In this document: in pieces, positions 1-64,000 of the stretch
Layout: each line of letters starts with the position of its first letter
Position numbering within the stretch: the first letter of the stretch is position 1
DNA from: a virus
Length of the DNA: 64,000 nucleotides
IMG/VR virus record: IMGVR_UViG_3300025674_000019
Span: 32,001 to 96,000 of that record
Reading direction: 5' to 3' (one strand)
The notes under the pieces: generated by a model
Databases searched by the model: none
What the model was told of the DNA's origin: nothing
Seen by the model: the letters and a program-made list of their open reading frames with translations, nothing else
Position numbers and translations under genes: made by a program

Positions 1-184
1 GGTTCTCTATCTCGTACAAAGTCGCCACGGATGCGTAAGTATCATACTCTTCTCCTCTATCATCAACAGAGTACACGAACACTTCCGAGCGAATTTCTTG
101 AGCATCAGTTACCTCAAGAGTGGTCTGAGGCTTATTGTCCGCATTGATTGTGCTAACCCTAGATAACTGAAGAGATGCTGCCAT
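1..184 (-). CDS. 5' part of a hypothetical, probably virion, protein (MAASLQLSRVSTINADNKPQTTLEV...) running off the window's left edge
   Basis: Open frame from the ATG at 184 to position 1, with GGGAG 6 nt upstream. Missing from the ORF track because it is truncated. Confidence 0.7.
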   Translation of the reverse strand, partial: MAASLQLSRVSTINADNKPQTTLEVTDAQEIRSEVFVYSVDDRGEEYDTYASVATLYEIEN

Positions 185-713
185 GGTTTACTCCCTTGGG
201 ATAGATGCTAGCCTGCGCTCTACAGGCTTATCAATTATAAGCGCACAAGGTAAGGGTTTTGTAAAAAACCTTAAGCCGGGCAATCTTAAAGGAGGTGCGC
301 GCCTGCAGTTCATGTACGAAGAGACGCTCTCTTGGATCGAGAGTGTAGACGTAGACTCTTCTCAAATAGGCGTAGTAGTGATGGAGGGTCCTGCTTACTC
401 CGCTAACACTAAGGCTTTCTCGATGGGAGAGGCCTACGGTATCTTTAAGTTTCTGTGCGCCTCTGAGTATTGCCTTGAACCGCTTACACCAAGCCCAAAA
501 GAGCTAAAAAAATATCTAACAGGTACAGGCGACGCAAAGAAGCCCAAGATGAAAGCCTTTGCAGGTGTTCTAGGCTGCCCCAGCAAGCAAGAAGATATCT
601 GTGATTCCTGGGCCGCAGGCCTCCTTGGCTGGGACGTCCTTCACAAGAGCAACACTCCCGGAACTAGGGCCGCCCTGGAGGTAATCTCTAAGGTGCAGAA
701 GGAACATAGCTAG
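183..713 (+). CDS. RuvC-like Holliday junction resolvase
   Basis: RuvC catalytic pattern: GIDASLRSTG, VVMEGPAY, KKYLTGTGDAKK and DICDSWAAG. Confidence 0.85.
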   Translation: MVYSLGIDASLRSTGLSIISAQGKGFVKNLKPGNLKGGARLQFMYEETLSWIESVDVDSSQIGVVVMEGPAYSANTKAFSMGEAYGIFKFLCASEYCLEPLTPSPKELKKYLTGTGDAKKPKMKAFAGVLGCPSKQEDICDSWAAGLLGWDVLHKSNTPGTRAALEVISKVQKEHS

Positions 714-2445
714 CAAGAAGCGGAAGCTCGTTACCATGTACTGTCTTAAACGTAAGGCGAAAGAAGAGGTCGTAAGAGGCGGCGGTAACGTTATACCCGT
801 CCGCCCCTATGACAATGTACAGGATAGTCTTAGCCCTATCTTCTTCCGTCTGTATCAGTAGATTCCCCGTGAGAGTTGTGCCGCTATAGGTTAGGTCCTC
901 GCTGTTTCTATAATACCCTGGCTCTGACTTTACTGGCCCGTTATCTGTAATTTCACTAGATGAAGGGCATGCCCCGAAGATGTCGTTCACATTACCTATA
1001 GCCGTATATACTATCCTGGACTCTCCTAGATCCGCGTACTCCTGTATCTTTGATCGGTACTTAGCTACTTGGACTAAGACGGCTATGGGCTTAGAAGTAT
1101 CGCTTAAGTACGGGCTACCGGAAACAGAGATAGAGTCTAAATAGTAAGATCTACCAGTAGGTATCTCAGGGATGTCTAAGCTCACTGGTATAGCAAGCAA
1201 GTACTGGTTATTTCCTAAGTCCAGTATGTCGTTTGATAGGCTGTTGCCTTCGACAGAAGTAGAGTTAACTACCAAGCTACTCAGCCTAAAGGTGCTCTCA
1301 TAGCTTTCAATGGCACCTCCAAGCTCTGTGCTGGCTACGCCAGTATTGCTTAGAGTAATAGTAGAGTTTGCAGCGTTCTTTACATCGTCCGCATCCACTG
1401 CGCCAATGCCGTGAACAATGATCTTAGTTCCTGTGTAAGACGCAACTGGAATTAAGAACTCTTCTGGAGGAGCTCCCGCGTCCTCCAGGTCGATAGACCC
1501 CCAAGAAGGTGTCGCCCCTTCGCCAAAGTACTCTGTGCCGTCTATAAGGACTGTATCGCTAGAGGCTACCGAGTCAAATGGGAAGGTCGTTCTATTTGGC
1601 TCTAAGATATAAGCTACAAGACTGTCTTGCTCATCAAAGCGAACGGTAGCCGCATCCAAAGAGTACTCTAGCCCGCCTACATTGATAGCTACCGGGTGAT
1701 TGCTGCCGCTAGCTGAAGATAGCTTAGACCTAAAAAGAGCTCCGTCTTCTGTGTCTTTCGTTGTTATCTTAAGGCGGTACTGACTTGGGCTCTTGAAGAG
1801 AGCTTTGTCCCCGTCTGCGCCTGAAATATTGTTTGGCCTGTTAGTATTAGTGAGAAGGTCGTAAAGGCTGGTCACTATGGTGGAATCTTCTACCGCAGGG
1901 TTAGAAGTATTAGCGGCTATAAGATCTAGCGGGTTACTTGCTGCATCAGCTGCGCTGAGTAATGGTAGCCTAAAGCTTATAGAGTCCCCTGGGGATACGA
2001 GCCCTAACTTGGGATTATTGCCATTTGCTACCTCGTCGCTGTAAAAAGCTTCAAAGGCAGATCTGTCTATCGCATACTTCATTCCCGGAACCACCGCCCC
2101 CAGAATGGTGAGCGAAGAACTAGAACTAGGTTGAACGTAGAATGCTGAATCCGCTGCAACCCACTTTACCTCTACAGTACCGTCTATAACGGTACCGCCG
2201 GGCTGCACTGCCTCATTGTAGCTATACGAAAGAAACCCTGCAGACTGCAGAATATCTTCGTACTTTTTTACGTTTCTTTTTAGCTCTTCCGTGCGCAATC
2301 GCAGGTTCTCAGAAGGCCTAGACAGTACAGCCTGGTTTACACTCTGTCCGTTTAAAACAGGCTTGATAGAAGACTGAGTGCTCTCTCCAGAGTCGTACTG
2401 GTCGTCTGCATTATTGTAATTTTTGTTCTTAAATACTACAGGCAT
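688..2445 (-). CDS. hypothetical virion/baseplate protein (585 aa)
   Basis: Long S/T/D/G-rich ORF at the end of the baseplate operon. Confidence 0.6.
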   Translation of the reverse strand: MPVVFKNKNYNNADDQYDSGESTQSSIKPVLNGQSVNQAVLSRPSENLRLRTEELKRNVKKYEDILQSAGFLSYSYNEAVQPGGTVIDGTVEVKWVAADSAFYVQPSSSSSLTILGAVVPGMKYAIDRSAFEAFYSDEVANGNNPKLGLVSPGDSISFRLPLLSAADAASNPLDLIAANTSNPAVEDSTIVTSLYDLLTNTNRPNNISGADGDKALFKSPSQYRLKITTKDTEDGALFRSKLSSASGSNHPVAINVGGLEYSLDAATVRFDEQDSLVAYILEPNRTTFPFDSVASSDTVLIDGTEYFGEGATPSWGSIDLEDAGAPPEEFLIPVASYTGTKIIVHGIGAVDADDVKNAANSTITLSNTGVASTELGGAIESYESTFRLSSLVVNSTSVEGNSLSNDILDLGNNQYLLAIPVSLDIPEIPTGRSYYLDSISVSGSPYLSDTSKPIAVLVQVAKYRSKIQEYADLGESRIVYTAIGNVNDIFGACPSSSEITDNGPVKSEPGYYRNSEDLTYSGTTLTGNLLIQTEEDRAKTILYIVIGADGYNVTAASYDLFFRLTFKTVHGNELPLLASYVPSAP

Positions 2446-2459
2446 GTCTCACTCCGGGC

Positions 2460-4022
2460 CTACACTAGATTGTGCAATAATAATGTGCCTACTGGCAATG
2501 AATCTTGGATAGATCTTATAAGATCTTCTTGCACAGAAAACGTCGTAGGCAAAGACGCCGCTGCTGGGCTGAACTTAATACCCACAAGCTTCCACTTAAG
2601 AAAGTCTTCTGTAAGCGCGGTAGCGAGCACCCTTCTCGTAGCGTCACCTATATTAAAGTGGTAGTCCCCTATCCTCTGCTCAGGGATAACCCACTCATCC
2701 GGGCTCCCTACTACATTATCGTGCTGTCCTGGGATAATCTCCCTATCGAGCTCTTCCACTAGCCCTGGCGCTACATTAAGTGGGATCTCTGGTAGCAAGT
2801 TCTCCTCGTGCCACCAGTCAGTGCTAGCCCCTACGAATACTTGTATGTCGCTGCACAACGGCTCTAGCTTATCGAACTCTAAAGGCTGCCTAGCCGGCTG
2901 CTCCACATCGTCAACTATGTACAGCGCTTGGGAGACGTCTGATCTTAGGCTAAGCCCACTAGCTACCACGTAGTCGCCTAAGTTAGTCGTTACCTTTACG
3001 TTGCCAGAAGGACTCTGAGTCTTAGAAGTGAGCAATTCCTCTCCCACAAAAGACCCTGCCTCGAACACCGGCATGCCTAAGAACAAATTGCACGCAGATA
3101 GTAGAGTCTCTTTAGTAGGCGGAGCTGTGCTTAGTAGAGCCTTTGCTTTTAGGATTTTCCTGTAATGCTCGTCGCTAGGGCGCACAGCAGTAGAGTATCG
3201 GTATCCAAAGTGAGTATAAAGGTACTCAGTATCTTCTACGTAATCATTGGCTATCAAGTAGCAGGTCCTAGACTCCATGGTAAAGAGCCTAGGAGTGACG
3301 TCTAGAGTACTGGCTCCTGCAGAGTAACTAATCCTGGAACACTCCAGAGTGGCCGGGTGCGACGGCTCTAAGATAATCTTGGACTCATCAACTATGGTGA
3401 GCACTCGGCTCGATGAAGATGCTCCCAAATTGGACTGCAAAATGATATCGTCACCTGTAGCCAAGTCTCCTGTCCAGTCACTGTTCTCGCTAGAGACGTC
3501 TAGCCTATAGTAGTCCTGGACGAGCAGAGTGCTCTTCTGCGCTCCCGCCGTATCTAGGGGGTTTGTTCTAAACACAATGTAGACGGAAGACTCTTTTATC
3601 CAGGAGTTGTCCTCGCTGAATAGGCCCATAAAGTTGAAGTCATTCCCTCTATAGATGAAAAAGTCTTCGTTTAGTATGAGTCTAGTAGTGGGATCGTCTG
3701 CCACGTTGCTAACGATAGACGATATAGAGATGAGCTGCCTGGGCGCTTCCATCACGTAGTAGAGGTACAAATCGTTAGTCTGAAAGTCTCTTCCCGTTTT
3801 AAGAAACATAGTATGCCTAGATACAGGGAGAAGCCTTCTCTTAGTATTCCTAGTGCTGACTACGCTGTCTATAGACCTGGACACTGCCGCAGAAGAGAGC
3901 TTACTGTAGCTATCAGAAGCTGAAGAAAAAACTCCCTCTACTAGGGCTTTCACCGCATCGTACTGTTTGAAGTGATTCTTCCAGAAATCACTAACAGTAG
4001 TTAGTAACAGGTCTGAACTCAT
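2460..4022 (-). CDS. putative baseplate wedge protein (520 aa)
   Basis: Translationally coupled downstream of the baseplate J-like gene. The YRKILKA...LLSACNLFLGMP segment resembles wedge proteins. Confidence 0.55.
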   Translation of the reverse strand: MSSDLLLTTVSDFWKNHFKQYDAVKALVEGVFSSASDSYSKLSSAAVSRSIDSVVSTRNTKRRLLPVSRHTMFLKTGRDFQTNDLYLYYVMEAPRQLISISSIVSNVADDPTTRLILNEDFFIYRGNDFNFMGLFSEDNSWIKESSVYIVFRTNPLDTAGAQKSTLLVQDYYRLDVSSENSDWTGDLATGDDIILQSNLGASSSSRVLTIVDESKIILEPSHPATLECSRISYSAGASTLDVTPRLFTMESRTCYLIANDYVEDTEYLYTHFGYRYSTAVRPSDEHYRKILKAKALLSTAPPTKETLLSACNLFLGMPVFEAGSFVGEELLTSKTQSPSGNVKVTTNLGDYVVASGLSLRSDVSQALYIVDDVEQPARQPLEFDKLEPLCSDIQVFVGASTDWWHEENLLPEIPLNVAPGLVEELDREIIPGQHDNVVGSPDEWVIPEQRIGDYHFNIGDATRRVLATALTEDFLKWKLVGIKFSPAAASLPTTFSVQEDLIRSIQDSLPVGTLLLHNLV

Positions 4023-5716
4023 TGGACTATCCCCAAAGAGATGTCAGAAGCTAAGCAATGTACCACGCTGGTACTATCTGATACCTGCAGGCTCTCTAAG
4101 TACCCGTCAGGCAAGCTGTACTCCACGATAGTTGACTCGTACTCATAGTATGGGCTTGAGTCGGAGTAAGAGGTGCTAGTGGTGGGCTTGAAGAAGACTT
4201 TGTTTCCGTCCGGTAGCAGCACAGAATAGGTAAAACTAGACGAGCTAAGGTCTATGTTGATTATGTATGAAGAGTACTCTTCCATGATGTAGTGGACTAC
4301 ATCTGAAAGGTTAAGCTCTTCTTTAGTGGCGGGATACCTAGAGATATACGAAGCTAAATCAGCTTTTACCGTACTCTCAGGCAGGTCTCCCGGCCTGTCT
4401 TCCCTCAGTCTTACCTTTAGAGAGAAGTATATATTCTTTACAGTCGGAGTGTACACTAGCTGGTCCACTCCTAAGGGTAAGATATCGGAAGCGCTAGCCG
4501 TAGTCTCAGCTAGGCTATGTCCTTTAGGGAGTAGCGACATGAAGGTTACCGCTTGGTCTTCCACTCTAGTAAGAATCTTCATGTTCTCCAGAGAGGTCCT
4601 GCAGTAAATAGGGCCAGACAGGCTAGTTAATCCGCTAGTGTCTGTCGGAGTATCGTATCTAAGCCTATACTCAGAGGCCTCTAGAGCATCACCATGCGCT
4701 CTGTCTATCAGTAGCTCTTTCTCCTTGAGCACTACCTCTCTGCCGTCCGAAGTAGTAACTTCGCTGATAAGGCTAAATCCTAGCGCCCGCACATCGGCGG
4801 CCTTAGCGACTGAGGCTGGAGCAGAAGTCTCCGTTCCAACTGTGTCTATATTCTTTGTGTCCTGGTAGTACCCCAAGTTAGCGTAGATGTTGCTCTTCCC
4901 TAAGATCCTTACTTCCGTAGAATTTATAGAGAGAATATCTCTCTTCATAGCGGAAGAGTCTGCTCCGGTAGTACTAACAGACACGCAGGTTTCTAGGGAG
5001 TCTAGTAGGTAGGCCTCTATCCCGGACTTAGAGTACATGCCCCTAGTGGTGAGGGCTCCCTTAATCCTCTGAGCTAAAGAAGAGTTTGTCTCTTCTCCTT
5101 CTGCCGGACTAAAGGCGGTCTTGTTATGCACTCGCACTAGGTTGTCTACGGCAGGGTTCATTCCCTCAAACTCACCTGGAGAGAGAGATGAGCCTATAAA
5201 GCTTACAGTGCCTTCCACGACTATATCGTAGTAGTAGTTCCCTGTAAGCTCTCCGTCGTCTCCTACCTCCTCTAAGAGATCCTCTCCTAGTACAACCAAA
5301 TCCTGGTCTAAGCCTCCCGCCCCAGCGTAGAAGAACTCTACTCCAGTAGTCCTCGTAAAGATTGTGTTTGCAGGGACCACAAACCCCTGTCTTTGGCTCA
5401 CAACTATAGTGGCAACGCCCTGGGAAGTAGTCCCAGCCTTCCTCTCTATAAAGAAGTTACTGGCTATCTCGTCTAGAACTTGGGCACTAGAGCGGTCTTC
5501 TACTTCAGATACTCTACTAATGTCTAAACTATTGACTACTCTTTGAGCTTCCTTCTCTACTAGAAGCGCAACATAAGCAGCAGGCTTAACTACGAGGTCA
5601 TTGAAAAAGGAGCCTTCCCTAAGGTTCGAGTCTCCGATCTTTCCCTGTAAGAAAGCTCGAAGGTATCTCTGCTTATCGAGCACCTCTTGAGTAGTGATCG
5701 TTACGCCATTTAGCAT
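4019..5716 (-). CDS. baseplate J/gp47-like wedge protein
   Basis: LDEIASNFFIERKAG, VVPANTIF and GEETNSSLAQRIKGAL motifs; follows a gp25-like gene. Confidence 0.8.
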   Translation of the reverse strand: MLNGVTITTQEVLDKQRYLRAFLQGKIGDSNLREGSFFNDLVVKPAAYVALLVEKEAQRVVNSLDISRVSEVEDRSSAQVLDEIASNFFIERKAGTTSQGVATIVVSQRQGFVVPANTIFTRTTGVEFFYAGAGGLDQDLVVLGEDLLEEVGDDGELTGNYYYDIVVEGTVSFIGSSLSPGEFEGMNPAVDNLVRVHNKTAFSPAEGEETNSSLAQRIKGALTTRGMYSKSGIEAYLLDSLETCVSVSTTGADSSAMKRDILSINSTEVRILGKSNIYANLGYYQDTKNIDTVGTETSAPASVAKAADVRALGFSLISEVTTSDGREVVLKEKELLIDRAHGDALEASEYRLRYDTPTDTSGLTSLSGPIYCRTSLENMKILTRVEDQAVTFMSLLPKGHSLAETTASASDILPLGVDQLVYTPTVKNIYFSLKVRLREDRPGDLPESTVKADLASYISRYPATKEELNLSDVVHYIMEEYSSYIINIDLSSSSFTYSVLLPDGNKVFFKPTTSTSYSDSSPYYEYESTIVEYSLPDGYLESLQVSDSTSVVHCLASDISLGIVQ

Positions 5717-5717
5717 T

Positions 5718-6170
5718 TTATACCTCTAGGTGTAGAAGGCCTGTCTTTCCGGACTCTGCAACTATAAGTATAGATACTTGGGCTGAATCATTGGTAGGGA
5801 AGGAAATGCTCACCAGATTGACAGACTTAAGGACCGCGTCTTGATCCCCCGGGGTAAAAGAGCTTCTCTGCTCTCTAAGCATGGACTCTTCTATATCTAT
5901 AAGTGCCCTAGAAAAAACTGTAGAGAAACTAGCGGAGTCTGAAGATCCGGCTAGCCTGCCAATACTGCCGCCAAGCTGGGGTCGGAGCGGGTCAGACCCC
6001 TTAGTAGTAAACAGTAGGTAGAGAACTCTAGAGGCCAGCGCGCTGAGGCCGCTAGCCTTAACAATCTCCCCCGACTCGTCCGTGCCGAATACAAAGTTAG
6101 GCTTTAGAGGGCTGAAGGACGTGGGGGACTCCGATGGTTCTAACCCTTCGGGAACTATAGAAATATCCAT
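5718..6170 (-). CDS. gp25/GPW-like baseplate protein
   Basis: LLFTTKGSDPLRPQLGGSI motif; size and position upstream of baseplate J fit. Confidence 0.75.
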   Translation of the reverse strand: MDISIVPEGLEPSESPTSFSPLKPNFVFGTDESGEIVKASGLSALASRVLYLLFTTKGSDPLRPQLGGSIGRLAGSSDSASFSTVFSRALIDIEESMLREQRSSFTPGDQDAVLKSVNLVSISFPTNDSAQVSILIVAESGKTGLLHLEV

Positions 6171-6610
6171 CAGCTAAACTCCTCTCCGTACTCCAGTTCG
6201 TCCTGACCTGCCTGGACCTCTGACTCTCTCTCAGCCTCTGCTAGCTGCTCGGAGAACGCTGTATACTGCTCAGAAATTATGTCTCTATCCGAGTCAGCGC
6301 GCAATCCGGCATTATGCCTACTAGATAATGAGCTAAAAGAAAGGGCCCTCCTAGTAGTAACCAGATCATCATAAGCCATAGAGAAAACTCTGTGGTACAT
6401 ATCTGGGAGAGAGTCAGCCTCTGTAGAGGAAATATACTGGTCGGCCTTGCCTATAAGGTAGCCTAGAACCTGTAAAAATAGCTGTACTTCAGACGGCCTA
6501 AAAGGTGATTGGCCTTCCGCCATCTTTAGAGTCTTAGTCTGTACAGCTTGAAGCGTGGCTGAGATGTCCCTCAACAAAACTAAAGCTGAGCTTAAGTTTT
6601 GCTCACTCAT
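6170..6610 (-). CDS. hypothetical protein
   Basis: 146-aa ORF coupled to both neighbours. Confidence 0.6.
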   Translation of the reverse strand: MSEQNLSSALVLLRDISATLQAVQTKTLKMAEGQSPFRPSEVQLFLQVLGYLIGKADQYISSTEADSLPDMYHRVFSMAYDDLVTTRRALSFSSLSSRHNAGLRADSDRDIISEQYTAFSEQLAEAERESEVQAGQDELEYGEEFS

Positions 6611-7302
6611 TTAAGGCCCCTGTAGGTTAGTACTCTGTCCCTAATTCTTCTCTTGCTGTGAGATATCTGGCCTTGCGTTAGCTTAGCCTTCTTAGACAGC
6701 CCAGACCCAGATAGAACCGGTGCTCCGCCGTATCCGGTAGTGTGCTCGAAGACTACTTTATCCTGGTCATTAAGGTCATGGTAGATGAAGTCCAGCTCTC
6801 CCATGTCAGAGTTAAAGCTCTCAAAGCCAGGAGGAGTAGGCTTAGAAGTACTGTACTGGCCCCGAAGCTCTTCTCTGAATCTACCTACTTCTTTCTGAGA
6901 CCACTTAAGGTCCTCTGAGAGCTCTACTACGGTAGGCATTCTTCCCAGCTTATTCGTTAATTCTTCCTGGCTTGTAAGAAACGTCCCTGTCTTGTACGTC
7001 CTAGACTCAGGCATTCTAGCCACTTGAGTTTCGTAAACAGGCCTGGACAGTCCCTTTAAGTGGTTAGTCACATGCGTGTTTAGCTGTGCCTTTGCCGGGT
7101 CAAAGTTTTTGACAGCGTCAGCGACTATACCTTTAGCCTTGATCTTTAGTACCATCGGGGCGACATTGCCTCCGCCCCACTTGTTAACGGCTTTATTTAT
7201 AGTTCCGTCAAACTGCTTAAGCAGAGGGTTGAGCGTACTTTTACCTGGGTTGGCGTTGTAGGCCTTCCATAGCTCCATGTCTTTGTCTGATCTAGCGCTC
7301 AT
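6607..7302 (-). CDS. phage sigma-70-like RNA polymerase sigma factor
   Basis: Region 2-like AVKNFDPAKAQLNTHV, region 3-like LTNKLGRMPTVVELSEDLKWS, and a C-terminal HTH-like region 4. Confidence 0.75.
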   Translation of the reverse strand: MSARSDKDMELWKAYNANPGKSTLNPLLKQFDGTINKAVNKWGGGNVAPMVLKIKAKGIVADAVKNFDPAKAQLNTHVTNHLKGLSRPVYETQVARMPESRTYKTGTFLTSQEELTNKLGRMPTVVELSEDLKWSQKEVGRFREELRGQYSTSKPTPPGFESFNSDMGELDFIYHDLNDQDKVVFEHTTGYGGAPVLSGSGLSKKAKLTQGQISHSKRRIRDRVLTYRGLK

Positions 7303-7305
7303 GCC

Positions 7306-10300
7306 TTAAGCTCCTTTAATCGGATTAGTACCCTCAATTATAGTCAAGTAGTCTAGTAGTAGACTCTGCCAGTCCCTTCTAGAGTCAGCTAAGTCTGTGT
7401 ATTTAGCTACGTCATCTTGGCTAAAAGACTTGAACACCTGGTTGGGGCCCTGCTCCGTAATGGTAGTAAGCTGTAGTGTAGCTGCCTCGGCCCTCTCTCG
7501 CTCTTCTAGCTGGTCTAGGTACAGGCCAGAGTCTTGTAGATCATCGGAGTCTAGGGCCTTGAGCCGGTTAAGGCTGGAGGCTAATGCCCGAGATCTGCCC
7601 CTAACGGAAGACCCAGGCTCTAGCCCAGGACCCCCTATAAACTGCCTGATTACATCGTAGTACTTTGCGCCAGAGAGGGAGTCTATCCTCGGGTTTAGCC
7701 TTACACCTCTGCCTCTACCGATAGGGTCTAGATTGGCAGCCGTCCTTCCCGCAGTAGCGTAAAAGTCTATATACTGCTCCAGCGTACATACCGGTCTAGA
7801 GCAGTACCGCATAGCATGGTCAGTGCTAGAGAAGTACCTAGAGGCCTCGGGAAGAGGAACTAGCTTGGAGTTCTCCTGATAGCCTTCTTTGCTGAGCCTG
7901 CTTTCATCCACGTTAGGTATTTTTTGGCGGGCTAGTTTGGCGTCGGAATCCCTCATTACGATGAACGAGGGATCCTCAGAATCTACTGATTCCCACCCCA
8001 AGAACTGCTTAAAGTCGAAAGCTGAGGGGTGCAGCAGCAAGGGGTAGTAATCTGGGTTGTCCCTGTCTATTGTCTCGGGGAGAAGGGCGGCTTGCCTCTC
8101 CACGTCCCTTGTCTTCGAAGCTACAGCCTCTCGTAGACCTTCTACGTCTTCTGCAGAAGATGAAACAGATGCGCTTACTGCTTCGAGCCTCGCTTTCAGG
8201 TCAGCTAGCTCTTCTTGGAGAGCTTTATACTCCAATATTGCAGAACGGGTAGCTTCGTCCACCAAGGGAGCCTTACCTATCTCGTTCTTTTTGAATAGCT
8301 GACTGTAGTACTCATTTGCGGTCTGGTAAATCTGCAGAAGGTCCCGAACTTCAGATACCGGCTCTTGGGGCGCCATGTCTAAATTAGCTGCGTCAGACTC
8401 AATGTTCTTGAGAGTCTCTTCTATATGTCGAACCTTACTGATGTTAACAGAAGTCATAGCGCTAGAAGGGGACAGGCTGTGCTGGATAGAGACTATCTCT
8501 CCAAAGATCTGATGTCCTGTCTCGCCATTACTCAGCAAAGAGCAAGGCATGCCCACTACCATATAAGGGTTGAATACAGTAGAAGCGCTCGCAGAAACAG
8601 CTCCATACTTTCTAGATAGGTACTCCTTTTGAGCAACCAAGAAGTAGAGTCCATAGCTGCTAAACCCATTTGTGCTCATCCTCTGAGCGCTTGCTATGGC
8701 CCTGTTAGCTGTCTCTGGGTCTAAGCCTGCAGGTAAAGCTGTAGCTGCTGAGCGGTTTGAAGGGGCTGAGAACCTGGCTGAGTTAGCGTACTTCTGCAAG
8801 TCCATATAGGTTGGGTGCATATTATCTATGACAGGGTTCGGGCCCTTAAAGTACTCCTCCGGAAAGATAAGGTACTCTAAGCCTTCTCTGGCGCTTCCCG
8901 CAGCATTTTGTGCGTGCCCTACCGCTACGCTTGGGTACCCCACTCTAGAAGGATCCATGTTATAGCCTGGGGACTTATTTGTTAAGTTTAGCTTACCGTA
9001 TGGCCCTCTTTTGTTATAATAAAGCCTAGTAGGCTTAGCACTGTAAGAGTCACTAATACTTACAGAGAATGTCATTGAAGGGAATATGGCATTGCATGAC
9101 GGAGGAATAGAGTAAGAGGATATTGGGTTAGTAAGATAGCTAGCTATGCAGAGCCTTCTCTTACTCTTGCTGAGTGCCGAGCTCCATCCTGGGTAGTCTA
9201 TGCCTTCTTCCCCTGGCTTAGACTCTGGCTTAGAGTCGTAAAAGCTGGCGTGAGGTAATCCGTAATTATCGACTTGGTATGCTGGAGGCGCAAGTACTTC
9301 GGTTATACTATAGAAGTACATATTATACAGGTTCTGGATCAAACCTAGGGCGCTCCCTCCTGGTCCGTACTGAGCGCCCGTCTGTCTAACCATAGACTTA
9401 ACGAACTTCTTAGCTTTAGCGCTTCTAAGAAACGGAAATACCCCTCCACCCATGTGGGCCTTTATAGGGTTGTCGGAGTTTGGAATGCCTTCTAGGTACG
9501 GAGAGCAAACCCAGTGCTCTCTGAATCTGAGTAGTCGCATATACCTAGAGAAGAACCCAGTAATCGCAACCTGACTTCCCTGAATAGCCTTCTCTTGGAT
9601 ATCTCTAGCTATCTCTGCACGTATCAGAAGGTCTTGAAACTTCGAGATAGAATCTAACGATCCTCCCTGAGATACCGCTACCGAGATCACATCTCTATTG
9701 ATCCCTTTTAGTAGCGCTTGAGACCTCTGCTCATCTGTGATGGCTCCTTGAAAAGAGCCTACACGGTCCTGCAGCCTGCGTATGCGCCTCTTGTAACTCC
9801 TATCCAGCTGCCCTGCTTTGCTTCTAACGAGCTCTTCCAAAGATTCAGCTGATTGCCTAAGGTCTGACCTAGCTGTGTCTCTCTTTACCCCTAAGCAGAT
9901 GTTAAACACGTTCTCTATAAAGTCGAACGGCCTAGCTAACGGCCTACCTGAGAGGCTCTCTGTGAGGAAAGAGCTAGCGGTCTTGCCTCGTACAACGATC
10001 TGATTAGGGTAATCCTTAGTAGCAGTATTAGATCCTCGCTTCTTCTTTAGAAAAGAGAAGTAGAGGCTAGACAAAACGTTTACATTACTCTCGGCGGTAA
10101 ACCCGCAGCTTTCTCCGTCGGGCTGGTTAGAGTAGCTCTGCCCTGTTATCCTTCCCTCAAAGAGAAGGCACCAAGTAGGGTTATCGTAGTAGTACACATC
10201 TAAATAAAAGATAGCTACATTCAGGTTGTCTTCATCTCCCAGGCCTCTAAGGATAGAGTGAGCAGGTAGAGATAGACTGGCACTGGCGTACCCCCCTGCT

Positions 10301-10398
10301 TGCACAGACACGCTAGCAGAGCTACAGGGTACTCTAACTCCATTTATGTATACTAAGAATCCGCCTAGAGTGGCGTCTCTTCCGTAGTCTGAAGCCAT
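7306..10398 (-). CDS. putative baseplate hub/tail protein (1030 aa)
   Basis: N-terminal VYINGVRVP...LLFEGRITG and later FNPYMVVGMP...GEIVSIQHSL are typical of hub proteins; lies downstream of the tape measure gene. Confidence 0.65.
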   Translation of the reverse strand: MASDYGRDATLGGFLVYINGVRVPCSSASVSVQAGGYASASLSLPAHSILRGLGDEDNLNVAIFYLDVYYYDNPTWCLLFEGRITGQSYSNQPDGESCGFTAESNVNVLSSLYFSFLKKKRGSNTATKDYPNQIVVRGKTASSFLTESLSGRPLARPFDFIENVFNICLGVKRDTARSDLRQSAESLEELVRSKAGQLDRSYKRRIRRLQDRVGSFQGAITDEQRSQALLKGINRDVISVAVSQGGSLDSISKFQDLLIRAEIARDIQEKAIQGSQVAITGFFSRYMRLLRFREHWVCSPYLEGIPNSDNPIKAHMGGGVFPFLRSAKAKKFVKSMVRQTGAQYGPGGSALGLIQNLYNMYFYSITEVLAPPAYQVDNYGLPHASFYDSKPESKPGEEGIDYPGWSSALSKSKRRLCIASYLTNPISSYSIPPSCNAIFPSMTFSVSISDSYSAKPTRLYYNKRGPYGKLNLTNKSPGYNMDPSRVGYPSVAVGHAQNAAGSAREGLEYLIFPEEYFKGPNPVIDNMHPTYMDLQKYANSARFSAPSNRSAATALPAGLDPETANRAIASAQRMSTNGFSSYGLYFLVAQKEYLSRKYGAVSASASTVFNPYMVVGMPCSLLSNGETGHQIFGEIVSIQHSLSPSSAMTSVNISKVRHIEETLKNIESDAANLDMAPQEPVSEVRDLLQIYQTANEYYSQLFKKNEIGKAPLVDEATRSAILEYKALQEELADLKARLEAVSASVSSSAEDVEGLREAVASKTRDVERQAALLPETIDRDNPDYYPLLLHPSAFDFKQFLGWESVDSEDPSFIVMRDSDAKLARQKIPNVDESRLSKEGYQENSKLVPLPEASRYFSSTDHAMRYCSRPVCTLEQYIDFYATAGRTAANLDPIGRGRGVRLNPRIDSLSGAKYYDVIRQFIGGPGLEPGSSVRGRSRALASSLNRLKALDSDDLQDSGLYLDQLEERERAEAATLQLTTITEQGPNQVFKSFSQDDVAKYTDLADSRRDWQSLLLDYLTIIEGTNPIKGA

Positions 10399-10913
10399 TA
10401 GTTTACATCCATATATAGCAGTATAAGAGCAAGCGTTCTCAGTAAGTTAGGTATACCAGTGTGAGCTACATCCATGTTCTCGTGCATTGGAGACTGGAAC
10501 TTGTTGTAGTAGCCACTCTTACTAAGAAGCGCTCTTGCTCGTTCGTACAATACTTGGTAAGACCCTTCGTCCTCCATTAGGCTAGACACTTTTACTACGT
10601 TAGGAAGCGCTGTACCTATAATAGTGTCCGTATTTGCAGCAAACATATGCTTTACCAAGTGTGCGCAGCCATTTGTTGCTAGTAGCTGTATGGCCCTATA
10701 GGCAGCTAGTCTTAGCTCAGGAGTCCTTCCCTGGTCATCCTCAGACACGAGAGAGCCTAGAACTGAGTCCCTAAGTGAGTTTAGCTCTGGGACATCCCCG
10801 ATGTGAGTAGCTATCCGTAGCGCTACCTCCCCTAGAGGGGTTCCCTGAAGAGCGGCGTGGTGCTCCGTCTTGTAGTCGGGCAGGGATATGTCGTAGTCGT
10901 AGGCTAAAGTCAT
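10398..10913 (-). CDS. hypothetical protein in the tail module
   Basis: 171-aa ORF coupled to neighbours. Confidence 0.55.
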   Translation of the reverse strand: MTLAYDYDISLPDYKTEHHAALQGTPLGEVALRIATHIGDVPELNSLRDSVLGSLVSEDDQGRTPELRLAAYRAIQLLATNGCAHLVKHMFAANTDTIIGTALPNVVKVSSLMEDEGSYQVLYERARALLSKSGYYNKFQSPMHENMDVAHTGIPNLLRTLALILLYMDVN

Positions 10914-10917
10914 CTAG

Positions 10918-12258
10918 CTACTCCTGTTTTGGCTGCGGAGTTGGAGAAGACTCCTCAGAGGGGGAGGACTTTGTGTCTGCAGGAGGAGTCTTAGTGCCTG
11001 CTGCAACTGTAGAATTCAGCTTTCTCAGTGCAGCAGTAGCCGCAGCCGTATCCACTTTAGTATCAAAGTTAGTTACTTCCTCAATACTCCTAAATCCTTC
11101 TCTCTGAAAGAGTGCATCCCTCCTAGCCTTCTCGCCGGCTGTCAGGCCCGGTATCTCTGTCTGCCTGTAGGCAGCCCTAAGATCCCTAACTTCTGGCTCA
11201 TTGTTCAGAAGATCTAGTCTCCTTCTTTTTTCTTCAGCAGAGAGGCTGCTATTGCTCTTTATTCTGTTTATCTTATCCTGGAGTGCTCGTCTCGTCTGGA
11301 TAATAGAGTCACTGATATCGCACTTTGAAGCCCTTGGACTTGACAGGAAAGTCCCAGCCTTGGGTGCAGTCCTAGCCGCGGCAGACCCGCCTCTAGCCCG
11401 CATGGCGGCCCTATTAACGCGGCAGTTAGGCTTTCTAACCCCCGAAGCTCTCCTAGGCCGAGGAGGCGGCTTTATTCTTGCTGTGTTCAAGTAATCGTCA
11501 AATGCAGGCAAGGCATCTATGCCCTCGACCTTATCAAAAGAGCTAAGGCTGCCTGTAAAGTACGCATTGTTATAGCTTAAAGCCTGCTTAGGCGTAAGTA
11601 TAACCTCTTTACGCACAAGCATAGAAAAGCCAAAGTTAACCATCATCTCATTCGACGCAGATAAGTTCTGAGATAGGTTAAGGATCCATCCAGATATTAT
11701 TCTATTGTCGTAAACTACCTGGGTGAGTGTTCTATTCTTTGCCGCTGCAGTGCCCCTAAACAAGTAGTCATAGAGCTTAGTAAATATATCCCTGCACGCA
11801 GCATTCCTTGTATTGTACAAGATGCCGGAGAAGCTGTAGGTCCTAGGACTCTCCCCATAGAAAGTAGCTACATAGTTGTCCCCATGAAGAGGCATAGTCT
11901 GTACTTTTTCTGACCTATTCTCGCTCACAGAGCTCAATAGGAATCCTACATACGCAGACCCAGAAGTTATATCTATTCCTGGTATCTGCTCTAAGACCTC
12001 TAGCCTGCTCTTAGAGGCCGGCTCAGTAAAGTACATTCGTGCCTGGGATACCTCTGCAGACTCTGACCCTTCCGTAATATTGTATCTAGGGAGGAGAGCT
12101 TCTACTGACTTTCTAGTAGCGTCTCCCAGCACTGTGTTGATGTACGGGTTTTCGCTACCATCTTCTGGAAGGTTACCCGGAGGTGGAAGGAACTTAGGGT
12201 CGCTGAGTACAGCGCCATTCCTGTAGTAGTTTACATGCTCTCTTATATCAGTCCCCAT
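10918..12258 (-). CDS. putative tail tube initiator/baseplate protein
   Basis: FLLSSVSENRSEKVQ...FYGESPRTYSFSGILYN beta-rich domain; position after the tape measure gene. Confidence 0.5.
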   Translation of the reverse strand: MGTDIREHVNYYRNGAVLSDPKFLPPPGNLPEDGSENPYINTVLGDATRKSVEALLPRYNITEGSESAEVSQARMYFTEPASKSRLEVLEQIPGIDITSGSAYVGFLLSSVSENRSEKVQTMPLHGDNYVATFYGESPRTYSFSGILYNTRNAACRDIFTKLYDYLFRGTAAAKNRTLTQVVYDNRIISGWILNLSQNLSASNEMMVNFGFSMLVRKEVILTPKQALSYNNAYFTGSLSSFDKVEGIDALPAFDDYLNTARIKPPPRPRRASGVRKPNCRVNRAAMRARGGSAAARTAPKAGTFLSSPRASKCDISDSIIQTRRALQDKINRIKSNSSLSAEEKRRRLDLLNNEPEVRDLRAAYRQTEIPGLTAGEKARRDALFQREGFRSIEEVTNFDTKVDTAAATAALRKLNSTVAAGTKTPPADTKSSPSEESSPTPQPKQE

Positions 12259-12475
12259 TTAAGATACCTCCGTCTCCCTTAAATGAAGCTACACTTACAA
12301 AAGAGTCCCCATAGGCAACTGCTGACATTCTGTCATAGTGCCCTGATGTCTCCATGACAAAAGAGCCTTTTTTCCTAAGGTCATTAACCATGAGGCTAAG
12401 GAGTGCTGTAAGCTGGCTCTCAGCTGTAGCAGGGTATGTCTTATAGTAGAGCAAGCTCTCTTCTGACTGTGCCAT
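12248..12475 (-). CDS. hypothetical protein
   Basis: 75-aa ORF between coupled genes. Confidence 0.5.
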   Translation of the reverse strand: MAQSEESLLYYKTYPATAESQLTALLSLMVNDLRKKGSFVMETSGHYDRMSAVAYGDSFVSVASFKGDGGILNGD

Positions 12476-12478
12476 GGC

Positions 12479-15400
12479 TTAGCCCCTTTTAGATATAGCT
12501 GCGGAGTTAGAAGGAGTAGCGAGAGTTGTTAACTTGCTCTTTATAGCTTCTAGGTTATCCCTAGCTGCCTTGGTGTCTTCTATGGCCAGAGCTTTTATGA
12601 TACCTGCTGCGGCCTGTATGAGCATGTTGATCTTAGTTGCTGCTGCAGCTACCGACGTGTCCCCAGATGAGTCTTGTCCTGGTACCGGTGCGCTACCCAT
12701 CATATTAAGCACGCCTTCTCTAAAGCGCTTAGACGCTTCTTTTACCTTCTCAGTATCCCCTTGCTGTAGGCCTGCAAAGGTCCTAGTAAAGAGCTCGCGT
12801 ACTCGCTCCTGTACGTCCCCTGATAATCCAGACATGCTTCCGCCTAGAGTTGACTCTATGCTCTCATCAATCTGCATCTGGCCTCCTGCAGATCTAAGAA
12901 GACTTATCTCTCCTCTTCTCATGAACTTAAGGAAGTTACCAGTAGCGTCGTCTCTGTCTCCAAACAGCCCAGCTAGAGGATTATCCTGAAGCATCTCCTC
13001 TGCCATGCCCTGGCTCTTAGATGCGGCCCCCGTAAGCCCTAGCTCGTTCATTTTAGCTGCGAACTGCTCGTCGTTCAACGCCCTATACTGCAGGTTTTCC
13101 TTAGTTGCCGGCCCCTCCCGTGTAGCCCCAGTAGCTGTAATTATATTTTTAAGGTGGGATTTAAGCTTTTCTTTCTCAGAGCTAGAAAGAGCGTCATACT
13201 TTTTCTTCTGCTCTGATGTCAGTTTAGTATTTATGAACCTTCTTACTGCTAGGTCTTCCTCGCCTACGTATAGCCTTCCCTCTTTTGTTATAAAGTTTCG
13301 CATTTGGGCTGACACCTGCCCAAGTGTTGATCCCAGTTTAGTGTATAGATCGCCAAAGCTTTCTAGTTTTGCTCTAAAGTTTGTTTCGGTCATCTCTGCA
13401 GAGGACCCTGTAAGCAAACTAAGAGTAGACACACTCCCAGTCTCTTTGCCTAGCTTGGCTGCTGCCTCTGCCGACATGTACGCTCTAGCTTGTATCTCAT
13501 CCGGGGTTAGAGCCCGCTTATACGTAACGGAGACTCCTTCTTCCATTAGCGCCTTGTAGGAAGCTTCCGAGCCTCCTCCGGCTTCTAGAAGAGCGAGACC
13601 TGTTAAGCCTACTCTTCCCACTTTACCTAAGAAAGTATTAAGGTTTCCGCCCTCATTCTCCCTCGCTGCAGCGTATACCCCTTCTGTAAGCCTCTTTACC
13701 TCGTCAGGAGAGAGGTCGTTGTACTTAGCGGTAGCCTCCTCAATGGTCATACTAGGGTCTTCTCGCATAAAAGCTTGGATTAGGAAGTGCCTAGCCGTGG
13801 CCGTGGCATCGGATGCGATATCCCTACCTCCGGAAGGACCTTCTAGAGTTCTTTCTCCGGGCCCGAATATGCTTGTGCTTCCGGGGTTATTCGCAATGTG
13901 AAGGCTTGCGAGCCTCTCCGCCCTGTAGACTAGAGCTCTCTGCTCTGGGCTTAGGTTTAAGTTATCGAATTTAGCTCTAGTATATTTAGCAAAAGTGCCT
14001 GTGCCAGCAGCCACCCCTTCTATAACAGTTTCATCAAATGCTCTTCTTACTTGCTCTTGGGTCGTGTCTAGAGAAAGGTTATCTCTTAGCTTGCTAATAG
14101 CTCCAGTGTCTCCTAAGGTTCCTAGCGCTCTTCTGGCTTGGCCTAAAGTTCGCTCAGTAAATCCTGCTTCAGCCATTCTCTCTATCTCAGCCAGCCTCTG
14201 CAGTCTTATGGCGCCAATATCGCGAGAACCTCTGCCGTACAGAGCAGTAGTCAGCCCCTCCACATACTCGTATCTGTCTCCACTGAACCCTTCGTTAAAT
14301 AGATACTCGCCAATAGCTCCACGGCCTTCATTCTCAAAGAAAGCTTGAGATCCTTTGCCAAAGAAGTCGTTGGCAAAAACACTCCGTAGTCGTTGAGCAG
14401 CAAGATTATCGTTCATCTGTCCGTAGCGGTAATCTTCTGAAGTGAAAGCATTGTACAACGTGTCAGTGAAGAATCCTCGTTCACTAATATCCCGAGTGTA
14501 TATCCCACCCCTTCTGTTAGGTCTCAGCAAGCTTCTGCTTGAGTAGTCTGTTCCTCCTATTAACCCGAGGTAGTCGGCGCTACTGTACTGACCTGGGGTA
14601 GCCCCAAACCTATCTCTGGCTTCTCTCCTGAGCATATCTTCTCGTCCAGCAGCTCGATCTGCCTCCAGCCTACCTAGAGACTCAAAGTAGCCAGCTCTAG
14701 CTGTTTCTTGTATCTGCTCTGCGCTTGTAAAGTTTCGGAGAGCTAGTTGATCCAACTCTTGAAGCTGCTGGTTTCTAAACGCTTCTCTACGCCTAGACCT
14801 GCCTTGGCTGTAAGTCTGCAGCTGAGTAAGGACTGCTTTTCCAGACTCTCCGTATAGCTCACTAGCTACTGCATTTAGATCCAGATTGTTTGTGGATAGA
14901 GCTCTTTGCACTATCTCTTCGCCCATCATTCCAAGGCGAGTAGCAGGGTCCATAGAGTTAGCAGCTTCCCTGCTGAGCTTACCTATGTCTCGGCTCAGTA
15001 CGCTCTGGACTAGGCTTCGAGTAGATCTGTCTCTTAGCAGCTTGTTAGCCTCAGGGCCTCTAATCAGCCGCATACCTCTCTTGTTCGCTTCCTCTGGGTT
15101 GAGCCCTAGCTCAACCATTCTCTGCAAAGCGCCCTGGTCAATCTTTAGTTGCCCTGATGCTGGGTCTAAGTAGTACGAGCCCATAGCAAGAGACTGGGCG
15201 TTCCTGGCTGCAAAAGATGCGTGTGCTTGTGTAAGGTTATTAGTATACGCTTCGGCAGACCCGCCTACAGCTGCTTGCTGTGCTGCTGACAAGAATCCGA
15301 ACTGGGAGTTAGCAGTAACAGAGGAAAAGAGAGCTGACTCTACCCCTAGTTGGCCGCCTAAGCCCGCTCCAGCAGTAGTGCTGGCTGCAGCAGAGAGCGT

Positions 15401-16291
15401 CTGGTTTGTAGCTTCTAGCGTTTTGCCTGCTAACCTAGCAGCAGTCACTACCTGCCTAGAGATGTTAAGGGACTTAAACTTATCAAGCTTAACACCCATA
15501 TTCTCTGTGAGCTGCTGCATCTGAAGGGCATCAGCCGGGGATATCCCTTCTCCTAGATCCATTATACTCTTTGTAAGAGTAGCAAGCTGCTTTACTCTGG
15601 ATGCTATAGAAGAAGCACTGCCGGTATGACCCCGCATAAGGCCCATTTCACCGGCCATGCTATGTATCTGATAGACATCCTGCTTGGTGAAGCCAGAACC
15701 TTCAGCAGTAGAGTCGAGGGCATTGACTATTCCCGCGGCGGCAGCGTTTGTCATTCTACCTGTGGTAGGGTCAATCATAGCCCCAGAGGTTATGCCCGAG
15801 TACATCTGACGAATGCCTCGAATATCCCCCATACGGTTCTCGAAGCCTCTGTAGTACTCCGCCCCTGCGTCGAGGAATTTAGCACCCGCCGTGACTGCTA
15901 GTGTAGCAGGGTTAAACATGCCTAGGCCTAAGAGCATGCTAGCGCCTGCAGTGCCTACGCCTGCCGCTAAGCTTCCGTAGTTCAGTAGTTTAGCCGTGCT
16001 CCTAGCATCTAGCTCAGACTTGTAGGCAGAGTATATACCTGCGTCCATCGTCCTAGCATCATAATACCCAGGCTGATTAGTCTGGGGATTAGTCATAAAT
16101 CTGACTGCAGCTTGCTGCGCTTGTGCAGAGAGATAGTCTGTACCTAGAGCTGGGTTGTAGATAGGCACATGCGCGGCAGGCGCTGAGATCTGCGGGGCAG
16201 CCCTGCCATTGTCCATTGGGGAGTATACGCTATTTACGTTGTAAAAGCTCTGGGCTGTAGTAGGGTATACTCCCTGTCCGGACTCATACAT
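12479..16291 (-). CDS. tape-measure-like protein (1270 aa)
   Basis: Long Ala/Gly-rich helical protein directly downstream of a frameshifted chaperone pair. Confidence 0.7.
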   Translation of the reverse strand: MYESGQGVYPTTAQSFYNVNSVYSPMDNGRAAPQISAPAAHVPIYNPALGTDYLSAQAQQAAVRFMTNPQTNQPGYYDARTMDAGIYSAYKSELDARSTAKLLNYGSLAAGVGTAGASMLLGLGMFNPATLAVTAGAKFLDAGAEYYRGFENRMGDIRGIRQMYSGITSGAMIDPTTGRMTNAAAAGIVNALDSTAEGSGFTKQDVYQIHSMAGEMGLMRGHTGSASSIASRVKQLATLTKSIMDLGEGISPADALQMQQLTENMGVKLDKFKSLNISRQVVTAARLAGKTLEATNQTLSAAASTTAGAGLGGQLGVESALFSSVTANSQFGFLSAAQQAAVGGSAEAYTNNLTQAHASFAARNAQSLAMGSYYLDPASGQLKIDQGALQRMVELGLNPEEANKRGMRLIRGPEANKLLRDRSTRSLVQSVLSRDIGKLSREAANSMDPATRLGMMGEEIVQRALSTNNLDLNAVASELYGESGKAVLTQLQTYSQGRSRRREAFRNQQLQELDQLALRNFTSAEQIQETARAGYFESLGRLEADRAAGREDMLRREARDRFGATPGQYSSADYLGLIGGTDYSSRSLLRPNRRGGIYTRDISERGFFTDTLYNAFTSEDYRYGQMNDNLAAQRLRSVFANDFFGKGSQAFFENEGRGAIGEYLFNEGFSGDRYEYVEGLTTALYGRGSRDIGAIRLQRLAEIERMAEAGFTERTLGQARRALGTLGDTGAISKLRDNLSLDTTQEQVRRAFDETVIEGVAAGTGTFAKYTRAKFDNLNLSPEQRALVYRAERLASLHIANNPGSTSIFGPGERTLEGPSGGRDIASDATATARHFLIQAFMREDPSMTIEEATAKYNDLSPDEVKRLTEGVYAAARENEGGNLNTFLGKVGRVGLTGLALLEAGGGSEASYKALMEEGVSVTYKRALTPDEIQARAYMSAEAAAKLGKETGSVSTLSLLTGSSAEMTETNFRAKLESFGDLYTKLGSTLGQVSAQMRNFITKEGRLYVGEEDLAVRRFINTKLTSEQKKKYDALSSSEKEKLKSHLKNIITATGATREGPATKENLQYRALNDEQFAAKMNELGLTGAASKSQGMAEEMLQDNPLAGLFGDRDDATGNFLKFMRRGEISLLRSAGGQMQIDESIESTLGGSMSGLSGDVQERVRELFTRTFAGLQQGDTEKVKEASKRFREGVLNMMGSAPVPGQDSSGDTSVAAAATKINMLIQAAAGIIKALAIEDTKAARDNLEAIKSKLTTLATPSNSAAISKRG

Positions 16292-16652
16292 CAGGTATTT
16301 CCTCTAGCTTTTTAAGCATCTCTGCTGCGCTATCTGTAGATGAGCTCTGGGAGTCTCTAAACCTAGAGTTTCCGGTTACTCTTCCACTTAAATCGTAGGC
16401 GTTGGGGTTGTGTACTACCATGTTGTAGAACTCGGAGAGATTCTTAGTCACCTCGTCCACCATCTCAGGGCTCTTAGTGATCTGAGCTGCGAGGTTAAAT
16501 ATCTCTACTTGTAGCCTTTTCCACGATCTAAGGCGCTCCCGATGTACCATCTCCTCCAATACTGCTGATCTTACTGAGCCTCTGGGAGGCAAGGTGACCC
16601 CTCGGAGAAGTAGCTCTGCCCTAGCGCTACCCCAAGGGGCGCTTAAAAATTT
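16284..16652 (-). CDS. -1 frameshift extension of the tail assembly chaperone (lambda gpT-like part)
   Basis: The -1 frame is open from the slippery heptamer A AAT TTT (16652-16646) into the ORF listed at 16284-16592. Confidence 0.7.
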   Translation of the reverse strand, partial: KFLSAPWGSARAELLLRGVTLPPRGSVRSAVLEEMVHRERLRSWKRLQVEIFNLAAQITKSPEMVDEVTKNLSEFYNMVVHNPNAYDLSGRVTGNSRFRDSQSSSTDSAAEMLKKLEEIPDV

Positions 16653-17266
16653 TCTAGTGCTCTCGCATCGCAGGCCAGGCGGACCTTAGTGTCAAACCGG
16701 TTCATAGTCTGAGCTAGAGCAATGAACACCGGCTGAGGGAGAGATGAGATAAAGTCCCAGCGGTCCTTCCACTCCAGGTCTAGCTCTGCGCGATTGTCGT
16801 CGGATGGGTATGTATGCGGAAAAGTCTTATCCGCAAAGCTGGCTAGGCATGAAGCCAAGTTGATCCTCGATGCTAAGTGGGCGATCTCTGCGTCCGTGCG
16901 AGGTTGAATCTCACGCAGCATCTCAATTAGGCGGTCGCCGTCCACGGTAGTGCGAGTACGAATCTTAAATACTCGCCCTGCCATGCGGTAAGTCTCTTCG
17001 TAGAAACCGTTAGTCATAACGGTATCTAGGATCCTTGCTGCGTCTTTGAGGTCGAGATTATGATCCGAGCACTCCATCTTCCACATCTCTAGAGGAGTAG
17101 AGTACGTACTAGAGATAGCCTCAGCGAGTGCGTCCAGGTTCTCCTGCTCTGCCATCTCCTCAGGAGTTGGTTCTTCACTGACATCTTCTGTTGTGATAAA
17201 CTTCTCTACGTCAATGGACTTCGAGCCTAGTTTGACGCTAGCGAGGTCCGTAATCTTACCTGACAT
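16643..17266 (-). CDS. tail assembly chaperone (lambda gpG-like)
   Basis: Acidic 207-aa protein upstream of the tape measure gene, ending GAA AAT TTT TAA on a slippery site; AGGAG RBS. Confidence 0.7.
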   Translation of the reverse strand: MSGKITDLASVKLGSKSIDVEKFITTEDVSEEPTPEEMAEQENLDALAEAISSTYSTPLEMWKMECSDHNLDLKDAARILDTVMTNGFYEETYRMAGRVFKIRTRTTVDGDRLIEMLREIQPRTDAEIAHLASRINLASCLASFADKTFPHTYPSDDNRAELDLEWKDRWDFISSLPQPVFIALAQTMNRFDTKVRLACDARALENF

Positions 17267-17285
17267 GTATTTCTCCTAGGAGTAT

Positions 17286-17450
17286 ATGATGATCCATTCC
17301 GACATGGATGACCGAGATAAGCGCCAGAAAGATCTAGAGGATCTTCTGGAGCCAGAGCTAAACATAGAAGATGGTGTTCCTACTGTCGAGGGTAAAAAGT
17401 TAGCGGACGAAATCATAGAGCCGCTAGAAGAGGTAGAGGTAGATCTCTAA
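17286..17450 (+). CDS. small acidic hypothetical protein (54 aa, MMIHSDMDDRDKRQ...)
   Basis: AGGAG RBS; its TAA overlaps the next gene's ATG (TAATG). Confidence 0.6.
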   Translation: MMIHSDMDDRDKRQKDLEDLLEPELNIEDGVPTVEGKKLADEIIEPLEEVEVDL

Positions 17451-17962
17451 TGCCAGAAGTAATTAGTCCTAATACATTAATTAAGTCTTACAACCAGGGT
17501 GATAAGTTCCTTATTAACCCTAAGTTTACTGCACAAGCTTGGGAAGAAAGCTACGCTCGCCTTGGTGAGCTGCTTGCAGAAATAGACGACGGCAGAATGC
17601 TTATGGTAGTAGGCTTACCAAGTTCAGGTAAGACTACATTCATAGAGAACCACTCAGAAGAGTTGGAAGACTACGACGTTATCTTTGATGGAGGCTTTCC
17701 AAGTAAGATAGGCCGTAGCGCCGTAACTAATATAGCTAAGGGAGCGGGGTGGGAGGTAGATGCTCTTTACCTAGACACCCCGTATAACGTCTGCCGTAAT
17801 CGAAACCATAGGAACGCAAACGGTCAGCGTATACCCTTTGAAGCTTTTAAGCTAGTGGCTAGAAGCTTTAGTGAACCTAAAAGCTTTGAAGGGTTTAACT
17901 CTATTCGCAGAGTTAGCGGAACCAGCTCTAGACAGCGAGAGGTGGGCCTAGAGGCTGGCTAG
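17450..17962 (+). CDS. P-loop kinase (AAA_33/polynucleotide-kinase-like)
   Basis: Walker A GLPSSGKT, VIFDG, LDTPYNVCRNRN and EPKSFEGF. Confidence 0.75.
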   Translation: MPEVISPNTLIKSYNQGDKFLINPKFTAQAWEESYARLGELLAEIDDGRMLMVVGLPSSGKTTFIENHSEELEDYDVIFDGGFPSKIGRSAVTNIAKGAGWEVDALYLDTPYNVCRNRNHRNANGQRIPFEAFKLVARSFSEPKSFEGFNSIRRVSGTSSRQREVGLEAG

Positions 17963-18734
17963 GAGGAGTCTCGGCAAATGCACTTGGAACCCCAGAGTCG
18001 GAAAGCTGGTCGTAGCCTATATATCCAAGACCTAGAGCTGCTAACCCGCCGAGCCCTGCTCTCTGCATCTTAACGTTTTTGAGCTGCTTAGATAAGCCTG
18101 AGCCTATGCGCTGCTCAGCAGTCAACGCGCCTTTAGCTTCTGCGAGAGCTTTCTGCTCAGCAGCTAAAGCCTCCCTAGCTGCCGCTTGCTCAGCCTGCTG
18201 TGCTTCTCGAAGTGCTTGAATATCACGTGTTAGTACCTCGGATTGTGTTCTATATGAGCGCATTTGTCTCTTTGCGGCTTGTTCTGCTTCTACAGCACGC
18301 TCTACTTTCATCATTTCCTTTGAAAGGTCTCTACTCGTATCTCTGAATCTGCCTCTGTAGTTTTCACCTATCCTTCGTGCCCTCTCAAGCTCACTTTCAA
18401 GTCCTTGGCGAGCTCTCAATTGATCGGCGGCCCCGCTCCTCATGAGATTTATTTCTGATATAAGAGCCTCCCGAGCCGCTGCTTGCTCCGCTTTGAGGGC
18501 TTTCATCTGCTCTCGTAGCATTGGTGCTTCGGACCTAGTAGTGGCTAGTTCTTGCATTTGAGTAGGAGTCAGGTTACTTGCTCTAGCTTCTGCTGCAGAG
18601 GGAATAAAGCGCCTTTTTGAGGACTCCTTAATAAGCACTTCAAGGGCAGTCTGACCGATGTCACTATCAATTGAAGCTGTCTTAAGGAAGTCTAGAGCTC
18701 CTTGTAAGTAAGAATCGTGAGCTAGCTTAGTCAT
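17928..18734 (-). CDS. K-x-A-motif coiled-coil protein with a C-terminal Gly-rich membrane helix
   Basis: YLQGALDFLKTAS near the N-terminus, a long coiled coil, then AGLGGLAALGLGYIGY. Confidence 0.6.
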   Translation of the reverse strand: MTKLAHDSYLQGALDFLKTASIDSDIGQTALEVLIKESSKRRFIPSAAEARASNLTPTQMQELATTRSEAPMLREQMKALKAEQAAAREALISEINLMRSGAADQLRARQGLESELERARRIGENYRGRFRDTSRDLSKEMMKVERAVEAEQAAKRQMRSYRTQSEVLTRDIQALREAQQAEQAAAREALAAEQKALAEAKGALTAEQRIGSGLSKQLKNVKMQRAGLGGLAALGLGYIGYDQLSDSGVPSAFAETPPSQPLGPPLAV

Positions 18735-18796
18735 TGGTGGTACTCCTGCTGAGATGGGTGAGGCCTATTTTCAGTAATTATAGTAAAAGCTAATCT

Positions 18797-18837
18797 AAAA
18801 AAAAAAACGCCCGAGTAGCGTAAAGCTGTAAGGGCGC
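18797..18837 (-). terminator. intrinsic terminator
   Basis: CGCCC...GGGCG stem followed by a T11 tract, downstream of gene 18870-19427. Confidence 0.6.
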
Positions 18838-18869
18838 TTAATTCAAAAAACTCACTGGGAGTTTAGAGC

Positions 18870-19427
18870 TTAGCTTAGAGCTTTGTACGCCCCATAGCCG
18901 AGACCACTCAATGCTGCGGTACCTCCGAGAGCGAGAGCGAGATTCCTCTGGCGCTCTGCAGCTGCTTCTTCCTCTGCTTGAGCAGCAGCGAGAGCCTGAG
19001 CCTGAGCTGCCGCGATCTCATCGCTGTCGTCGAGAGCAGAGGAGATTCCTAGGCCTGCTGCGGTAAGAGCTCCTGCGCCAACAGCTCCCAGACCAAGGTC
19101 GCCCAATCCTTGAGCTCTGCGTTCAGCCATTCGGCCAGCTGCCCCAAGAATACCACGATTTTTCATAGCGTCACGTAGGGCAGCGGCCTCGCCGCCGGCG
19201 AACGCGGGCATAGTTAGTGACTTCATTTTTAAAGCCTCTCGAGCTGCGCCCACATCCTTACCCAAGAGCTTGGCTGCGCCCCCCTCGACTAACTTCTTAG
19301 CGCCTGCCCTAAGGCCCTGAAGAGCGACCTTCTCCAGCTCATTGTAGCTAGCTACTTTGATCTGTGGGTCAACGTTTAGCTGAGAAAGAGTTTCTGCAAC
19401 ACCCTGTAAATATGCCTGATTACTCAT
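18870..19427 (-). CDS. K-x-A-motif protein with two Gly-zipper membrane helices
   Basis: AYLQG, IKVAS and LEKVA motifs; helices LGLGAVGAGALTAAGLG and LALGGTAALSGLGYGAYKAL. Confidence 0.6.
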   Translation of the reverse strand: MSNQAYLQGVAETLSQLNVDPQIKVASYNELEKVALQGLRAGAKKLVEGGAAKLLGKDVGAAREALKMKSLTMPAFAGGEAAALRDAMKNRGILGAAGRMAERRAQGLGDLGLGAVGAGALTAAGLGISSALDDSDEIAAAQAQALAAAQAEEEAAAERQRNLALALGGTAALSGLGYGAYKALS

Positions 19428-19478
19428 TTTCTAACCCTTTCGTAAGTTAGGTTTAAAGCTCGGTACCAAGCCTGGCCG

Positions 19479-19507
19479 CGTAATAAATTAATCCAGGCTG
19501 TTATAAG
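19479..19507 (+). promoter_or_regulatory. phage bipartite promoter copy
   Basis: CGTAAT-N14-TGT-TATAAG. Confidence 0.55.
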
Positions 19508-19537
19508 TATATGTCTGCTGCCACTTAGGAGTCCAGC

Positions 19538-19720
19538 ATGCTGAGAGAAATTCTCTCGTTTACTAAAACAATAGGCAAGTATTGCCTTTCTGCTCTAGAA
19601 TTTCTAGGTAGTGCTACAGGCATGGGTGCGCTAAGCTTCCTCAGCATAGTTTACAACCCCTTCATGCTAATTATTACTGTACCTGTAGGCATATACTTGT
19701 ACGTAGAGGGTGAACGTTGA
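19538..19720 (+). CDS. small membrane protein
   Basis: AGGAG RBS; hydrophobic 60-aa ORF. Confidence 0.55.
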   Translation: MLREILSFTKTIGKYCLSALEFLGSATGMGALSFLSIVYNPFMLIITVPVGIYLYVEGER

Positions 19721-19733
19721 CTGGAGATTAAAT

Positions 19734-20453
19734 ATGGAACTAAGTACAGAAGCACTAGAAGCTGCGTGCAAACTAGCATATGAACTAGGCCAGCAGCGTG
19801 CAAATAATGACTGGGACCTTCTTACGAAAGAAGCTAGCTGGAGGCAGCTGGGGTCTGAGTTCCTGGGGGGAGCTAAGGCTTTGGCTAACCGGCAGACATT
19901 CCAGTCAGGTAGGCAAGCAGCCAGAAGCGCTATGGAAAACCCAGCACTTACGGGCGCTGCTGGTGGGTTTAAAGACCTTGCTAGAACTGCCGGACAACAG
20001 ATGGCTCAGCCTTTTAAGAATGTGTACCAGACATTTAGGGGTAAAGGGTACCAAGGAGCTGTATCCCGAGGAGACGCTAATGTAGAGGCGGCGGCTAAGA
20101 GGCTTCAGGCTGCTACTACCACTGAAGCTAAGCAGATTGCCCAGAAAGAGCTGGCAGAAGCCCAGCGAGCGCTAGATACTCAACTCAAGAGCTTCGGCAG
20201 CTATGGTTTCTCTAGCCCTCAAGCGGCAAGAGCTGCAGGGTCTAGAAACTACTTTGGGGCAGGCGGAGCGCTAGAAGGCCAAGCGGGTAACGTCGCAGCT
20301 GCGGTTGGCGCTGGTGCTCTAGGTACAGCGGGAATATACGGTGCTGGGCAAATGGTCGCTGGGTCTCCGCAAAATACATACGTAACTAACGTGCAGTCTC
20401 AGCAGGCCCCGCATGAGTACTACCTGAACCAGCTAAGCGGCATGTTCTCGTAG
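19734..20453 (+). CDS. K-x-A-motif protein with a Gly-rich membrane helix
   Basis: ATG at 19734 with GGAG RBS; CKLAYELG and TKEASW motifs; helix AAAVGAGALGTAGIYGAG. Confidence 0.6.
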   Translation: MELSTEALEAACKLAYELGQQRANNDWDLLTKEASWRQLGSEFLGGAKALANRQTFQSGRQAARSAMENPALTGAAGGFKDLARTAGQQMAQPFKNVYQTFRGKGYQGAVSRGDANVEAAAKRLQAATTTEAKQIAQKELAEAQRALDTQLKSFGSYGFSSPQAARAAGSRNYFGAGGALEGQAGNVAAAVGAGALGTAGIYGAGQMVAGSPQNTYVTNVQSQQAPHEYYLNQLSGMFS

Positions 20454-20455
20454 TG

Positions 20456-20485
20456 CGCAAAACAGAGGGTTCAGTCTGACATAAG
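20456..20485 (+). promoter_or_regulatory. phage bipartite promoter copy
   Basis: CGCAAA-N15-TGA-CATAAG. Confidence 0.65.
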
Positions 20486-20525
20486 AATATGTCGGGGCAT
20501 TATAGCCCATTATAAGGAGAATCAG

Positions 20526-20939
20526 ATGGCACGTCTGACCTACCTTAATAAAGATCTCGCCGGTATTGGCGGGTCAAACGCGCTTACGCGCGTAAACATT
20601 GAGATCCATAAGCTTGGTCTCGATGTAGAGTACCACCTCGATGCACTGCTCTCTGCCGAGCGGGACATTGAAGACGGGTACTCAGCCCTCGTTGGAGAGT
20701 GGCACTTCCACAACAAGTGGATCAAAGTGCTTAGCTCCAGGCTCATTAAGCTAAAGGCTAAGGCGAAATCTATTCGTGAAAGCCTTGAGCGAGCAATCGA
20801 GGAGGAGCCTCCTGTTCGCACGGGTAGGCTTACTCGTGAGTGGCTTCGCTATGAGAGGGGTTGTGGCTCTAAGCCCGATCAAACTCGTAGCCGAGTTGCC
20901 CGCATTCGCTCCATCGAGCGCAGGGTGGTGCGTCGATGA
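20526..20939 (+). CDS. hypothetical protein
   Basis: AAGGAG RBS; first gene after the promoter. Confidence 0.65.
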   Translation: MARLTYLNKDLAGIGGSNALTRVNIEIHKLGLDVEYHLDALLSAERDIEDGYSALVGEWHFHNKWIKVLSSRLIKLKAKAKSIRESLERAIEEEPPVRTGRLTREWLRYERGCGSKPDQTRSRVARIRSIERRVVRR

Positions 20940-21247
20940 GTGAGAGAGGGTGGGATCTCGAAACTCCCATCTTGGTCTTTCTAGTCGGGGTAGCCCTCGT
21001 TGGTCTTGGCATTGGCCTCCTCGGGATGGCTAAGGAAGACCAAGCTCCCTCGCAGCCGGCGGAGCCTCGCTTCTACGAGGTTCACTGCGAGGGTCCTGAT
21101 GGGTGGGAGAAGTTCACCGTAGACTTCAATGCTTACGGTAAGCCTCGCTCCTTTCGTCAGGGCGTGATGCGCTTTGAGACTACTCAAGGCGTTGAGGTGC
21201 ATGGCAGTAACTGTATCGCCAAGCACCCAGCGGAGTGGCGTCGATGA
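20936..21247 (+). CDS. membrane-anchored hypothetical protein
   Basis: ATGA overlap with the previous gene; N-terminal TM helix. Confidence 0.6.
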   Translation: MSERGWDLETPILVFLVGVALVGLGIGLLGMAKEDQAPSQPAEPRFYEVHCEGPDGWEKFTVDFNAYGKPRSFRQGVMRFETTQGVEVHGSNCIAKHPAEWRR

Positions 21248-21636
21248 TCGGTGTTGCGGGTGCCGGAAAGACACAGGTTGTTAAAAGCCTCCAGGGGCAG
21301 CCTGTAGATTTCTCTCCGCCTCGTCAGCCCTTCTCTCGGGTATTTGTATCAGGAATACCAATGAGCGAGGAGGACACAGTTAGGCATGAGGACAATATGT
21401 GCCTCTCTAACTTCGACGAGGCGGAGGAGGAACTCCGGAAAGCGCTTATGCTCTTGGCCGAGGCTAAGAAGCTCGCGCAGGCCGGGGATCTTCCGGGAGC
21501 GAATGAATCTCTTCATCGGGTAAAGAGCCATGCTTCTGAAGCCAAAGAGTACGCTCAAGGCTGTAGGGAGTGGGTTCAGGGTGTGCCCTTGGGTACAGCT
21601 CTGCCCGAAGATATAGTTGACTACGAGGACGCTTAG
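21244..21636 (+). CDS. hypothetical protein
   Basis: ATGA overlap at 21244; an alternative start exists at 21361. Confidence 0.5.
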   Translation: MIGVAGAGKTQVVKSLQGQPVDFSPPRQPFSRVFVSGIPMSEEDTVRHEDNMCLSNFDEAEEELRKALMLLAEAKKLAQAGDLPGANESLHRVKSHASEAKEYAQGCREWVQGVPLGTALPEDIVDYEDA

Positions 21637-21933
21637 ATGCAGTTCGTAGTCTCTGTCTCTTGGAGAGAAAATCTCCGTAAGCTTATATCCGTCCTTGTTA
21701 ACCTAGAAGAGGATAAGCTTGCGGAGAAAGAGGCCAAGGAGTTCGAGCTTGCTCACTTCTACCTCGAAGGCTTCTACAAGAAGCATCTGCCCTTCGCACT
21801 AGACACTATTCTAGATAAAAGTGAAGGGCAGGTACTGAAGTCCTACGTGTGGCGCGTAGAGGCTGCGAATCAAACCGCTGGGGTATGGGAAGTAGAAAAG
21901 GCTCTAGCAGCCCTTACTGGCCCCCTACCCTAG
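21637..21933 (+). CDS. hypothetical protein
   Basis: Abuts the previous stop codon; GAGG RBS. Confidence 0.55.
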   Translation: MQFVVSVSWRENLRKLISVLVNLEEDKLAEKEAKEFELAHFYLEGFYKKHLPFALDTILDKSEGQVLKSYVWRVEAANQTAGVWEVEKALAALTGPLP

Positions 21934-22158
21934 CGGTTTGTCCGCTTTTTTTAGCTCTCGCTCTAAGTACCAGATGGCCTTACGTAGATCTTCTTTTTTT
22001 AGCTCAGGATTTTTGATTCCAGCTCTAAGGATATACTTAATAGCGTTTCCAAGAGAGAAGTTAAGGCCGAAGTCCTCGATGATATCGATCACTTCATACT
22101 TACCGCCCTGGTAATGGTCAGGATGGTTTACCGTCTCCTTGGATTGCTGGAAGCTCAC
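21925..22158 (-). CDS. DUF3310 (SaV-like) protein
   Basis: VNHPDHY...FSLGNAIKYILRAG...EDLRKAIWYL; probable GTG start at 22158 with GGAG RBS. Confidence 0.8.
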   Translation of the reverse strand: MSFQQSKETVNHPDHYQGGKYEVIDIIEDFGLNFSLGNAIKYILRAGIKNPELKKEDLRKAIWYLERELKKADKPLG

Positions 22159-24097
22159 AGGCGTCTCCGTCGCAGAACTCGTCGTCTTTTTCATGAGAAC
22201 TAGTTTCGATTCGGAGGGGTTTGCAGTTGGCCTGTAGTGACTCATACTCTTCCTTTGTGATCTTGATGTATGGAGCCTGGGGGTAGATGGTGCCAGGATC
22301 AATCTTCAAGAAGCTAACGCTCTTCATGGAGTCTTCAAAGCACTCCAAGCAGAGCTTAATGTCCGCGGCTTCCTCAGGCTTAAAGGTCACCGTAATAGAG
22401 ACTTGATTGTCAGCCCAGTAGCGCTGAATCTGAGCGGCGTTGTGCATCTGCTCCCAGATAGAGACATCTTCCTTGGCCTTCTCAAAGTGCTCTTCTTTGA
22501 TTGGAAAGCTTACAACGTAGGTGTTGTTAGCGTACTGGTCTTTCTCTACAGGAAAGCCAGCCTCTTGTGCAATCCCTAGAAGAGGGCTCTCTTCATTCAC
22601 ACGGATATTACGGATGTAATACTCGCTGTGTGGGTAGTGAATGCCCGGAGTTGCGCCTGCAAGAAGACTCACAGTACCGCTAGGCTTTACACTAGTAGTC
22701 TTCTTAGACCTAGGAACGCAGAGCCAGTCACTATACTGCGCGTCAAGCTGCTGCAGGTACTTGTACCCTCTATTACAGAGCTTGAGGTACGACCGCCTTC
22801 CGTACTTTGCGATTGCCTGGACAATGCCGGACTGTGAGCATCCGATTCTACGGTTGCGCATCATCACAGCGTTAGTGCGCTTATTATGTGTAGGAATAAG
22901 AGTGACTGTCTTTGCGTAGAGATATGCAAACTTCAGAGTTCGTAGATAGTCTTTCTCTGAATCGTGGTTAGCCGGGAAGGTCTCCACTAGGCAGCATAGC
23001 TCGAAGCTCTCAAGGCTCTGCTCGCCGCATGGGTTAGTTCCCTCTACAAGTGCATCCTTGTAGTCTGGGGCATCCGCCATCCGAGAGTAGTTACGAGCGT
23101 GGTCAATCCAGAACATGCCGATGTCAGAGCCCTCGCCAATGCGCTTAGCGACATACTCATAGTCCATGCCCTCCCAGGCGCGGATAGAGTTGTTACTTGC
23201 CCAGCGATGGGACATGAGCATCTCTTGATCGTCTTTGAGCGTGATGAACTCTTGGTCGTCAGGATCGCCAAGCATAATCTCAGCCGTGCGGCGAATACCG
23301 CCTGCTACTACGCATTTTCCAATGAGATTAAAGATGTCAACGATGGTTGCGCTACTGATCAGGTAGGGCTTCTCGTCCTTAGGCATAAGGAGCTTGGTCA
23401 GGTCACTGACGAGCAACTCCAGTGGCCCTGACCCAGAGCTAATACCTCCAAAGGTCTTGAGTGGCGTACCTTTAGGCCGAATACGAGAGTAGTCGATGCT
23501 CTTAGGGTACAAGCCATTACGGACGAAGCTCTCAAGGATAGTCTTAATAAGCTCTACCCAGGACTCGCGCGTGTCTTCGACGATAAACTCTTCGGTGCTG
23601 TACTCAGGAGTAAAGATACTTACAGTGCCTGCGCCGTTGGTGTCTCCACCTACGCCGACACCCAGCATGCTCATATCCATGAGAAAGCAGAAGGGTGCGC
23701 TGAAGTCACTCGCGAGGTTTTTAGTGCTTACAAAAGCGCAGTTATTAAGGCAGGCGCCTCCGACCTTTTCTAGAGCTTTGCTGCCCATTGACCAGAGGCC
23801 TCGCCCTGGGGGGAGGAACTTGAACTCCCACATCCTGCGGTACATCTCTTGAGCAGAGCGCTGAGCTTTGCTGTCGCTCCAAGGAAGCAGCAAGGACTGG
23901 CAGTGGTTCTTTTGTGTAGTATACACGCCCTCTACCACGCGCTTACAGGTCTGCCAGAACTCTTCAGAAGTTCCATCACCTAGATCTCGTGCGTAAGTGC
24001 GCTTGTAGGTAAAGTAGCCTAGAGGCCCCCATGCTGGCTGTGTGTCTTTAAACTCTTCGAGGAACTTATCATCTAAATGAAAGAGTGCTCTTTGCAT
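22118..24097 (-). CDS. nrdJ: class II (adenosylcobalamin-dependent) ribonucleotide reductase, monomeric RTPR type
   Basis: FLPPGRGLW, GTNPCGEQSL, VKPSGTVSLLAG and C-terminal FCDGDAC. Confidence 0.92.
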   Translation of the reverse strand: MQRALFHLDDKFLEEFKDTQPAWGPLGYFTYKRTYARDLGDGTSEEFWQTCKRVVEGVYTTQKNHCQSLLLPWSDSKAQRSAQEMYRRMWEFKFLPPGRGLWSMGSKALEKVGGACLNNCAFVSTKNLASDFSAPFCFLMDMSMLGVGVGGDTNGAGTVSIFTPEYSTEEFIVEDTRESWVELIKTILESFVRNGLYPKSIDYSRIRPKGTPLKTFGGISSGSGPLELLVSDLTKLLMPKDEKPYLISSATIVDIFNLIGKCVVAGGIRRTAEIMLGDPDDQEFITLKDDQEMLMSHRWASNNSIRAWEGMDYEYVAKRIGEGSDIGMFWIDHARNYSRMADAPDYKDALVEGTNPCGEQSLESFELCCLVETFPANHDSEKDYLRTLKFAYLYAKTVTLIPTHNKRTNAVMMRNRRIGCSQSGIVQAIAKYGRRSYLKLCNRGYKYLQQLDAQYSDWLCVPRSKKTTSVKPSGTVSLLAGATPGIHYPHSEYYIRNIRVNEESPLLGIAQEAGFPVEKDQYANNTYVVSFPIKEEHFEKAKEDVSIWEQMHNAAQIQRYWADNQVSITVTFKPEEAADIKLCLECFEDSMKSVSFLKIDPGTIYPQAPYIKITKEEYESLQANCKPLRIETSSHEKDDEFCDGDACELPAIQGDGKPS

Positions 24098-24786
24098 ACT
24101 GCGTATGTCTCCGGAAACTTTTCCTGTACGTATTCGGCCATCGCTTCAGCCATGACTCGAATCTCCCACTGCGCATCTTCCGCTAAGCGTAGCTTTAAAA
24201 ACTTGATTACATTCAGCAGGTTAGCGGTGGCCCAATACTCTGTGTACAGCGATTGTGGTAGGACCGACCTTGCTTGCTCTCTCGCCACCCCGGCGTCGAG
24301 AAGGTCGTGATACAATTTTAGAGATGCTTTAGAGTGGCTGGCAATGGCATCTGAAGCCCTTAAAGGCCAGATCATCGTAGCCCCGTGAATTGCATTGATT
24401 TCTGGGTCAAAGTTTTCTTTCTCAACACTCGCCTGTCGGTTGTTCTTGTGCTGCTCGCGAAAGACTTTGGGGTTATAGAACTCAATACTCTCTGAAGTAT
24501 ATCTTCTAGAAACCTCGTTGTAGCTCCAGGTCCTGTGCCTCATATGTTGCTTAGCGACATACATAGGCACTTTGATCTTAAAGCTCATGGTGCAATGCTC
24601 AAAAGGACTGGTGTGCTTATGTTCTGCTAGGTACCCGATGAGCTTTCTGTCTCGCGGACTGAGCTCCTCTAACTCTGGAGTGTCGCTCATGAAAGAGACT
24701 CTTGCAGCGTCTGCTACCACCTTGTCCACGCCCATGTGCTGAAGTAAACTTACGTAACCTATGTTATCGCCATAGATGAACTTCAC
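24073..24786 (-). CDS. thyX: flavin-dependent thymidylate synthase
   Basis: HTSPFEH and the ThyX motif RHRTWSYNEVSRRY. Confidence 0.95.
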   Translation of the reverse strand: MKFIYGDNIGYVSLLQHMGVDKVVADAARVSFMSDTPELEELSPRDRKLIGYLAEHKHTSPFEHCTMSFKIKVPMYVAKQHMRHRTWSYNEVSRRYTSESIEFYNPKVFREQHKNNRQASVEKENFDPEINAIHGATMIWPLRASDAIASHSKASLKLYHDLLDAGVAREQARSVLPQSLYTEYWATANLLNVIKFLKLRLAEDAQWEIRVMAEAMAEYVQEKFPETYAVCKEHSFI

Positions 24787-24819
24787 GTTCTACCCTTTCA
24801 GAAAGAGAGTCGCGAAACT

Positions 24820-26631
24820 ATGTCTGCTACCAAATTTAAAGTCAAGCAAGTCAAGAACGACTCTGAGACAGGGTTAGAAGCCTTCGTTGAGTTGCCCATT
24901 GACCAAGAAGAAACCACTCGCTTGATGCCCAGTGGAGGGAGCGTAGATATCGGGTCTAGCACCTTTAACTGGGGAGATGCCTACCTTGGGGACTTGGAGT
25001 GTGGCGTTATCTCGTGCCTATCGATTAACGCCTCTAACGGAGATATACCAATATCTACTAACCTAGACGTTCAAGGGTTCATAACTGCGTCAAGTACGAT
25101 AAGTACGTCCGGTGTTCTGGTGTCGAATGAGCTAAGGGCGCAGGAAGGTTTTGGTATCAACATAACTTCGGATACGAACGTTATTGTTGATATCGACCAT
25201 AATGACAATAGTCTTGGCGGTAACTACTTTAAGGTTAGAAAAGACTTTGAAGACCCTAGCGGACCTGTTGATCTACTTACTCTCGCTGAGAGCGGTAACC
25301 TAGAGGTACTCGGAGACATAAGTGCTGCTAGCCTTAGCCTGACGGGAGAGGTAAGTGCAGCAGACCTATCCTTGTCTGGCAGTGTATCTACAGACTTATC
25401 TCTAGACGGAAAGCTAGAAGCTTCCGGAGAAGATCCTCTGATTATAGATGCTTCTAGTGTTGTAATAGAAAACTCCAAGACAGCTAATACGTCTTCAGTA
25501 ACCCTGAGAGACAGTATTAACGCAAATAGCTCTATCTCTTTAATAGAGGGAGAGGGCCTATTCGGAGAAGCGAGTAACTATGGCTTCCAGTTAGAGTATA
25601 ATGGAAGGCTCATGCCTAATAGCTTATCCCTAAGGAGTGGCTATGGGACTCTTACTGCCGATATCTTTACCGTTGTAAGAGATGTAAGCGGCGTTCCTTC
25701 ATCCGATATAGAGTTCAAGGGTCTTATTACCTCAGATAATGATACGGCAGCAGAGCAAGGGGGCGTTCGGAGCACCTACTTCGGGGGAGGGCCTGGGTCG
25801 CAAAACGCTATACGGCTCACTACAGTAGACGGGAATGGTAACTTTAACCCGCACACCACAGATACTGGCACTTTCTATGTAAATGGGCCCAAGGGTGACG
25901 ACGGTAAGCTTTCCATAGAGGCTTTCGATATAGACCTAGTTACAGACGGGCACGTACGTGTAGCCCTGGATCACAATAGCAACGGGACTTTCCAGGTCAA
26001 GGATAGTAACAACGACATAGTGTTCAGGGCGAGAACTGGTACTGTGGATAGGCTTCTAGTGGAAAGCTCCCTAGAGACAGCCATAGATAATGCTACTGTA
26101 TCGAATAATAATAGCCTTAGACTGCTGGTGGTAGACCCTACGGGGCATATATACAAGAGTGATGAAAACTCGCACTTGCTACTTAACGCTCCTTTTACAG
26201 GAACCCATGTTTACGCTTCTGCCGACGAGTTACCTCTGGGCTCTAGTGTAAGTCTAGATGCGGGCACGCTTGCGCTAACTACAAGCGCATCCCAGGCTAA
26301 CTGCGTAGGTATAGTACAGAGTAAAGAGCTGGCTACAGAGGATAGCCCACATACTACCTCTCTAGGAGAAGTAATTACCTCTGGCAACATCTACTACGTC
26401 GCAGCAGTAGGTGACTCCATCAAAGGAGGCTTGCGAGGCTTCAAAGTCTGCAACGAAGGCGGAGATATCTCTGCGGGCGACCTACTCGTTACTAGCTCTG
26501 TGTCGGGACGACTCATGAAGCAGGCTGATGATGTGGTCCGAGCGAGCACTGTTGGTAAAGCCATGCAGTCCGTAACCTTTAACGATCAAGGCCAGGCAGA
26601 TAATGTCTACGGCTTTCTCTACTGCGGGTGA
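24820..26631 (+). CDS. tail fibre/spike protein with a C-terminal intramolecular-chaperone (peptidase G2-like) domain
   Basis: Beta-rich G/S/D repeats; C-terminal FTGTH...VCNEGGDISAGDLLVTS...MKQADD...TVGKA...YCG. Confidence 0.65.
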   Translation: MSATKFKVKQVKNDSETGLEAFVELPIDQEETTRLMPSGGSVDIGSSTFNWGDAYLGDLECGVISCLSINASNGDIPISTNLDVQGFITASSTISTSGVLVSNELRAQEGFGINITSDTNVIVDIDHNDNSLGGNYFKVRKDFEDPSGPVDLLTLAESGNLEVLGDISAASLSLTGEVSAADLSLSGSVSTDLSLDGKLEASGEDPLIIDASSVVIENSKTANTSSVTLRDSINANSSISLIEGEGLFGEASNYGFQLEYNGRLMPNSLSLRSGYGTLTADIFTVVRDVSGVPSSDIEFKGLITSDNDTAAEQGGVRSTYFGGGPGSQNAIRLTTVDGNGNFNPHTTDTGTFYVNGPKGDDGKLSIEAFDIDLVTDGHVRVALDHNSNGTFQVKDSNNDIVFRARTGTVDRLLVESSLETAIDNATVSNNNSLRLLVVDPTGHIYKSDENSHLLLNAPFTGTHVYASADELPLGSSVSLDAGTLALTTSASQANCVGIVQSKELATEDSPHTTSLGEVITSGNIYYVAAVGDSIKGGLRGFKVCNEGGDISAGDLLVTSSVSGRLMKQADDVVRASTVGKAMQSVTFNDQGQADNVYGFLYCG

Positions 26632-26635
26632 TGCT

Positions 26636-27202
26636 ATGAACTACATTGAAGATACTATAGGTGAAGAGCTAGAGAAGACTGCTCTGAAGGGGCTTAGGCA
26701 AGCTATAGCTAATAATAAAGGTAAATCGACATTAATCGGAGCTACCGTAGGTCTGCCTGTAGCTTACTCTCTGCTGCAGTCTGCTAGGGAGGCAGACAGA
26801 GAAGCTGGTGGAATCCCTCAAGCGCTAGATGACGCTATGGACGGAGTAGACTCCGGACTAGATGAGGTGGATCGGATTATAGATGAGGGCTTTTCAGATA
26901 AACAAAAAGCGCTAGCTGCTTTGGGAGCTTTGGGTCTCGCTGGGGTTGGCGGGTACAAAGCGTATAAGAGTCTGAGTGGAAGGGAGAAGGTGTCTAAGTT
27001 GAGTCCAGCAACTAAAGATGCCCTAAAAACTGTAGTTCCATTCTACCTTGGAGTGGGCGGCCTAGGCACCGCTGCCTACTATGGGACTAGGAGCCCAGGG
27101 GGTGACAGTCAAGGCGAAAAGAAGGAAAAAAAGAAGAAAGAGGATACCTTTAAGTTGCTTAAGGAATTAGCCAAAAAAGAGTTATATGCTCGGTTCTACT
27201 AA
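26636..27202 (+). CDS. K-x-A-motif protein with three hydrophobic Gly-rich helices
   Basis: ELEKTALKG and EKVS motifs; ALGALGLAGVGGYKAYK and YLGVGGLGTAAYYG helices. Confidence 0.6.
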   Translation: MNYIEDTIGEELEKTALKGLRQAIANNKGKSTLIGATVGLPVAYSLLQSAREADREAGGIPQALDDAMDGVDSGLDEVDRIIDEGFSDKQKALAALGALGLAGVGGYKAYKSLSGREKVSKLSPATKDALKTVVPFYLGVGGLGTAAYYGTRSPGGDSQGEKKEKKKKEDTFKLLKELAKKELYARFY

Positions 27203-27656
27203 TATTAAGTCTAAATACTTAAGTACAAGAGTTAGTCAGTGTGAGCTTCTCGCGGAGCAGAGCACCTGCCCTCGCCGTAAGATAGCTGCTATGCTCATAG
27301 ACCCAGAGACTAACAGCATAGTTGCTGACGGGTACAATGGGCCTCCCAGGGGTGCAGGGTCCTTATGTGGGGAGACCGACTGCCTAAGAGAGACTATGCA
27401 CGTTAAGTCGGGTACTTCCCTAGAGATAGGGTGTCACCATGCTGAGATGAACTGCATACTGAATGCAGCTCGCCAAGGGAACAAGACCTCTGGGCGAGTG
27501 ATGATAGTTACTGCAGAGCCTTGTCTCATGTGCGCAAAGGCGATACACCACGCCGGAATAAGCGCAGTGTATCTAGTAGAAGGCGGGTACTCTGGGGCTA
27601 TAAGAACTGGGGTAGAGTACCTGAGGCAGAACGGAGTAGAGGTAGTTAAGTACTGA
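27186..27656 (+). CDS. dCMP deaminase
   Basis: STCPRRK, GYNGPP, and zinc motifs HAEMN and PCLMC. Confidence 0.9.
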   Translation: MLGSTNIKSKYLSTRVSQCELLAEQSTCPRRKIAAMLIDPETNSIVADGYNGPPRGAGSLCGETDCLRETMHVKSGTSLEIGCHHAEMNCILNAARQGNKTSGRVMIVTAEPCLMCAKAIHHAGISAVYLVEGGYSGAIRTGVEYLRQNGVEVVKY

Positions 27657-27658
27657 CT

Positions 27659-29788
27659 CTACTTCTTTCTTTTAGCTTTGCCTTTGGACTTGCGCTCTAG
27701 GGCTGCGCGCAACGCTGGAATACCTACAGCTGCAGCGCCGGTAGCTGCAAGAGCGCCTCCGACTGTATATGGGTTATCAACTGCGTAGTTGCTAGCGCTA
27801 CGTAGGCCGCGCATAGCGCTATCTCCTAGTGATGACCCAGTTGCGGCTAAGTACCTTCCAGCCTGGCCTAGTAGGTTAGCTTCATCAGAAAAAGGCGTAG
27901 TCAGTGTTTGCTGTACGCTCTCAGCTGCACTGTCTATTGGGCTTCTATCTCTGTTATAGAGGTATAGAGCTGTGCCTAGACCAGTAGCGCCTACTGCAGC
28001 TTTACCCGCATCGCCAGCGGCCGCGCGTAAGGCTTGCTCTTGAGCATCTAAAAGATCCCTAGAGTACTGCTCCTGGGCTGTATTGAACTGCTGGGTATAC
28101 TCATCTTTGACCTGCTTTCGGGTGCTCTTGGTCTTTGCTTGACCCTTAAGCTCCTTTAGCTGTTGCTTCAAGAAATCTCTTCTAGACTGGTCACCAGCGG
28201 AGAGGGTTTTTTGGCTAACTAAGTCCTTAAGATCTTTCTCCATGCGCTGAACTTGCCTTGTAGCCTTATCCCTGCGCTTTACTACTTCTTCAGCTACTGC
28301 TTTAGTGTCTTCAGCTAGGTTCTTTGGGGCTGATTTCCCTGCTGCCCTTAGGCGGCCTGCAGCCGTATACCGCTTTGCTAGCATATCTAAGAGGCTAGCA
28401 GTCTTTGGCATCTCAGGGGCTACAGGCTGAGAGATATTAACCTGGCCAAGTAGCTGAGGGGCAGCAGCCTGGGCTTCTTCAGCGCTGTACCCCATGTTAG
28501 TGAGGTAAGCCACGATCTCGTTGTAGCTCTGGTTGTAGGCTTCTAGCTGCTTGTCGTACTCAAGTTGCTCTGGAGTTTTATCCGGAATGGCTTCAACCTG
28601 AGGGGCCGCTGCTTCTGGGCTAGCATACATTTGGCTGTACGCTGAGTACACCTCTTCTGGGCTGTAACCCATGGAGATATAATCTTCTGGGCTGTAGGTT
28701 TGTACCTGAGGCTCGTAGCCCATAGACGAGTAGCCCTGCTGGGTGTCGAAGGTAACCTCTGGCTCATAGCCCATAGAAGCGTACTGGTCTTGGGAGTAAG
28801 AGGGCTCTGCCTCGTAAGCCATGTTGATGTAGTCTTCTGGGCTGTAAGTCTGAACCTCGGGCTCGTAACCCATAGTCTCATACTCTGAAGGAGCAGAGCT
28901 AAACATGTAGTTCTGCATAGTCTCTTTAGGTGCGTAGTAATTAGCCATGCCGTCGGCGGGCTCTGGCTGGTACTCCTCCAGATCTTCATTCTCGTACATG
29001 GGCTCGTAGTCAGAGACTGCGGCCAGCTTAAAGAGGTCTCTAGCGGACCGAAATCTGTTGCTACTACCCATAATAACTATCTCCATTGATGACTGCTTAA
29101 TAAGTGAACTCGCAGCGAGGTTAAGGGCTCTCATGGCCTGAAGTCGTTGGTGATCCGCCTGCTCGGCAGCGTTAAGTACTCTGCCCATACGCTTCTCTAG
29201 GTACTCCCTGTCCGAGAGTAGCCGCTTATTCTTACGCCTAGAGACCCGCTCTACTATGTTTTTTATATCTCTGTACTCACCGACTCCTTGACCTAGGAGC
29301 CTTTGGTCTACGTACACGCTGGAGTTACGGTCCCACTTCTGATTGCCTAACTCAGCTGCGGCATATCCAGGGTCGTAAAACACACCGCCGCCAACTGATG
29401 GCGCGCGCCTATCAGCGGGGTCTGTCCAACCATGAGTTCGCAATGCTGCAGTTACAACCCTCGATTGAGTGCCTGGGACAGAGTACGTTTGGCTAATCCC
29501 CTGCTGTATCTGAGCGATGCCCTTGCCAGTAGCAGAGGGGGCTGCCGGAGGAGGAGTAAGGTTCTCCTTGAGAGGGGCTGGCTCAGGCTTTCCTAATGGT
29601 ACCGCTACTTGAGGCTCTGGCTCTCCCATAGGTACTGGAGGTGCAAGCGCCTGGTTGGGTTGCGCGGGCATATCATCTTTGAGACCGGGCTCTTGCATCG
29701 CGCTATTATTCTGGCGCCCGATCTCCTGAGCAAGTTTCTCATCCTGCTCATGATCATAAGGATCGCCGTCCATAGTAAGGTAAGGCAT
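27659..29788 (-). CDS. K-x-A-motif modular protein (709 aa) with Tyr/Glu repeats and C-terminal Gly-rich helices
   Basis: IKQSS, FKLAA and PKTAS junctions; MGYEPEVQTYSPEDY repeats. Confidence 0.6.
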   Translation of the reverse strand: MPYLTMDGDPYDHEQDEKLAQEIGRQNNSAMQEPGLKDDMPAQPNQALAPPVPMGEPEPQVAVPLGKPEPAPLKENLTPPPAAPSATGKGIAQIQQGISQTYSVPGTQSRVVTAALRTHGWTDPADRRAPSVGGGVFYDPGYAAAELGNQKWDRNSSVYVDQRLLGQGVGEYRDIKNIVERVSRRKNKRLLSDREYLEKRMGRVLNAAEQADHQRLQAMRALNLAASSLIKQSSMEIVIMGSSNRFRSARDLFKLAAVSDYEPMYENEDLEEYQPEPADGMANYYAPKETMQNYMFSSAPSEYETMGYEPEVQTYSPEDYINMAYEAEPSYSQDQYASMGYEPEVTFDTQQGYSSMGYEPQVQTYSPEDYISMGYSPEEVYSAYSQMYASPEAAAPQVEAIPDKTPEQLEYDKQLEAYNQSYNEIVAYLTNMGYSAEEAQAAAPQLLGQVNISQPVAPEMPKTASLLDMLAKRYTAAGRLRAAGKSAPKNLAEDTKAVAEEVVKRRDKATRQVQRMEKDLKDLVSQKTLSAGDQSRRDFLKQQLKELKGQAKTKSTRKQVKDEYTQQFNTAQEQYSRDLLDAQEQALRAAAGDAGKAAVGATGLGTALYLYNRDRSPIDSAAESVQQTLTTPFSDEANLLGQAGRYLAATGSSLGDSAMRGLRSASNYAVDNPYTVGGALAATGAAAVGIPALRAALERKSKGKAKRKK
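28660..28885 (-). repeat. coding tandem repeats (MGYEPEV[Q]TYSPEDY-like)
   Basis: Recurrent ggctcgtagcccat and tcttctgggctgta units on the + strand. Confidence 0.7.
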
Positions 29789-29892
29789 AGTAACTCCTGA
29801 GAGTATGTCTTTATAAATGTTATGAAGAAGGATAATAGCGGGAAAGTAAAGAGAGTGTCCTCCCTATAATTAGGCAAAGAGAGGAGGACTGT

Positions 29893-30528
29893 ATGTGGTC
29901 TGATAAGGGTAAACGTTCGTGGCTGGCCAGCTTTGTGTTCCTGACACTCGTGGTTGGCCTTATATTCTTTCTAACCTTCCTAGAGGTTCCTGATAAAAAT
30001 AAAGACCTCATCACCAGCATTATAGGGATGATCGTCGGCAGCATCAGCACTGTGATCTCGATCTTTGTAGGTAGAGATCCGGATGATGTCAAAGACCTAA
30101 AAGAGGCTATACAAGAGCTTAACAGTGACCGTAATGCGCTCATAGAGAGGCTGCGAGACGCCCAGCTAGATAAAGAGACTCTGCGCAAGCAGCTTGAGGC
30201 ACTACAGACTCAGGTGATTGAGAGGCTCAGTATCTTTGTTGGAGAACACAGGCTAGCCGAAGTGGGCGGAGCAGACATACAGTTAAGCCCAGAGGTAGAG
30301 CGCTGGATGCCTAAGCCGCACGAGACGCCCATGCCTAACTCGGTAAGTCCGCTACCACGAAAGCATACTCAGCGCAACCCTACTCCTCCGGTGCCCTCTG
30401 GAGGCAGAGTCCCCTCAACGCAGCCTCCAGGGTCTAGCCCGGCGGTCCAGCCTCAAAAAGCTCCTAAGCCAGAGAAGCAAGAGCCCCTTGATGATTGGAT
30501 GGATCTCTTTGGTAAGCCAGAGGACTAG
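29893..30528 (+). CDS. two-TM membrane protein with coiled coil (holin-like)
   Basis: GAGGAGG RBS; two N-terminal TM helices, a coiled coil and a Pro-rich tail. Confidence 0.55.
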   Translation: MWSDKGKRSWLASFVFLTLVVGLIFFLTFLEVPDKNKDLITSIIGMIVGSISTVISIFVGRDPDDVKDLKEAIQELNSDRNALIERLRDAQLDKETLRKQLEALQTQVIERLSIFVGEHRLAEVGGADIQLSPEVERWMPKPHETPMPNSVSPLPRKHTQRNPTPPVPSGGRVPSTQPPGSSPAVQPQKAPKPEKQEPLDDWMDLFGKPED

Positions 30529-30563
30529 CCTATCCTTTGGTCTTTAACCAGGGGAGGCTAATC

Positions 30564-30659
30564 ATGGATGTAATACTTCCAGTATCTGTACTGGCTGCCG
30601 CCTACTGCAGCATTATTCTAGAAGCTGTTAAAGAGTACCGTAGGCGGTCTGAAAGCTAA
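30564..30659 (+). CDS. small hydrophobic peptide (31 aa, MDVILPVSVLAAAY...)
   Basis: GGGGAGG RBS. Confidence 0.45.
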   Translation: MDVILPVSVLAAAYCSIILEAVKEYRRRSES

Positions 30660-30668
30660 AAAATAGAG

Positions 30669-31151
30669 TTACTCCTCAGAAGAGTTAACTCTACTCATAA
30701 TCTCTAGGTCCTCTGCGCTAAGAGAAGCTCTTAGGATCTTATGTAAGGCCTCCGAGTGGGGGCCTGGAACCTCCGGTTCCTGCGTCCACGCTAGCGGAGC
30801 GTCCTGAGCCTTTAATACTGGCTCTAAGTCTGGCTCTAAGCCTGTATCTAATATCTCAGGAAGAAAGTCCTCGGTATCCAGAGGAGTATCTTCCTCAGGT
30901 GTACTTTCCGGAATCCTTGCCGCGGATAATACGCCTGGGTTGAACTCACGTAATGCGATGTAGATGAGCGTACGTATAACCAGGCTAGGAGTGACCTTAA
31001 AGTCAGACTCTAACGCCAACGCATCGGCTAGGTTACCCAGTTCTTCGCGCTGAGCGCGGGTTAATCGAAAAGAAGTGACGGTAATATCGCCGTGGGCCGT
31101 AAGTTTAAGCTGTCGGTCCATATCTAACAATAGTTTTCTGGTTATCTTCAA
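30669..31151 (-). CDS. ribbon-helix-helix DNA-binding protein with an acidic tail
   Basis: TVTSFRLTRAQREELGNLA...TPSLVIRTLIYIAL strand-helix-helix pattern; TTG start with GGAGG RBS. Confidence 0.6.
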   Translation of the reverse strand: MKITRKLLLDMDRQLKLTAHGDITVTSFRLTRAQREELGNLADALALESDFKVTPSLVIRTLIYIALREFNPGVLSAARIPESTPEEDTPLDTEDFLPEILDTGLEPDLEPVLKAQDAPLAWTQEPEVPGPHSEALHKILRASLSAEDLEIMSRVNSSEE

Positions 31152-31259
31152 GGCTAGGAGCCTCCTCTCTCGTTTTGCATTATTGCAGTACTTTAAGTAG
31201 CAATATCAGATTGTATTATGTGTAGTTTAGCATACTTAAGTCTAAAATACAAAAGTTCA

Positions 31260-32100
31260 GTGTCGATACTTTCCGGAAAATAGATGTTCAGTAGTAAAAT
31301 GCATTACGTAATGCATTTTTGCTACATCTAGGTTACACACACATGTAACTAAACGTCGTAGACTGTATACAATTTCTGCTACATCTATGTATACTTTCCG
31401 TTTTTCCGTTATACTTTCCGGAAAATAGGTCTGAATAATATCATACACTTAACTGTACTTTCCGTTTTTTCCGCCTATTTTCCGAAATGGATTTCCTTTT
31501 TAATATCATATAGTTACAGCGAAAAATGGCCTACTTTCCGTTTTTTTCGGAAAATACCTATATATAGGTACTGAGCCCTACTTTTTTTTTCACTCGCCAA
31601 AGGGGCCCGTGAGGGGTACTAAAAATAGTTTAATTTTTTTACTTCCTGTATAGGTGTTCAGGTGAGTATATATCGTACTACCTACTGTAATAACCCTTAG
31701 CTTTGGACTTAGGCTTAAGTTTGCATGTAAGGGCAGTAGTTGGACTCCAGAGTATACACAAAGAGTCAACAACTAACTTAAAAAACCAGTAATTCCCTCG
31801 CGCGTAACGTATATATAGGTATATAAGTATTTCCCTGAAAAAGAGGAAAATAGGGTAAAATAGGGGCTAACCCCATAGAATCACTGGGAAAATACTTTCC
31901 GGAAAGTATAAACAGAAAACGGAAAGTAGCCGTAAGTCTATGTAATTGTTAAGATCTATTTTCCGGAAAGTATGGACCAAAAACGGAAAGTATACATAGA
32001 TGTATCTTTTGCTCAGCCTACTTTCCGGAAAGTAGAGCTAAAAAAACGGAAAGTATACATTCCAGTAGCAAAAGCAGCCTTCAACTACTTTCCGTAATAC
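31260..32100. repeat. AT-rich symmetric iteron/palindrome array (candidate replication origin or centromere)
   Basis: Over a dozen TACTTTCCG/CGGAAAGTA half-sites, full palindromes at 31892-31909 and 32018-32035, and a ~53-bp imperfect inverted repeat at 31380-31432 / 31952-32004. Confidence 0.75.
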
Positions 32101-32112
32101 AAAACCCTCGGA

Positions 32113-33183
32113 TCACCTAAATACAACGCTAAGAGTCCGGTTCCGTATGTTGGCCAGCCTGTCACAGTCATATACTGACAGCTCAACCCTGGAGGCTAGC
32201 CCATAGCCTCCAGCCTTCGACCAGATATCAAAGGCGTCCTCCGGATGCGGGTACTCGGTAGCGGTATGCAGTCGGCCTCTTACGACTTCATGCTCGCCCT
32301 CTAGCTTTGGCTCACCGTTGCACAGCAGCTTATCTATTGTCATAGTGAAGACCTCCAGCAGCATGTTCCTCTTATGACGTTCGCTGCCGCCGCCAATCTT
32401 AGAGAAGTCATCTTCAGATATACTGCCGTAGATCAGCTTACTGTAGTAGATAGAGTGAAAGAACTCTGAGCACGTACTTAAGGGTTTCTTCCAAAGTCTA
32501 TCCTCTGAAGGTATATCCTCTACAAACTCCCCGCCCTCTCTGTCGCACATATAGACTTTGATCTTTACGGTGTCAGTCTCTGCGTCCCAGAAAAGATCGG
32601 AGATTGTCTTACGACCCTCTATGTAGCCCACACCCTTATTTACTGTGTAGAGTACGCTTCCATTCGGATATATATGAAAGACGCAGAACCTACTCTCTAG
32701 CTGAGGGAGCGCCTTGAGGCACACAGCTCTGCCGTAGGTATATACCGGAAGTTCATGCATCGGAGTCTCCCGGTAGTAAGGGGACACTGCAGGTACGTAA
32801 TACAGTATGTTTCCGCACGGATCATTAGAGTCCCTCTCATCCAGGTACTCTCCTACGTACTCATCTAGGTCCCACTCGTTACTAGGGTCGAACATAGCGA
32901 TGTACTTAGGGTCGTCCGCAGCAGCCCAACCCGAGTAGATCGGATCTCTTAGCTCAGGCTTCCAGTAGCTTGCTTCCGCAGAGTAGACAGCACTCTTTAC
33001 TGCTTTGATACTACTTCCACCTCTAACGTTATCTCTAGCGATAACTGGCATTCTATTATCTTGAGTAAACGCAAACCCATATAGGCTCGCCATAAAAGGG
33101 CTGAAATCAAATGGTCTTTTCACTGCTAACTCTCCGTATATACTAAAAAAAAAGATCTCTCTAGGTGTAGCGTCCGGTGACAT
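32113..33183 (-). CDS. hypothetical protein (356 aa)
   Basis: Long ORF with no recognisable motif; start codon uncertain. Confidence 0.6.
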   Translation of the reverse strand: MSPDATPREIFFFSIYGELAVKRPFDFSPFMASLYGFAFTQDNRMPVIARDNVRGGSSIKAVKSAVYSAEASYWKPELRDPIYSGWAAADDPKYIAMFDPSNEWDLDEYVGEYLDERDSNDPCGNILYYVPAVSPYYRETPMHELPVYTYGRAVCLKALPQLESRFCVFHIYPNGSVLYTVNKGVGYIEGRKTISDLFWDAETDTVKIKVYMCDREGGEFVEDIPSEDRLWKKPLSTCSEFFHSIYYSKLIYGSISEDDFSKIGGGSERHKRNMLLEVFTMTIDKLLCNGEPKLEGEHEVVRGRLHTATEYPHPEDAFDIWSKAGGYGLASRVELSVYDCDRLANIRNRTLSVVFR

Positions 33184-34184
33184 TCCCAGTCGTGGCGACT
33201 GGGAGATGTTGCCTAGCAGATAGAAAAGTTACGCCTAAGCGTCAGTTTTCTGTCTGAGCAAATGCGCCTGTTAGTACTTATAGCCGGAGTTACCCCGACC
33301 TAGCATCAGAGATCTTCTAAGTGTACGTGTGTACCTGTAGAGGTATTTTCTACGGGTCTCTTTCACTTTACCTAGCGGCGACGTACCTTCGCCATAACTC
33401 AAGATCCTCTAAGCGTAGCTTTCCCTGAGGACAGAGCTCGATTGCGCGAGCTCAGGCCGTAGGGGACGGGGCAACTACTACTCCAGGGTAGTGCCCCGCT
33501 CTGCTACTATACGAGCTTAAACCAGTGGTTGATGTAACCTCAACCTGATTCTCAGGGTTCTCGAATTTAGTTTAGTGGACTGATTTTATCTCAGCAGTAT
33601 TACAACAGAATCCTCTAGATGTAGCTGTTCGTGCCAGGTGGTCGTCTCTACCGACCAAAACCTGGAACAGACGGACATATGTCAATATGTCCGGGTGCCG
33701 AACGTACTGCCAATAACAGAGTGTCTGAAGTAGCTTCAGACTAACCTCAGGATTCTTACATCGCCCTCTAGTTGCTAGGTTTCTTATCCGGCGGTGGACA
33801 CACGGGTCACCCGCCGGATAAGGCATCGTTCTTTCGTCCTCCGAAAAATGATGGAATCCTAACGCCTCGACTATAGCTATAGCTGAAGTGGCTCCAGCCT
33901 AATATCAGGGCGGGTGCCTCTACTTTCTAGCTTAAATTTATTAATGGCTAATTAATAAATTTAGCAAGTAGTGAGCAGAGACCTGCACATTGTATTAGCC
34001 TCGGTGTGCCTCCGAGTTGTACCTCAGGCAGCCGCCTACATGTCTAAGTAGACTAGCATTATATTGCGAGATCTTAGAACGACCTCCAGCAGGGGTAACC
34101 CCTGCCTGCATCGCGGCATAAAGTGGTACTAGCTTTACCGGGACGTGACCCCGGCGGCTCTATTAGTAAGGAGAGCCTGCTAGG
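33180..34184 (+). ncRNA. candidate large structured non-coding RNA A (~970 nt)
   Basis: No credible ORF; many perfect stems, nested helices and end-to-end pairing. G-U wobbles mostly favour the + strand. Confidence 0.55.
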
Positions 34185-34854
34185 TCCCTCCCTCTACTAA
34201 CGAGAGAAGGATCTGCTCCGGGTGGACTACTACTCCGGAAGCAGAGAACTCAAGGGTAAGAGACCGGCCGTCCAGCCCATCGTCCCGAAGGTGATGGTAC
34301 ATGTCCTTGTCGATCTTTCTTCCTCGGTAGAAGTACTCTACCTTTAGCCCAGACAGCGGGTCAAGCTCTGATCGACCGGACCCGGCAACCTCCTCAGAAG
34401 CGGTTCCCTCCAGGCGAGAGATGACGCTATTGCAGGCCTCAACAAGCTTAGGAGTCGCTCCCCACACGTAGGCTCCCATGTAGGTGAGGTACCCCTTCTT
34501 GCTGAGCCAAGAGAAGGCGTGAGTGCCGTCATGGCCAGCCGTCTCATTTCTATGCCTGTGAGAGCTATCGCAGAGAAACTCATCATTCAGCATCGGGAAG
34601 ATCTCATCATCCACGTTCTGCCGGATCTGAGGCCCCATGTACCCTCTAGTACGTAGAAAGGTAGTCGCGCCATTGATCATCTGAATAAGGATACTGGCGA
34701 GACCTGTGGCTGCTGCCCAGGACTGTGTGTTTGTGAACTCGTCACAAATGATATGGGCAATGACCTCTTCTTGTAGGATAGTGGAGTGCTCCTCATTACT
34801 CATATCGACTCTGATACCAGAGTTATTAAGAGATATAGGCTGTGCGTTAGGCAT
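34180..34854 (-). CDS. hypothetical protein, possibly DNA-binding (MPNAQPISL...)
   Basis: GGAGG RBS before the ATG at 34854; the ORF-track extension upstream is probably leader sequence. Confidence 0.6.
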   Translation of the reverse strand: MPNAQPISLNNSGIRVDMSNEEHSTILQEEVIAHIICDEFTNTQSWAAATGLASILIQMINGATTFLRTRGYMGPQIRQNVDDEIFPMLNDEFLCDSSHRHRNETAGHDGTHAFSWLSKKGYLTYMGAYVWGATPKLVEACNSVISRLEGTASEEVAGSGRSELDPLSGLKVEYFYRGRKIDKDMYHHLRDDGLDGRSLTLEFSASGVVVHPEQILLSLVEGGT

Positions 34855-35080
34855 AGCGTTTTTTCCTCCAGCTGGAAGGATATAGGGTATAATCTCCCCT
34901 AGGTATAGTTGGCGGATCCTTCCGCGCGGAGGTTTGCGTAGGAATACGTAGTATTCTCGTAGCAACTCGTAGCTTCGGAGGGAGAGCTGACTGTACTGTG
35001 AAGTCAACGTTCCGGAAAGCTGAGGTAACCTCAGCACTATCTCGGGAGATTGACCTGAGCTAAGGCGCCCAGATCAAATT

Positions 35081-35109
35081 CTTATAACAAATTAATCCTG
35101 ATTTTTGCG
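35081..35109 (-). promoter_or_regulatory. phage bipartite promoter copy
   Basis: CGCAAA-N14-TGT-TATAAG on the minus strand. Confidence 0.65.
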
Positions 35110-35493
35110 CGCAGGCATCTTTGTCTTTGCGCCTACTTTTCTGTAAGCCTCATCAAGCACATCTACTCCGAGGGCAGACGACTTCCAGTAATGGTCCGGT
35201 GCGGTCAGAGCCCAAGCAATCAGGGTAGTTACTCTCTCTACGTACTCAGAGTCCTCAACCATCATATAGTAAGGGACAAGGATCTTCAGGTCCATGCCAT
35301 CACCGTCCTCTGAGTCCCCATAGGTTACAACTAGGTCCTGCTTTGAGACTTGAGCTATGTTTGGGTCTACGGCACCCAATAGCTTTCTAAGGGTCTCTAA
35401 TATCCTAAGAAAGAAAAGTATAACTCTGAACTTAATTACTTTTATTACGCTTTCTTTTTCTGGCACGCCTAGCCTCCTTGTTCCTCTGCTCAT
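35092..35493 (-). CDS. hypothetical protein (start uncertain)
   Basis: ORF within a tightly packed minus-strand operon. Confidence 0.5.
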   Translation of the reverse strand: MSRGTRRLGVPEKESVIKVIKFRVILFFLRILETLRKLLGAVDPNIAQVSKQDLVVTYGDSEDGDGMDLKILVPYYMMVEDSEYVERVTTLIAWALTAPDHYWKSSALGVDVLDEAYRKVGAKTKMPARKNQD

Positions 35494-35794
35494 AGTTCCA
35501 TCTTGCGGACCTTAGCCTGCACTGATCCCCACAGTATTTCCTGCCAGGAGCTTGAGGCAAGTCGCACTTAAAGAAAGAGCACACGGGAACCTCCGTAGGC
35601 TCACATACGGGCTCTGGGAGGGCTTCCTTGGGGGGCTCGGCCACGGGCTCAGGCTCAACGTAAGGGCCTCTGCCTGGGCAACCCAAAAAGAAGCACTCCT
35701 TAAACTTCCTTGGAAATCTAAACTTTTGGAGCTGGTCCCTACAGATCCATTCCTCTCCGTACCAAATGACTTTGCAGGGTGGCTTTGTATTCAT
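35432..35794 (-). CDS. Cys-rich putative zinc-binding protein
   Basis: CFFLGCPG and CSFFKC...YCGDQC; basic tail. Confidence 0.55.
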   Translation of the reverse strand: MNTKPPCKVIWYGEEWICRDQLQKFRFPRKFKECFFLGCPGRGPYVEPEPVAEPPKEALPEPVCEPTEVPVCSFFKCDLPQAPGRKYCGDQCRLRSARWNYEQRNKEARRARKRKRNKSN

Positions 35795-35802
35795 ATGTGT
35801 AC

Positions 35803-36282
35803 CTACTCATAGTGGGGCACCTCTGTATCTTGGTGCTGTCCTGGAGTATCTTCTACCAGAATCTCCATTTCACTTCCCCCCAATACTGAATAGATGTCGC
35901 CCCCGTGCTCGTCCTTCCACTTATTCTTTAGGTATTCTCTAAGCTTAGACTCTGCGCCCTCGGAGTACTCGAAGGGTATTGTATCCCTAAGATGACTAGT
36001 GTTGTACCACCAACCACCTTCTTCAGGCCCTCCGTAGTGGCGAGTAATTGTATATACAGATAGGTATTTTACTTTAGCCTCGCCCGAAGTGCTACAGAGC
36101 GGAGGGTCCTCTTGGTCTAGAACCTCTAGCCCCATCCTATCTTTATACTTATACTCTAAGTAGTTAGTGATCTGAGAGGGGTCATCGTACTCGGCCTCGT
36201 AGGGAATAGCTTCTATTGGGGTCTTACTGCCCTGGGTATTACTGTATGCACATAGGTACCTGATGGCCACTGTTAGCTCCAC
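35803..36282 (-). CDS. hypothetical phage protein
   Basis: YGGPEEGGWWY motif, which is common in phage hypotheticals. Confidence 0.6.
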   Translation of the reverse strand: MELTVAIRYLCAYSNTQGSKTPIEAIPYEAEYDDPSQITNYLEYKYKDRMGLEVLDQEDPPLCSTSGEAKVKYLSVYTITRHYGGPEEGGWWYNTSHLRDTIPFEYSEGAESKLREYLKNKWKDEHGGDIYSVLGGSEMEILVEDTPGQHQDTEVPHYE

Positions 36283-36536
36283 TCTGCTTTGATCTTGCTG
36301 ATCATAATTCTAGTCTCTTCTAGCGCGGCGTACTCCAGGGCACTTGCCATTGTCCCCGGATCTAGAGATAGCTTAATCTCTATTACACCGCAGGGGTACT
36401 GATCCCCATGCTCTTTATGGTGAGCCATGTACTCTTCGGCTTTTTCCCTTGCGTCGAAGTACTTAATAAACCAGAACTTATTGTTCCTATCTACCCTCAG
36501 CCTGTAGAGCCTTTGAGCTTCAGTTGCCACCAGCAA
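36273..36536 (-). CDS. hypothetical protein
   Basis: Coupled ORF. Confidence 0.5.
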   Translation of the reverse strand: MLVATEAQRLYRLRVDRNNKFWFIKYFDAREKAEEYMAHHKEHGDQYPCGVIEIKLSLDPGTMASALEYAALEETRIMISKIKAEWS

Positions 36537-36792
36537 CCTTCTCTAGGTAGCGCATGAAGCTTATCCAGCCGTATGCCGATATGTCAGGGCTGGCATCTTT
36601 AAGAAGAAGGGAAGTGTAGAACTCTTCCTTAACCTCCTTCTTACCGATGATAGACCGCTGAGACTTATCCCAGAGCTTTTTGAAGTCCCCGTAAGTGTAG
36701 GCGGCGTTCCTGCAGGCAATCAGCAGGCATATCTCGGCGGGAGTGAAACCTTCTAGATCTACAGCCCACTCAGGCATGTCACTCCTCTTCAT
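36520..36792 (-). CDS. hypothetical protein
   Basis: Coupled ORF. Confidence 0.55.
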   Translation of the reverse strand: MKRSDMPEWAVDLEGFTPAEICLLIACRNAAYTYGDFKKLWDKSQRSIIGKKEVKEEFYTSLLLKDASPDISAYGWISFMRYLEKVAGGN

Positions 36793-36967
36793 TTCTAGAA
36801 CTGATCACGCCGTCCATAAACGATACAAAGGCTGCCTTTACTTGAGCATCTGTCCTCAGTAATTCTGCACCAATCTTACGAGTGAGCTCTAGCTCCGCCT
36901 TGATGTAGTGCTCAGGCGGAAGCTTCTCTTGGCTTTCTTTACTACGAGTACTTTCGTCTATAGCCAT
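36779..36967 (-). CDS. hypothetical protein (MAIDESTRSKE...)
   Basis: GGAG RBS at the ATG at 36967; the upstream part of the ORF-track call belongs to other genes. Confidence 0.55.
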   Translation of the reverse strand: MAIDESTRSKESQEKLPPEHYIKAELELTRKIGAELLRTDAQVKAAFVSFMDGVISSRNEEE

Positions 36968-36980
36968 ATTTATTCTCCAG

Positions 36981-37073
36981 CTAATATAAGTAAAGCAGAG
37001 TTGCAGCAGCTCCCAAGAGCACTGCAAAAAGAACACAGCTGCCGTACATAGCGACTTTGTATACTGTTTCCAT
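36981..37073 (-). CDS. small membrane peptide (METVYKVAMYG..., 30 aa)
   Basis: AAGGAG RBS; hydrophobic. Confidence 0.5.
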   Translation of the reverse strand: METVYKVAMYGSCVLFAVLLGAAATLLYLY

Positions 37074-37092
37074 GGGAAGGGCTCCTTATCTG

Positions 37093-37260
37093 TCAAAGGG
37101 CCAAGCAGTACATGAGGGAAATTCTTAGTGTAAGATAGACCACCGCATAAAACAATGTTGTAACCAACATATCCGATAGGCCTGTGTACACACTGATGTA
37201 CGCATACGCGTAGCAGGTAACAAAGAGGGCGATAACGCCTGCGAGCACCATGCCGAACAT
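37093..37260 (-). CDS. small two-TM membrane protein (MFGMVLAGVIAL..., 55 aa)
   Basis: AAGGAGGAG RBS; hydrophobic. Confidence 0.55.
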   Translation of the reverse strand: MFGMVLAGVIALFVTCYAYAYISVYTGLSDMLVTTLFYAVVYLTLRISLMYCLAL

Positions 37261-37369
37261 GCACTCCTCCTTTAAGCGTAAAGTAGTTGCGGCTGACTGT
37301 TACTCTTCTATGAGCACGCCACCAGCCTGTACGATTTGAGCTGCTTCTTCACACCGTAGGCAACTATAC

Positions 37370-37441
37370 TGGGCCGCCCGGGACTCGAACCCGGAACCAA
37401 TGGATTAAAAGTCCACTGCTCTACCATTGAGCTAGCAGCCC
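37370..37441 (-). tRNA. tRNA-Lys(UUU)
   Basis: Cloverleaf GGGCTGC...TTT...GGTTCGAGTCC; CCA not encoded. Confidence 0.93.
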
Positions 37442-37464
37442 ATGCGCCCCTAGCGGGGCGCTGA

Positions 37465-38889
37465 CTAAAAGTCGTCTGTCAGCAAGACGTAGGAACTATA
37501 CGCTGTTAGGGCCGACAATGCTAGGGTCGTTATACCAAGAATCTTATGGCCAGTAGGATATCTCTCCCCCCAGGTGGACAAGCCTCCATGCACAGAAAGA
37601 TCCCCTGTGTTTAGGCAGAGGTTACCTTCTTGCTTATAGTCACGACCACAATCTCTGTAGTACTCACCCGCCAACCAGTTGCCCGCAGCTACCAAAGAGA
37701 GCAGGCCCCCTAGAACTACAACAGGGTAGTTCCACTCCCCGGGCGCTTCACTGTAGTCCACCAGGCCCCTCGTTACGGCTATTCGGCCCGGCTCTACTTC
37801 GGAGTACCTATCGTATGAGCTAAGAGTGTGGATACCCAAGCCATCCTTAAGCACGTGAGTGTAGCCCCAGCCTGGAAGAGAGTCCTGTAGATATTCTCTT
37901 AGAGAATGCAGCTCAGCTTCTCTACTAGCCACCTCTCGAGTTTTCTCCGCTATGGCGGGAGACTCTACGTCTATACCGTAGGCCTCTATCTCTTCATCAA
38001 GGTACTCTTGATATCCGAATAGCTGTAGGTGCTCTAGGACTGCAGCCTTCAGAGTAGCCCCGGACACGCTATCGAAGCCCTGTACCTCTCGCAGCGCGGC
38101 TAGGTGTGATTCTCTGCCGATAGGCTCAACCCTGGGAGAGTTAAGTATCTCAAGAAATCTACTATACTTCCTAGAGTAGTCCCTCAGGTACAGCTTGTAG
38201 TGCTGTACTTTACGCAGGGCGAGATCAGAGTAGTCTGGGTACTGAATTAAATTGTCCCATAACCTGAGGCGCTCGCTAGCGCTTATACTCGGGTCAGAGT
38301 CAGATTGGGTAGCGTTCTCCAGAGCTCTCATAGCCTCCAGGTCCATAGACCGAGAAGCCCTTAGCTCTGCTACTCTAGTTGCATCAAGTAATAACCCTTC
38401 TCTTCCCTGGCGAGAGAAGCTAACAGGCGCCTCCCCTTCCCTGGTAGTAGCGTTTAGCTTCAGAAAGAAAGCGAGCCTTCTAGACAGCTCACCAGTGTTA
38501 CCTATAGAAGAAGACTCGCTGAAGACACTTGTGCCTTCTAGTGATCTAAAAACCTCTAAAGATAACCTTCCAGCTAAAAGCCTGCCTGCCACTACCCAGT
38601 CTGCCCCGACAGTTCTGCCTATATTTACAGAGCACATGTCGGAGCAGTCTTCTAGCTCAGTGCCTTCAGGCAGCAAAGCCTCTACGTTCTCACTACTGAG
38701 AGTCCTATAGGCGGCAGGGTCCGAGATAGTCCTGCGCACTTGCCCAGTGAGATCTATCGCAGCAGTATCTCCCTGTATATTTAGAACTAGTACACGTGGA
38801 AGGCTAGAGGACCTCTCTACTGGCTTGGGCCCTGCGCCACAGCCAAGCAGAAAAGATAAACTAGTAATGCCTACGAATAAGTATCGCAA
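37465..38889 (-). CDS. putative lipoprotein with a TolB-N/CsgG-like domain and C-terminal TM segments
   Basis: Lipobox-like FLLGC; LEDCSDMCSVNIGRTVGADWVVAG motif; probable TTG start. Confidence 0.55.
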   Translation of the reverse strand: MRYLFVGITSLSFLLGCGAGPKPVERSSSLPRVLVLNIQGDTAAIDLTGQVRRTISDPAAYRTLSSENVEALLPEGTELEDCSDMCSVNIGRTVGADWVVAGRLLAGRLSLEVFRSLEGTSVFSESSSIGNTGELSRRLAFFLKLNATTREGEAPVSFSRQGREGLLLDATRVAELRASRSMDLEAMRALENATQSDSDPSISASERLRLWDNLIQYPDYSDLALRKVQHYKLYLRDYSRKYSRFLEILNSPRVEPIGRESHLAALREVQGFDSVSGATLKAAVLEHLQLFGYQEYLDEEIEAYGIDVESPAIAEKTREVASREAELHSLREYLQDSLPGWGYTHVLKDGLGIHTLSSYDRYSEVEPGRIAVTRGLVDYSEAPGEWNYPVVVLGGLLSLVAAGNWLAGEYYRDCGRDYKQEGNLCLNTGDLSVHGGLSTWGERYPTGHKILGITTLALSALTAYSSYVLLTDDF

Positions 38890-39049
38890 AGCCAAGCAAC
38901 AAGAACCAGCCAATGCCCGTCCACCCTGCAAAGATATTAAGCAGGAAGATACCGGGGGTACGGCGCAGCTTACGGGAGCTAGCGATTATACTCGGTAGGA
39001 AGTAGGCTACAGTTATACCAAAGCCGATTACTAGAGCTTCAACGCTCAT
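38861..39049 (-). CDS. superinfection immunity protein (T4 Imm family)
   Basis: YFLPSIIA..R.....IFLLNIFAGWTGIGW signature. Confidence 0.85.
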   Translation of the reverse strand: MSVEALVIGFGITVAYFLPSIIASSRKLRRTPGIFLLNIFAGWTGIGWFLLLGFAILIRRHY

Positions 39050-39200
39050 CGCGCTTATTCCTCAATTGCTTGAGTGCCCACTTCGGAGGGTTCTTCATAA
39101 GATAAACCTTTTGAAGAAACTCCAAAGGATCTTTATATTCTGACTGGTTACTCCAGTTGCTTAGTACTTCAGGGTGCAACCCTTTGTGCGTCTCTTTCAT
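39039..39200 (-). CDS. small hypothetical protein (MKETHKGLHPE..., 53 aa)
   Basis: AAGGAGG RBS. Confidence 0.5.
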   Translation of the reverse strand: MKETHKGLHPEVLSNWSNQSEYKDPLEFLQKVYLMKNPPKWALKQLRNKRDER

Positions 39201-39223
39201 AGTTCCTCCTTTGAAGAGACAAG

Positions 39224-39297
39224 CGTACCAGGCAGGGCTCGAACCTGCGACCCTCGGCTTAGGAGGCCGATGCTCTATCCATCTGAGCTACTGGTAC
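39224..39297 (-). tRNA. tRNA-Arg(CCU)
   Basis: Cloverleaf with anticodon loop CT-CCT-AA. Confidence 0.92.
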
Positions 39298-39356
39298 CTA
39301 TGTCCGGGTTTACCGGACTGAGGGCACTTAGTCCAGAACTTCTACTAGCTCAAGAC

Positions 39357-39557
39357 TTACTCCTCCGTATACCCATCGAACCAAGGCCCAAACCTCTTAG
39401 TTCTACGCACAGCCTCAGGACTGGTAGCTGTGCGGCTACTTGTCTCTGGGTCCCTGCAGTGAGCCTGAGCTTCTTCCTCAGTGAGCCCTGTCTGCCCGTA
39501 GTCTCTACGAGAAGAGTCCCTGTAGAAGCGAACTATTTTATAAGTCGCCACTACCAT
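39357..39557 (-). CDS. hypothetical phage protein
   Basis: YKIVRFY...TGLTEEEAQAHCRDPETSS...WFDGY pattern. Confidence 0.6.
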   Translation of the reverse strand: MVVATYKIVRFYRDSSRRDYGQTGLTEEEAQAHCRDPETSSRTATSPEAVRRTKRFGPWFDGYTEE

Positions 39558-39795
39558 ACCCGCTCTTAGGCCCACGCACATGATCGAGCATAGCTTCCCA
39601 GTCCTCAGCAAATGTCACTAAGTCTGATAGATAGTTCTCTTGAACCATCTTATACGAATTCCTAGGGGACACCCTAGGCTCCTTACCCTGAGACTGCTCC
39701 ATAAGCTTGGAGAACTCTTCGTAGCTAAGTCCAGCTTTAGCGCAGATCAACTGAAGCGCTCTTTCTGCCGGAGTATAGTTTCGACCTCTAGCCAT
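39538..39795 (-). CDS. hypothetical protein
   Basis: 85-aa ORF within the operon. Confidence 0.5.
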   Translation of the reverse strand: MARGRNYTPAERALQLICAKAGLSYEEFSKLMEQSQGKEPRVSPRNSYKMVQENYLSDLVTFAEDWEAMLDHVRGPKSGYGSGDL

Positions 39796-39869
39796 AACAC
39801 ACGATACCCGTGCTTTTGTAGCATCTACTGCTTTCGTTGTTCATGCTTTACCTCCATGAACAGAGTGAG

Positions 39870-39943
39870 TACTCGGAGTGGGACTTGAACCCACGACCCC
39901 CGGTATGTAAGACCGGTGCTCTAACCAACTGAGCTACCCGAGT
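39870..39943 (-). tRNA. tRNA-Val(UAC)
   Basis: Cloverleaf with anticodon arm CCGGT-CTTACAT-ACCGG. Confidence 0.9.
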
Positions 39944-40003
39944 ATAGATTCCCCACCTCAATGGAGCTTAGTGCAGTAATATTAATAAACGAGGCGGGGA
40001 AAG

Positions 40004-40076
40004 TGCTGGAAGAGGGACTTGAACCCCCGGCCGGCTGATTACAAATCAGCAGCTCTACCAACTGAGCTATTCCAGC
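40004..40076 (-). tRNA. tRNA-Thr(UGU)
   Basis: Cloverleaf with anticodon TGT. Confidence 0.92.
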
Positions 40077-40194
40077 TTAGGTCCCGCAGTACTAGGCTAC
40101 CCTGCGGAGCGGTAATGGGCAAAAGGAGGAAAATCCCAAGACCCTTTGGCTTAAACTGCTCACCACAAACAATATGCACCTCCGAATCGCCTAC

Positions 40195-40276
40195 TGCCCC
40201 GGGCCGGACTCGAACCGGCACGCCTCTCGGCGGGAGATTTTAAGTCTCCTGTGTCTACCGGTTCCACCACCAGGGC
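40195..40276 (-). tRNA. tRNA-Leu(UAA)
   Basis: Type II cloverleaf with a long variable arm; anticodon TAA. Confidence 0.92.
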
Positions 40277-40315
40277 ATATCCTTCCTTTCCTAGTATCAA
40301 TGGCGTATATGCGCG

Positions 40316-40507
40316 TCAACACATTTCTGCAAGCCAAGACTCTCCTGAGGGAGTAACTCGCCAAGTGGCATCGCCCATAGTAACAATGGCGTAGGTTTCT
40401 GAAGGCTTCGATACTACTTTGAAGCCCCACTTGTTATCTTTAGAGTCTTTCGTAAGAAACTCGACGCCCTTAAGGACGATATCTACATTCTTTCTTCTAT
40501 TTTTCAT
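40316..40507 (-). CDS. hypothetical protein
   Basis: Coupled ORF. Confidence 0.5.
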   Translation of the reverse strand: MKNRRKNVDIVLKGVEFLTKDSKDNKWGFKVVSKPSETYAIVTMGDATWRVTPSGESWLAEMC

Positions 40508-41057
40508 CTATATCCTTTGGCCACCAATAAGGAGGCTCCGCGTTAGTCCAAGTGGCAAACTTAGCTTTGTCTGCTACGTAGAACTTCCTATAAGACCCCA
40601 CAGGGTCACTAGGATCTTTAAGATGCTCAAGCTCAGGCCCGAATGCTAGATAAGGGGGCGTAACCTTATCCTGCCTAGGGAACAAGCACCTTCCCTCTAA
40701 CCTAAGCCCTAGAGCAAACCTAAAGGCCAACTTAGCTACGCGGTAACTCTTATGCTGAGTACCGAATCTAAGCCTCTGCTGGCTACTCATGCCTATAGAA
40801 TGCCTGTAAGCCCATTTAAAATTAGGCCAGCTCTCTCCTACCCAGATCGTGCACCCATGCTTATGGTGTGCCGTCTTATAGAGGAACTTAAGCCCCTCTG
40901 GGAGCTGCTCTCTAGGGACGTTTATTAGCCCCATGCGCATCCTTACAGCTGTACACAGCATTTGAGCTGTCTCTAGCTGCATTAAAGTGACGTGTTGATC
41001 GCACAACCACCCTGCTGCTTTGAGAGGATTATGGTCCAGATAAAATACGTTCAACAT
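40497..41057 (-). CDS. pyrimidine-dimer DNA glycosylase/endonuclease V-like protein, copy 2
   Basis: NVFYLD...CDQHV...ETAQML, YKTAH, YRKFY...K...ATW...PYWW. Confidence 0.7.
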   Translation of the reverse strand: MLNVFYLDHNPLKAAGWLCDQHVTLMQLETAQMLCTAVRMRMGLINVPREQLPEGLKFLYKTAHHKHGCTIWVGESWPNFKWAYRHSIGMSSQQRLRFGTQHKSYRVAKLAFRFALGLRLEGRCLFPRQDKVTPPYLAFGPELEHLKDPSDPVGSYRKFYVADKAKFATWTNAEPPYWWPKDIDEK

Positions 41058-41602
41058 TTTTCTTTAGGCCACCAGGGTGGCGGCTCAGAGTTAGTCCAGG
41101 TGGCAAACTTAGCTTTGTCTGCTATGTAGAACCTCCTGTATGACCCCGCCGGGTCCATCGGGTTCTTTAGGTGCTCTAGTGCTGGACCGAATGCCATATA
41201 GGGAGGAGTAGTAGTCATAGACTCAGGGAGAATAAAGTTATGCTCCTTTCTCTCTTTATGCAGGAACAACCAAGCATCCTTAGCGACCCGAAAGCTTTTA
41301 TGCCTCGTACCAAATCGCTGCTTGTGTTGCGCGTGCATTTGAATAACGTGCATAAACAGCCATTGAAAGTTACTAAAGCACTCTCCCACCCATTTAGTAC
41401 TGCCGTGCTTAGGATGAGCCGTCTTGTAGAGAAACTTAAGCTCGTCGGGAAGCTCTTCTCTTGGAGTATCCTCCAGGCTCATGTGAACTCTAATAGCCGT
41501 ACACATCATCTGTGCAGACTCTAGAATCATCTTAGAGACATGTTGATCACACAGCCAAGTAGCGGCTATAACTGGGTCGTCATCAAGGTAGAATACGTTC
41601 AC
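41051..41602 (-). CDS. pyrimidine-dimer DNA glycosylase/endonuclease V-like protein, copy 1
   Basis: MNVFYLDDDP...CDQHVSKMILESAQM; paralogue of the adjacent gene. Confidence 0.72.
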   Translation of the reverse strand: MNVFYLDDDPVIAATWLCDQHVSKMILESAQMMCTAIRVHMSLEDTPREELPDELKFLYKTAHPKHGSTKWVGECFSNFQWLFMHVIQMHAQHKQRFGTRHKSFRVAKDAWLFLHKERKEHNFILPESMTTTPPYMAFGPALEHLKNPMDPAGSYRRFYIADKAKFATWTNSEPPPWWPKEKC

Positions 41603-41967
41603 TAGAACTTCTTGAGAACTCGGTGCACTTCGTAGTAGCTAAGGGCTCCGCGCTCTTCTATATCTGTGATTTCGTCTCCCAGACGTATAAACTGGTAAGA
41701 CGTGTCCAGGCCTTGAGAGTCTAGCCATCTAAGGTAGTAGACTACTCTGTCTATCTTAGGATTGTCACAGAACTCGTACCACCTGGTATTCACAGAGGAG
41801 AACTCAACCAACTCTTCTTCCTCTTGCATGGTACAAAAGACGAACTTAAGCGTGTCAAGGATAGAGTCTTTACCCTCTCCTGTAACCCAAAGCTCATACT
41901 CTTCAGTCTTTCTAGAAAGCTCTTCGCTAGTAGAGAAGACCAGGGTAACATCGCTTCTATAGCTCAT
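41602..41967 (-). CDS. hypothetical phage protein
   Basis: MSYRSDV...FIRLGDEITDIEERG pattern. Confidence 0.6.
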   Translation of the reverse strand: MSYRSDVTLVFSTSEELSRKTEEYELWVTGEGKDSILDTLKFVFCTMQEEEELVEFSSVNTRWYEFCDNPKIDRVVYYLRWLDSQGLDTSYQFIRLGDEITDIEERGALSYYEVHRVLKKF

Positions 41968-41972
41968 CTAAA

Positions 41973-42054
41973 TGCCCAGGGAGGGAATCGAACCCTCACG
42001 CCCGAAGGCACAGGAACCTAAATCCTGCGCGTCTACCAATTCCGCCACCTGGGC
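41973..42054 (-). tRNA. tRNA-Leu(UAG)
   Basis: Type II cloverleaf; anticodon TAG. Confidence 0.92.
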
Positions 42055-42167
42055 AGGCCCAAGCACATTGGCAGCTTTGACTCTAAAGGTCAATAGGCTC
42101 GTATAGAGCTTCTTATAATAGAGTTCAGCATAGCACATGCTCATCTCCTAAAAGACATTAGCAAAAG

Positions 42168-42243
42168 CTTATGACAGCAAACTAATAGCTTTTGCTATTG
42201 ATTAGTCATAGCTAAAAGAAAAGTTCCTTAGGCTTTTCTTTAA
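42168..42243 (-). promoter_or_regulatory. terminator+promoter module
   Basis: AAAGAAAAGCCTAAGGAACTTTTCTTTTAGCT, then AGCAAA-N14-TGT-CATAAG. Confidence 0.6.
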
Positions 42244-42250
42244 ACTAGAT

Positions 42251-42460
42251 TTATTCCTTACTGTACCACCCTACCCAGACAAAGCCGAACAGGGGTGATA
42301 TGAACATTGGGATTGCGATCACATCAGGGATCCATGGAGAACCCTTAATCGCAATACAGCTCGCTGCCAAGCAGCCCAGGAGTACCTGGATTTCCCGGTT
42401 GAAGAGCTGCTTGAGTATCTCTCCCCAGCTCATCTCGGGCTCGTGCTCGGGCTCGCTCAA
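42251..42460 (-). CDS. small two-TM membrane protein
   Basis: Coupled to the upstream gene; hydrophobic. Confidence 0.5.
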   Translation of the reverse strand: MSEPEHEPEMSWGEILKQLFNREIQVLLGCLAASCIAIKGSPWIPDVIAIPMFISPLFGFVWVGWYSKE

Positions 42461-43575
42461 CTCTCGCCACCTTCCTTAGCTGCGAGCTTAGCGTGGATCC
42501 GGGCGTGGATCCGGGCGATCTTGAGGACACTCTCGGTATCCTCCATCGCCTCGAATGGATCCCCAGGTAGATCCAAGGTGAAGGCCCACGCCTTCTCCGA
42601 GCACCTGCTCCCTCGGCCCTTGTAGAAGCGAGCCTTCTCAGCAAGCTCAGGAAACTCCTTCTCAAGGATGAGCATCGTCTCGCGGTGACGAATGCTCTGC
42701 CGAGCGGCTGGGTCCGCGCTCACGTAGAGGTTGACCTCTCGGTCGTACCCTGGGATAGAGAAGAGCCTGCGTGCACACCCATCTTTATTTTCCCAGGACC
42801 CCTTAGGGAGGTACTTAACCTCACCCTCAGAGATCTCCCTTGGCAGGAGAATGTCAACATCCGATAGGCCATTAGCGTCAGCTAGGCCACCAGATACGTG
42901 GACACACCCGAAGGGTAGTTCTCCGACAACATCGTCAAAGATGTCGTCCTGGGTCTGAAAGCTCGCACCCCACTTCAGGAGCCTCTTGCGATACTCACGG
43001 ATCCAGCCGTAGCTGGCTCCGCGCCTCTCCAAGTGGCCGGGAGCCAAAAGCACCATCCAGGAGCGGACATTATGAAGGCGGTCCCGCCTCCAGTCTACTT
43101 CCCGGTGGATCCTCCGGTACTCCTCGAAGGCTTCAAGCACCTTCCCAGAGGTACCCATAGCTCTCAGGACATTGAGAGCTGTGTCCACCTCCTGGACCTC
43201 CATCGAACGCCACCAGAAGTCAGCGTTGAAGCAGGGCCCAACCGCCTCACCGAGGCTGCGGATCGCCTGACGAAGATCCACCTGAAACCCAGCAAGCTTG
43301 GTCTCCAGAGAGTACTCTTCGTCTTGGCAATTGATGAGCGCTCGGACCATCTCGTCACAGAGGCTCTCACTCTCGTCGCCGCCTTCAGAGAGCAGCTGAT
43401 CTACGAGCACCTCAACCCAGGAGCGCTCTTCGACCTCGCAGGCACCTTCGCCTGCTTTGAGGACAGTACCGTCCTCTAAGTCTTGCTGGTAGATCTTGTC
43501 GAGATCCCAGCCCTGACCTGCAACGCCAATACGGGCGTTCTTTTTAGTATCTGAGGTTCCCCCAGTTGCAGACAT
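42457..43575 (-). CDS. protein with a C-terminal GrpB/Pol-beta-like nucleotidyltransferase domain
   Basis: VHVSGG...SDVDILL and EVNLYV...EFPELAEKARFYKG; AGGAGG RBS. Confidence 0.5.
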   Translation of the reverse strand: MSATGGTSDTKKNARIGVAGQGWDLDKIYQQDLEDGTVLKAGEGACEVEERSWVEVLVDQLLSEGGDESESLCDEMVRALINCQDEEYSLETKLAGFQVDLRQAIRSLGEAVGPCFNADFWWRSMEVQEVDTALNVLRAMGTSGKVLEAFEEYRRIHREVDWRRDRLHNVRSWMVLLAPGHLERRGASYGWIREYRKRLLKWGASFQTQDDIFDDVVGELPFGCVHVSGGLADANGLSDVDILLPREISEGEVKYLPKGSWENKDGCARRLFSIPGYDREVNLYVSADPAARQSIRHRETMLILEKEFPELAEKARFYKGRGSRCSEKAWAFTLDLPGDPFEAMEDTESVLKIARIHARIHAKLAAKEGGES

Positions 43576-43603
43576 AATGACCTCCTAAAGCCATGTCCAA
43601 TTT

Positions 43604-43633
43604 CTTATACCAGATCCAACCCTAAGATTTGTG
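43604..43633 (-). promoter_or_regulatory. phage bipartite promoter copy
   Basis: CACAAA-N15-TGG-TATAAG. Confidence 0.6.
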
Positions 43634-43654
43634 TGTACGGTAATGGAGGGTAGC

Positions 43655-44515
43655 ATGCTTACTTTTAGTGAGTTGGAAGTTTCGCCTAGTGAGATCGACG
43701 ACCTTTACGACAGGGGATTTGCTAAGAATACCAAACACTTAGAATCAGGCTTCTATGCTTTCAAGTCTGGCAATCAGTCAGCTCTTGTTCATTGCAGAGG
43801 AGACTACATCGACCTCATAGAGTCAAAGGGGCTCACCTTCCAAGGAGTAAAGCCAAGGGACTCTAAGCAAACTTGCATGATGTTCTCTATGGCTAACTAC
43901 CCGCTCACTGTAGCTATGGGCGCAGCTGGAACAGGTAAGACAACGCTAGCGTGCGCCTTTGCCCTTCACTCCCACTTTAAGAAAGACAATAACATAGTAC
44001 TACTGAAGCCTACTTCTTTTACTACAAAGATGAGCAACGCCATAGCACCTATACCCGGAGACCATCGTGAGAAGATGGCTGGGTACATAGATTCATACTT
44101 ATTTGCTATGAACAATATACTAGGTGAAAACTTTGAGCATTACCTCTTTCAGCTGGAAGAAGAGAAGAAGCTAGTCTACCAACCCCTTGAACTTGTTAGG
44201 GGAATGAACTTTGATAAGAGTACTATCATCATCGATGAAGCCCAGAATACTACACCCCATGAGTTACTTACTGTTATATCCCGTGTAGCAGAATCAAGTA
44301 AGATCATAGTGATGGGTGACCTACAGCAAATAGACATAGGTCTAGAGCCAGAAGAGACAGGGCTAGGCTGCCTTCTAGACTCAGACCTATTTTGGGACAG
44401 CCCTCACTGCGGAGCCATAGAGCTAGACTCTCAGTACCGAGGCCCACTGGCAGAACTAGCGGGAGAAATACTAAAGGATCTCTACGCGCAAAAAGAACCC
44501 ATCAAAATGGCATAA
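43655..44515 (+). CDS. phoH: PhoH-like ATPase
   Basis: GAAGTGKT, VRGMNF, IIIDEAQN, ISRVAESSK and GDLQQID. Confidence 0.9.
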   Translation: MLTFSELEVSPSEIDDLYDRGFAKNTKHLESGFYAFKSGNQSALVHCRGDYIDLIESKGLTFQGVKPRDSKQTCMMFSMANYPLTVAMGAAGTGKTTLACAFALHSHFKKDNNIVLLKPTSFTTKMSNAIAPIPGDHREKMAGYIDSYLFAMNNILGENFEHYLFQLEEEKKLVYQPLELVRGMNFDKSTIIIDEAQNTTPHELLTVISRVAESSKIIVMGDLQQIDIGLEPEETGLGCLLDSDLFWDSPHCGAIELDSQYRGPLAELAGEILKDLYAQKEPIKMA

Positions 44516-44516
44516 G
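44487..44516 (+). promoter_or_regulatory. phage bipartite promoter copy upstream of ncRNA B
   Basis: CGCAAA-N15-TGG-CATAAG. Confidence 0.65.
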
Positions 44517-44521
44517 TATAT

Positions 44522-45160
44522 GAGTGAAGCATTTATGTAGTGTAGCGGCCTACCGGTTGCGCATGGACTTCACTTTTGCTGTGCTGCGAAGCATAGCGCG
44601 ACGGCCACACCTGCAGCAGATTCGTCTGTGGCGTTCAGCAGGGAAAAGCTCAGAGGTCTGCCGAAGACTATCTACCTGGGCTGGGGCTTGGTATCCCTAT
44701 TTAACAAAATTACCAGGCGGTGCGCTGAGGAGTGCACTGGAGCTTGACGTAGTCACGTAAAGCTATAGCCTGGCAGCTTCGGCTGTCAGCAGTTCGAGAG
44801 GACTGAGCGGGGGAGAGGGTCTCGCTGCAAAACAAAAGACACTCTACGATCAGCTTAAGTGACATTTGCTGAGCGTTTTCCAGTGTAGTGGTGCGGCACT
44901 CACAATGGATAAGTAATGGGAAAACTTCGGGCTCGTCCCGGAGTTCCGTGCAATAGGCGAAAGCCTACCCACGTCGGGGACAATAACAAGCAAAACCGGC
45001 GGCTAGAAGAGAAAGGTGCGCACCTTATATAGGGCAATCCGAATATCTTAGCAGAGCCTCGGCAGGCCATTGGTAACTGTCGGGTAGATGCCTCTCGGTG
45101 GAGGCTGCTCTAAAGGAAGGTTGAAGCGCTAAGAACTGGCTCACTTTGGTGGGTCTTTCT
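44522..45160 (+). ncRNA. candidate large structured non-coding RNA B (~640 nt)
   Basis: Has its own promoter and terminator, UUCG/GNRA-capped hairpins and long-range helices; no credible ORF. Confidence 0.7.
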
Positions 45161-45175
45161 CTGACGCGTGGAGGC

Positions 45176-45237
45176 CTTTTCTTTAGCTCTTACACCTGAT
45201 GATAGACGTAAATTGGTACCTCCAAATTGGCATAAGC
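45176..45237 (+). repeat. cassette boundary module (TTTAGCT...GATAGACG + promoter)
   Basis: Near-identical to 45927-45991 and 46975-47040. Confidence 0.7.
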
Positions 45238-45302
45238 ATCTGAACCAAAAAAAGGGCTTACACAGCCCACTTCTACGCAGGCCTAAGGCCGAGGAGAGAG
45301 AT

Positions 45303-45887
45303 ATGTCTGACTATCTTTTTAGTGGGTACTTTAATAATCAGAATCTACTAAGCGGGTCCGCTACGGGACTCTTCGACAACCGACACCTCCAGGACCTCCT
45401 GGAGGAGGGCCTAGAGCCCACGGAGGTTGACTGGGGAGGGGACTCCCGTCGCTGCTGGGCCTGGTGCCCAGAGGAGGTAGCCACTAGAAATCCAGGCTTC
45501 GGAAGACCAGTAAGATGGCGCAGGGGCCGCGGAGCCCCAGAAGCAATCACTTTCGGAGGGGCGGTGTTTACCTCCCGCGAGTGGAAGAAAAGCACAGTCG
45601 CGAGGAGGAGAGCCGGTGCGCGCTCAAGAAAGTGGGAGGAGCCTCAGCAGAGGCCCTCGTTCACTTTTCTGCTGCGCAGGCGCGCAGAGGAAAAGAGCTG
45701 TAGTGTAGCCAAGCTACTACTCCAGCAACTGCGCATAGAAAGGCTGACCCACCTGCCGCGGTGGGACGGGGGGCTAGAGCCTCTCCGGAAGGCTATTATG
45801 GCCGCCGAGTGGCAAGGGCTGCCATACGGCCACAGCTTCCAGAGTTTCTGGGAGTGGTGGGCAGTCCACATCCACCCCAGGCTCTAG
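45303..45887 (+). CDS. hypothetical protein
   Basis: GAGGAG RBS at the ATG at 45303. Confidence 0.6.
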   Translation: MSDYLFSGYFNNQNLLSGSATGLFDNRHLQDLLEEGLEPTEVDWGGDSRRCWAWCPEEVATRNPGFGRPVRWRRGRGAPEAITFGGAVFTSREWKKSTVARRRAGARSRKWEEPQQRPSFTFLLRRRAEEKSCSVAKLLLQQLRIERLTHLPRWDGGLEPLRKAIMAAEWQGLPYGHSFQSFWEWWAVHIHPRL

Positions 45888-45926
45888 GCCCGGGGCGGGG
45901 CCTGAACCCGCTCTCGGAGCCCTGCC

Positions 45927-45991
45927 CTTTTTTAGCTCTTACATCCGATGATAGACGCAAAACAGGGGTAGCAAATTGGCATAAGTATATG
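45927..45991 (+). repeat. cassette boundary module with promoter
   Basis: TTTTTTAGCTCTTACATCCGATGATAGACGCAAAACAGGGGTAGCAAATTGGCATAAG. Confidence 0.75.
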
Positions 45992-46027
45992 AAGCGATTG
46001 TTTAACAGCACACAAAGGAGTTTCAAA

Positions 46028-46561
46028 GTGCTGAATTTCTTCAAGAACCTCTTTCGCCCTGCCCTCCCTCCCGTCACCTCCGGGAACATTCTCTACGGGG
46101 ATTTCCCCGGGTACAAGACCTGGTTCTGTTCTAACGAGATTCCGGTCGAGATCGGGGAGCGCGTTCACGCGATCACCAACCACCGCTGCGACGAGCTCTC
46201 GCTGGAGAGCGAGGCGCTGGCGGCGAGGGACGCAGGGCAGCCCCTGGTTCCAGTAACCCTCAAGACCCCTCGCGGGGACCTACGAGGATTCTGCTGGCAC
46301 CACTCAGGCTGTAACGGCCGCGACAGCATCGCGGCCCTACTGACCTTCGGGTCAGTCGAGGACCTTCTCGTTCAGATCGCGGAGCGAAAGCTCCTCAATC
46401 ATTTCGAGTGGGAGGGCAAGCTGTATTCAATCACTTCAAGCGATTGGACCCAAGAGCACGTCGTGCGGGCCGCGAGGCCTCTCACCGACCGAGAGCGGCG
46501 GAAGCCCACTGAGGCGGAAGCGGAGCTGGTGTGGGACGTGAGCTACACGAGGAGCATGTAA
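46028..46561 (+). CDS. hypothetical protein
   Basis: AAGGAG RBS at the GTG at 46028; GC-rich codon usage. Confidence 0.6.
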   Translation: MLNFFKNLFRPALPPVTSGNILYGDFPGYKTWFCSNEIPVEIGERVHAITNHRCDELSLESEALAARDAGQPLVPVTLKTPRGDLRGFCWHHSGCNGRDSIAALLTFGSVEDLLVQIAERKLLNHFEWEGKLYSITSSDWTQEHVVRAARPLTDRERRKPTEAEAELVWDVSYTRSM

Positions 46562-46563
46562 TA

Positions 46564-46683
46564 ATGTTAGGGACGTGGATCTTTTTGGGGTGGAGCTTCG
46601 CCGTCTACTGGCGTCTCTACGAAATGTTCAACCAGCTCCGTAAGGGGGAGCGCGAGTGGAAGGAGAGAGAAAATGAGATTTAA
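46564..46683 (+). CDS. small membrane peptide (MLGTWIFLGW..., 39 aa)
   Basis: GAGGAG upstream; fills the gap in the operon. Confidence 0.45.
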   Translation: MLGTWIFLGWSFAVYWRLYEMFNQLRKGEREWKERENEI

Positions 46684-46855
46684 AGAGTGGCTCCGTAAAA
46701 CGGGATTAAAGGCAGGCATCGTTTGCCTGCTGTGCGTAATCTTATGCCGACTCCTAGGGAGCACAGCGATGGGGAGCCTGCTATCTGGCGGGTGGCTATT
46801 CGGAAGCATCTATTTTATCGATGATTACTTCTATAGAATTAAGGAGAATGGGTAA
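46673..46855 (+). CDS. small membrane protein
   Basis: AAGGAG RBS; hydrophobic. Confidence 0.5.
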   Translation: MRFKEWLRKTGLKAGIVCLLCVILCRLLGSTAMGSLLSGGWLFGSIYFIDDYFYRIKENG

Positions 46856-46935
46856 TGATTGCGTATGTACTGATTAAGATTATTGTCGGCGTTAGCCTCC
46901 TCGTCGGAGGACTCATTATTGCCGACAAGCTCTAA
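46855..46935 (+). CDS. small TM peptide (MIAYVLIKIIVG..., 26 aa)
   Basis: TAATG coupling; AAGGAG RBS. Confidence 0.45.
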   Translation: MIAYVLIKIIVGVSLLVGGLIIADKL

Positions 46936-46954
46936 AAACCCACAACCACCCAAC

Positions 46955-47040
46955 AAAGAAAAGCCTAAGGAACTTTTCTTTTAGCTATGACGCCTGACGA
47001 TAGACGCAAAACAGGGGTAGCAAAATGGCATAAGTATATG
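46955..47040 (+). repeat. terminator hairpin + cassette boundary module + promoter
   Basis: AAAGAAAAGCCTAAGGAACTTTTCTTTTAGCT...GATAGACGCAAAACAGGGGTAGCAAAATGGCATAAG. Confidence 0.75.
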
Positions 47041-47093
47041 ATCCGGGGAATTTCTCCCCGAAAAGACCCGGGGATAACCCCGGAGAAAGGGTA

Positions 47094-47528
47094 ATGCGTA
47101 TGAACGCTGCCCAACTCGCTGAGATTTTCTTTTATTGTTCCTGTGGCGCATTTGTCGCCACCATGGCGCTCACCCACACGATCTCATTCTTCTCCCGCAG
47201 ATCGCTACGGCTGAAGTCACTCCACCGACAGGTGGCAGAATACAAGGGTCTAGCAAATGACTATGAAGCACGAGTCAGGGAGCTCACTAAAGAGCTACAA
47301 GGCACCGCTAGAGAGCTGTACCATGTGAAGCGTGAATACTCCGAGAGCGTGCGCTCCCACGAGGCAAGGTTCGTCCTTCTGGGGGAGGTAGAAGAGAAGA
47401 ATGCCAATCTCAACGGGACTGTAAAGACTCTGTCCGAGCGTCTCAAGGTGCTCTCCTCTCAATACCAAAAGCTACTTAAAAATCATATGGCAAACGGGGG
47501 AACCCGAATAATGGGAGAGGCAAAATGA
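47094..47528 (+). CDS. membrane-anchored coiled-coil protein
   Basis: N-terminal TM helix, then heptad-rich helix. Confidence 0.6.
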   Translation: MRMNAAQLAEIFFYCSCGAFVATMALTHTISFFSRRSLRLKSLHRQVAEYKGLANDYEARVRELTKELQGTARELYHVKREYSESVRSHEARFVLLGEVEEKNANLNGTVKTLSERLKVLSSQYQKLLKNHMANGGTRIMGEAK

Positions 47529-47617
47529 TTATTACCATAGCATGGGTTTTCTCTAAGTTGATAGCGGGATGCCTGATCTTAATCCTAATGTTGGCAGTCC
47601 ATGACCGCCTAACCTAA
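47525..47617 (+). CDS. small TM peptide (MIITIAWVFSKL..., 30 aa)
   Basis: ATGA coupling; GGGAGAGG RBS. Confidence 0.45.
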   Translation: MIITIAWVFSKLIAGCLILILMLAVHDRLT

Positions 47618-47655
47618 CCCCCCAACCCCCAAAGCCCTGACAAGGCTGCGGGGTT

Positions 47656-47688
47656 AAAGAGAAGCCTAAGGAACTTTTCTTTAGCTAT
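47656..47688 (+). terminator. terminator hairpin from the cassette module
   Basis: AAAGAGAAGCCTAAGGAACTTTTCTTTAGCT. Confidence 0.6.
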
Positions 47689-47697
47689 CAAAGCTAC

Positions 47698-47922
47698 TTA
47701 GACTTTCTCTAAGCACCCCATGCACATATACCCAAAGGCTGTCTCTACGCCTTCATCTAAGCCAGTCGCAGCTTCTTTAAGTCCACCTGCAACGGCTTCT
47801 TCTTCAGTAGTCTCTACCAGAGTCTCAGGCGCAGCGGTGTCGTCCCCGCATACTTCGCACTCATAAATCTCACAAGAGAATACTAGACCTGTAGCTTCTT
47901 CTTTAAAGAAGTGCGAGTTCAT
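47698..47922 (-). CDS. small zinc-ribbon protein
   Basis: CEVCG...CMGC. Confidence 0.5.
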   Translation of the reverse strand: MNSHFFKEEATGLVFSCEIYECEVCGDDTAAPETLVETTEEEAVAGGLKEAATGLDEGVETAFGYMCMGCLEKV

Positions 47923-48158
47923 AGCTCAACGACGGTATTGGGATTAGGGAAGTTCTTATTGCAGTGAGGGCACTCAAGCTTATGCTCTTCCGGTACCTCT
48001 TCCAGGGCCTCCATACTCCAGCTAGACACTCCGCCCTTTTCCATAGGAGTCTCGATGAAGGCTCTCTCCGCAGCCTTCTCGTCTTCTGTAATATAGATGC
48101 GCTCAACCGACATGCCTAAACCTGTGGTGCCAGTTGCCTTTACGCACTTAGTAGTCAT
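47919..48158 (-). CDS. small zinc-ribbon protein
   Basis: GAGG RBS; ECPHCNK. Confidence 0.5.
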   Translation of the reverse strand: MTTKCVKATGTTGLGMSVERIYITEDEKAAERAFIETPMEKGGVSSWSMEALEEVPEEHKLECPHCNKNFPNPNTVVEL

Positions 48159-48166
48159 CGTTACCT

Positions 48167-48514
48167 CTAGTCGTTAAAGGGCTCTCTAAAAGCCACTGTC
48201 CAGTTACGGAACCCTACGCTTTCTTTTAGCTTAGAGTTCAGCTCCTCTAGCTTCAAGTACAAGTGCTTCTTGCGTATGTACTCACCAGAGAAGTATATAC
48301 CTCTTTTGTTTATATACAGGATAGCCCTGCTAGATGGCAAGGGAAACCAGTTACTTCCAAAGCCCTTGTTTCGAGCATTGAAGTAGTTCTTAAGCATGTC
48401 AAGGATCAAGTGGTTATCCCTGTCAGGCTCCAAGACTTCTAAGCATTCCAGCAGCCCAGCCTTAAACTCGCTATCTTTAACTATCTTAAGTATATTGTGA
48501 TGCCAGCACCGCAT
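48167..48514 (-). CDS. hypothetical protein
   Basis: AAGGAGG RBS. Confidence 0.55.
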   Translation of the reverse strand: MRCWHHNILKIVKDSEFKAGLLECLEVLEPDRDNHLILDMLKNYFNARNKGFGSNWFPLPSSRAILYINKRGIYFSGEYIRKKHLYLKLEELNSKLKESVGFRNWTVAFREPFND

Positions 48515-48588
48515 TGTACCTCCTTAGATTTTTTGCAGTGTAGCAAATGCACTTATAATTTAGTACCCTCCTAGAAAGGCCAAGCCAA

Positions 48589-48951
48589 ATGAATATTAGT
48601 ATAAGGTTGGAGACTGTGTTTAAGTCTCTAGCAGGCGCAGTACTGCCGCTAGCTCTTTGGCTTATAAATCTCAACCTAGAGGTGTCGGAACTTACAAGCA
48701 CCGTATCTAGGCTAGAAAAAACACAGGTGCCAGCAGTAACGCAGGTAACCAAGCAAGTAGCCACGCTAGAGTCTGACGTGTCTAGACTTAAAGAGAAAGT
48801 ATCCGGGTTAAAGGTAGACTACGAAAAAGTGAGCGCCCGGGCTGCAGAGAATACTACAACAATCACTGAAATGCGTGTAAGCCTCAAGTATATTGAAGAG
48901 GGCATAAGGATCATCAAATCAAGGGTCCTTGGACCCTCTTCTTCTGACTAG
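48589..48951 (+). CDS. TM-anchored coiled-coil protein (possibly lysis-related)
   Basis: N-terminal TM helix and a coiled coil. Confidence 0.55.
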   Translation: MNISIRLETVFKSLAGAVLPLALWLINLNLEVSELTSTVSRLEKTQVPAVTQVTKQVATLESDVSRLKEKVSGLKVDYEKVSARAAENTTTITEMRVSLKYIEEGIRIIKSRVLGPSSSD

Positions 48952-48962
48952 ACGAGGACCGC

Positions 48963-49265
48963 ATGGAAAAGAGAACCTACGACTCAGCAATCATAGTTAT
49001 CTTGGCCTTTGTGCTTACTACTCTAGTAGCTAGCTTTGGGGCCAGTAACCCTCACGCAGAAAGCTCTCTTTACAGAGTGTACCCGCCAATCGTCCAAGAC
49101 TACGGGTCCCCCTCGATAGAGCCAAAGCCTGCTACTCCCTCTAACGAAGAGCTTATAGACGCGCTTAAAGAGCGCAATCTAGAGATGGCTAGAGCGAGGG
49201 AAGCAGCTCTTCTGCTGGAAGCAGAAGTACGAGAGATGGTGGAGACCATGGAGATGGCCCCCTAG
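48963..49265 (+). CDS. TM-anchored hypothetical protein
   Basis: GAGG RBS; N-terminal hydrophobic helix. Confidence 0.55.
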   Translation: MEKRTYDSAIIVILAFVLTTLVASFGASNPHAESSLYRVYPPIVQDYGSPSIEPKPATPSNEELIDALKERNLEMARAREAALLLEAEVREMVETMEMAP

Positions 49266-49266
49266 A

Positions 49267-50649
49267 TCACCTGTACTGAGGCGGCCCGTAAGCAGGCATC
49301 TGCTGATACGCGCCTTGAGCGCCTCCACCTAAGTATCCCATTTGCTGAGCGGCACCTACGGCTTGGTTGACGTAAGGCATAGCCTGATTTACGTAGTTAC
49401 CCGCTTGAGCGATGTAATTACTGTAGCTGTCCTGAGGCTCTTCTGAGCTGCCTAGGAACTTGTTTAATAAGTACCCGCCACCGAGAAGACCTAGACCTGC
49501 AATACCACCCTTTAGGTACCTACCAGACCTAAGGGCCCTGGCCTCCGCCTGAGTAGCTCTGGTTTCTGCCGCTGTTAGCTTACCCGCAGCGGCAGCTTCT
49601 CTCTCTGCTGCCTTTCTTTCCGCCAGCGCCATGCGCCTCTTGTAGGCGGCCTCCTGCTTAGCTAGTGCCTCCTGTTGTTGGGCCGTATACTGATCTTTAA
49701 GCCTGGCTCTAGTCTCAGCAGTAGCATCCCGTACCGCTGTATTCTGCCTCTGCGTTCTTCTAGAAGGACCTCTTGATTGTTGCCTGGCCGGAGCTTGCTG
49801 CTGCGGCTGCACTGGCTGCTGCACTGGAGCAGCTGGCTGCGCTGGAGCTGCTGGTCTTGTACTTGTAGCCGTAGGCGCGTTATTTTGGCGGCCCATAAAG
49901 TCTTTATAAATCCTATTACCAGAGCGCGACCCGACCATCCGCGCCCTTTCTCTTCCGCTCATGTTATTTATATTAGTATACTCTGCAGGACCTAACCCAA
50001 AGAAGCCCCTGCGGGCTACTCTTCCTGTGCCGCTATCCGCCATACTGTACTGATTAAAGCTCATAGCCGCAGTCTTAGCGCCTTCTAGAGTATCAAAGGT
50101 GCCGTAGGTATACGCGCCGGTTTTATCATAGGTAGTATACCTACCCTGATCCTCTACGACTACGCATCCGTTATCTAGGGTAAGCCTACCTAAAGTATGC
50201 CCCGAGACCTTCTCCATGATGGCAAGGTCATTGAGGGACATAGAAGCCTTTTTCTTTTGGCTGCTAGGTGGAGCCTCGCTGGCATACTTATTCTGAAGAT
50301 ATTCAGGGCTTTGTGAGTAATAGTCTTGCCACATCTCGTCACCATAATCCATCATCTGTTGAGGTAAGTAGACTTCGTCCCCTCGTCCTTGACCTAGAGT
50401 TTCCCGCACGTCGGCCTGAGCGCTGGATATTCCACCAGCTCCTCCCAGTATAGCCGCCGTCCTGTTGCCTCCTCGCAGTAGGGCTGAAGATCCTCCGCCT
50501 ATAAGAGCACCAGTAATAGCTGCTCTACCTATGTCACGAGAGTCAAGGCCGCTAGAAAGAATTTCAGATGCGGCCCCAGAGGCTGCGCCTACGCCTGAAC
50601 CTATGGCTCCGCTAAGCAGAGCCCTTCTTAAGTCTGACTGTTTACGCAT
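49267..50649 (-). CDS. K-x-A-motif modular protein with Gly zippers (460 aa)
   Basis: GAIGSGVGAASGA zipper; NKYAS, KKASM, EKVSG and AKTAA motifs; helix GGIAGLGLLGGGYLL. Confidence 0.6.
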   Translation of the reverse strand: MRKQSDLRRALLSGAIGSGVGAASGAASEILSSGLDSRDIGRAAITGALIGGGSSALLRGGNRTAAILGGAGGISSAQADVRETLGQGRGDEVYLPQQMMDYGDEMWQDYYSQSPEYLQNKYASEAPPSSQKKKASMSLNDLAIMEKVSGHTLGRLTLDNGCVVVEDQGRYTTYDKTGAYTYGTFDTLEGAKTAAMSFNQYSMADSGTGRVARRGFFGLGPAEYTNINNMSGRERARMVGSRSGNRIYKDFMGRQNNAPTATSTRPAAPAQPAAPVQQPVQPQQQAPARQQSRGPSRRTQRQNTAVRDATAETRARLKDQYTAQQQEALAKQEAAYKRRMALAERKAAEREAAAAGKLTAAETRATQAEARALRSGRYLKGGIAGLGLLGGGYLLNKFLGSSEEPQDSYSNYIAQAGNYVNQAMPYVNQAVGAAQQMGYLGGGAQGAYQQMPAYGPPQYR

Positions 50650-50655
50650 ATTTCC

Positions 50656-51480
50656 TCACAGCTGCCTAATGCTAGACTGCATCATCTTGGTAAAGTTTAG
50701 GTTTGTTTTACCAGTAAGCTCAATGGCTCTGATGCCTGACTCTAGAGATACTACCTCATCACTGGGAGTATCTGTGCCGCATAGCGCATATTGGTAAGTA
50801 CCTTGGTTAGTTAGCTTAAATACATTACCAAAAATGTTCTTGTGATACTTAGTAATATTCCCGGCCTTTATAGCGTGCTCTCCTCCATCCCATATGTTTG
50901 AGCAAGAGATACCGCCTACAGCAAGGCAGCCCTTAACATCGTTCCAGAAGTATTGATTATTCTGGATATCTGCGGGGCCCTCCATATAGATATCTACATA
51001 GATTATATCGTATTTTTCTCCTGCCTTGTTCGCCTTCTGCAGGAACTTATTAGCGTCTTCCCCGACTAAACGAGTGTTAGCGTCAGGCATGAACTCAAAG
51101 TGCTCCTGGGCTACCTGGAACATGAGCGGGCGAAGGTCTACTATAGTCTTCTGCACTTCTGGAAAGTTATCTATCCAGAACTTAGGAAGGCTGCCTCCGC
51201 CCATTCCCAAGAATAATACTTTCTTAGGACTAGGGTGAAGCGCCGACATAAAGCACATCTTTTGGATGTACTCTAGCTCAGGTATATTAGGGCTAGATAA
51301 ATTAAGCCGGGATTGTACCCCGGTAGCGTTCTTCTTAGTGAACTGTATATCTTTGAAGATCCCGTCCCTAAGAAGCACAAAGACTTTGCCGTGAGAGTCT
51401 TCGTACTCATCTAGGTACTCTTCTTCTGCGTAGTACGCTACCTTAGTCTGGTAGTTAGGTTCTGCTCTAACTAGTTTTTT
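50656..51480 (-). CDS. spermidine-synthase-like SAM-dependent methyltransferase domain; no start codon of its own, probably entered by slippage from the upstream gene
   Basis: VLFLGMGGGSL, GEDANKFL, YDIIYVD and LAVGGISCSN; the frame is open back to the A9 run at 51475-51483. Confidence 0.7.
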   Translation of the reverse strand, partial: KKLVRAEPNYQTKVAYYAEEEYLDEYEDSHGKVFVLLRDGIFKDIQFTKKNATGVQSRLNLSSPNIPELEYIQKMCFMSALHPSPKKVLFLGMGGGSLPKFWIDNFPEVQKTIVDLRPLMFQVAQEHFEFMPDANTRLVGEDANKFLQKANKAGEKYDIIYVDIYMEGPADIQNNQYFWNDVKGCLAVGGISCSNIWDGGEHAIKAGNITKYHKNIFGNVFKLTNQGTYQYALCGTDTPSDEVVSLESGIRAIELTGKTNLNFTKMMQSSIRQL

Positions 51481-52433
51481 TTTAAGTTGGATTTCTTAGT
51501 AAAGTTATTTACTAGAGCAGCGGCTAGTGCGGCTACCCCCGCTGGAAGAGCCACGTTCTTGCCGATTGAAGACATCAAGTCCTGCGCGGGATCTCCAGTA
51601 GGGGCGGGGAACACAATATTGTTAGACACTGCTGCCCCGCTAGAAGCACCTGGGGACATAGAGACTGGAAGTTGGTTAACCGAGTGAGCTGCTTGCTGCC
51701 TAGCCTGCTCCTGCTGAGCAAGTAAAGTGTCAAGCTTAGTTCCTAGCCTGTCTACTTTGGCCATCGCAGACTCGGCGTTAAACCCGCTCTGCCTTCTAAT
51801 CTGAGCGCGCTGCATGTGCCTGGGAATAGAAGGCTTATCCCTCATAGTAGCTACAGCAAGATCATTAATTTGATCCTGAAGGTACTGCAAGTTTAAGCCA
51901 CCGTCCATTTGAGCTGTTTTCTTCCTAGCGCTGCCGTCAGCTTTCTGGTTCTTAGGCCAAAGCTCTCGGCGCGACCAGTAGTTAGCACTGAACTTATCGT
52001 CCTTGCCTTTGATCCCCGCACTACGAGCAAGGTAGCTCTTCTTCGCCTTTGCAGAGTAGTTATGCTTATATCCGCGAGCACCAAAGTTAACTACTTTGAC
52101 CTTGTCGCCCTTTTTAGCCAGCACTCGCTTTTTGTACTTGCTACCCTTAGGTGCTGCCTTTGGCTTGTTGTACCCGGGAAAGATCTCGTCCCTGTATTTT
52201 AGCTTACCAGAGGGAAGCCGCTCTACTCCTTCTGGGGCTGCGGTTTTCTCTACTATTGAGCTTTCAGGAATACCTCTTTGCTCTGCTAAAACGCTCTTCC
52301 ACTTACTTCCATACCTCTTTTTAAGGCTAAGTATATTCTTGTTATTTGGGTCATAACTCATGCCGCGGAGGGAAGCCTCCGCGGTCTTCTCAAGCAGATT
52401 CTGTAGTAGCCTAACACTAGGGTCGGTGCTCAT
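51471..52433 (-). CDS. K-x-A-motif modular protein containing a DUF5754-like basic module
   Basis: LEKTA, VEKTAA and KKTAQ motifs; VVNFGARGY...SYLAR...KFSANYWSRRELW. Confidence 0.6.
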   Translation of the reverse strand: MSTDPSVRLLQNLLEKTAEASLRGMSYDPNNKNILSLKKRYGSKWKSVLAEQRGIPESSIVEKTAAPEGVERLPSGKLKYRDEIFPGYNKPKAAPKGSKYKKRVLAKKGDKVKVVNFGARGYKHNYSAKAKKSYLARSAGIKGKDDKFSANYWSRRELWPKNQKADGSARKKTAQMDGGLNLQYLQDQINDLAVATMRDKPSIPRHMQRAQIRRQSGFNAESAMAKVDRLGTKLDTLLAQQEQARQQAAHSVNQLPVSMSPGASSGAAVSNNIVFPAPTGDPAQDLMSSIGKNVALPAGVAALAAALVNNFTKKSNLKKN

Positions 52434-52472
52434 AAGTACTCCTGTCTCTTTACTAATACTAATTATATAGAC

Positions 52473-55400
52473 TCAGTCGCCCAACTTGCTGCGCTTTTTA
52501 CCTTTGTGCAAGCCGTGATCTGCGTGCTGCTCGCCTTCACGAGTAGCTTTGTTCTTCTTACGAATCGCCGCCTTTAGCTTATTGCGACCCTTCTTAGAAG
52601 ACTTTAGCGCGTCTATAGACTTAGCTGGTAGGTAGACCCCTTTGCTCTTGGCTTCTTTAGTGGTTAGATCTTGCTTGCTGCGCATAGCTCTAGCTACCTG
52701 TAGTAGCTTAGCTGCGTTTTCGTTAGCTCTAGACACTATACCAGGATCCATCTCTCCTGTTTCTACGTTAAATTCATCCCCAGCAACCTGGACCCCGCCC
52801 CCTATACCGATGCCTTTAATCTCAGTATCCAGCTGGTTAGCCAGACCACCAAGTGCTAAAGCAGACCTGGGTGTGCCCGCACCAGATAGGAGAGCGTAAG
52901 GCTTGTACTGCTGGTTCTCTTTATCTAGTGTCCTGTGAAGGAACTGCATTACTCTACCACTGGGACCATAGTTAAATACGGGGGTAGACAGAACCATAGC
53001 GTCTGCGTCGGTTAATCTTTTCTTATAATCATCGTACCAGTCTGTATCCCAGTCGTAGGTATCAGGCATGTCCCCCATATCACGCATGTCCATCCAGTCA
53101 ACTTCGGCACCTTGGCTCTCCAGATAGTCCCTGTAAGTTTCTGCAAGTGCGCGAGACCTAGACAGCTCCTCAGGGTCGTTACCTGTGGAGCCGCTTAGGA
53201 TAGCCACCCTAAGCCTGTTTTTTGCTGCCTCTGAGGCTAAAGATTTTGCAGCAGCAAGCTTTTTCAAATCAGATGCATATGTCATAGAACCCTCCTTTTT
53301 ACGCTCACCGCTCCACTGCCAGTCTTGCTTAGTCCATTTCTTAAGCTTGTTATTCTTAGCAGTGGGCTTTTTGCCTTTGTACCTTCCGCCTGAGTCTTTA
53401 TAGTACTTTACAGCTAGCTGAGCTGCACGAGCAGACCACTTGCCGCCCATCTTAGCCTTTGCCCGTGCCTTAGCTGCAGCCCACTTCTTAGGGTCTCGCT
53501 TAGTAGCGGTGCCTTTGGGCTTTTTGGCTTTGGAGGTCTTCTCGGAGCCGCCCATAGCGTATAACCCAGCAGCCCCTAATCCTGCGACGGGGATACCTAG
53601 CATTAAGGCTCTTCTTAGTTCCGGGTTGTTAGCAGCTGCAGCCGCGACTTCCTCTGCTGCAGAAGCCATTGTAGGCTGGCTAGCAACAGCTTCTCTTAGG
53701 GACTCTGTAGCCTGAGTACTTGGAGGAGGAGATACCTTAGAAAGAGCTGTGTCCACAGGCTGCATTCGCTGCTGTCTTTGCACTACCCTCTCAAGGGGGG
53801 TAGGCGTAACTACTGGAGTAGGGGCAACTACTGGGGTAGGAGCGACTGGAGCCCTGGAAACTGGAGTAGGAGCAACTACTGGGGTAGGCGTAACTACTGG
53901 AGTAGGGGAGACTGGAGCCCTGGAAACTGGAGTAGGAGCAACTACTGGGGTAGGCGTAACTACTGGAGTAGGGGCAACTACTGGAGTAGGCTTAGGCCTA
54001 ACCACCGGAGCACTAAAGTCTAGCGCTAGTTGCTCACTTCTAGGGGCGACAGCCGCGGACTCCGCAGACGCAGAGACCCTCCGCACAGGGCCAGCTGCAG
54101 GCTCAAATAAGAATCTTTGCCCCCTCTCAGTTGTCTGAGTAGGCAGTACCACAGGAGCTGGGGCGGGGGCGGCAAGCTGTGCTTGGACCTGAGCTTTAGC
54201 TCTTTCTTGAGCTCTAGCCTTATCTCTCCGTAGCCTGCGTATACGGTTGTCTTCCTTTACTCTGCGCATAGCCTCAGCTCTGGCACCCTCCGCAGCCTGG
54301 TACTCTCTCCTTAGTTGACCTAAGCTATCAGGAGATAAAGGCTTGAGGTTATGTTCCCACATATGGTTTATACCTAGTGGATCTTTGCTACTAAAGGTGA
54401 GCTCATTCCACCTCTGGTATAGAGGGTCCTGCTTTTGGACGTACATCTCTATTTCTCTCTGAAGAGGATGCGCTGCCCCTATTTGAGAGCTATGAATTCT
54501 TTCAGAACCTACGCGGCCCATATTCAGCTCATTCTCTAGAATCTTAAGCCCTCCACCACCACTTCTACCCTTATTAAGAGAGTTGACTACGCTAGAGGTT
54601 ATCTGCTCTGCTGATGCCTGAGGGTTAGCTGCCTTTGCGCCCTCAACGAGGCGCTGAACAGTCTCTAGCGCATTACCTTTGAGCTTAGCTTGCTTAGTTA
54701 CACTGGCGTTCTTCTGCATAGAAGACGCTATAGCACTAGATAGTTTATAGTTATTTTTCATAGCAGTACCGTCTCCTCCCGCAAACACGGAGGCCGCTAC
54801 CCCGCCCCCAGCCATACCTGTACCAACGAGGGCATTCATCCAGTTAGCCCCAGTAGAACCTAGATCTTTGTACCGACTGTTTATGTACTTACGGCCTCCA
54901 GCCCCAAGAGCCAAGCCGCCGATAGCTCCTGCGAGTGCTCCCTGAGCACCCTTGTTTTCTCCAGAGGCTGCGTACCCGGCGAGGGCCCCCGTAGCAGCGT
55001 CGAAAGCTCTGAACTTCATAGAAGCAGACTTGCGCATAACAGACTCCATCGGTGCTTGGCTATACAGCCTTTTAGGGGCTCCTCCAGTGCTTTTAGGGCC
55101 AAACCTCATAGTAGCCCCAAGTAGAGCACCTCGTGCCTTTTGCTTAGCTCCTTGAACTCGCTTCTCTATAGAGGCAGCTAGCCGGCCGCTAATAGTATTC
55201 TCCCGGTTCCATTGCCTACGCTGCTCCGGAGTCATACTCCTAAGCCTGTTTCTCTCGGCTATAGCTAGACTAGACCTAGTCCTAAGTTCTCTACCTAGAC
55301 CAGCCTCTACTGCGCCAACAGACGGAATTAAGGTCTGAGCTTTTTGGGCTACTTGATCAGTAAGGGTGGTCCCCCTCCGTATAGCCCCATCTTGGAGGGC

Positions 55401-58400
55401 ATTCAGCACCTCTCGATGGCCTGCAGCTACTCCTTTATTCGCATAAGCGTCAATAGCCCTCTGGGTATCTTTAGCTACGTAGGACAAGTCATCTACCTTA
55501 TCTATAGCTTGCCTGGCCCTATTTGCTATATCTTTATGTACTGTTTGCCAGCCCCTAGGATCTAGTGTTCTGCCTAAGCGACTTCCTATATTTTCTAGGT
55601 TAAGAAGCAATCCCGGTAGCTCCGCCACTGCAAGGGTACCCTGAGGGCTAAGAGGCGCAGCCAAAGGGTTATACATAGCCATTACGTTAGCGGCAGTCTC
55701 AGATAAAGACGCATGCTGACTAAAAGGGTTTACGGCCCTAGACACCTCTCTTTGTATATTTTTAACTTTTCTAGGAGCCTGAGCAGTCTCCCAGAGTATC
55801 CTACCCAAGGCTTGCCTACGGGTAAGGTTATCCGTCTTCTGAACAAATGGCGTTATATCCTTAACGTGCCCGGCGCCTATCAGGCTGAGGTAAGCCTGCT
55901 CTAGAGTCTCTAAGTTTTTTTGCTTTATGTAGTTTCCTAGTACTCCCGCCGTTTTTGATCTGAGGCCTTTTTCTACTATAGCTTTTTTTAGGCGAGACCC
56001 CGCGTCCTCCCTAGCCATAACAAACTCCACTATCTGCTTGGAGTACAGGTTGTCGCTGGGGAAGTGTAGGCCAGCCTGAAGCCTGCTGTGCTGTATAGTG
56101 TGCCCTAGCTTCTCCCATAACTCCGAGTACTCAGGGTACTTCTCAGTGTAGAAGGCTTGTAGTCCGTAACCCATCATCGCATGGCCTGAAGGGTAGCTAG
56201 GTGTATCTGAGCTAGGAGGAGGCATTACATTTAGATTTACGCCATGGTACTCAGCGAGAGACCAAGGCCTAGGCCGCAGGAAGATGTACTTAAGGTCAAA
56301 GGCTATCTTGTTAAAGTCTTCGTAGATACCTTCCGCTTGGTCTTTGAGCGGATCGATACCTAGTTCTTCGCAGACTATGTAGAATAGCTGCTCTGGCTCT
56401 CGATCACACATCATCATAGTAGGTTCATCTATGATGGGGTTGTCCATGTGATACTTAACTTCTAGCAACTCTTCTCTAGTAGCCTCAGAGTCGTTAGGCG
56501 GATAGTCGGGCTTAGGTAGATACTCGGTAGGTATAGTAAGAACTTTGCGCTTCTGCTTGATGTAGGGCTGGAAGTCCGGGGCTACTTCTGTGGTGTACTT
56601 TAGGTTGGCTATAGCACTAGCTAGCCCTGCGGTTTTTAGGGCACCACTAAACATTTCGGGCGTGTAACCAGATGAACTGTATGCTCCCTCGCGCATACCG
56701 GCATGGTACTTTTTTAGCCCTTCTTCCAGCGTTTTATTTTCTACTAGCTTGATTAGAGGCACATCCCCGTAAGAAACAGGGCCCCTAGTAATTACCATAT
56801 CCGGGTTAGCCTTTAGTCCCTGTTTGAGCCACCCCTGCGACGCAACAGCAGATCTAGAAGCCATCAATTTCTCGGCTTGCTTGCGTGGTATGCCAGTTAC
56901 AGAGATAGGGTATACACTAATAGCTGCAAAATCATTTAATGAGTGCGGTGTGCTCGCGGTAGGGGCTCGCCCAAGGCCTCCCCATCTAATCTGTTGTGGG
57001 CCAGGTGCAAAGGCAGGGTTTTGCACCCCCCTAGCAGTTATAGATCTCGCGCCCATTCCCATTGATGACTCTTGGAGTATTGCGTTTAGCTCCTCCAGGC
57101 CCAGCTTATATTCTTTACCTAGAGCTTCTGCCGAGGCAGAGGCGGGGTTGATCCCTCTGTTCTTTAGGTATCCCTCCAATTTCTCAGGAGATATAGTAAA
57201 CATAGCATGAAAATCCACCAGGTCATCAGCACTCTGGGTAGGTGCAGTAGCTGGTGCGGGGGCATGAGCGGGAGCCGGCTTTGGTGGCGGTGGAGGAGGA
57301 CCGGCAGGCTTTTTCTTTATAGCGCTAGCTAAGCCTTTTAGCTTACCCCTGCCTAGGTACGCTCCGGCAGCAGTTAAACCAGCTCCAGCTAACCAAGGTG
57401 CCCAAGAAGACTCTTGCGGTTGGGCAGGGCTGTAAGCCTTAGGCTGGCTAGTATTATTGCCCCTGTAAGCCTTGTAAGCCCTGTAACCTCCGTAACCAAG
57501 TGCTCCGGCAGCGGCAGCTCCTGCTGCGTAAGCACCTAGGCCTGGGCCTTGGTTAGTAGTTTGGGCGCTAGCTGTTTTCTCAATTATAGCACTAGCTAGC
57601 CCTGCGGTTTTTAGGTGAGCAGGTAGTCCTGCAAGGAAACTATCTATCCTACCTGCCACTCCTTTCTGACCTTGCTGCATTAAGTAGGGAATAACATTGT
57701 CCTGTAATCCTAGGCTATCTTGCCACTCAGTATGCCCTCTTTTACGCAGAGTTTCCCTGAGCACCCTCTTATGGTACAGGCCCGTTTTACCCGGGTTTAC
57801 GGCTGCCATAGCAGAATTTGCAATATGAGGAATTGCGCCTTGCCTGCCATACAGAGCCGCGTACGCATCCTGCACTGGAAAGCTAGCGTCTCGGTTTCTA
57901 AGGGCGCCTAAGCCATAATATGCTTCAAACTCTTTTTGCTTGGCATCTAAGACTTTTCCTAGCGCCTCTTGGTCCTGAGAAAACCTTTTTGCAGAAGCAT
58001 CCGCTTTAGCTTGGTCAAACTTAAATGGGTCCTTACCCCTTACGTAAGAGCTAGCTTGTTCTTCAGTGTAGCCCATGCGCTTAGTAAGATGCTGGTGCAG
58101 CTTCTGAGAATCCGACATGGCAGCAGTGCCAGCAGTGCCAGCAGTGCCAGCAGGCTTCTTCTTTATAGCGCTAGCTAAGCCTTTTAGCTTACCTCTACCT
58201 AAGTAAGCTCCGGCAGCAGTTAGGCCAGCCCCAGCTAACCAAGGTGCCCAAGAAGACTCTTGCGGTTGGGCAGGGCTGTAAGCCTTAGGCTGGCTAGTAT
58301 TATTGCCTCTGTAAGCCTTGTAAGCCCTGTAACCTCCGTAACCAAGTGCTCCGGCAGCGGCAGCTCCTGCTGCGTAAGCACCTAGACCTGGTCCTTGGTT

Positions 58401-59507
58401 AGTAGTTTGGGCGCTAGCTGTTTTCTCGTACTTCTCCACATCAACTCCCCAGTTCCTCAGAGCAGCAGCTCTACGCTTAGTAGGGTTCTTTAAGTACTGA
58501 GCTAAGTGCCTAGCCTTAAAGCTCTTCCAGCGCTTGATCTGCCTCTCATCATCGTCTGTACGGCGTCCCCTTGAGTACCTCTCGTACCACTGCAACCAGC
58601 CCTTAGGGTCTTGCTTATTGATCCAGTGCTCAGGCCACTCCTTCATGGAAGCTTCACTCGGAGCGTCACCGTACACTTGGTCGTAGACTCCTAGCTCCTT
58701 TAGTTGCTCTGGAGATAAGTCTGGGGTGAAGTCGGATTCACTAGCACTCTTCTCCAGTATGGCCCTATGTAGCTTAAGCCTACCAGCAGCTTCTTCTGCA
58801 AGCAGTGCCTCATATACATCTAGCTCTTCAGAGCCAAGAACCTCAGGAGCTTCTTTAGAGATAAACTCGCTACGCATTAGCTGAGGCCCCCACTCAAAAT
58901 TAGAGGGATCAAGCTCGTATAAGTGACCCTTGCGTCCTTTGTAGACCTTCTCAAAAGCCCCTGGGTACTGCTCCGTCATATGAAGAGTAGGATCACCATT
59001 ATAGGTACTTTGCTCAAAATCGGAGTCTCTCCAAGGTGCCATAAATGAGATAGCTTGTGCTCTACTAGGGGTACCAAACACTACAGGCTCATCTTCTGCT
59101 AAGTAGTGAGGCCTAGCTTCAAACTTATCTATCTTATTCTGACTTCCGTGGTAGATACGAGAAGGGGCTTCAGGGGCATCAAATTGTTTTTGATACTCTA
59201 TTTTTTCCTGCACGGCTTTTCTAAGTGCGTTCGCCTCTTCTTCAGACATATCTGAGTAGGTAGCAGAGGTCTTCTCGGCTATAGCCTCAGCCAGCTTATC
59301 CTTCTTGCTTCTATTAGTATCCCTACTGACTACTCGCCAGTTGCTAGGGTCGTTACTACCACCTCGGCTCAAAGGCACTTTGTGGTCTACTTCTTGGCCA
59401 GGCTTAGTGTCAGAGTTTCTATTAGCCTTGTTACGCATGGCTCTGCGCTTCTTTTGCTCTGGCTTAGAATGATACTCTTTGTATTCTTTCTTGTAGTCTC
59501 TAGCCAT
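52473..59507 (-). CDS. 2344-aa modular polyprotein: HNH, ART-like, DPxGW domain, TM repeats, PAP2 phosphatase, Pro/Thr linker, DUF5872-like, FMN reductase
   Basis: EVDHKVPLSRGGSND; YHGS...HLYEL; DPKGWLQWY...DDERQIKRW; RPRP, PSYPSGH and SRLQAGLHFPSD; KWSARAAQL; ILSGS...LSTPVFNY. GGAGG RBS. Confidence 0.8.
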   Translation of the reverse strand: MARDYKKEYKEYHSKPEQKKRRAMRNKANRNSDTKPGQEVDHKVPLSRGGSNDPSNWRVVSRDTNRSKKDKLAEAIAEKTSATYSDMSEEEANALRKAVQEKIEYQKQFDAPEAPSRIYHGSQNKIDKFEARPHYLAEDEPVVFGTPSRAQAISFMAPWRDSDFEQSTYNGDPTLHMTEQYPGAFEKVYKGRKGHLYELDPSNFEWGPQLMRSEFISKEAPEVLGSEELDVYEALLAEEAAGRLKLHRAILEKSASESDFTPDLSPEQLKELGVYDQVYGDAPSEASMKEWPEHWINKQDPKGWLQWYERYSRGRRTDDDERQIKRWKSFKARHLAQYLKNPTKRRAAALRNWGVDVEKYEKTASAQTTNQGPGLGAYAAGAAAAGALGYGGYRAYKAYRGNNTSQPKAYSPAQPQESSWAPWLAGAGLTAAGAYLGRGKLKGLASAIKKKPAGTAGTAGTAAMSDSQKLHQHLTKRMGYTEEQASSYVRGKDPFKFDQAKADASAKRFSQDQEALGKVLDAKQKEFEAYYGLGALRNRDASFPVQDAYAALYGRQGAIPHIANSAMAAVNPGKTGLYHKRVLRETLRKRGHTEWQDSLGLQDNVIPYLMQQGQKGVAGRIDSFLAGLPAHLKTAGLASAIIEKTASAQTTNQGPGLGAYAAGAAAAGALGYGGYRAYKAYRGNNTSQPKAYSPAQPQESSWAPWLAGAGLTAAGAYLGRGKLKGLASAIKKKPAGPPPPPPKPAPAHAPAPATAPTQSADDLVDFHAMFTISPEKLEGYLKNRGINPASASAEALGKEYKLGLEELNAILQESSMGMGARSITARGVQNPAFAPGPQQIRWGGLGRAPTASTPHSLNDFAAISVYPISVTGIPRKQAEKLMASRSAVASQGWLKQGLKANPDMVITRGPVSYGDVPLIKLVENKTLEEGLKKYHAGMREGAYSSSGYTPEMFSGALKTAGLASAIANLKYTTEVAPDFQPYIKQKRKVLTIPTEYLPKPDYPPNDSEATREELLEVKYHMDNPIIDEPTMMMCDREPEQLFYIVCEELGIDPLKDQAEGIYEDFNKIAFDLKYIFLRPRPWSLAEYHGVNLNVMPPPSSDTPSYPSGHAMMGYGLQAFYTEKYPEYSELWEKLGHTIQHSRLQAGLHFPSDNLYSKQIVEFVMAREDAGSRLKKAIVEKGLRSKTAGVLGNYIKQKNLETLEQAYLSLIGAGHVKDITPFVQKTDNLTRRQALGRILWETAQAPRKVKNIQREVSRAVNPFSQHASLSETAANVMAMYNPLAAPLSPQGTLAVAELPGLLLNLENIGSRLGRTLDPRGWQTVHKDIANRARQAIDKVDDLSYVAKDTQRAIDAYANKGVAAGHREVLNALQDGAIRRGTTLTDQVAQKAQTLIPSVGAVEAGLGRELRTRSSLAIAERNRLRSMTPEQRRQWNRENTISGRLAASIEKRVQGAKQKARGALLGATMRFGPKSTGGAPKRLYSQAPMESVMRKSASMKFRAFDAATGALAGYAASGENKGAQGALAGAIGGLALGAGGRKYINSRYKDLGSTGANWMNALVGTGMAGGGVAASVFAGGDGTAMKNNYKLSSAIASSMQKNASVTKQAKLKGNALETVQRLVEGAKAANPQASAEQITSSVVNSLNKGRSGGGGLKILENELNMGRVGSERIHSSQIGAAHPLQREIEMYVQKQDPLYQRWNELTFSSKDPLGINHMWEHNLKPLSPDSLGQLRREYQAAEGARAEAMRRVKEDNRIRRLRRDKARAQERAKAQVQAQLAAPAPAPVVLPTQTTERGQRFLFEPAAGPVRRVSASAESAAVAPRSEQLALDFSAPVVRPKPTPVVAPTPVVTPTPVVAPTPVSRAPVSPTPVVTPTPVVAPTPVSRAPVAPTPVVAPTPVVTPTPLERVVQRQQRMQPVDTALSKVSPPPSTQATESLREAVASQPTMASAAEEVAAAAANNPELRRALMLGIPVAGLGAAGLYAMGGSEKTSKAKKPKGTATKRDPKKWAAAKARAKAKMGGKWSARAAQLAVKYYKDSGGRYKGKKPTAKNNKLKKWTKQDWQWSGERKKEGSMTYASDLKKLAAAKSLASEAAKNRLRVAILSGSTGNDPEELSRSRALAETYRDYLESQGAEVDWMDMRDMGDMPDTYDWDTDWYDDYKKRLTDADAMVLSTPVFNYGPSGRVMQFLHRTLDKENQQYKPYALLSGAGTPRSALALGGLANQLDTEIKGIGIGGGVQVAGDEFNVETGEMDPGIVSRANENAAKLLQVARAMRSKQDLTTKEAKSKGVYLPAKSIDALKSSKKGRNKLKAAIRKKNKATREGEQHADHGLHKGKKRSKLGD
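53800..54000 (-). repeat. coding tandem repeats (PTPVV[A/T], PVSRAPV)
   Basis: 18-nt units of the type actactgg(a/g)gtagg. Confidence 0.75.
57301..58427 (-). repeat. 281-bp near-identical direct repeat (57301-57581 and 58147-58427)
   Basis: Both copies encode EKTASAQTTNQGPGLG...KKKPAG. Confidence 0.85.
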
Positions 59508-59549
59508 GGTTCCTCCGGGTTAAGCACTATAAGTATACGCCTAATAGTA

Positions 59550-59578
59550 CACCAAAAAACTCGTTCTTATGTCATAAG
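59550..59578 (+). promoter_or_regulatory. phage bipartite promoter copy (weaker upstream box)
   Basis: CACCAA-N14-TGT-CATAAG. Confidence 0.45.
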
Positions 59579-59606
59579 AATCTAGACATGCCCTTTAGGA
59601 GGTAAC

Positions 59607-60098
59607 ATGCGCCAGTCTGATGCAGACTACCTTACTATGCTCAGCGCTATTGCTGACTACGTCAGAAGTAATCCTCAAGACTATTACAATACCCAGAAGA
59701 TCGCAGGGTATATCCGTAGCGTGATGGGTGAGGAGAAACTTCCAAAGGAAAGAAGCGGAAGGATCTTCTCCGAGCTCTACGCTCGTAAAATATTCACTAG
59801 GAACAAGTATATGACTAGCGGAAAGCTGAAGAGCTACTTGGTCTATGTAGACCTCCGCAGTATCGAAAGGACTCTTGCACTTGCAGAAGAGAGCCCCGTA
59901 AAAGAGGCCAAGAAGGCTGTAAGGTCAGAGATTAGAGTATCTTACACTCTAGGGGGAGAGCCCGTTTCGGCTGAGTTCTATAAAAAGTTCTCAAGTCGAT
60001 TTACAGAAGAAGAGAAAGGTGCTAGCTACACCTTTAGAGGATCTAGCATCCCCGGAGGCCTCAACGCCCTTATTGAGTCTGTTCTTGAAGCCGACTAG
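59607..60098 (+). CDS. hypothetical protein, possible winged-helix DNA-binding protein
   Basis: AGGAGG RBS; helix-helix-helix-wing-like N-terminus. Confidence 0.55.
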   Translation: MRQSDADYLTMLSAIADYVRSNPQDYYNTQKIAGYIRSVMGEEKLPKERSGRIFSELYARKIFTRNKYMTSGKLKSYLVYVDLRSIERTLALAEESPVKEAKKAVRSEIRVSYTLGGEPVSAEFYKKFSSRFTEEEKGASYTFRGSSIPGGLNALIESVLEAD

Positions 60099-60115
60099 AT
60101 AAGGAGGCCTTCCTT

Positions 60116-60188
60116 GGGCTTGTAGCTCAGTGGTCAGAGCGACCGTCTCATAAACGGTTGGTCGTGGGTTCAATCCCCACCGAGCCCA
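60116..60188 (+). tRNA. tRNA with CAU anticodon (Ile2 or elongator Met)
   Basis: Cloverleaf GGGCTTG...CTCATAA...CGAGCCCA; lacks initiator features. Confidence 0.9.
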
Positions 60189-60353
60189 TTATTTTTTTAG
60201 ATCAGAGTACTTATCGTATTTTCCGTAGTCTTTGTCTTTTACCCAAGAGGGCAGAGGGAACTCTTCATCCTTTTTTTTAGCTTCCTTCTCAAAGCTTCCC
60301 TTGATGTCTTTATCGTAGTCAACGTACTTATCATCTGTTCCGTATTTAACCAC
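60189..60353 (-). CDS. small charged hypothetical protein
   Basis: GGAG RBS at the GTG at 60353, coupled to the upstream gene. Confidence 0.45.
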   Translation of the reverse strand: MVKYGTDDKYVDYDKDIKGSFEKEAKKKDEEFPLPSWVKDKDYGKYDKYSDLKK

Positions 60354-62445
60354 AGGTATTCTCCGGAGATTGTAGGTGCTCAGATGCATCTAGTCCCTCT
60401 AGAGCATCTGAAAACATTGAGAAGGAGCTTCCAGAAGAGATAGCTCCCGTAGAGATATTAGCAGTATTACTTAAAGAGGAATCCACCGACAACTGATCCG
60501 AGGGGTTAGACCCGCTTTCAGAGCTAAACAAAAGACTAAACGCAGAGAATAGTCTCTCTATAATCTCAGCTGTTTCTGAGGTAGCAACAAGCACAGCTCC
60601 GCAGACAGACTCACCGTTAGCAAACCAAGCGTAGTCAGAGGTATCAGCTTCGTTAGCAACCGCAGCTTCGTAGCCTGCTTTCTGCGTGTTTAAGTAGTCC
60701 TCTACGGCTTTCTTGATACCAGCAGCACCGCCGTTAGACGTGAAAGTGACTACACTCGCACCCAGTTCTAAGTTAAGAAGTTTCTCTATGAGGTAGTTAA
60801 CATTAAGCAGTACCTGCAGTACACCTCTAAGCTTATCAATGAGCCGTATGTAGAGATTAATAATCTGCTGAATAGCATTACTGGCTGTACTTAAGAAGGA
60901 TCTCAAGTACTCTACTAACTTGTTGAAGTACACTTTTAGATCATCAAAGACCGGAAAAGTCCAGTCCTTGCCGTACTTTAGCCAGTTGGGCGGAACACCC
61001 TCTGAGATTAAGGGTCTAGCAGATAGGTTAGGGTTCACCGGTATTCTTATAGATACTGGAGATGAGTACCTAACGATCTCTTCATCAGGGTTGTTTAAGA
61101 CGTAAGCCCCGTCTTCTAGGAAGTATCTATTGTACTTAACCCTGAGCTTTAAACTGTATGTCGACCCTTGAAGCAAGAATTGGCCAGAGGAGTCAGAGCT
61201 TATAGTCTCCTGACTAGAGTTTATTGCCAGCTCTAGCGCAGAGGCGTTACCAAAAGTAGGAAAACCTCCGGAGGCTACTGGGTCTAGGCCTTCAAAGTTA
61301 TTATCTCTGTACTTATCAAATGGCTGGAAAAGCTGGGCTTTCTGCGTAGGATCGGCAACTGTAGAAGGGTCCTGAACTACGTAGAGATCGTAAGTCTCTC
61401 CTGCATACTTAACCAAAGACGGGTACAGATCAGTACCTTCTAAGGCTCCGGAAGGATTATTGAGATCCACAAAGAGATCAGCGCTTGCCAAGGCGTCGTC
61501 ATACCCTACGACTTTCACTCTAGAGATAGCAGGCTTGGCCGGGGATAGCTGAGGGTCGTCATCAAAGAACTTGCTGTACCCCGAGATTAGGAGCTTTTGT
61601 ATCTGCTCCCAGGTAGTTAGTACTTCCTGGGCCGAGGGGAACCCAGCCTTTACGAGGAGCCCTGCAGACCAACCCAAAGTCTCTGTAGGCCTGTTAAAGT
61701 CCTTTTCGTCACTGAAGCTCTTGCTAAAGGTATCCAAGAAGGTAGCAGAGCCTTGCATGTTTCGGCCGGACTGGCTGAAGCCCACGAGCTGATCACGCAG
61801 ATTTTCCCTAGTAAGGAAGCCGGGCAGACTACCATCGGACCCATCTGCGGCTACAAAAGCTTTATCCACTACCTTAGCAAAGCCGTTAACTATGCTGGTG
61901 TCTATATCACTAGGCCCTACTGTGCTTCCATTCGGGCTTGGGATAATTGGAGGTATAGCAAGGACTCTAACCTTAGCGTCTACCTTAAATATATTAAGTA
62001 TACTAGTAATCCTGTTAAGGACTTCTTCGAGCAGGATCTTTAGCGCATCTTCTAGGCTTATAACTAGGGCCCTGAGGGCTTCCAGGATAGTCTTGGCAGT
62101 CTCTAGAGCAGAGACAATCTTCTCTAAGGTAGCACCGATACCTGAGACGGTATCTTTTACTGCCTCGGGGATACCGACTTTTAGAGTAAGTGGGCCTTGG
62201 TAGCTGATGCTTAAGTCTTCCAGGCTCTGCGAGCCTAAAACCTGCTCTAACGTATTGTTTATGCTAGATAACTTACTTATTGGGCTGGTAGCTCCGATAG
62301 TAGATACTAGGTTCTGTGTCTTACTTGTTATGCTTACTCCAAGCTGAGGCTCAAGGGAGTCAGTAAACCCAGTAAGAGTCCTATTAAGTCCGGCCACAGC
62401 CTGAGTCGGAGTGGTCCCAGTGTCGTACTTAGTTGATCTTGCCAC
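60346..62445 (-). CDS. hypothetical virion/baseplate protein (699 aa)
   Basis: Follows the spike gene; helical termini around a beta-rich core. Confidence 0.55.
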   Translation of the reverse strand: MARSTKYDTGTTPTQAVAGLNRTLTGFTDSLEPQLGVSITSKTQNLVSTIGATSPISKLSSINNTLEQVLGSQSLEDLSISYQGPLTLKVGIPEAVKDTVSGIGATLEKIVSALETAKTILEALRALVISLEDALKILLEEVLNRITSILNIFKVDAKVRVLAIPPIIPSPNGSTVGPSDIDTSIVNGFAKVVDKAFVAADGSDGSLPGFLTRENLRDQLVGFSQSGRNMQGSATFLDTFSKSFSDEKDFNRPTETLGWSAGLLVKAGFPSAQEVLTTWEQIQKLLISGYSKFFDDDPQLSPAKPAISRVKVVGYDDALASADLFVDLNNPSGALEGTDLYPSLVKYAGETYDLYVVQDPSTVADPTQKAQLFQPFDKYRDNNFEGLDPVASGGFPTFGNASALELAINSSQETISSDSSGQFLLQGSTYSLKLRVKYNRYFLEDGAYVLNNPDEEIVRYSSPVSIRIPVNPNLSARPLISEGVPPNWLKYGKDWTFPVFDDLKVYFNKLVEYLRSFLSTASNAIQQIINLYIRLIDKLRGVLQVLLNVNYLIEKLLNLELGASVVTFTSNGGAAGIKKAVEDYLNTQKAGYEAAVANEADTSDYAWFANGESVCGAVLVATSETAEIIERLFSAFSLLFSSESGSNPSDQLSVDSSLSNTANISTGAISSGSSFSMFSDALEGLDASEHLQSPENTCG

Positions 62446-62581
62446 GAGACCGCTCCAGTTCGTCTACTATCTTTTTTAGCTCTTTAGCCTGCTCTCGCAT
62501 AAAACCCTCCACTATTTTTGGAAGGGCATCTTTGATAAATTCTAAGTCTTCCCTAAGTTTCTGCTCCCTAGTCCTAGACAT
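62429..62581 (-). CDS. small helical protein (MSRTREQKLREDL..., 50 aa)
   Basis: TGATG coupling; GGAGG RBS. Confidence 0.55.
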   Translation of the reverse strand: MSRTREQKLREDLEFIKDALPKIVEGFMREQAKELKKIVDELERSRGKIN

Positions 62582-64000
62582 CACAGGCCTCCTAGAATAG
62601 TAGTCTGGCTCTCTATAGATGGGATAAGCCCAGACATAGTCCCGACAAAGTATCCGCCAGGGGCTGTAGGCTTAGGAGGATCCCCAGGAGCAGCATGAGT
62701 GTGAGAGTCCAAAGCCAGAAGTAGGGCCTGCAAAAAAGCGGCCATCGTCCCGTACTTGCACGCACCGGATAGCACTGGATTCTGTACTGCAGGGACATGA
62801 GGGGTGAATGACCAAGGGTCCGGGGTCCCGGGTATAAGGCTAGGCGGCACTGCTGGAAAGTTACCTACTAGAACTTTAGGGGAGTTAACAACCGTAGAGT
62901 ACGCTCCACCTGTAAGAGTAGGGAAAACTGGGTTACTTATTACTGTAGCCCCGTTTAAGGAGGGGTTTATACCAAGAGCTGGAGTAGTCTCTAAGCGTAT
63001 ATCTCCGCCTACAGTGTTCACTAGGAACTTACCGCCAGCACTAAGGTGAGTGCCAACTCTAACCACATGTGAACCAGCAGAGGTTATGTCTTCTCTGCTA
63101 GCAACGTTAGCAGGGGAGGCAGCTACTACAGGGTTCTGGAAAACAGTAGGTCCAGTAACTGTAGTATTTTTGTAACCGCCCACGCTAGTCGAGTCAGTGC
63201 CAGATACATTTACTTCTCGCTCCCCAAGTATATTAGTAGAGCTAGAATTATATGCAGTTGTGGAGATAGAACTAGCCTCTATGGCTACTTCCCCAGGAGC
63301 CTCTATCCTTTGGTTCTCTGAAGAAGACTGAGGCCCGAGGTTACGTATAGCGCCGTCAGGAGTCTGTAGGCTTACGCTTGTACCTCTAAGGAGTATATCC
63401 CCGTCCGGGTCTATGGTTATGCCGTGGCCATTAGCTGAAACTACTTCTAAGTTATTACCCAACCTCAGCTTTATAGGCTTATCCCTGGCTCCTTCTGACT
63501 GAGTAATAGGGCTAGAGTGCTCTAACCTAGTGGACCCGCTAAACTCCAGCGCAAACTCACCGTTATCATCAGGGGTAATAGTCAGACTACCCATAGCTGT
63601 AGAGAGCCTGAAGCTAGAGCAGTCTAGAGCCACTTCTCCAGTGAGCTTATTAGTTGTTACCTTAGCAGTCTCTGAGTCTAGAACATTGATGCCGCCCTTA
63701 AGGATCTTAAGAGAGTTTCCGCCTTCGGCTCTGTATATGTAATCCCCAGGAAGCGCTTCTGCTGGAGTAAGGGCTCTGTGAGAGTCAGAGCCTCTTCTCA
63801 CATAGTTAAGATCAGCGAGATGCCTAGATAGTTCGGTGTTGTCTACTTCTACTTCGCTGGATCCTAGAGCTAAAAGATCCCCAGGCACCTGCCGAGTGTA
63901 GCTTCCAGGGACACACCCCAGAATTATATACTCGTCAAACTCACCTTTTAGTAGGGCGACCTGGGAGCCAGGCCTATACATGGAGATCTGAGAGCTAGCT
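62581..64000 (-). CDS. baseplate central spike (gpV/gp5-like), 5'-truncated by the window edge
   Basis: PGSQVALL...YIILG OB-fold end, beta-helix-like repeats, and a C-terminal H-x-H motif (LDSHTH). Confidence 0.65.
   Translation of the reverse strand, partial: ASSQISMYRPGSQVALLKGEFDEYIILGCVPGSYTRQVPGDLLALGSSEVEVDNTELSRHLADLNYVRRGSDSHRALTPAEALPGDYIYRAEGGNSLKILKGGINVLDSETAKVTTNKLTGEVALDCSSFRLSTAMGSLTITPDDNGEFALEFSGSTRLEHSSPITQSEGARDKPIKLRLGNNLEVVSANGHGITIDPDGDILLRGTSVSLQTPDGAIRNLGPQSSSENQRIEAPGEVAIEASSISTTAYNSSSTNILGEREVNVSGTDSTSVGGYKNTTVTGPTVFQNPVVAASPANVASREDITSAGSHVVRVGTHLSAGGKFLVNTVGGDIRLETTPALGINPSLNGATVISNPVFPTLTGGAYSTVVNSPKVLVGNFPAVPPSLIPGTPDPWSFTPHVPAVQNPVLSGACKYGTMAAFLQALLLALDSHTHAAPGDPPKPTAPGGYFVGTMSGLIPSIESQTTILGGL

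Follow-up and report, generated by a model that had tools for sequence, protein, structure and literature searches.

Very little is known of the origins and other sites that organise the genomes of large uncultured phages. In iteron replicons, the initiator gene lies adjacent to the repeats and is autoregulated through a palindromic operator. Known ribbon-helix-helix (RHH) centromeres consist of contiguous short repeats, and some pac sites are bipartite in layout. NikR tetramers, in which two RHH dimers are joined by a second domain, recognise inverted half-sites about two helical turns apart.

Several published layouts invite comparison. Excerpts of a preprint on SaPI origins describe short sites in opposite orientation that flank a central region, inverted site pairs parted by A/T-rich spacers that are proposed as melting points, and an origin placed just downstream of a gene (bioRxiv 10.64898/2026.10.17.759575). 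In excerpted text on RepA_N iterons, semi-palindromic repeats converge on a poly-A tract (PMC7145576). The parH site of TP228 is described, again in excerpt, as degenerate boxes and AT-rich spacers over about 100 bp (PMC3130281). Among the papers listed by full-text searches, judged by titles and abstract openings, there was no RHH-type phage origin-binding protein.

The locus described here lies in a 64-kb window, the whole stretch of DNA analysed, within a 97,789-bp contig. Judged from its sequence, this hub in an uncultured aquatic phage resembles a site at which a large protein-DNA complex docks. It is a compact, testable pair: a small protein and a well-defined array with strict spacing. 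Two metagenomic relatives, L011 and L012, serve for comparison. The contig is 61% complete, and gene absences reported below hold for that part.

A mirror-symmetric array of composite sites

The intergenic gap (31152-32112) measures 961 bp at 36.2% GC, against 49.4% for the window, and is both the longest AT-rich non-coding stretch of the contig and its sole non-coding repeat cluster, an origin-like layout. The initial annotation had called the stretch AT-rich and non-coding, which holds for the gap as a whole, but the core between the two arms has a higher GC content (40.1%) than the arms themselves (32-35%). Exact copies of the motif TACTTTCCG number 15 in the window, where 0.40 are expected, and at least 15 were seen in 0 of 100 shuffles. 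Across the whole contig, 15 of 15 exact copies are confined to window positions 30902-32094; the motif read backwards, as a control, gives 1+1 matches. With at most one mismatch, 20 of the 41 matches in the contig fall inside the same 1.2 kb, and no further palindrome-type site at that tolerance was found in the window outside the array region. This concentration of sites at one locus points to a dedicated element rather than a global regulon. The symmetric array first reported from the letters alone is borne out by these counts, in a stronger form than was then described.

The functional unit is a composite of 36 or 25 bp and not the single 9-mer (Table 1). Two inverted half-sites, parted by A/T-rich spacers, stand 16-27 bp apart, and a third often adds a 16-18-bp palindrome. 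Units start 62-76 bp apart within two mirror arms, each about 190 bp long (64 and 76 bp in the left arm, 64 and 62 bp in the right), and some 20 half-sites are spread over 830 bp. Half-sites had been placed at 31267, 31392, 31412, 31456 and 31532, and all these coordinates hold; 18-bp palindromes noted from 31892 and 32018 contain perfect 16-bp ones (31893-31908 and 32019-32034). A 53-bp inverted repeat had also been reported. It is present, but its size was underestimated: the inverted arms match over 115 nt at 78% identity (31380-31494 against 31890-32004), and local alignment widens them to about 185 nt at 70.8%. The symmetry centre of the arms lies near 31688. Each arm terminates in a TATATATA element, and the copies of TATATATAGG at 31559 and 31810, correctly described as symmetric, share that centre and are the only occurrences in the contig, the reverse-strand reading at 31557 included.

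Table 1. Features of the array and of the genes around it (window coordinates).
Feature	Position	Strand	Remarks
Two convergent genes: 211-aa membrane/coiled-coil protein, 40-aa hydrophobic peptide	29893..30659	+	
160-aa gene, putative site-binding protein	30669..31151	-	TTG start, GGAGG 9 nt upstream
Intragenic 12-mer TACTTTCCGGAA	30902..30913	.	241 nt inside the 160-aa gene
Candidate promoter of the 160-aa gene, TTGTAT-17 nt-TAAACT	31224..31252	-	read from sequence
Solitary 16-bp near-palindrome TACTTTCCGGAAAATA	31267..31282	.	14 nt upstream of the candidate -35
Perfect 24-bp palindrome AAAATGCATTACGTAATGCATTTT	31296..31319	.	motif differs from array; unique in contig
Proximal (left) arm	31380..31569	.	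GC 32.1%
Left arm, outermost: TACATCTATGTA			
Left arm, 36-bp units	31392-31427, 31456-31491		spacer after each
Left arm, 25-bp unit	31532-31556		
Left arm, innermost: TATATATAGGT	31559-31569		
Asymmetric core between the arms	31570..31806	.	237 bp
Distal (right) arm, mirror of left	31807..32055	.	TATATATAGGT element at 31807-31822
Right arm, decayed 25-bp unit	31828-31852	.	intact counterpart in L012
Right arm, 36/37-bp units	31893-31928, 31957-31992, 32019-32055		palindrome, 11-12 nt, half-site
Right arm, TACATAGATGTA	31993-32004		
Outermost solitary half-site	32086..32094	+	19 nt from the upstream gene's stop codon
Upstream syntenic gene, 356-aa ORF	32113..33183	-	336-aa product suggested by homologues and database entry

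Both spacers of the left arm contain ATATCATA-N3-TTA (31438, 31503), a conserved element that we take to resemble the integration-host-factor consensus. Within the core, L012 shares without change a 19-nt A/T block (31622-31640, minus-strand sequence AAAAAAATTAAACTATTTT), which is longer by one T in L011; the block falls in the core's lowest-GC 40-bp patch (22.5% GC, around 31616-31660). No conserved ORF was found in the core, small ORFs included, and RNA folding of the core is not significant (z -0.72 and -0.07), with no Rfam match. As single-strand DNA, the units form hairpins of -1.6 to -6.3 kcal/mol in the window, unevenly, and of about -10 kcal/mol in L012.

The 36-bp repeats at a 64-bp period are superficially like a CRISPR array, against which speak their degeneracy, the inverted arms and the conserved spacers. 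A fixed genome end (cos or terminal repeat) is not supported either, since contigs from runs X3 (30885-32106) and X4 (30478-32062) cross both arms.

Mirror clusters flanking a core of roughly 240 bp also recall a pac-type packaging site, at which two binding clusters of the small recognition subunit would flank the first cut of the terminase. A bipartite layout is known from some pac sites, and both the spacer element, with its likeness to the integration-host-factor consensus, and the assemblies crossing the array, which fit headful packaging, would suit such a site. It is nonetheless very unlikely here: some 46 kb separate the array from the gene for the large terminase, next to which a 174-aa gene could encode the small subunit, and the 160-aa protein matches no terminase family.

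Conservation of the element in relatives

The two relatives share 70% DNA identity with the window and agree with it in the sites, in how these are spaced and in gene order; the succession of 336-aa gene, array and 160-aa gene is fixed in both. Site positions are kept in both arms of L012 and in the proximal arm of L011, which lies at a contig end, and half-site-like motifs total 20 in the window, 15 in L012 and 10 in L011. With site columns defined by the motif in either sequence, their identity reaches 83-94%, against 64-69% elsewhere. Compared with L012, the left arm is 73.4% identical with 1 gap column in 226 and the right arm 69.4% identical with 2 in 248, while the core is 61% identical with 13 in 239. 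The arms (69-73%) are therefore as conserved as the 160-aa gene (70.7% to L012), though non-coding, and the 336-aa gene stands at 53.9%. Unit-start spacings are the same in L012, and the mirror arms span about 185-192 bp in both genomes. By these comparisons, the array is a real, selected cis-element.

In the databases searched, three genomes only carry the element: the window, L011 and L012. Searches with the 160-aa protein returned 11 pattern matches in viral_contigs and 33 in genome_contigs, and queries with two of its distant homologues, P0007 and P0008, returned 82 and 136, with no relative in any of these sets. DNA pattern scans of viral_contigs gave 2, 40 and 24 loci with one match apiece, and none with more than three half-site-like motifs; set against the 20, 15 and 10 of the known carriers, these are chance matches. 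Cultured phages gave no DNA or protein match for the array locus.

Long inverted arms with repeated sites around a non-coding core could also be the remnant of a mobile or invertible element, or a non-autonomous one, whose arms would be subterminal inverted repeats with transposase or recombinase sites. The two arms of L012 are 80.2% identical to each other, as alike as orthologous arms between genomes (77-81%), a hint of concerted evolution. Other comparisons make a mobile element highly improbable. The contig holds one copy, its position and core orientation are unchanged in relatives despite about 30% divergence, sites occur outside the arms as well (31267, 30902, 32086), Pfam and PHROGs reveal no transposase or recombinase near the array, and contigs covering the array show no joints.

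Gene context and possible control of transcription

An 11-kb leftward gene run (32113-43575) ends at the array. Both flanking genes lie on the same strand, and since they are co-directional the array is not a divergent promoter region; the genes to its right are transcribed towards it, so there is no divergence from the array. The 356-aa ORF upstream is suggested to yield a 336-aa product through an internal start. The 336-aa protein has no Pfam, PHROGs or Atlas match and an AF2 mean pLDDT of 41. On the other side, the 211-aa and 40-aa genes are syntenic in both relatives; homologues of the 211-aa protein occur in 15 high-GC viral loci that have neither the 160-aa gene nor the array. The sole RNA run yielded a single 267-nt contig at 29891-30157 and none across the array, which has no bearing on whether the array is transcribed.

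The hexamers of the candidate promoter recur in the relatives with spacing unchanged (TTGCAT/TAAACT in L012, TTGCAT/TAACTT in L011), and a promoter scan offers TAGACT-18-CATAAT (31244-31215) as an alternative candidate. The solitary near-palindrome at 31267 is kept in place in L011 and L012 and is likely an autoregulatory operator. The 24-bp palindrome with its own motif, largely kept in both relatives, is a probable site of a second factor. The intragenic 12-mer has a counterpart at the same codon position in L011 and is absent in L012; its role is uncertain because coding constraint might account for it.

Such features make it possible, if doubtful, that the array is a hub of transcription control, where a repressor or activator would coat the arms, loop the DNA and set the expression of its own gene. 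The protein might in addition be a roadblock or terminator where the 11-kb leftward cluster ends, and on this reading it would play no part in replication or DNA positioning. The array does lie between the end of the leftward run and a gene with its own candidate promoter, but the distal arm is 600-900 bp away from that gene, the only one this arm could control, and the flanking genes form no divergent promoter region. One palindrome stands 14 nt upstream of the candidate -35 and another site lies inside the gene; yet some 20 half-sites in two 190-bp arms over 830 bp go far beyond what autoregulation needs. Phage RHH proteins are classically repressors, as the annotated operators of P22 Arc and Mnt illustrate, and the conserved palindrome at 31296-31319 suggests combinatorial control, whereas the other promoters of the contig have no sites and sigma-70-like promoters show no excess (3 found, 3.1 expected). 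Read on the minus strand, the innermost left unit is scored as a terminator-like hairpin; the core beyond it holds neither a conserved ORF nor a structured RNA to regulate.

The 160-aa protein and the ribbon-helix-helix question

The protein encoded beside the array begins with a basic segment (residues 1-21) and an RHH-like strand-helix-loop-helix pattern (22-75), followed by an acidic proline-rich linker (76-130) and a conserved two-helix end (131-160). Five homologues share 66-75% identity with it, residues 11-75 being almost invariant, and the two distant homologues have the same build. R29, T31 and VTPS (53-56) are invariant across eight sequences down to 32% identity, and R29 and T31, the presumed DNA-reading residues, stay the same even in homologues at 30-33%. 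The tail motifs are LPEILDTGLEPDLEP and the C-terminal LEIM-x-RVNSSEE. No longer fused form was found among 1875 candidates. The tail had been described as acidic and probably disordered; it is acidic (21 D/E against 5 K/R in residues 76-160), but only partly disordered, since it terminates in the two-helix motif.

The gene had been assigned to the RHH class. The protein does appear to carry the RHH sequence pattern, but the fold is without confirmation by family, profile or structure test. Pfam at E<=0.1 returned no family for the protein, nor did PHROGs; at E<=10, four homologues had no match and the fifth had one unrelated weak match, and the eight N-terminal domains of the family gave a single unrelated match. 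NCBIfam returned unrelated weak matches only. A PDB profile search found no match with the full-length profile and four unrelated ones with the domain profile, and hhalign against P22 Arc and Mnt was not significant (P 0.07 and 0.14). The AF2 monomer is of low confidence (mean pLDDT 49.9), with helices at 32-48, 55-70, 132-143 and 146-157 and residues 20-31 unstructured. With this model, Foldseek found nothing in the PDB at E<=0.001 and generic helical matches at E>=1, and VIA-align wide gave generic helical matches only (best Z 6.1). Atlas leads to a MetJ cluster (0.89) and an RHH_4 cluster (TM 0.64) both lie under the tool's bar; apart from the sequence pattern, these weak leads are all that favours the fold. 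The binder of the array could be a protein other than the 160-aa product.

The presumed order of a DNA-binding N-terminus, a flexible tail and a short terminal motif is that of RHH adaptors, and would suit a centromere or positioning site on which a ParR-, ParG- or omega-like adaptor builds a segrosome while its tail couples to motor or membrane proteins. The array is repeated and in helical phase, and three or four membrane/coiled-coil proteins stand among the syntenic neighbours. The excerpted parH boxes of TP228, with their AT-rich spacers, are comparable (PMC3130281). Other observations make a centromere unlikely. ParA or tubulin genes, which the initial annotation had suggested as a check, did not appear: six-frame searches of the 61%-complete contig gave 0 matches for AAA_31 (ParA), with controls positive in 14 of 14 genomes, and 0 for tubulin, with controls positive in 13 of 14. 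A StbA_N (ParM) search also gave 0 matches, but its control was likewise 0 everywhere, and the search is hence uninformative on actin-type ParM. No NTPase gene adjoins the locus in the window, L011 or L012, though a partner NTPase could lie outside the 61% of the genome that the contig covers. The units measure 25-36 bp and recur every 62-76 bp along 830 bp, so that they are not contiguous like known RHH centromeres, although one palindrome does sit near the candidate promoter. The phage, moreover, appears virulent.

A tentative replication origin

Primase, PolA and helicase are all encoded by the phage itself, so that a phage-specified origin is expected somewhere; these replication genes lie about 50 kb from the array. 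PolA is at best 22% identical to that of Herelleviridae. With replication and nucleotide-metabolism genes of its own, and neither an integrase nor a plasmid gene found in the contig, the phage looks virulent.

The reading preferred here, tentatively and with a probability of roughly one in three, is that the array is an origin-type assembly site organised by the neighbouring 160-aa protein. It is the layout that suggests an origin or a centromere. Repeated sites for a single motif are clustered, as at iteron origins, and the 22.5%-GC patch and the two TATATATA elements are A/T-rich candidates for unwinding, although the GC content of the whole core is above that of the arms. The initial annotation had proposed a bidirectional origin, or a centromere with its adaptor, on similar grounds. 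Of that proposal, the conserved cis-element beside the same gene stands, while the checks that were run do not favour these functions. Cumulative GC skew, expected to inflect at an origin, has a local maximum and not a minimum near 31.4 kb, where it follows the change of coding strand, and its global maximum is elsewhere; the test is weak because phage skew is dominated by transcription. A search for initiator genes had likewise been suggested as a check. The flanking proteins match no Pfam or PHROGs family, and no initiator or partition family was found among the 91 ORF translations scanned from the 61%-complete contig.

As an origin, the 961-bp gap would be a dedicated assembly site for a sequence-specific dimeric DNA-binding protein, most probably the 160-aa gene product. 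Dimers would occupy the CCGG-centred half-sites (TAYTTTCCGG), whose CCGG core would be read by an Arg-x-Thr that is invariant and lies on the presumed beta-ribbon. On its acidic tether of roughly 55 residues, the C-terminal two-helix motif would link dimers within a unit and could also join units about six helical turns apart on one DNA face, and perhaps both arms. The DNA would in this way be wrapped or looped into a complex with mirror symmetry around the core, while the solitary palindrome upstream of the promoter would allow autoregulation of the 160-aa gene. This complex would most likely mark and open a replication origin: arm strain would melt either the TATATATA elements or the core's A/T block, and the protein tail would recruit the phage primase/helicase machinery in both directions. 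What the sequences show directly is the sites, how they are laid out and conserved, and that they are linked to the gene; the identity of the binder, its fold, the higher-order complex and the role as an origin are inferred.

A broader proposal is more doubtful still, namely that an unrecognised family of small RHH-like proteins organises the origins in a lineage of large virulent aquatic phages, through tethered dimers that assemble on the mirror arms of phased units, melting at the core edges and bidirectional recruitment. If this were true, the organiser would be an initiator on an RHH fold, not a winged-helix or AAA+ one, and would add a new fold to the few known among replication initiators. 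It would also provide a sequence signature with which to locate origins in related metagenomic phages. Were the array a switch or a centromere instead, it would still stand out as an RHH-type nucleoprotein complex of mirror symmetry and unusual size. The array is useful for studies of cooperative binding and looping, and may serve as an orthogonal DNA-protein module.

Comparison with known systems

SaPI origins, as described in the preprint excerpts, share with the phage array the opposed sites around a centre, the A/T-rich spacers and the placement next to a gene. Their iterons, in the same excerpts, are 5-7 nt long and lie within about 300 bp, whereas the phage sites are 9-10 nt long and grouped in units of 25-36 bp, which lie 62-76 bp apart and extend over 830 bp. 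The SaPI sites are bound there by a hexameric Rep helicase through its winged-helix C-terminal domain, and the phage candidate is a 160-aa non-helicase. The central region of the phage array is also not its most AT-rich part.

Iteron origins such as lambda O/ori and RepA_N have repeated sites with internal dyad symmetry, as the phage array does. Unlike the phage array, they consist of direct repeats that recur about every two helical turns, all on one side of an unwinding element. The initiators of these origins come from known winged-helix families, and no member of those was detected among the 91 ORFs scanned from the 61%-complete phage contig.

The RHH adaptor systems ParR-parC, ParG-parH and omega, to the extent that excerpted sources describe them, resemble the phage pair in a small protein with an RHH-like part, a flexible tail and a conserved motif, and in a gene that stands beside a multi-site array and is probably autoregulatory. 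They differ in that the phage array is non-contiguous and 5-8 times longer and that no partner NTPase was found in the contig; the fold of the 160-aa protein, moreover, is not confirmed. With P22 Arc and Mnt, hhalign places the strand and first helix in the expected register and R29 on the Arg of the Arc strand, in an alignment that is not significant. Arc and Mnt have by annotation one operator each, of about 21 bp, and are without the long acidic tail or such a C-terminal motif.

We know of no sequence relation between NikR and the 160-aa protein, and where NikR has a metal-binding domain, the phage tether would be a disordered acidic linker with a short helical motif. The geometry of the sites, set beside NikR as generally understood, is nevertheless NikR-like: TAYTTTCCGG-N16-CCGGAAARTA is present in both L011 and L012.

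Architecture of the array

The motif TACTTTCCG is concentrated at a single locus. The window carries 15 copies where 0.40 would be expected (at least 15 copies were reached in 0 of 100 shuffles), and all exact copies on the contig lie within 30902-32094, the backwards control giving 1+1. With one mismatch allowed, 20 of the 41 contig matches fall in the same interval; the remaining 21 occur singly at scattered positions. Every coordinate listed in the initial annotation agrees with the sequence. The array lies in a 961-bp intergenic gap (31152-32112; 36.2% GC versus 49.4% for the window) that is both the contig's longest low-GC stretch and its only non-coding repeat cluster, other repeat-rich windows falling within a giant ORF. 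At up to three mismatches the palindrome core has seven matches versus 2.4 expected, six of them in the array locus (five in the array, one in the small gene). ACGTTCCGGAAAGC at 35007-35020, two mismatches off the palindrome core and near the 5' end of a 285-aa ORF (34180-35037), is probably a chance match. On an unrelated viral contig with a chance palindrome match, GATGCATCACTTTTG-like repeats form a cluster of their own (L009:2400-2620).

The 9-mers are components of composite units rather than lone sites, and unit starts are spaced at 64, 76, 64 and 62 bp, or about six to seven turns of the helix. In two metagenomic relatives, L011 and L012, the 36-bp unit reads TAYTTTCCGG-N16-CCGGAAARTA. 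Because the third half-site is optional in these relatives, the constant feature is a pair of inverted CCGG-centred half-sites with A/T-rich filling. From outside to inside, an arm comprises a TACATMKATGTA palindrome, two 36-bp units with a spacer between them, a 25-bp unit and a TATATATA element, where the mirror symmetry ends; the 237-bp core is asymmetric. The inverted repeat originally described as 53 bp is present, but its length was wrong: it measures 115 nt at 78%, and ~185 nt at 70.8% when extended by local alignment. The spacer element TAATATCATAnAnTTA resembles the integration-host-factor consensus, which one L012 copy fits fully by eye, a likeness that is speculative.

Features of the array, the neighbouring protein and their conservation
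Feature	Position	Description	DNA identity, window vs L012
Proximal (left) arm	31380-31569		73.4%
36-bp units, left arm	31392, 31456	Mirror image of right-arm units	
25-bp unit, left arm	31532	T7 between two inverted half-sites	
Spacer element ATATCATA-N3-TTA	Between units	Conserved; 2 exact copies in left arm	
Spacer element TAATATCATAnAnTTA	31436-31451, 31501-31516	Proximal-arm spacers; equivalents in L011 and L012	
TATATATA elements	31559-31569 (left), 31807-31822 (right)	Inner ends of arms	
Core	31570-31806		61.0%
Distal (right) arm	31807-32055		69.4%
25-bp unit, right arm	31828-31852	Decayed in window, intact in L012	
Right-arm units	31893, 31957, 32019	Each: 16-bp palindrome TAYTTTCCGGAAAGTA, 11-12 nt, CGGAAAGTA	
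Solitary near-palindrome	31267-31282	Outside arms	
Perfect 24-bp palindrome	31296-31319	Different motif; outside arms	
Half-site	32086	Outside arms	
12-mer	30902	Within small gene; outside arms	
Small gene (160 aa)	30669-31151 (-)		70.7%
Basic N-terminus	Residues 1-21	Net charge +3	
RHH-type pattern	Residues 22-75	Strand, helix, loop, helix	
Acidic proline-rich linker	Residues 76-130	Net charge -13	
C-terminus	Last 30 residues	Two helices in AF2 model	
336-aa gene	32113-33183 (-), as a 356-aa ORF		53.9%

Conservation in relatives

Among 5.8 billion clusters, five homologues of the 160-aa protein reach 66-75% identity, and a search of 1.84 billion representatives adds only two more, at 30-33% identity. 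Two homologue-bearing metagenomic contigs include flanks: L012 has both arms and L011, at its contig end, the proximal arm only. Both preserve the gene order (336-aa gene, array, small gene, a convergent pair encoding 40-aa and 211-aa membrane proteins, 709-aa protein), and half-sites match column for column in the alignment. Identity is 83-94% in site columns versus 64-69% in other columns, with the caveat that a motif match in either sequence makes a site column, and gap columns number 2/248 and 1/226 in the arms versus 13/239 in the core. The column identities and the few arm gaps therefore indicate that arm sequence and arm spacing are both under selection. Within L012 the arms match each other at 80.2% over 192 nt, and the mirror layout itself is therefore conserved. 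It is well supported that the array is a dedicated cis-element under selection, at which a two-fold-symmetric protein binds cooperatively, and that it is genetically tied to the small gene. The mirror arrangement of the units and their strict helical phase point to a complex of large size, wrapped or looped. A remnant of a mobile or invertible element is highly improbable.

The core has no ORF common to the window and L012 and no Rfam match, and its RNA folding is no better than that of shuffles (z -0.72 and -0.07). The arms, at 32-35% GC, are more AT-rich than the core as a whole (40.1%), but the core holds a 40-bp patch of 22.5% GC. Within that patch lies an A/T block, unchanged in L012 and with one extra T in L011.

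Among the neighbours, the 709-aa syntenic protein (27659-29788, minus strand) carries several tandem ~16-residue motifs (MGYEPEVQTYSPEDYI-like) and a hydrophobic basic C-terminus; its only database match is a sub-threshold one to UBA. A CRISPR-like array lies at L095:1083-1770, on a high-GC viral IMG/VR contig that also encodes a homologue of the 211-aa protein: the 36-nt repeat CTTCCGCGCTCTTCGGAGCGTGGCYCTATTGAAGC recurs ten times at a 72-75-bp period, with unique spacers.

The neighbouring protein

The sequence pattern of the 160-aa protein is that expected of the ribbon-helix-helix (RHH) gene first proposed, but family, profile and structure comparisons did not confirm the fold. Nothing relevant was matched in Pfam, PHROGs, NCBIfam or the PDB profiles, and fold searches with the low-confidence AF2 monomer (mean pLDDT 49.9) gave generic helical matches only. 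Alignment by hhalign to P22 Arc and Mnt has the register expected for the presumed strand and the first helix, at P of only 0.07 and 0.14, and the Atlas leads, both sub-threshold, are MetJ and RHH_4 clusters. Residues 20-31 are unstructured in the model, as an obligate dimer strand might be, though this is not counted as evidence. Overall, the protein probably has an RHH fold. Its tail is acidic, as annotated, but more than disordered: LPEILDTGLEPDLEP and the C-terminal motif are conserved, the latter still recognisable in distant homologues. R29, T31 and VTPS (53-56) are invariant in 8/8 sequences.

The small protein would be the binder of the array. The invariant Arg and Thr of its presumed β-ribbon could read the CCGG core, and the tethered C-terminal motif may link one dimer to another. 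Autoregulation would come from the palindrome that lies 14 nt upstream of a candidate promoter (TTGTAT-17-TAAACT, conserved in relatives). The array might instead be a pure transcription switch or roadblock, a rather unlikely reading but the strongest rival to a replication origin.

The source phage

The window comes from a linear IMG/VR virus record (G000) of 97,789 bp, where it covers bases 23568-87567; the record is estimated to be 61% complete. The contig codes for a 1107-aa CHC2-zinc-finger primase, family-A DNA polymerase, SF2 helicase, large terminase, reverse transcriptase, RuvC, ThyX, dCMP deaminase, ribonucleotide reductase, PhoH, a baseplate protein, a giant 2344-aa protein and seven tRNAs. 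The phage collection contains no cultured relative: the locus matches nothing there by DNA or protein, and the identity of PolA to Herelleviridae polymerases does not exceed 22%. Metagenome runs that contain the stretch carry the labels aquatic, freshwater, seawater, estuary and salt-marsh. The source is a large, uncultured, aquatic, myovirus-like phage that is apparently virulent.

The palindrome TTCGAA occurs once in the whole contig (window -23566 to 74222) versus ~24.7 expected by base composition, while GATC, GGCC and TCCGGA are near expectation; this scarcity suggests avoidance of a host restriction site. The 2344-aa ORF (52473-59507, minus strand) has an HNH-like segment at its N-terminus together with PAP2 phosphatase and FMN-reductase/flavodoxin-like domains; DNA repeats occur within it near 53.2-53.9 kb and 57.4 kb. 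The reverse transcriptase (RVT_1, E 2.2e-11) lies outside the window at G000:15871-16929 (+); as to a template/variable repeat pair, G000 11000-20000 has no direct repeat of at least 50 nt. A 231-aa ORF among baseplate genes (6607-7302, minus strand) may encode a phage sigma factor, as its match to Sigma70 region 3, though below threshold, would suggest (E 6.7e-5; 23.4 bits versus a cut-off of 25.3).

Function and comparison with known systems

A replication origin ranks first among possible purposes of the complex, at a probability of roughly 0.35. In its favour are a layout like that of described systems, the uniqueness of the element in the genome and the phage's own replisome; against it stand skew, gene orientation, modest core AT content and the lack of a known initiator family. 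Cumulative G-C climbs from 16.4 kb on, peaks locally near 31.4 kb and declines until 43.9 kb, a turn that coincides with the switch from mostly plus-strand genes to an 11-kb minus-strand gene run. Because skew tracks the coding strand and the global maximum is elsewhere on the contig, the inflection sought by the initial annotation lends an origin no support. By bacterial convention, the polarity at the array is also the wrong one for an origin.

The initial annotation also proposed a phage centromere. Six-frame searches of the 61%-complete contig found no AAA_31 (ParA-type) or tubulin match with controls positive, the StbA control itself matched nothing anywhere, and 0/91 ORF translations from this incomplete contig were a partition NTPase or known initiator by Pfam. 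A centromere or membrane-tethering site is unlikely. A pac-type packaging site is very unlikely, and part of the total probability is assigned to no reading. Separately, the array is not a fixed genome end, because contigs of two runs cross both arms; the sole RNA contig maps outside the array.

A multi-site array adjoining the gene for a small site-specific protein is of a known kind. New are the composite 25-36-bp units at a ~64-bp period, the two mirror arms of 190 bp, with TATATATA elements as their bounds, around an asymmetric core, and a protein family that is absent from the family databases and has fewer than ten members that can be detected. A full-text literature search, covering titles and abstract starts outside subscription journals, returned no RHH-type phage origin-binding protein. 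SaPI origins have iterons oppositely disposed around a central region, with A/T-rich spacers between inverted iterons as melting points (bioRxiv 10.64898/2026.10.17.759575), and the iterons of RepA_N replicons have a semi-palindromic form (PMC7145576). Among described systems the layout of the array is most like these two, sharing with SaPI origins the opposed sites around a centre and the inverted sites with A/T-rich spacers, and with RepA_N iterons the semi-palindromic repeats.

Follow-up and report, generated by a model that had tools for sequence, protein, structure and literature searches.

The window, the whole 64,000 nt stretch of DNA that was analysed, belongs to an uncultivated phage known from aquatic metagenomes, with a record of 97.8 kb that is 61% complete. 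Runs from 18 studies, covering fresh, brackish and sea water, contain sequence of this phage or of near-identical relatives, and the proteins of this lineage are mostly without any match. All genes from 30669 to 37264 lie on the minus strand. Two of them, encoding proteins of 336 aa (32113-33123) and 224 aa (34180-34854), have ends set by homologues and enclose a gene-free gap of 1,056 nt (33124-34179). The preliminary description had placed a gap of about 1 kb here; its limits require correction, the true gap being slightly larger. No Pfam or PHROG family was found for either flanking protein, the neighbouring proteins had no match in a protein atlas, and an AlphaFold model of the 336-aa protein was unusable (pLDDT 40). 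The flanks are two separate families with full-length, stand-alone homologues (220-248 aa for the 224-aa protein and 282-354 aa for the 336-aa protein), not halves of one gene. An interrupting group I or group II intron was therefore rejected, and intron models of both groups found no match at E<=10 in the gap or in its counterpart from a related contig, L003. Palindromic TACTTTCCGGAAAGTA-type iterons fill the neighbouring gap (31152-32112), one gene away, and the repeats of the element described here are structural and vary in sequence, so an iteron-type origin was rejected for the element itself. The window contains seven tRNA genes, six of them at 37369-42055; about 3.2 kb separates the element from the nearest.

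Read on the minus strand, the candidate element starts at the first base past the stop codon of the 224-aa gene and ends with a U-run, 18 nt upstream of the GTG start of the 336-aa gene. Its features, in minus-strand order, are as follows.

33141-34179, minus strand: whole candidate RNA element, about 1,039 nt, from the gap limits, folding z-scores and negative ORF and Rfam results
34137-34177, minus strand: two 5'-terminal hairpins (34156-34177 and 34137-34155), just past the stop codon of the upstream gene
34089-34105, minus strand: triloop hairpin GCAGGGG-UUA-CCCCUGC (stem 34089-34095/34099-34105), with a compensatory strain pair
33916-33982, minus strand: 9-bp helix 33974-33982/33916-33924 (partition function) around a 13-bp A/U hairpin at 33933-33963 (stem 33933-33945/33951-33963)
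33882-33898, minus strand: triloop hairpin GCUGGAG-CCA-CUUCAGC, flanked by UUAGG and CUAUAGCUAUAG
33783-33794/33811-33822, minus strand: 12-bp hairpin with a variable apical part
33723-33741, minus strand: triloop hairpin GUCUGAAG-CUA-CUUCAGAC (stem 33723-33730/33734-33741)
33634-33693, minus strand: hairpins at 33672-33693 (9 bp, 33672-33680/33685-33693) and 33634-33665 (nested pair)
33396-33626, minus strand: middle module, helices at p>=0.7, including hairpin stems 33467-33473/33492-33498 and 33434-33440/33447-33453
33150-33317, minus strand: terminal module, a predicted four-way junction with closing helix P1
33305-33313/33150-33158, minus strand: P1, p>=0.7, extended by the partition function to 10 bp (33308-33317/33151-33160)
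33275-33303, minus strand: P2, triloop hairpin with conserved flanks, CUAGG-[GUCGGGG UAA CUCCGGC]-UAUAAGUA
33211-33259 and 33184-33204, minus strand: P3 and P4, hairpins of the terminal module in the predicted fold, with counterparts in L003
33141-33149, minus strand: U9 run directly 3' of the P1 3' strand, terminator-like
35019-35035, minus strand: triloop hairpin copy outside the main element, GCUGAGG-UUA-CCUCAGC

The element is without coding potential, as had been supposed from the sequence. Its largest internal ORF (84 aa, 33572-33826, minus strand) matched only itself among 5.8 billion proteins. Comparison of the element with the L003 region in six frames revealed no conserved peptide, the best match being 16 aa at an E value of 0.015. 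Within the 97.8-kb record there is no second copy of the region; the matches are the region itself and its own 40-nt inverted arm.

Folding of the region exceeds chance on both strands. From 33184 to 34179 the minus strand folds at -379.0 kcal/mol, compared with -309.1 +/- 8.2 for dinucleotide shuffles (z -8.50), and the plus strand at -371.2 kcal/mol, compared with -310.4 +/- 8.9 (z -6.87); on each strand, none of 20 shuffles matched the native energy. In a sliding scan, 200-nt windows in the gap reach z-scores of -8.2, -6.4 and -7.2. Those of the adjoining coding windows (32134-33133) run from +1.1 to -2.4, and the background of 151 windows has a mean of -1.0 +/- 1.4 (plus) and -0.85 +/- 1.3 (minus). 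DNA-parameter folds, at -193.6 (minus) and -196.6 (plus) kcal/mol, were uninformative. All stems quoted in the preliminary description lie where it places them, give or take a few bases, and so do both pairings proposed between the ends (33212-33219 with 34177-34184, and 33315-33321 with 34073-34079).

In the terminal module, the strands of P1 are about 140 nt apart, with three hairpins between them, and the helix spans about 150 nt. It is followed directly by the U9 run, downstream of which lie a Shine-Dalgarno sequence, GGAGAG, and then the GTG start codon at 33123. In the middle module, junction motifs of the form AGCUAC-N-UAGAGGAU are present at 33606-33626 and 33398-33420. Here the helices are 33559-33567/33396-33404 and a GUAGC/GCUAC pairing (33503-33507/33415-33419), and the hairpins lie at 33527-33545, 33467-33498 and 33434-33453. 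A GCTAC-N-TAGAG-type motif was also considered as a phage-wide promoter and rejected, as it is not consistently upstream of other genes or tRNAs. In addition, a helix joining the two ends of the gap (34170-34177/33128-33135) is predicted at p>=0.7, and would cover the GGAGAG sequence of the 336-aa gene.

One distant relative, L003, was found. Its flanking protein is 48% identical, and the homologous region, 704 nt long and cut by the contig end, lies at the equivalent place and in the same orientation, with z-scores of -8.48 and -8.40. The synteny common to both phages comprises the structured region, the 336-aa gene, the iteron array and a 160-aa gene, so that the linkage of array and structured region is conserved. 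Sequence similarity between the two regions is down to short patches. No relative other than L003 was found in viral-contig and genome-contig collections or annotated phage records, the latter searched by blastn with the region and by tblastn with P0006, a protein of the 336-aa family. Queries for the viral contigs were the two flank proteins, a 709-aa protein and the alignments A1 and A4. DNA patterns yielded no true relative in viral contigs or genome contigs; one match, in L004, lies inside a coding region, lacks the stem and was dismissed as chance.

Helices and motifs of the element are kept in L003. The P2 motif is present there in two copies (381-410 and 536-565). The places of P3 and P4 are taken by two hairpins of unrelated sequence (584-621 and 626-655) between conserved linkers, and a U8 run stands at the equivalent place after L003's own P1. 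An orthologue of the 33723-33741 hairpin, GUCGAAG-CUA-CUUCGAC, lies at L003 106-122; it is 1 bp shorter and has an identical loop and a downstream UGUUAU. A blastn patch links 33878-33911 with L003 371-404. From the middle module, the GAGCUCG...CGAGCUC stem, CCUCAGG, AGCUAC-N-UAGAGGAU and GUAGC are conserved in L003 243-361. The two phages have their modules in different order and number, which precludes a single consensus structure.

Compensatory changes are present in specific helices. The terminal module and two L003 modules were aligned with MAFFT. In P1, all 24 cells pair and four of eight pairs are changed on both sides; in P2, the figures are 24 of 24 and two of eight. Taken together (48/48 cells paired, 6/16 pairs changed on both sides), these values were reached by at most 1 in 500 shuffles, and slid controls gave 35-57% paired cells and no pair changed on both sides. 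In the triloop hairpins as a family, pairing holds in 55 of 56 cells, a percentage that is partly circular because the hairpins were chosen for being hairpins, and five of eight pairs are changed on both sides. All these counts come from two independent sequences plus near-identical strains, from which the tested helices were themselves derived, and with two such sequences an R-scape-type statistic is impossible. As RNAalifold over-fits on the raw two-sequence MAFFT alignment, only helices confirmed by reading were used.

These comparisons bear on the idea that the gap is non-functional DNA, either a decayed gene or selfish palindromic repeats that fold well by chance. The very small size of the family, and a function that is at most putative, are in keeping with it. 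It is nevertheless highly improbable, since position, orientation, folding excess and motifs are all kept in L003 despite a flank only 48% identical, compensatory changes are present, no peptide is conserved, and the record contains no other copy of the region beyond the 40-nt inverted arm.

Strain variants from four runs provide a further view. Of the variants listed, at least 16 fall within the element; among these 16, nine are unpaired in the minus-strand minimum free energy (MFE) structure and two form a compensatory pair. Two others give a G.U pair on the minus strand only, and another does so on the plus strand only. A 3-bp stem is broken by one variant, and for the last, which falls in the 12-bp stem, the partner was not seen. 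The compensatory pair, 34094 G>A with 34100 C>T in the hairpin at 34089-34105, is carried by the strain contigs X4 and X5, as is 34104 G>A, which becomes G.U on the minus strand only. Variants at 33948, 33949, 33972 and 33983 are at unpaired positions, and that at 34166 is in the loop of the 5'-terminal hairpin. X4 lacks five apical bases of the 12-bp hairpin, at 33801 and 33803, and the U-run is one base shorter in X4 and X5. An apparent scarcity of variants at 33020-33708 concerns only those listed and is not claimed here.

At the level of the whole MFE the two strands are indistinguishable: energies are -399.1 and -396.3 kcal/mol, G.U pairs number 35 and 36, and wobbles adjoining shared pairs 7 and 8; the corresponding comparisons in L003 give 14 versus 15 and 5 versus 7. 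Local evidence points to the minus strand. A strand-symmetric hairpin scan found internal G.T versus A.C in a ratio of 16:5 on this gene-sense strand, and among the cells of the triloop hairpins 10 are G.U and none is A.C. The G.U pairs of P2 and of the 33882-33898 hairpin are present on the minus strand only. The triloop pattern occurs at four places on the minus strand (33283-35035), and on the plus strand only as two all-Watson-Crick copies. The U8-9 run 3' of the last closing helix is conserved on the minus strand of both phages, and the orientation of the surrounding genes (30669-37264) agrees with this strand. This suggests that the minus strand is the folding molecule.

The preliminary description had most wobble pairs favouring the plus strand, antisense to the flanks, which symmetric counts do not confirm, as they favour the minus strand or neither. 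Its broader proposal of a structured non-coding element of about 1 kb is supported by the z-scores in two diverged homologues, the compensatory changes and the failure of any Rfam family to match; its strand is not supported, given the wobble ratios and the conserved U-run. A large plus-strand RNA is very unlikely. The plus strand does fold with a z-score of -6.87, five internal A.C stem positions fit it, the wobbles of some variable hairpins (33225-33262, and L003 462-492) fit antisense only, and 33935 A>G, a C.A mismatch on the minus strand, keeps its pair as G.U on the plus. Variants 34056 and 34104, however, keep their pairs on the minus strand only, and a plus-strand element would start with A9 and converge with a long minus-strand operon.

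A strand bias of this kind could still reflect one strand of DNA. Hairpins extruded from single-stranded DNA, of either strand, might act with the iteron array in replication or packaging; because that array is one gene away and its linkage is conserved in L003, such a signal retains some probability, though we regard it as unlikely. It would be consistent with most stems being perfect Watson-Crick inverted repeats and with the equality of whole-structure energies and wobble counts between strands. The compensatory changes, however, affect long-range helices of about 150-170 nt, which would not be expected of cruciforms; pairing is kept in hairpins of differing sequence, which are therefore not conserved palindromes for protein binding; and a U-run after P1 has no obvious role in DNA. 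The folding molecule is probably RNA.

Such an RNA would be co-directional with the 224-aa and 336-aa genes and probably co-transcribed with them. No promoter of its own was detected, the seven sigma-70-like sites comparing with 6.2 +/- 2.7 expected, and none of the 24 listed runs containing the stretch is on record as an RNA-type run. A consensus scan (loop 3-8), which omits P1 and the U-run, found no canonical terminator. P1 (9-10 bp) is stable and leads directly into U8-9 upstream of a gene in both phages, as in a Rho-independent terminator or attenuator, but it encloses about 140 nt with three hairpins and is not a textbook example. The arrangement suggests that the RNA ends at the U-run.

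It also raises the alternative that the minus-strand transcript acts in cis, as an intergenic leader or spacer within the operon, and is not a free-standing RNA. The 336-aa gene and those downstream would then be controlled at the level of read-through (P1 and the U-run serving as attenuator), processing, stability or translation. We consider this rather unlikely, although it has several points in its favour. The element lies between co-directional genes without a detected promoter, its U-run ends 18 nt before a start codon in an arrangement conserved in L003, the predicted end-to-end helix would cover the Shine-Dalgarno sequence, and a triloop hairpin copy is also present in the leader of the 224-aa gene. 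That end-to-end helix, however, competes with the local hairpin at 34156-34177, and L003 is without the corresponding 5' end. In addition, an ornate modular structure of 1 kb far exceeds the needs of known attenuators and leaders.

On balance, we favour the reading that 33141-34179 encodes a structured minus-strand non-coding RNA of about 1.0 kb, representing a new modular family in a divergent tailed phage. The RNA would consist of multi-helix junction domains in series. The long-range helix that closes each of them would be built from recurring AGAUYYCU / AGRRAUCU and GCUAC-N-UAGAGGAU junction motifs, and several domains would carry a 7-bp triloop hairpin, G-Y-N-G-R-R-G / YYA / C-Y-Y-C-N-R-C. 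The last closing helix would run directly into the terminator-like U8-9, ahead of the ribosome-binding site of the next gene.

No Rfam family matches the element or its L003 counterpart. At gathering scores, an Rfam cmscan of the whole window returned only the seven tRNAs. Permissive filters at E<=10 gave three chance-level matches in 32900-34500, none of them GOLLD, and four chance-level matches in L003 1-760; the GOLLD and ROOL covariance models were matched by neither. Multi-hairpin decoy small RNAs of the CsrB/RsmZ type carry GGA loops. The element shares with these the recurrence of a single hairpin motif along the molecule, suggestive of multivalent binding, and of GAGG/GGA-containing motifs, but it is about three times longer and its repeat is a 7-bp triloop hairpin with a YYA rather than a GGA loop. 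GAGG occurs 12 times in the 1,056 nt of the sense strand (counted by eye), many times inside helices. Short-stem hairpins with 3-nt loops upstream of early genes are also the promoters of N4-type virion RNA polymerase, a phage single-subunit enzyme. Promoters of this type were rejected here, as the hairpins are not spread over many genes: four of the five lie inside a 1-kb gene-free stretch, and the other is in the gap next upstream. A test of the six largest proteins revealed no RNA polymerase domain, and PF00940 had no match in the 97.8-kb record (61% complete), a weak negative as control genomes were also silent.

One report places GOLLD and ROOL, large ornate non-coding RNAs of phages and prophages, near tRNA islands in phages and describes GOLLD, ROOL and OLE as forming unprecedented RNA-only assemblies (PMC12286853). 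Like GOLLD and ROOL, the element is extremely structured, encoded by a phage and near a tRNA island, with a length in the range of several hundred to about 1,000 nt (PMC12286853). It differs in architecture, with similar junction modules strung in a chain and a recurring triloop hairpin where those RNAs have a single conserved core, and is best read as analogous to GOLLD and ROOL in context and a member of neither. By analogy with these RNAs, the repeated hairpin modules might make the RNA multivalent, a scaffold or decoy to which a protein binds or through which it self-assembles. More speculatively, and with less confidence than in the RNA itself, the element could found a new class of giant phage RNAs in which tandem four-way-junction modules each present the same 7-bp YYA-triloop hairpin. 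As a multivalent platform it could sequester many copies of a host or phage protein or self-assemble into a higher-order RNA particle, and would evolve by duplication and shuffling of modules; the building principle of such a class would, on this same tentative footing, differ from those of GOLLD, ROOL and OLE.

Very few large ornate RNAs are known from bacteria and phages, and an unrelated family of about 1 kb would widen the set. The repeated-module design also gives experiments a simple handle, in the form of a single hairpin motif, a single closing helix and a defined 3' end, and raises the question of what the phage gains from a multivalent RNA beside a putative origin and a tRNA island. 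The hairpin motif extends beyond the element: the copy at 35019-35035 has the same sequence as L003 384-400 and lies upstream of the 224-aa gene in a gap of 237 nt, and this gap folds with a z-score of -3.75 against 200 shuffles.

In the operon at 30669–37264, whose genes lie uniformly on the minus strand, homologues set the ends of two neighbouring genes at 33123 and 34180, leaving a gene-free gap at 33124–34179. Most of this gap is occupied by an element of about 1 kb (33141–34179) that is real, conserved, structured and non-coding. Most likely, it is a minus-strand RNA belonging to a new family of large and modular phage RNAs, represented by two diverged sequences plus strains.

Features of the element, its surroundings and the related contig L003
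32113–33123, minus strand: gene of the 336-aa protein P0003, extent from homologues
34180–34854, minus strand: gene of the 224-aa protein P0001, extent from homologues
33305–33313 with 33150–33158, minus strand: P1, closing helix of the last module, from fold and alignment
31152–32112: iteron array of TACTTTCCGGAAAGTA-type palindromic repeats, at least 6 copies, several 62–64 nt apart
L003 1800–2690: like array of TATTTTCCGGAAAATA, in the same place
Window and L003: conserved hairpin GAGCUCG...CGAGCUC
Window and L003: conserved block CCUCAGG-N3-4-AGCUAC-N-UAGAGGAU
Window and L003: conserved helix GUAGC/GCUAC
Window and L003: conserved hairpin GUC(U)GAAG-CUA-CUUC(A)GAC, with UGUUAU downstream

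The preliminary description had reported a gap packed with stems and lacking a credible gene. All of the stems that it quoted were found in their places; the largest internal ORF (84 aa) matched only itself among 5.8 billion proteins, and no peptide in any frame is common to the element and the homologous region of L003. Folding against shuffled controls had been named beforehand as a test, and the real sequence (33184–34179) folds better on both strands: −371.2 kcal/mol on the plus strand versus −310.4 ± 8.9 for the shuffles (z −6.87), and −379.0 kcal/mol on the minus strand versus −309.1 ± 8.2 (z −8.50), with none of 20 shuffles folding equally well on either. In a sliding scan (200-nt windows, each against 12–15 shuffles), z fell to between −6.4 and −8.2 in three windows of the gap, compared with +1.1 to −2.4 in adjacent coding windows and a background mean of −1.0 ± 1.4 (151 windows). 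The structure in the gap exceeds chance, and the observation is confirmed.

An Rfam scan of the window at gathering scores returned seven tRNAs and nothing else. With permissive filters (E≤10), the region gave three chance-level matches, the best to 5S (E 0.56; 19.5 bits, threshold 38), and L003 likewise gave chance-level matches only. The absence of an Rfam match, including to the models for GOLLD RNA and ROOL RNA, indicates that the element is neither of these, and rules out an intron, riboswitch or ribozyme of the curated families. No description of such an element was found in the literature on large or structured phage ncRNAs by a keyword-based search, which does not establish novelty; the search returned established work on GOLLD, ROOL and OLE (PMC12286853 among it) and papers on phage transcriptomes.

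Searches of viral and genome contigs and of annotated phage records yielded a single informative relative, L003, and the phage lineage is rare in these collections. L003 is a metagenome contig of 4,082 nt encoding a homologue of the 336-aa protein at 705–1751 (48 % identical). The 704 nt upstream of it, truncated by the contig edge, contain no conserved ORF, and the orientation matches that of the window. A homologue search had been proposed in the preliminary description, and this region is a structured counterpart in the same place: its z values are −8.48 on the sense and −8.40 on the antisense strand, and none of 20 shuffles folds equally well. Downstream of the 336-aa homologue, palindromes of the TATTTTCCGGAAAATA type form an array; next comes a homologue of the 160-aa protein (window ORF 30669–31151, minus strand; L003 2692–3210), which at 69 % identity is more conserved than the 336-aa protein. 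As the two layouts agree, the phages share a conserved block made up of the structured region, the 336-aa gene, the iteron array and the 160-aa gene. Nucleotide similarity between the element and L003 is limited to a few patches of 34–70 nt; such decayed sequence with an equal folding excess in both phages is the mark of selection acting on structure.

The iteron gap is A+T-rich (G+C 0.36) and also contains TACTTTCCGTTTTT half-sites. The arrays in the two phages look like an origin or operator. The 160-aa protein matches neither Pfam nor PHROG families and is a candidate for binding the iterons. The plus strand of the gap carries GCTACATCTAG and GCTACATCTAT (31321–31331 and 31378–31388), which share 10–11 bases, possibly by chance, with a minus-strand junction motif of the element at 33615–33625.

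Read on the minus strand, the element can be modelled as a chain of junction modules, of which the last is the best defined. Within its closing helix, P1, are a conserved segment, CUAGG-[7-bp triloop hairpin]-CUAUAAGUA (P2), an ACAGGYGC linker and two further hairpins, P3 and P4. L003 contains two modules of this type (350–524 and 508–686), with P3/P4 hairpins at matching positions and of unrelated sequence. In the MAFFT alignment of the three modules, left unedited, P1 and P2 together have 48 cells, all of them in standard pairs, and both sides have changed in 6 of 16 pairs, including 4 of 8 in the long-range P1. These values were reached by at most 1 in 500 column shuffles, and sliding the 3' partners by 1–3 columns gave 35–57 % pairing and zero double changes. 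The 3' strand of P1 leads directly into a U-run in the window (U9) and in L003 (U8) alike, and the 336-aa gene's ribosome-binding site and GTG come next. A junction motif, (G)CUAC-N-UAGAG-GAUYC, provides strands of the module-closing helices and occurs in about nine copies in the window's element and five in L003. The number and order of modules differ between the two, and one full module of L003 corresponds to a shorter, P2-less module in the window; the element therefore seems to evolve by module duplication, decay and shuffling.

The triloop hairpins (7–8 bp; four in the window, three in L003) follow the pattern G-Y-N-G-R-R-G / YYA (or UAA) / C-Y-Y-C-N-R-C. In the alignment of these seven, 55 of 56 cells pair, a proportion that is partly circular as members were chosen for being hairpins. 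More informative are the covarying positions (both sides changed in 5 of 8 pairs) around fixed ones (two pairs and the loop A), and the wobbles, with ten G.U cells and no A.C. A strict 7-bp search of both strands of the 97.8-kb record gave seven matches: four on the minus strand, all within 33283–35035, two on the plus strand, namely the all-Watson–Crick copies viewed from the opposite side, and one unrelated. The copy at 35019–35035, identical to L003 384–400, lies upstream of the 224-aa gene in a 237-nt gap (34855–35091) whose fold scores z −3.75 relative to 200 shuffles. This gap, which bears repeated GCUACGAG motifs, is masked when a 285-aa ORF is accepted at face value.

Strain contigs from four runs were compared over 32400–34900; the variant counts are minima and densities are not comparable. 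Among the differences listed, at least 16 lie inside the element, nine of these 16 at positions unpaired in the minus-strand MFE structure. Two, 34094 G>A and 34100 C>T, affect bases that pair with each other and together make a compensatory change. Variants 34056 and 34104 create a G.U on the minus strand only, and 33935 on the plus strand only; 34058 disrupts a weak 3-bp stem, and 33786 falls within a 12-bp stem, its partner not being visible. Deletions affect the apical part of this 12-bp hairpin and the U/A-run at 33141–33149, which is one base shorter in contigs of runs X4 and X5. These differences, small in number, fit structure-preserving evolution.

Compared strand against strand, none of the measures taken over the whole structure is discriminating: energies are −399.1 versus −396.3 kcal/mol, G.U pairs number 35 versus 36 and wobbles adjoining shared pairs 7 versus 8 (L003, 14 versus 15 and 5 versus 7). 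A strand-symmetric scan of local hairpins, equally tolerant of G.T and A.C, gave 16 internal G.T to 5 A.C on the gene-sense strand (window 12:4, L003 4:1), a count that includes one 'hairpin' with 3 G.T that is the U-run itself; elsewhere the ratios were 10:6 (basal) and 1:5 (loop-side). These wobble counts, with the 10:0 of the triloop family, the U-run after P1 and the minus-strand operon, favour the minus strand over the plus strand preferred in the preliminary description. The compensatory long-range helices point to a molecule that is single-stranded, and away from duplex DNA. Single-stranded DNA with a role tied to the nearby iterons is an unlikely identity for it; RNA is the simplest choice, since transcription of the operon must run through the region unless a terminator intervenes.

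P1 and the U-run adjoin the start codon of the 336-aa gene, as would suit a cis-acting leader or attenuator for that gene, the main alternative but a rather unlikely one. A second feature in favour of this alternative is a predicted 8-bp end-to-end helix (34170–34177 with 33128–33135; p≥0.7) between the element's first bases and the Shine–Dalgarno region of this gene, which would cover the Shine–Dalgarno sequence. The helix competes with a local hairpin (34156–34177), and L003 cannot show the corresponding helix. As a stand-alone or processed multivalent RNA, the preferred reading, the element could use its repeated hairpin modules to scaffold a protein, to act as its decoy or to provide contacts for self-assembly. 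This role is suggested tentatively, by analogy with what PMC12286853 discusses for GOLLD and ROOL.

The source virus is a divergent tailed phage. The window comprises bases 23568–87567 of the linear 97.8-kb record (estimated completeness 61 %), and the stretch or part of it occurs in sequencing runs from 18 metagenome studies covering aquatic, freshwater, seawater and salt-marsh samples. Strong folding excess was also seen at 44634–44833 (plus strand, z −7.3), 45534–45933 (plus, z −4.3 to −5.1) and 46234–46433 (minus, z −7.65), in and around gaps 44516–45167 and 46562–47093. These windows, in which the strict 7-bp triloop pattern has no match, may be 'RNA B', the other candidate of the preliminary description. 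Six of the seven tRNA genes lie at 37369–42055. About 70 nt upstream of tRNA-Met (60115–60189), inside the end of ORF 59607–60098, is AGCTACACCTTTAGAGGATCT (60024–60044, plus strand), which is much like the junction motif; upstream of the remaining six tRNAs such a motif is absent. Among about 20 large proteins scanned, matches to known families were confined to a ribonucleotide reductase, a baseplate wedge protein and a few domain fragments. One ORF of 2,344 aa (52473–59507, minus strand) combines weak N-terminal HNH/endonuclease VII matches, a PAP2 match near residue 1,100 and an FMN-reductase/flavodoxin-like domain near residue 2,100, which is an unusual combination.

Follow-up and report, generated by a model that had tools for sequence, protein, structure and literature searches.

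The viral DNA analysed here, a stretch of 64,000 nucleotides that is called the window below, is part of a 97.8-kb IMG/VR entry with a completeness estimate of 61% and belongs to an uncultured tailed aquatic phage that encodes a baseplate-J-like protein and a class II ribonucleotide reductase. A PhoH-like gene at 43631-44515 (Pfam PhoH, 4.9e-32) lies directly upstream of a stretch with a GC content of about 0.52 (44516-45167), which a first-pass annotation had put forward as a candidate giant non-coding RNA (ncRNA). Four units, each headed by a promoter-like block, follow one another at 44.5-47.6 kb, beginning with this stretch; a perfect inverted repeat of 37 nt (42205-42241 and 46955-46991) delimits the array of cassettes. 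Seven tRNA genes, identified with Rfam gathering thresholds and a tRNA search, are clustered at 37369-42055 and constitute the only matches of the whole window to Rfam 15 at gathering thresholds; the nearest of them is located 2.5 kb upstream of the ncRNA stretch on the opposite strand, with two protein genes in between. The PhoH protein reaches a top identity of less than 34% among 50,697 phage records, which makes all isolates distant, and the IMG/VR viral contigs contain no close relative of PhoH, of the 372-aa gene or of the ORFs at 45303-45887 and 47094-47528. Judged by these sequences, IMG/VR is without any close relative of this phage.

The promoter-like block (44497-44523, + strand) overlaps the final codons and the stop of the PhoH gene. 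Its 21-nt core at 44503-44523 is one of four copies (starting at 44503, 45223, 45972 and 47021) which are all located on the + strand and are 86-100% identical, the copy at 44503 being identical to that at 47021. The copies at 45223, 45972 and 47021 lie within a longer module of 63 nt, and each of these three sister copies is followed by an ORF with a Shine-Dalgarno site (ATG 45303, GTG 46028 and ATG 47094). Since a scan for the sigma-70 consensus is blind to the 21-nt blocks, and flags none of the four, a promoter role may only be inferred from their repetition and position. An 18-mer of the promoter occurs at five loci among the IMG/VR viral contigs, none of which is related to the window. 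At the other end of the stretch a terminator-like hairpin (45138-45160, + strand) comprises 7 bp, four of them G-C, a TTTG loop and a T-rich tail, and is predicted with a probability of 0.98; nine terminator-like sites are found in 42000-48000 compared to 6.0 expected, so that this site is weak when taken alone. The putative primary transcript would begin right behind the promoter block and include the whole terminator tail (44524-45160, + strand). The proposal of a free-standing, non-coding + strand unit between a promoter-like block and a terminator-like hairpin is upheld in this form, with the role of the four-copy block suggested by its recurrence and placement.

Evidence for the RNA itself comes from environmental libraries. 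Words of 43600-47600 recur in 19 public runs, and two of these are metatranscriptomes (X5 and X6), which carry different study codes, stem from the same year and habitat type and may originate from one campaign. The shares of the words of 43600-47600 that are present in X5 and X6, 0.17 and 0.14, approximate the portion of these 4 kb that is taken up by the ncRNA stretch. X5 contains a single contig of 561 nt (record 9, 44550-45110) and X6 two contigs (records 11 and 12, 44545-44766 and 44755-45108), all with 0 differences to the window and without loose ends over the ncRNA. The minimum extent of the RNA seen is thereby 44545-45110, presumably of the + strand, as metatranscriptome contigs reveal neither the strand, the true ends nor the level of an RNA. 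X6 provides no other cover anywhere in 43600-47600, and elsewhere in this region X5 covers 44149-44174 (26 nt) and 46953-46970 (18 nt), both in one mixed record, together with 47428-47600. Two of the three units behind the sister promoters have no contigs in X5 or X6, and the third is represented by its far end only (47428-47600), in X5 only. The signal is attributed to RNA because carry-over of DNA would be expected on the flanks as well and would not single out the ncRNA stretch. The stretch gives rise to a discrete species in RNA libraries that is absent on the adjoining genes. Although the contigs give no level, the ncRNA clearly exceeds the mRNAs of PhoH and of the two following cassettes in abundance or stability. 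The discrete transcript that had been postulated is hence borne out by contigs that cover just 44545-45110 in two metatranscriptomes and leave the flanking genes essentially bare.

The contigs end 22-27 nt inside the inferred 5' limit of the transcript and about 50 nt inside its 3' limit. The true ends of the RNA may coincide with the contig ends or may equally lie 20-50 nt outward, where the promoter block and the terminator are located; contig ends that are common to two runs are a weak hint only, and they fit an untrimmed transcript with thin cover of its ends as well as a trimmed one. The designation as giant is generous: the RNA seen measures at least 566 nt and, from promoter block to terminator, about 635 nt at most.

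The + strand of 44516-45167 contains five stems of at least 5 bp that are capped by GNRA or UNCG loops (GCGA at 44586, UUCG at 44621, UUCG at 44778, GAGA at 44796 and GAAA at 44959) and the - strand none. These five are part of 27 such capped hairpins on the + strand of the window, where the mean is 0.26 per 650 nt and a count of five is the maximum and is reached nowhere else. None of 2000 dinucleotide shuffles attained five capped hairpins (mean 0.29, maximum 3), and the 15 hairpins with four-nucleotide loops of any kind (shuffle mean 5.5) were matched by one shuffle in 2000. Across both strands of six phage genomes, 566 kb in all, the ncRNA stretch has the highest capped-hairpin count, followed by a count of four in a coding region of a relative (G002) which has no Rfam match. 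All of the strings that the first-pass annotation had quoted are present where it placed them, namely the 5' stem arms, three capped hairpins (GCGA at 44578-44597, TTCG at 44770-44789 and GAAA at 44954-44967), both long-range helices and the hairpin at 45138-45160, and the excess of tetraloops to which its capped hairpins belong is beyond chance by the shuffles.

In the predicted fold the GCGA hairpin, a GNRA hairpin of 8-9 bp at 44577-44598, has a probability of 0.98 and the first UUCG hairpin, with 5 bp at 44616-44629, of only 0.43. Five adjacent hairpins then occupy 44686-44805: one with a 17-nt loop (44686-44718, probability 0.95), one with a GAGG loop (44719-44738, 0.92), a third at 44741-44764 (0.87), the second UUCG hairpin (44770-44789, 0.99) and the GAGA hairpin (44790-44805, 0.99). 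They are followed by an 8-bp hairpin at 44924-44944 (0.87) and by the GAAA hairpin at 44954-44967 (0.96), all of these on the + strand. Nearly all helices with a probability of at least 0.8 hold one or two G-U pairs, which are mismatches on the opposite strand, and the + strand folds with a minimum free energy of -242.5 kcal/mol, better by 42 kcal/mol than the - strand at -200.3 kcal/mol. An RNA of the + strand, as originally suggested, is favoured by the G-U pairs and by the enrichment of tetraloops on one strand. The folding energies are modest when compared to 20 shuffles for each strand (z of -2.63 for the + and -2.11 for the - strand), and the stretch is no outlier when folding energy is regressed on GC over 600-nt segments of this genome (z of -0.2 to -0.6). 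The RNA is probably structured, a reading with moderate support. The + strand further contains a perfect 14-nt palindrome at 45013-45026, the sole one of at least 10 nt in the RNA, for which the chance expectation is by rough estimate about 0.035 per 567 nt.

The long-range architecture is less certain. Ensemble folding predicts a terminal helix of 8 bp in which 44544-44551 pair with 45102-45109 (+ strand), with a mean pair probability of 0.945 when 44544-45110 are folded and of 0.000 when 44523-45160 are folded; 54 of 3000 shuffles produce a comparable end helix. The closing helix that had been proposed instead, between 44631-44639 and 45120-45129, has a mean pairing probability of 0.004 and a 3' arm that lies beyond the RNA contigs, and is thus not supported. 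A pseudoknot had also been proposed, and its two 10-bp helices do cross each other in topology. The energy model favours only one of the two, long-range helix 1 (44655-44664 with 45059-45068, + strand, 10 bp including one G-U pair), with a probability of 0.81 in the short form and 0.34 in the long form. The stretch contains three helices of at least 10 bp with at most two G-U pairs compared to a shuffle mean of 2.28, and three or more occur in 36% of 150 shuffles. Because helices of this length are no more frequent than expected by chance, the pseudoknot is without statistical support; it is possible but unproven.

The surroundings of the stretch differ between strains. The closest PhoH gene (88%) sits on an ENA contig of 1.8 kb, and a metagenome scan yielded three loci, of which one stops within PhoH (L082), one is rearranged (L083) and one is distant (L084). 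L083 is the nearest relative with sequence past PhoH, its PhoH DNA being 87% identical. It departs from the window after 44496, at the promoter-like block, where its PhoH end is joined to an inverted tRNA-Leu block (window 42198 down to 41385), and the ncRNA is absent from that junction. To judge from the sequence, this arrangement is what an inversion between repeated modules would give. In the marine run X8, 46562-46947 are skipped, which represents strain variation of the array. Because the array varies in this way between strains, the RNA gene belongs to a swappable accessory region outside the conserved core. The DNA runs X2, in which a contig ends at 44498, and X8 contain no contig across 44499-45568, which is uninformative as to absence. 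In three more remote loci (L002-L004), with PhoH about 50% identical, protein ORFs lie within about 130 nt behind PhoH and no comparable gap is present.

Searches for relatives of the RNA were negative throughout. A distant-mode blastn search with 44400-45300 found no match among 50,697 GenBank phage records, an nhmmer search of 80 PhoH-bearing IMG/VR loci found none (best blastn E-value 0.37), and whole-record DNA searches of the five nearest IMG/VR relatives gave a match in none of the five at E<=10. Exact 18- and 19-mers of the RNA are absent from the IMG/VR viral contigs, a 36-mer and a 20-mer are absent from 185,579 prokaryote genomes, and a literature search at the level of titles and abstracts retrieved no report of this RNA. 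Within the window, a 16-nt stretch of the ncRNA is identical to the opposite strand at 39604-39619 (E 0.07), probably by chance.

The best explanation as a whole, which is judged probable though well short of certain, is that an uncultured aquatic tailed phage carries here a free-standing gene whose product is a non-coding RNA. This orphan phage ncRNA is real and expressed, and the evidence for an expressed non-coding gene is good. Its most serious competitor, which is nonetheless rather unlikely, holds that the RNA is transcribed junk, a decayed or empty cassette that is caught between a strong promoter and a terminator and has no function of its own. The failure to find homologues is in keeping with this, as are the lack of the cassette at the L083 junction, the strain variability of the neighbouring cassettes (46562-46947 in X8), a folding energy that is no outlier and long helices at chance level. 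A decayed gene would, however, not be expected to display five GNRA/UNCG hairpins on one strand, a number that no shuffle reached, and there is no trace of a protein family in any frame. It also speaks against a mere by-product of the promoter that, in the same libraries, two of the three sister promoters left no mRNA contigs and the third only the far end of its unit in X5.

The resemblance to known large phage RNAs raises the alternative that the RNA is a very divergent member of an established family such as GOLLD, ROOL, OLE, the group I/II introns or RNase P. GOLLD, ROOL and OLE have elaborate secondary structures with covariation across many homologues, and GOLLD and ROOL, which are encoded by phages or prophages, form RNA-only homo-multimers with conserved kissing loops. 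A recent report describes GOLLD and ROOL as large ornate phage RNAs that are often found beside tRNA islands and that build protein-free cages of unknown purpose, and it states that GOLLD expression rises during phage lysis and that many GOLLD members exceed 800 nt (10.1101/2024.12.08.627333). Size, phage setting and a tRNA cluster at a distance of 2.5 kb do recall this description. Like ROOL (rumen-originating, ornate, large) the candidate is phage-encoded, untranslated and about 600 nt long, with many hairpins and a tRNA cluster in the vicinity; unlike ROOL it matches no Rfam model at E<=10 and has no homologues that could be found, and its nearest tRNA gene lies 2.5 kb off on the other strand. 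Like GOLLD it is a large stand-alone RNA gene of an aquatic phage that is expressed in nature; unlike GOLLD it measures at most about 635 nt (compared to the more than 800 nt reported for many members), has no Rfam match and no recognised conserved 3' domain, and has no tRNA inside or directly beside it.

The first-pass annotation could not assign the RNA to any family by eye, and cmscan agrees: among 4227 Rfam 15 families at E<=10 nothing falls on the RNA on either strand of 44300-45400. The sole match at this threshold, to a Tetrahymena snoRNA model at 45191-45311, lies outside the RNA and with 14.6 bits (gathering threshold 85) is meaningless. Self-splicing introns, RNase P, tmRNA and 6S RNA gave no Rfam match, and ARAGORN reported no tmRNA. 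A 13-nt boxA consensus with up to three mismatches hits the window 17 times where 20.95 are expected, and the boxA-like word at 44695-44707, one of these hits, does not rise above chance. The candidate resembles GOLLD and ROOL by description, and the family model, which is their only testable criterion, does not recognise it; a hidden member of a known family is improbable. Phage T4 species 1 and 2 (rnaC/rnaD) are stable untranslated RNAs of unknown function, transcribed from phage promoters in the neighbourhood of tRNA genes. They resemble the candidate in these features and are several times shorter; the blastn search against the 50,697 phage records, which tests a T4-type likeness only indirectly, found no match to the stretch.

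Slightly less probable still is that the transcript is the mRNA of a small protein, for example of a 78-aa frame with a GTG start at 44524-44760, which is the longest ORF of the stretch, or of a 38-aa frame with an ATG start at 44916-45032. Such frames exist, and two of them, of 38 and 39 aa, score 0.08 and 0.035 for codon use, which is near the values of the atypical cassette ORFs next to the stretch (0.005-0.086); because those neighbours score low as well, codon use by itself discriminates poorly in this region. The 78-aa frame, by contrast, scores -0.122, where the minimum over all in-frame 78-codon chunks of 18 long window genes is 0.006, and a search of 5.8 billion proteins found nothing related to its product at E<=0.1. 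None of seven ORF peptides (38-78 aa) has a Pfam match at E<=1, and a comparison of the ORF peptides with PHROGs gave a single match (E 0.29), to a family that lacks an assigned function. No Shine-Dalgarno site is apparent by eye before these starts, and the frames span less than 40% of the RNA seen. Each of the six frames of 44516-45167 contains 7-12 stops with TAA, TAG and TGA present in all six, so that no reassignment of a stop can open a frame. The stretch 44516-45167 is non-coding. As to the neighbours, one cassette ORF differs from its marine relative at 27 positions, 16 of which are third codon positions, and this is a coding signal.

Least probable of all is that the stretch is a DNA-level element (a recombination hot spot, origin or packaging site) with incidental RNA contigs: it does begin exactly at the L083 switch point at 44496 and is set among arrayed repeat modules, the 37-nt perfect inverted repeat included, but it contains no iterons or direct repeats apart from one weak 23-nt pair (D8, 74%), its GC content of about 0.52 is not A+T-rich, its strand-specific hairpin signal fits RNA and not duplex DNA, and it is selectively present in RNA libraries.

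For a free-standing gene of a non-coding RNA the following mechanism is proposed. Transcription of the + strand would start just behind the promoter block at 44503-44523, which also appears to head the three neighbouring protein cassettes, and would probably stop at the hairpin and T-tract at 45138-45160, giving an RNA that is not translated. The transcript would fold into many short hairpins with very stable GNRA and UUCG loops, and its ends may be locked by the helix between 44544-51 and 45102-09, either as made or after trimming. The paired ends and the compact fold would then protect the RNA from exonucleases, such that it would be long-lived and could accumulate to levels well beyond those of the mRNAs from the adjoining genes.

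What the RNA does in the infected cell is a matter of guesswork. It may act in trans by holding or sequestering a partner of the host or the phage. A role as decoy or sponge, in accessory host takeover or counter-defence, is a guess that is put forward tentatively and is more likely wrong than right; it is made because the RNA sits in a strain-variable cassette array. As a second guess, with about half that confidence, the RNA might form a self-assembling RNA-only body like ROOL and GOLLD, for which the 14-nt palindrome at 45013-45026 could serve as a self-pairing site. A reading as ribosome sponge was also considered and finds no support, since the RNA shows no enrichment of Shine-Dalgarno-like words.

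That the RNA is the first representative seen of a novel class of large RNAs in phages, compact, exonuclease-proof, studded with tetraloops, carried in a swappable promoter-terminator cassette and acting either as decoy for a host defence or RNA-binding factor or as self-assembling body, is a speculative extension that is clearly less likely than the existence of the gene itself. As a single sequence without relatives found it is a well-delimited candidate and not a proven new class. Few viral gene products are as poorly understood as the large structured RNAs of phages, GOLLD and ROOL among them. If the interpretation is correct, this phage would contribute a further unrelated RNA of GOLLD/ROOL-like size and thereby widen the set, and its position would be a hint that large phage RNAs may trade between phages like accessory genes.

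A repeat comparison within the window revealed a 63-nt module that divides the region from 44.5 to 47.7 kb into cassettes of one gene each, every one of them on the + strand. The module consists of a T-rich hairpin tail followed by a promoter-like block and its copies are 76-100% identical. Full copies lie at 45176-45243, 45925-45992 and 46974-47041, and partial copies at 44503-44523 and 47674-47695.

The cassette ORFs (45303-45887, 46028-46561 and 47094-47528, all +) have a G+C content of 0.55-0.56 compared to about 0.49 for the genome, and their codon scores, at 0.005-0.086, are atypical next to the gene average of 0.21. Searches for a Pfam or PHROG family returned none for any of the three. 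One of them differs from a relative at 27 positions, 16 of which are third codon positions, which marks this ORF as coding. A contig from a marine DNA sequencing run (X8) connects position 46561 to 46948 with 13 different letters in between, which implies a relative that lacks the 386-nt piece 46562-46947; this piece contains short ORFs only.

When stems of at least 5 bp capped by GNRA or UNCG tetraloops are counted, at most about 2% of the 650-nt windows attain a count of three, and the maximum of five is found solely at the candidate ncRNA (44516-45167, +). The second large ORF-poor gap of the window, 33184-34179, was named 'RNA A' in the first-pass annotation; its - strand folds better than expected (z -2.1 to -2.7) and it is not among the tetraloop-dense 650-nt windows. 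A low-G+C island at 31001-32000 (0.375 versus about 0.49), which falls in the long-ORF-free gap 31152-32112, is a folding-energy outlier on the + and - strands alike. The strongest GC-corrected outliers of the window, 20401-21900 (+) and 42301-43500 (-) with z down to -3.5, fall within ORF runs of above-genome G+C rather than in gene-free DNA.

Positions 44858-44873 of the candidate ncRNA are identical over 16 nt to 39604-39619 on the opposite strand, between the tRNA-Arg and tRNA-Val genes, a match that is probably due to chance given its E value of 0.07.

The PhoH gene and the cassette array are flanked on both sides by a 37-nt perfect inverted repeat (42205-42241 and 46955-46991). In L083 (positions 308-1113), a metagenome locus from a relative, the end of PhoH (past window position 44496) is fused to the inverted tRNA-Leu block, which corresponds to the window from 42198 down to 41385. 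This junction is the arrangement expected to result if an inversion took place between copies of the repeat.
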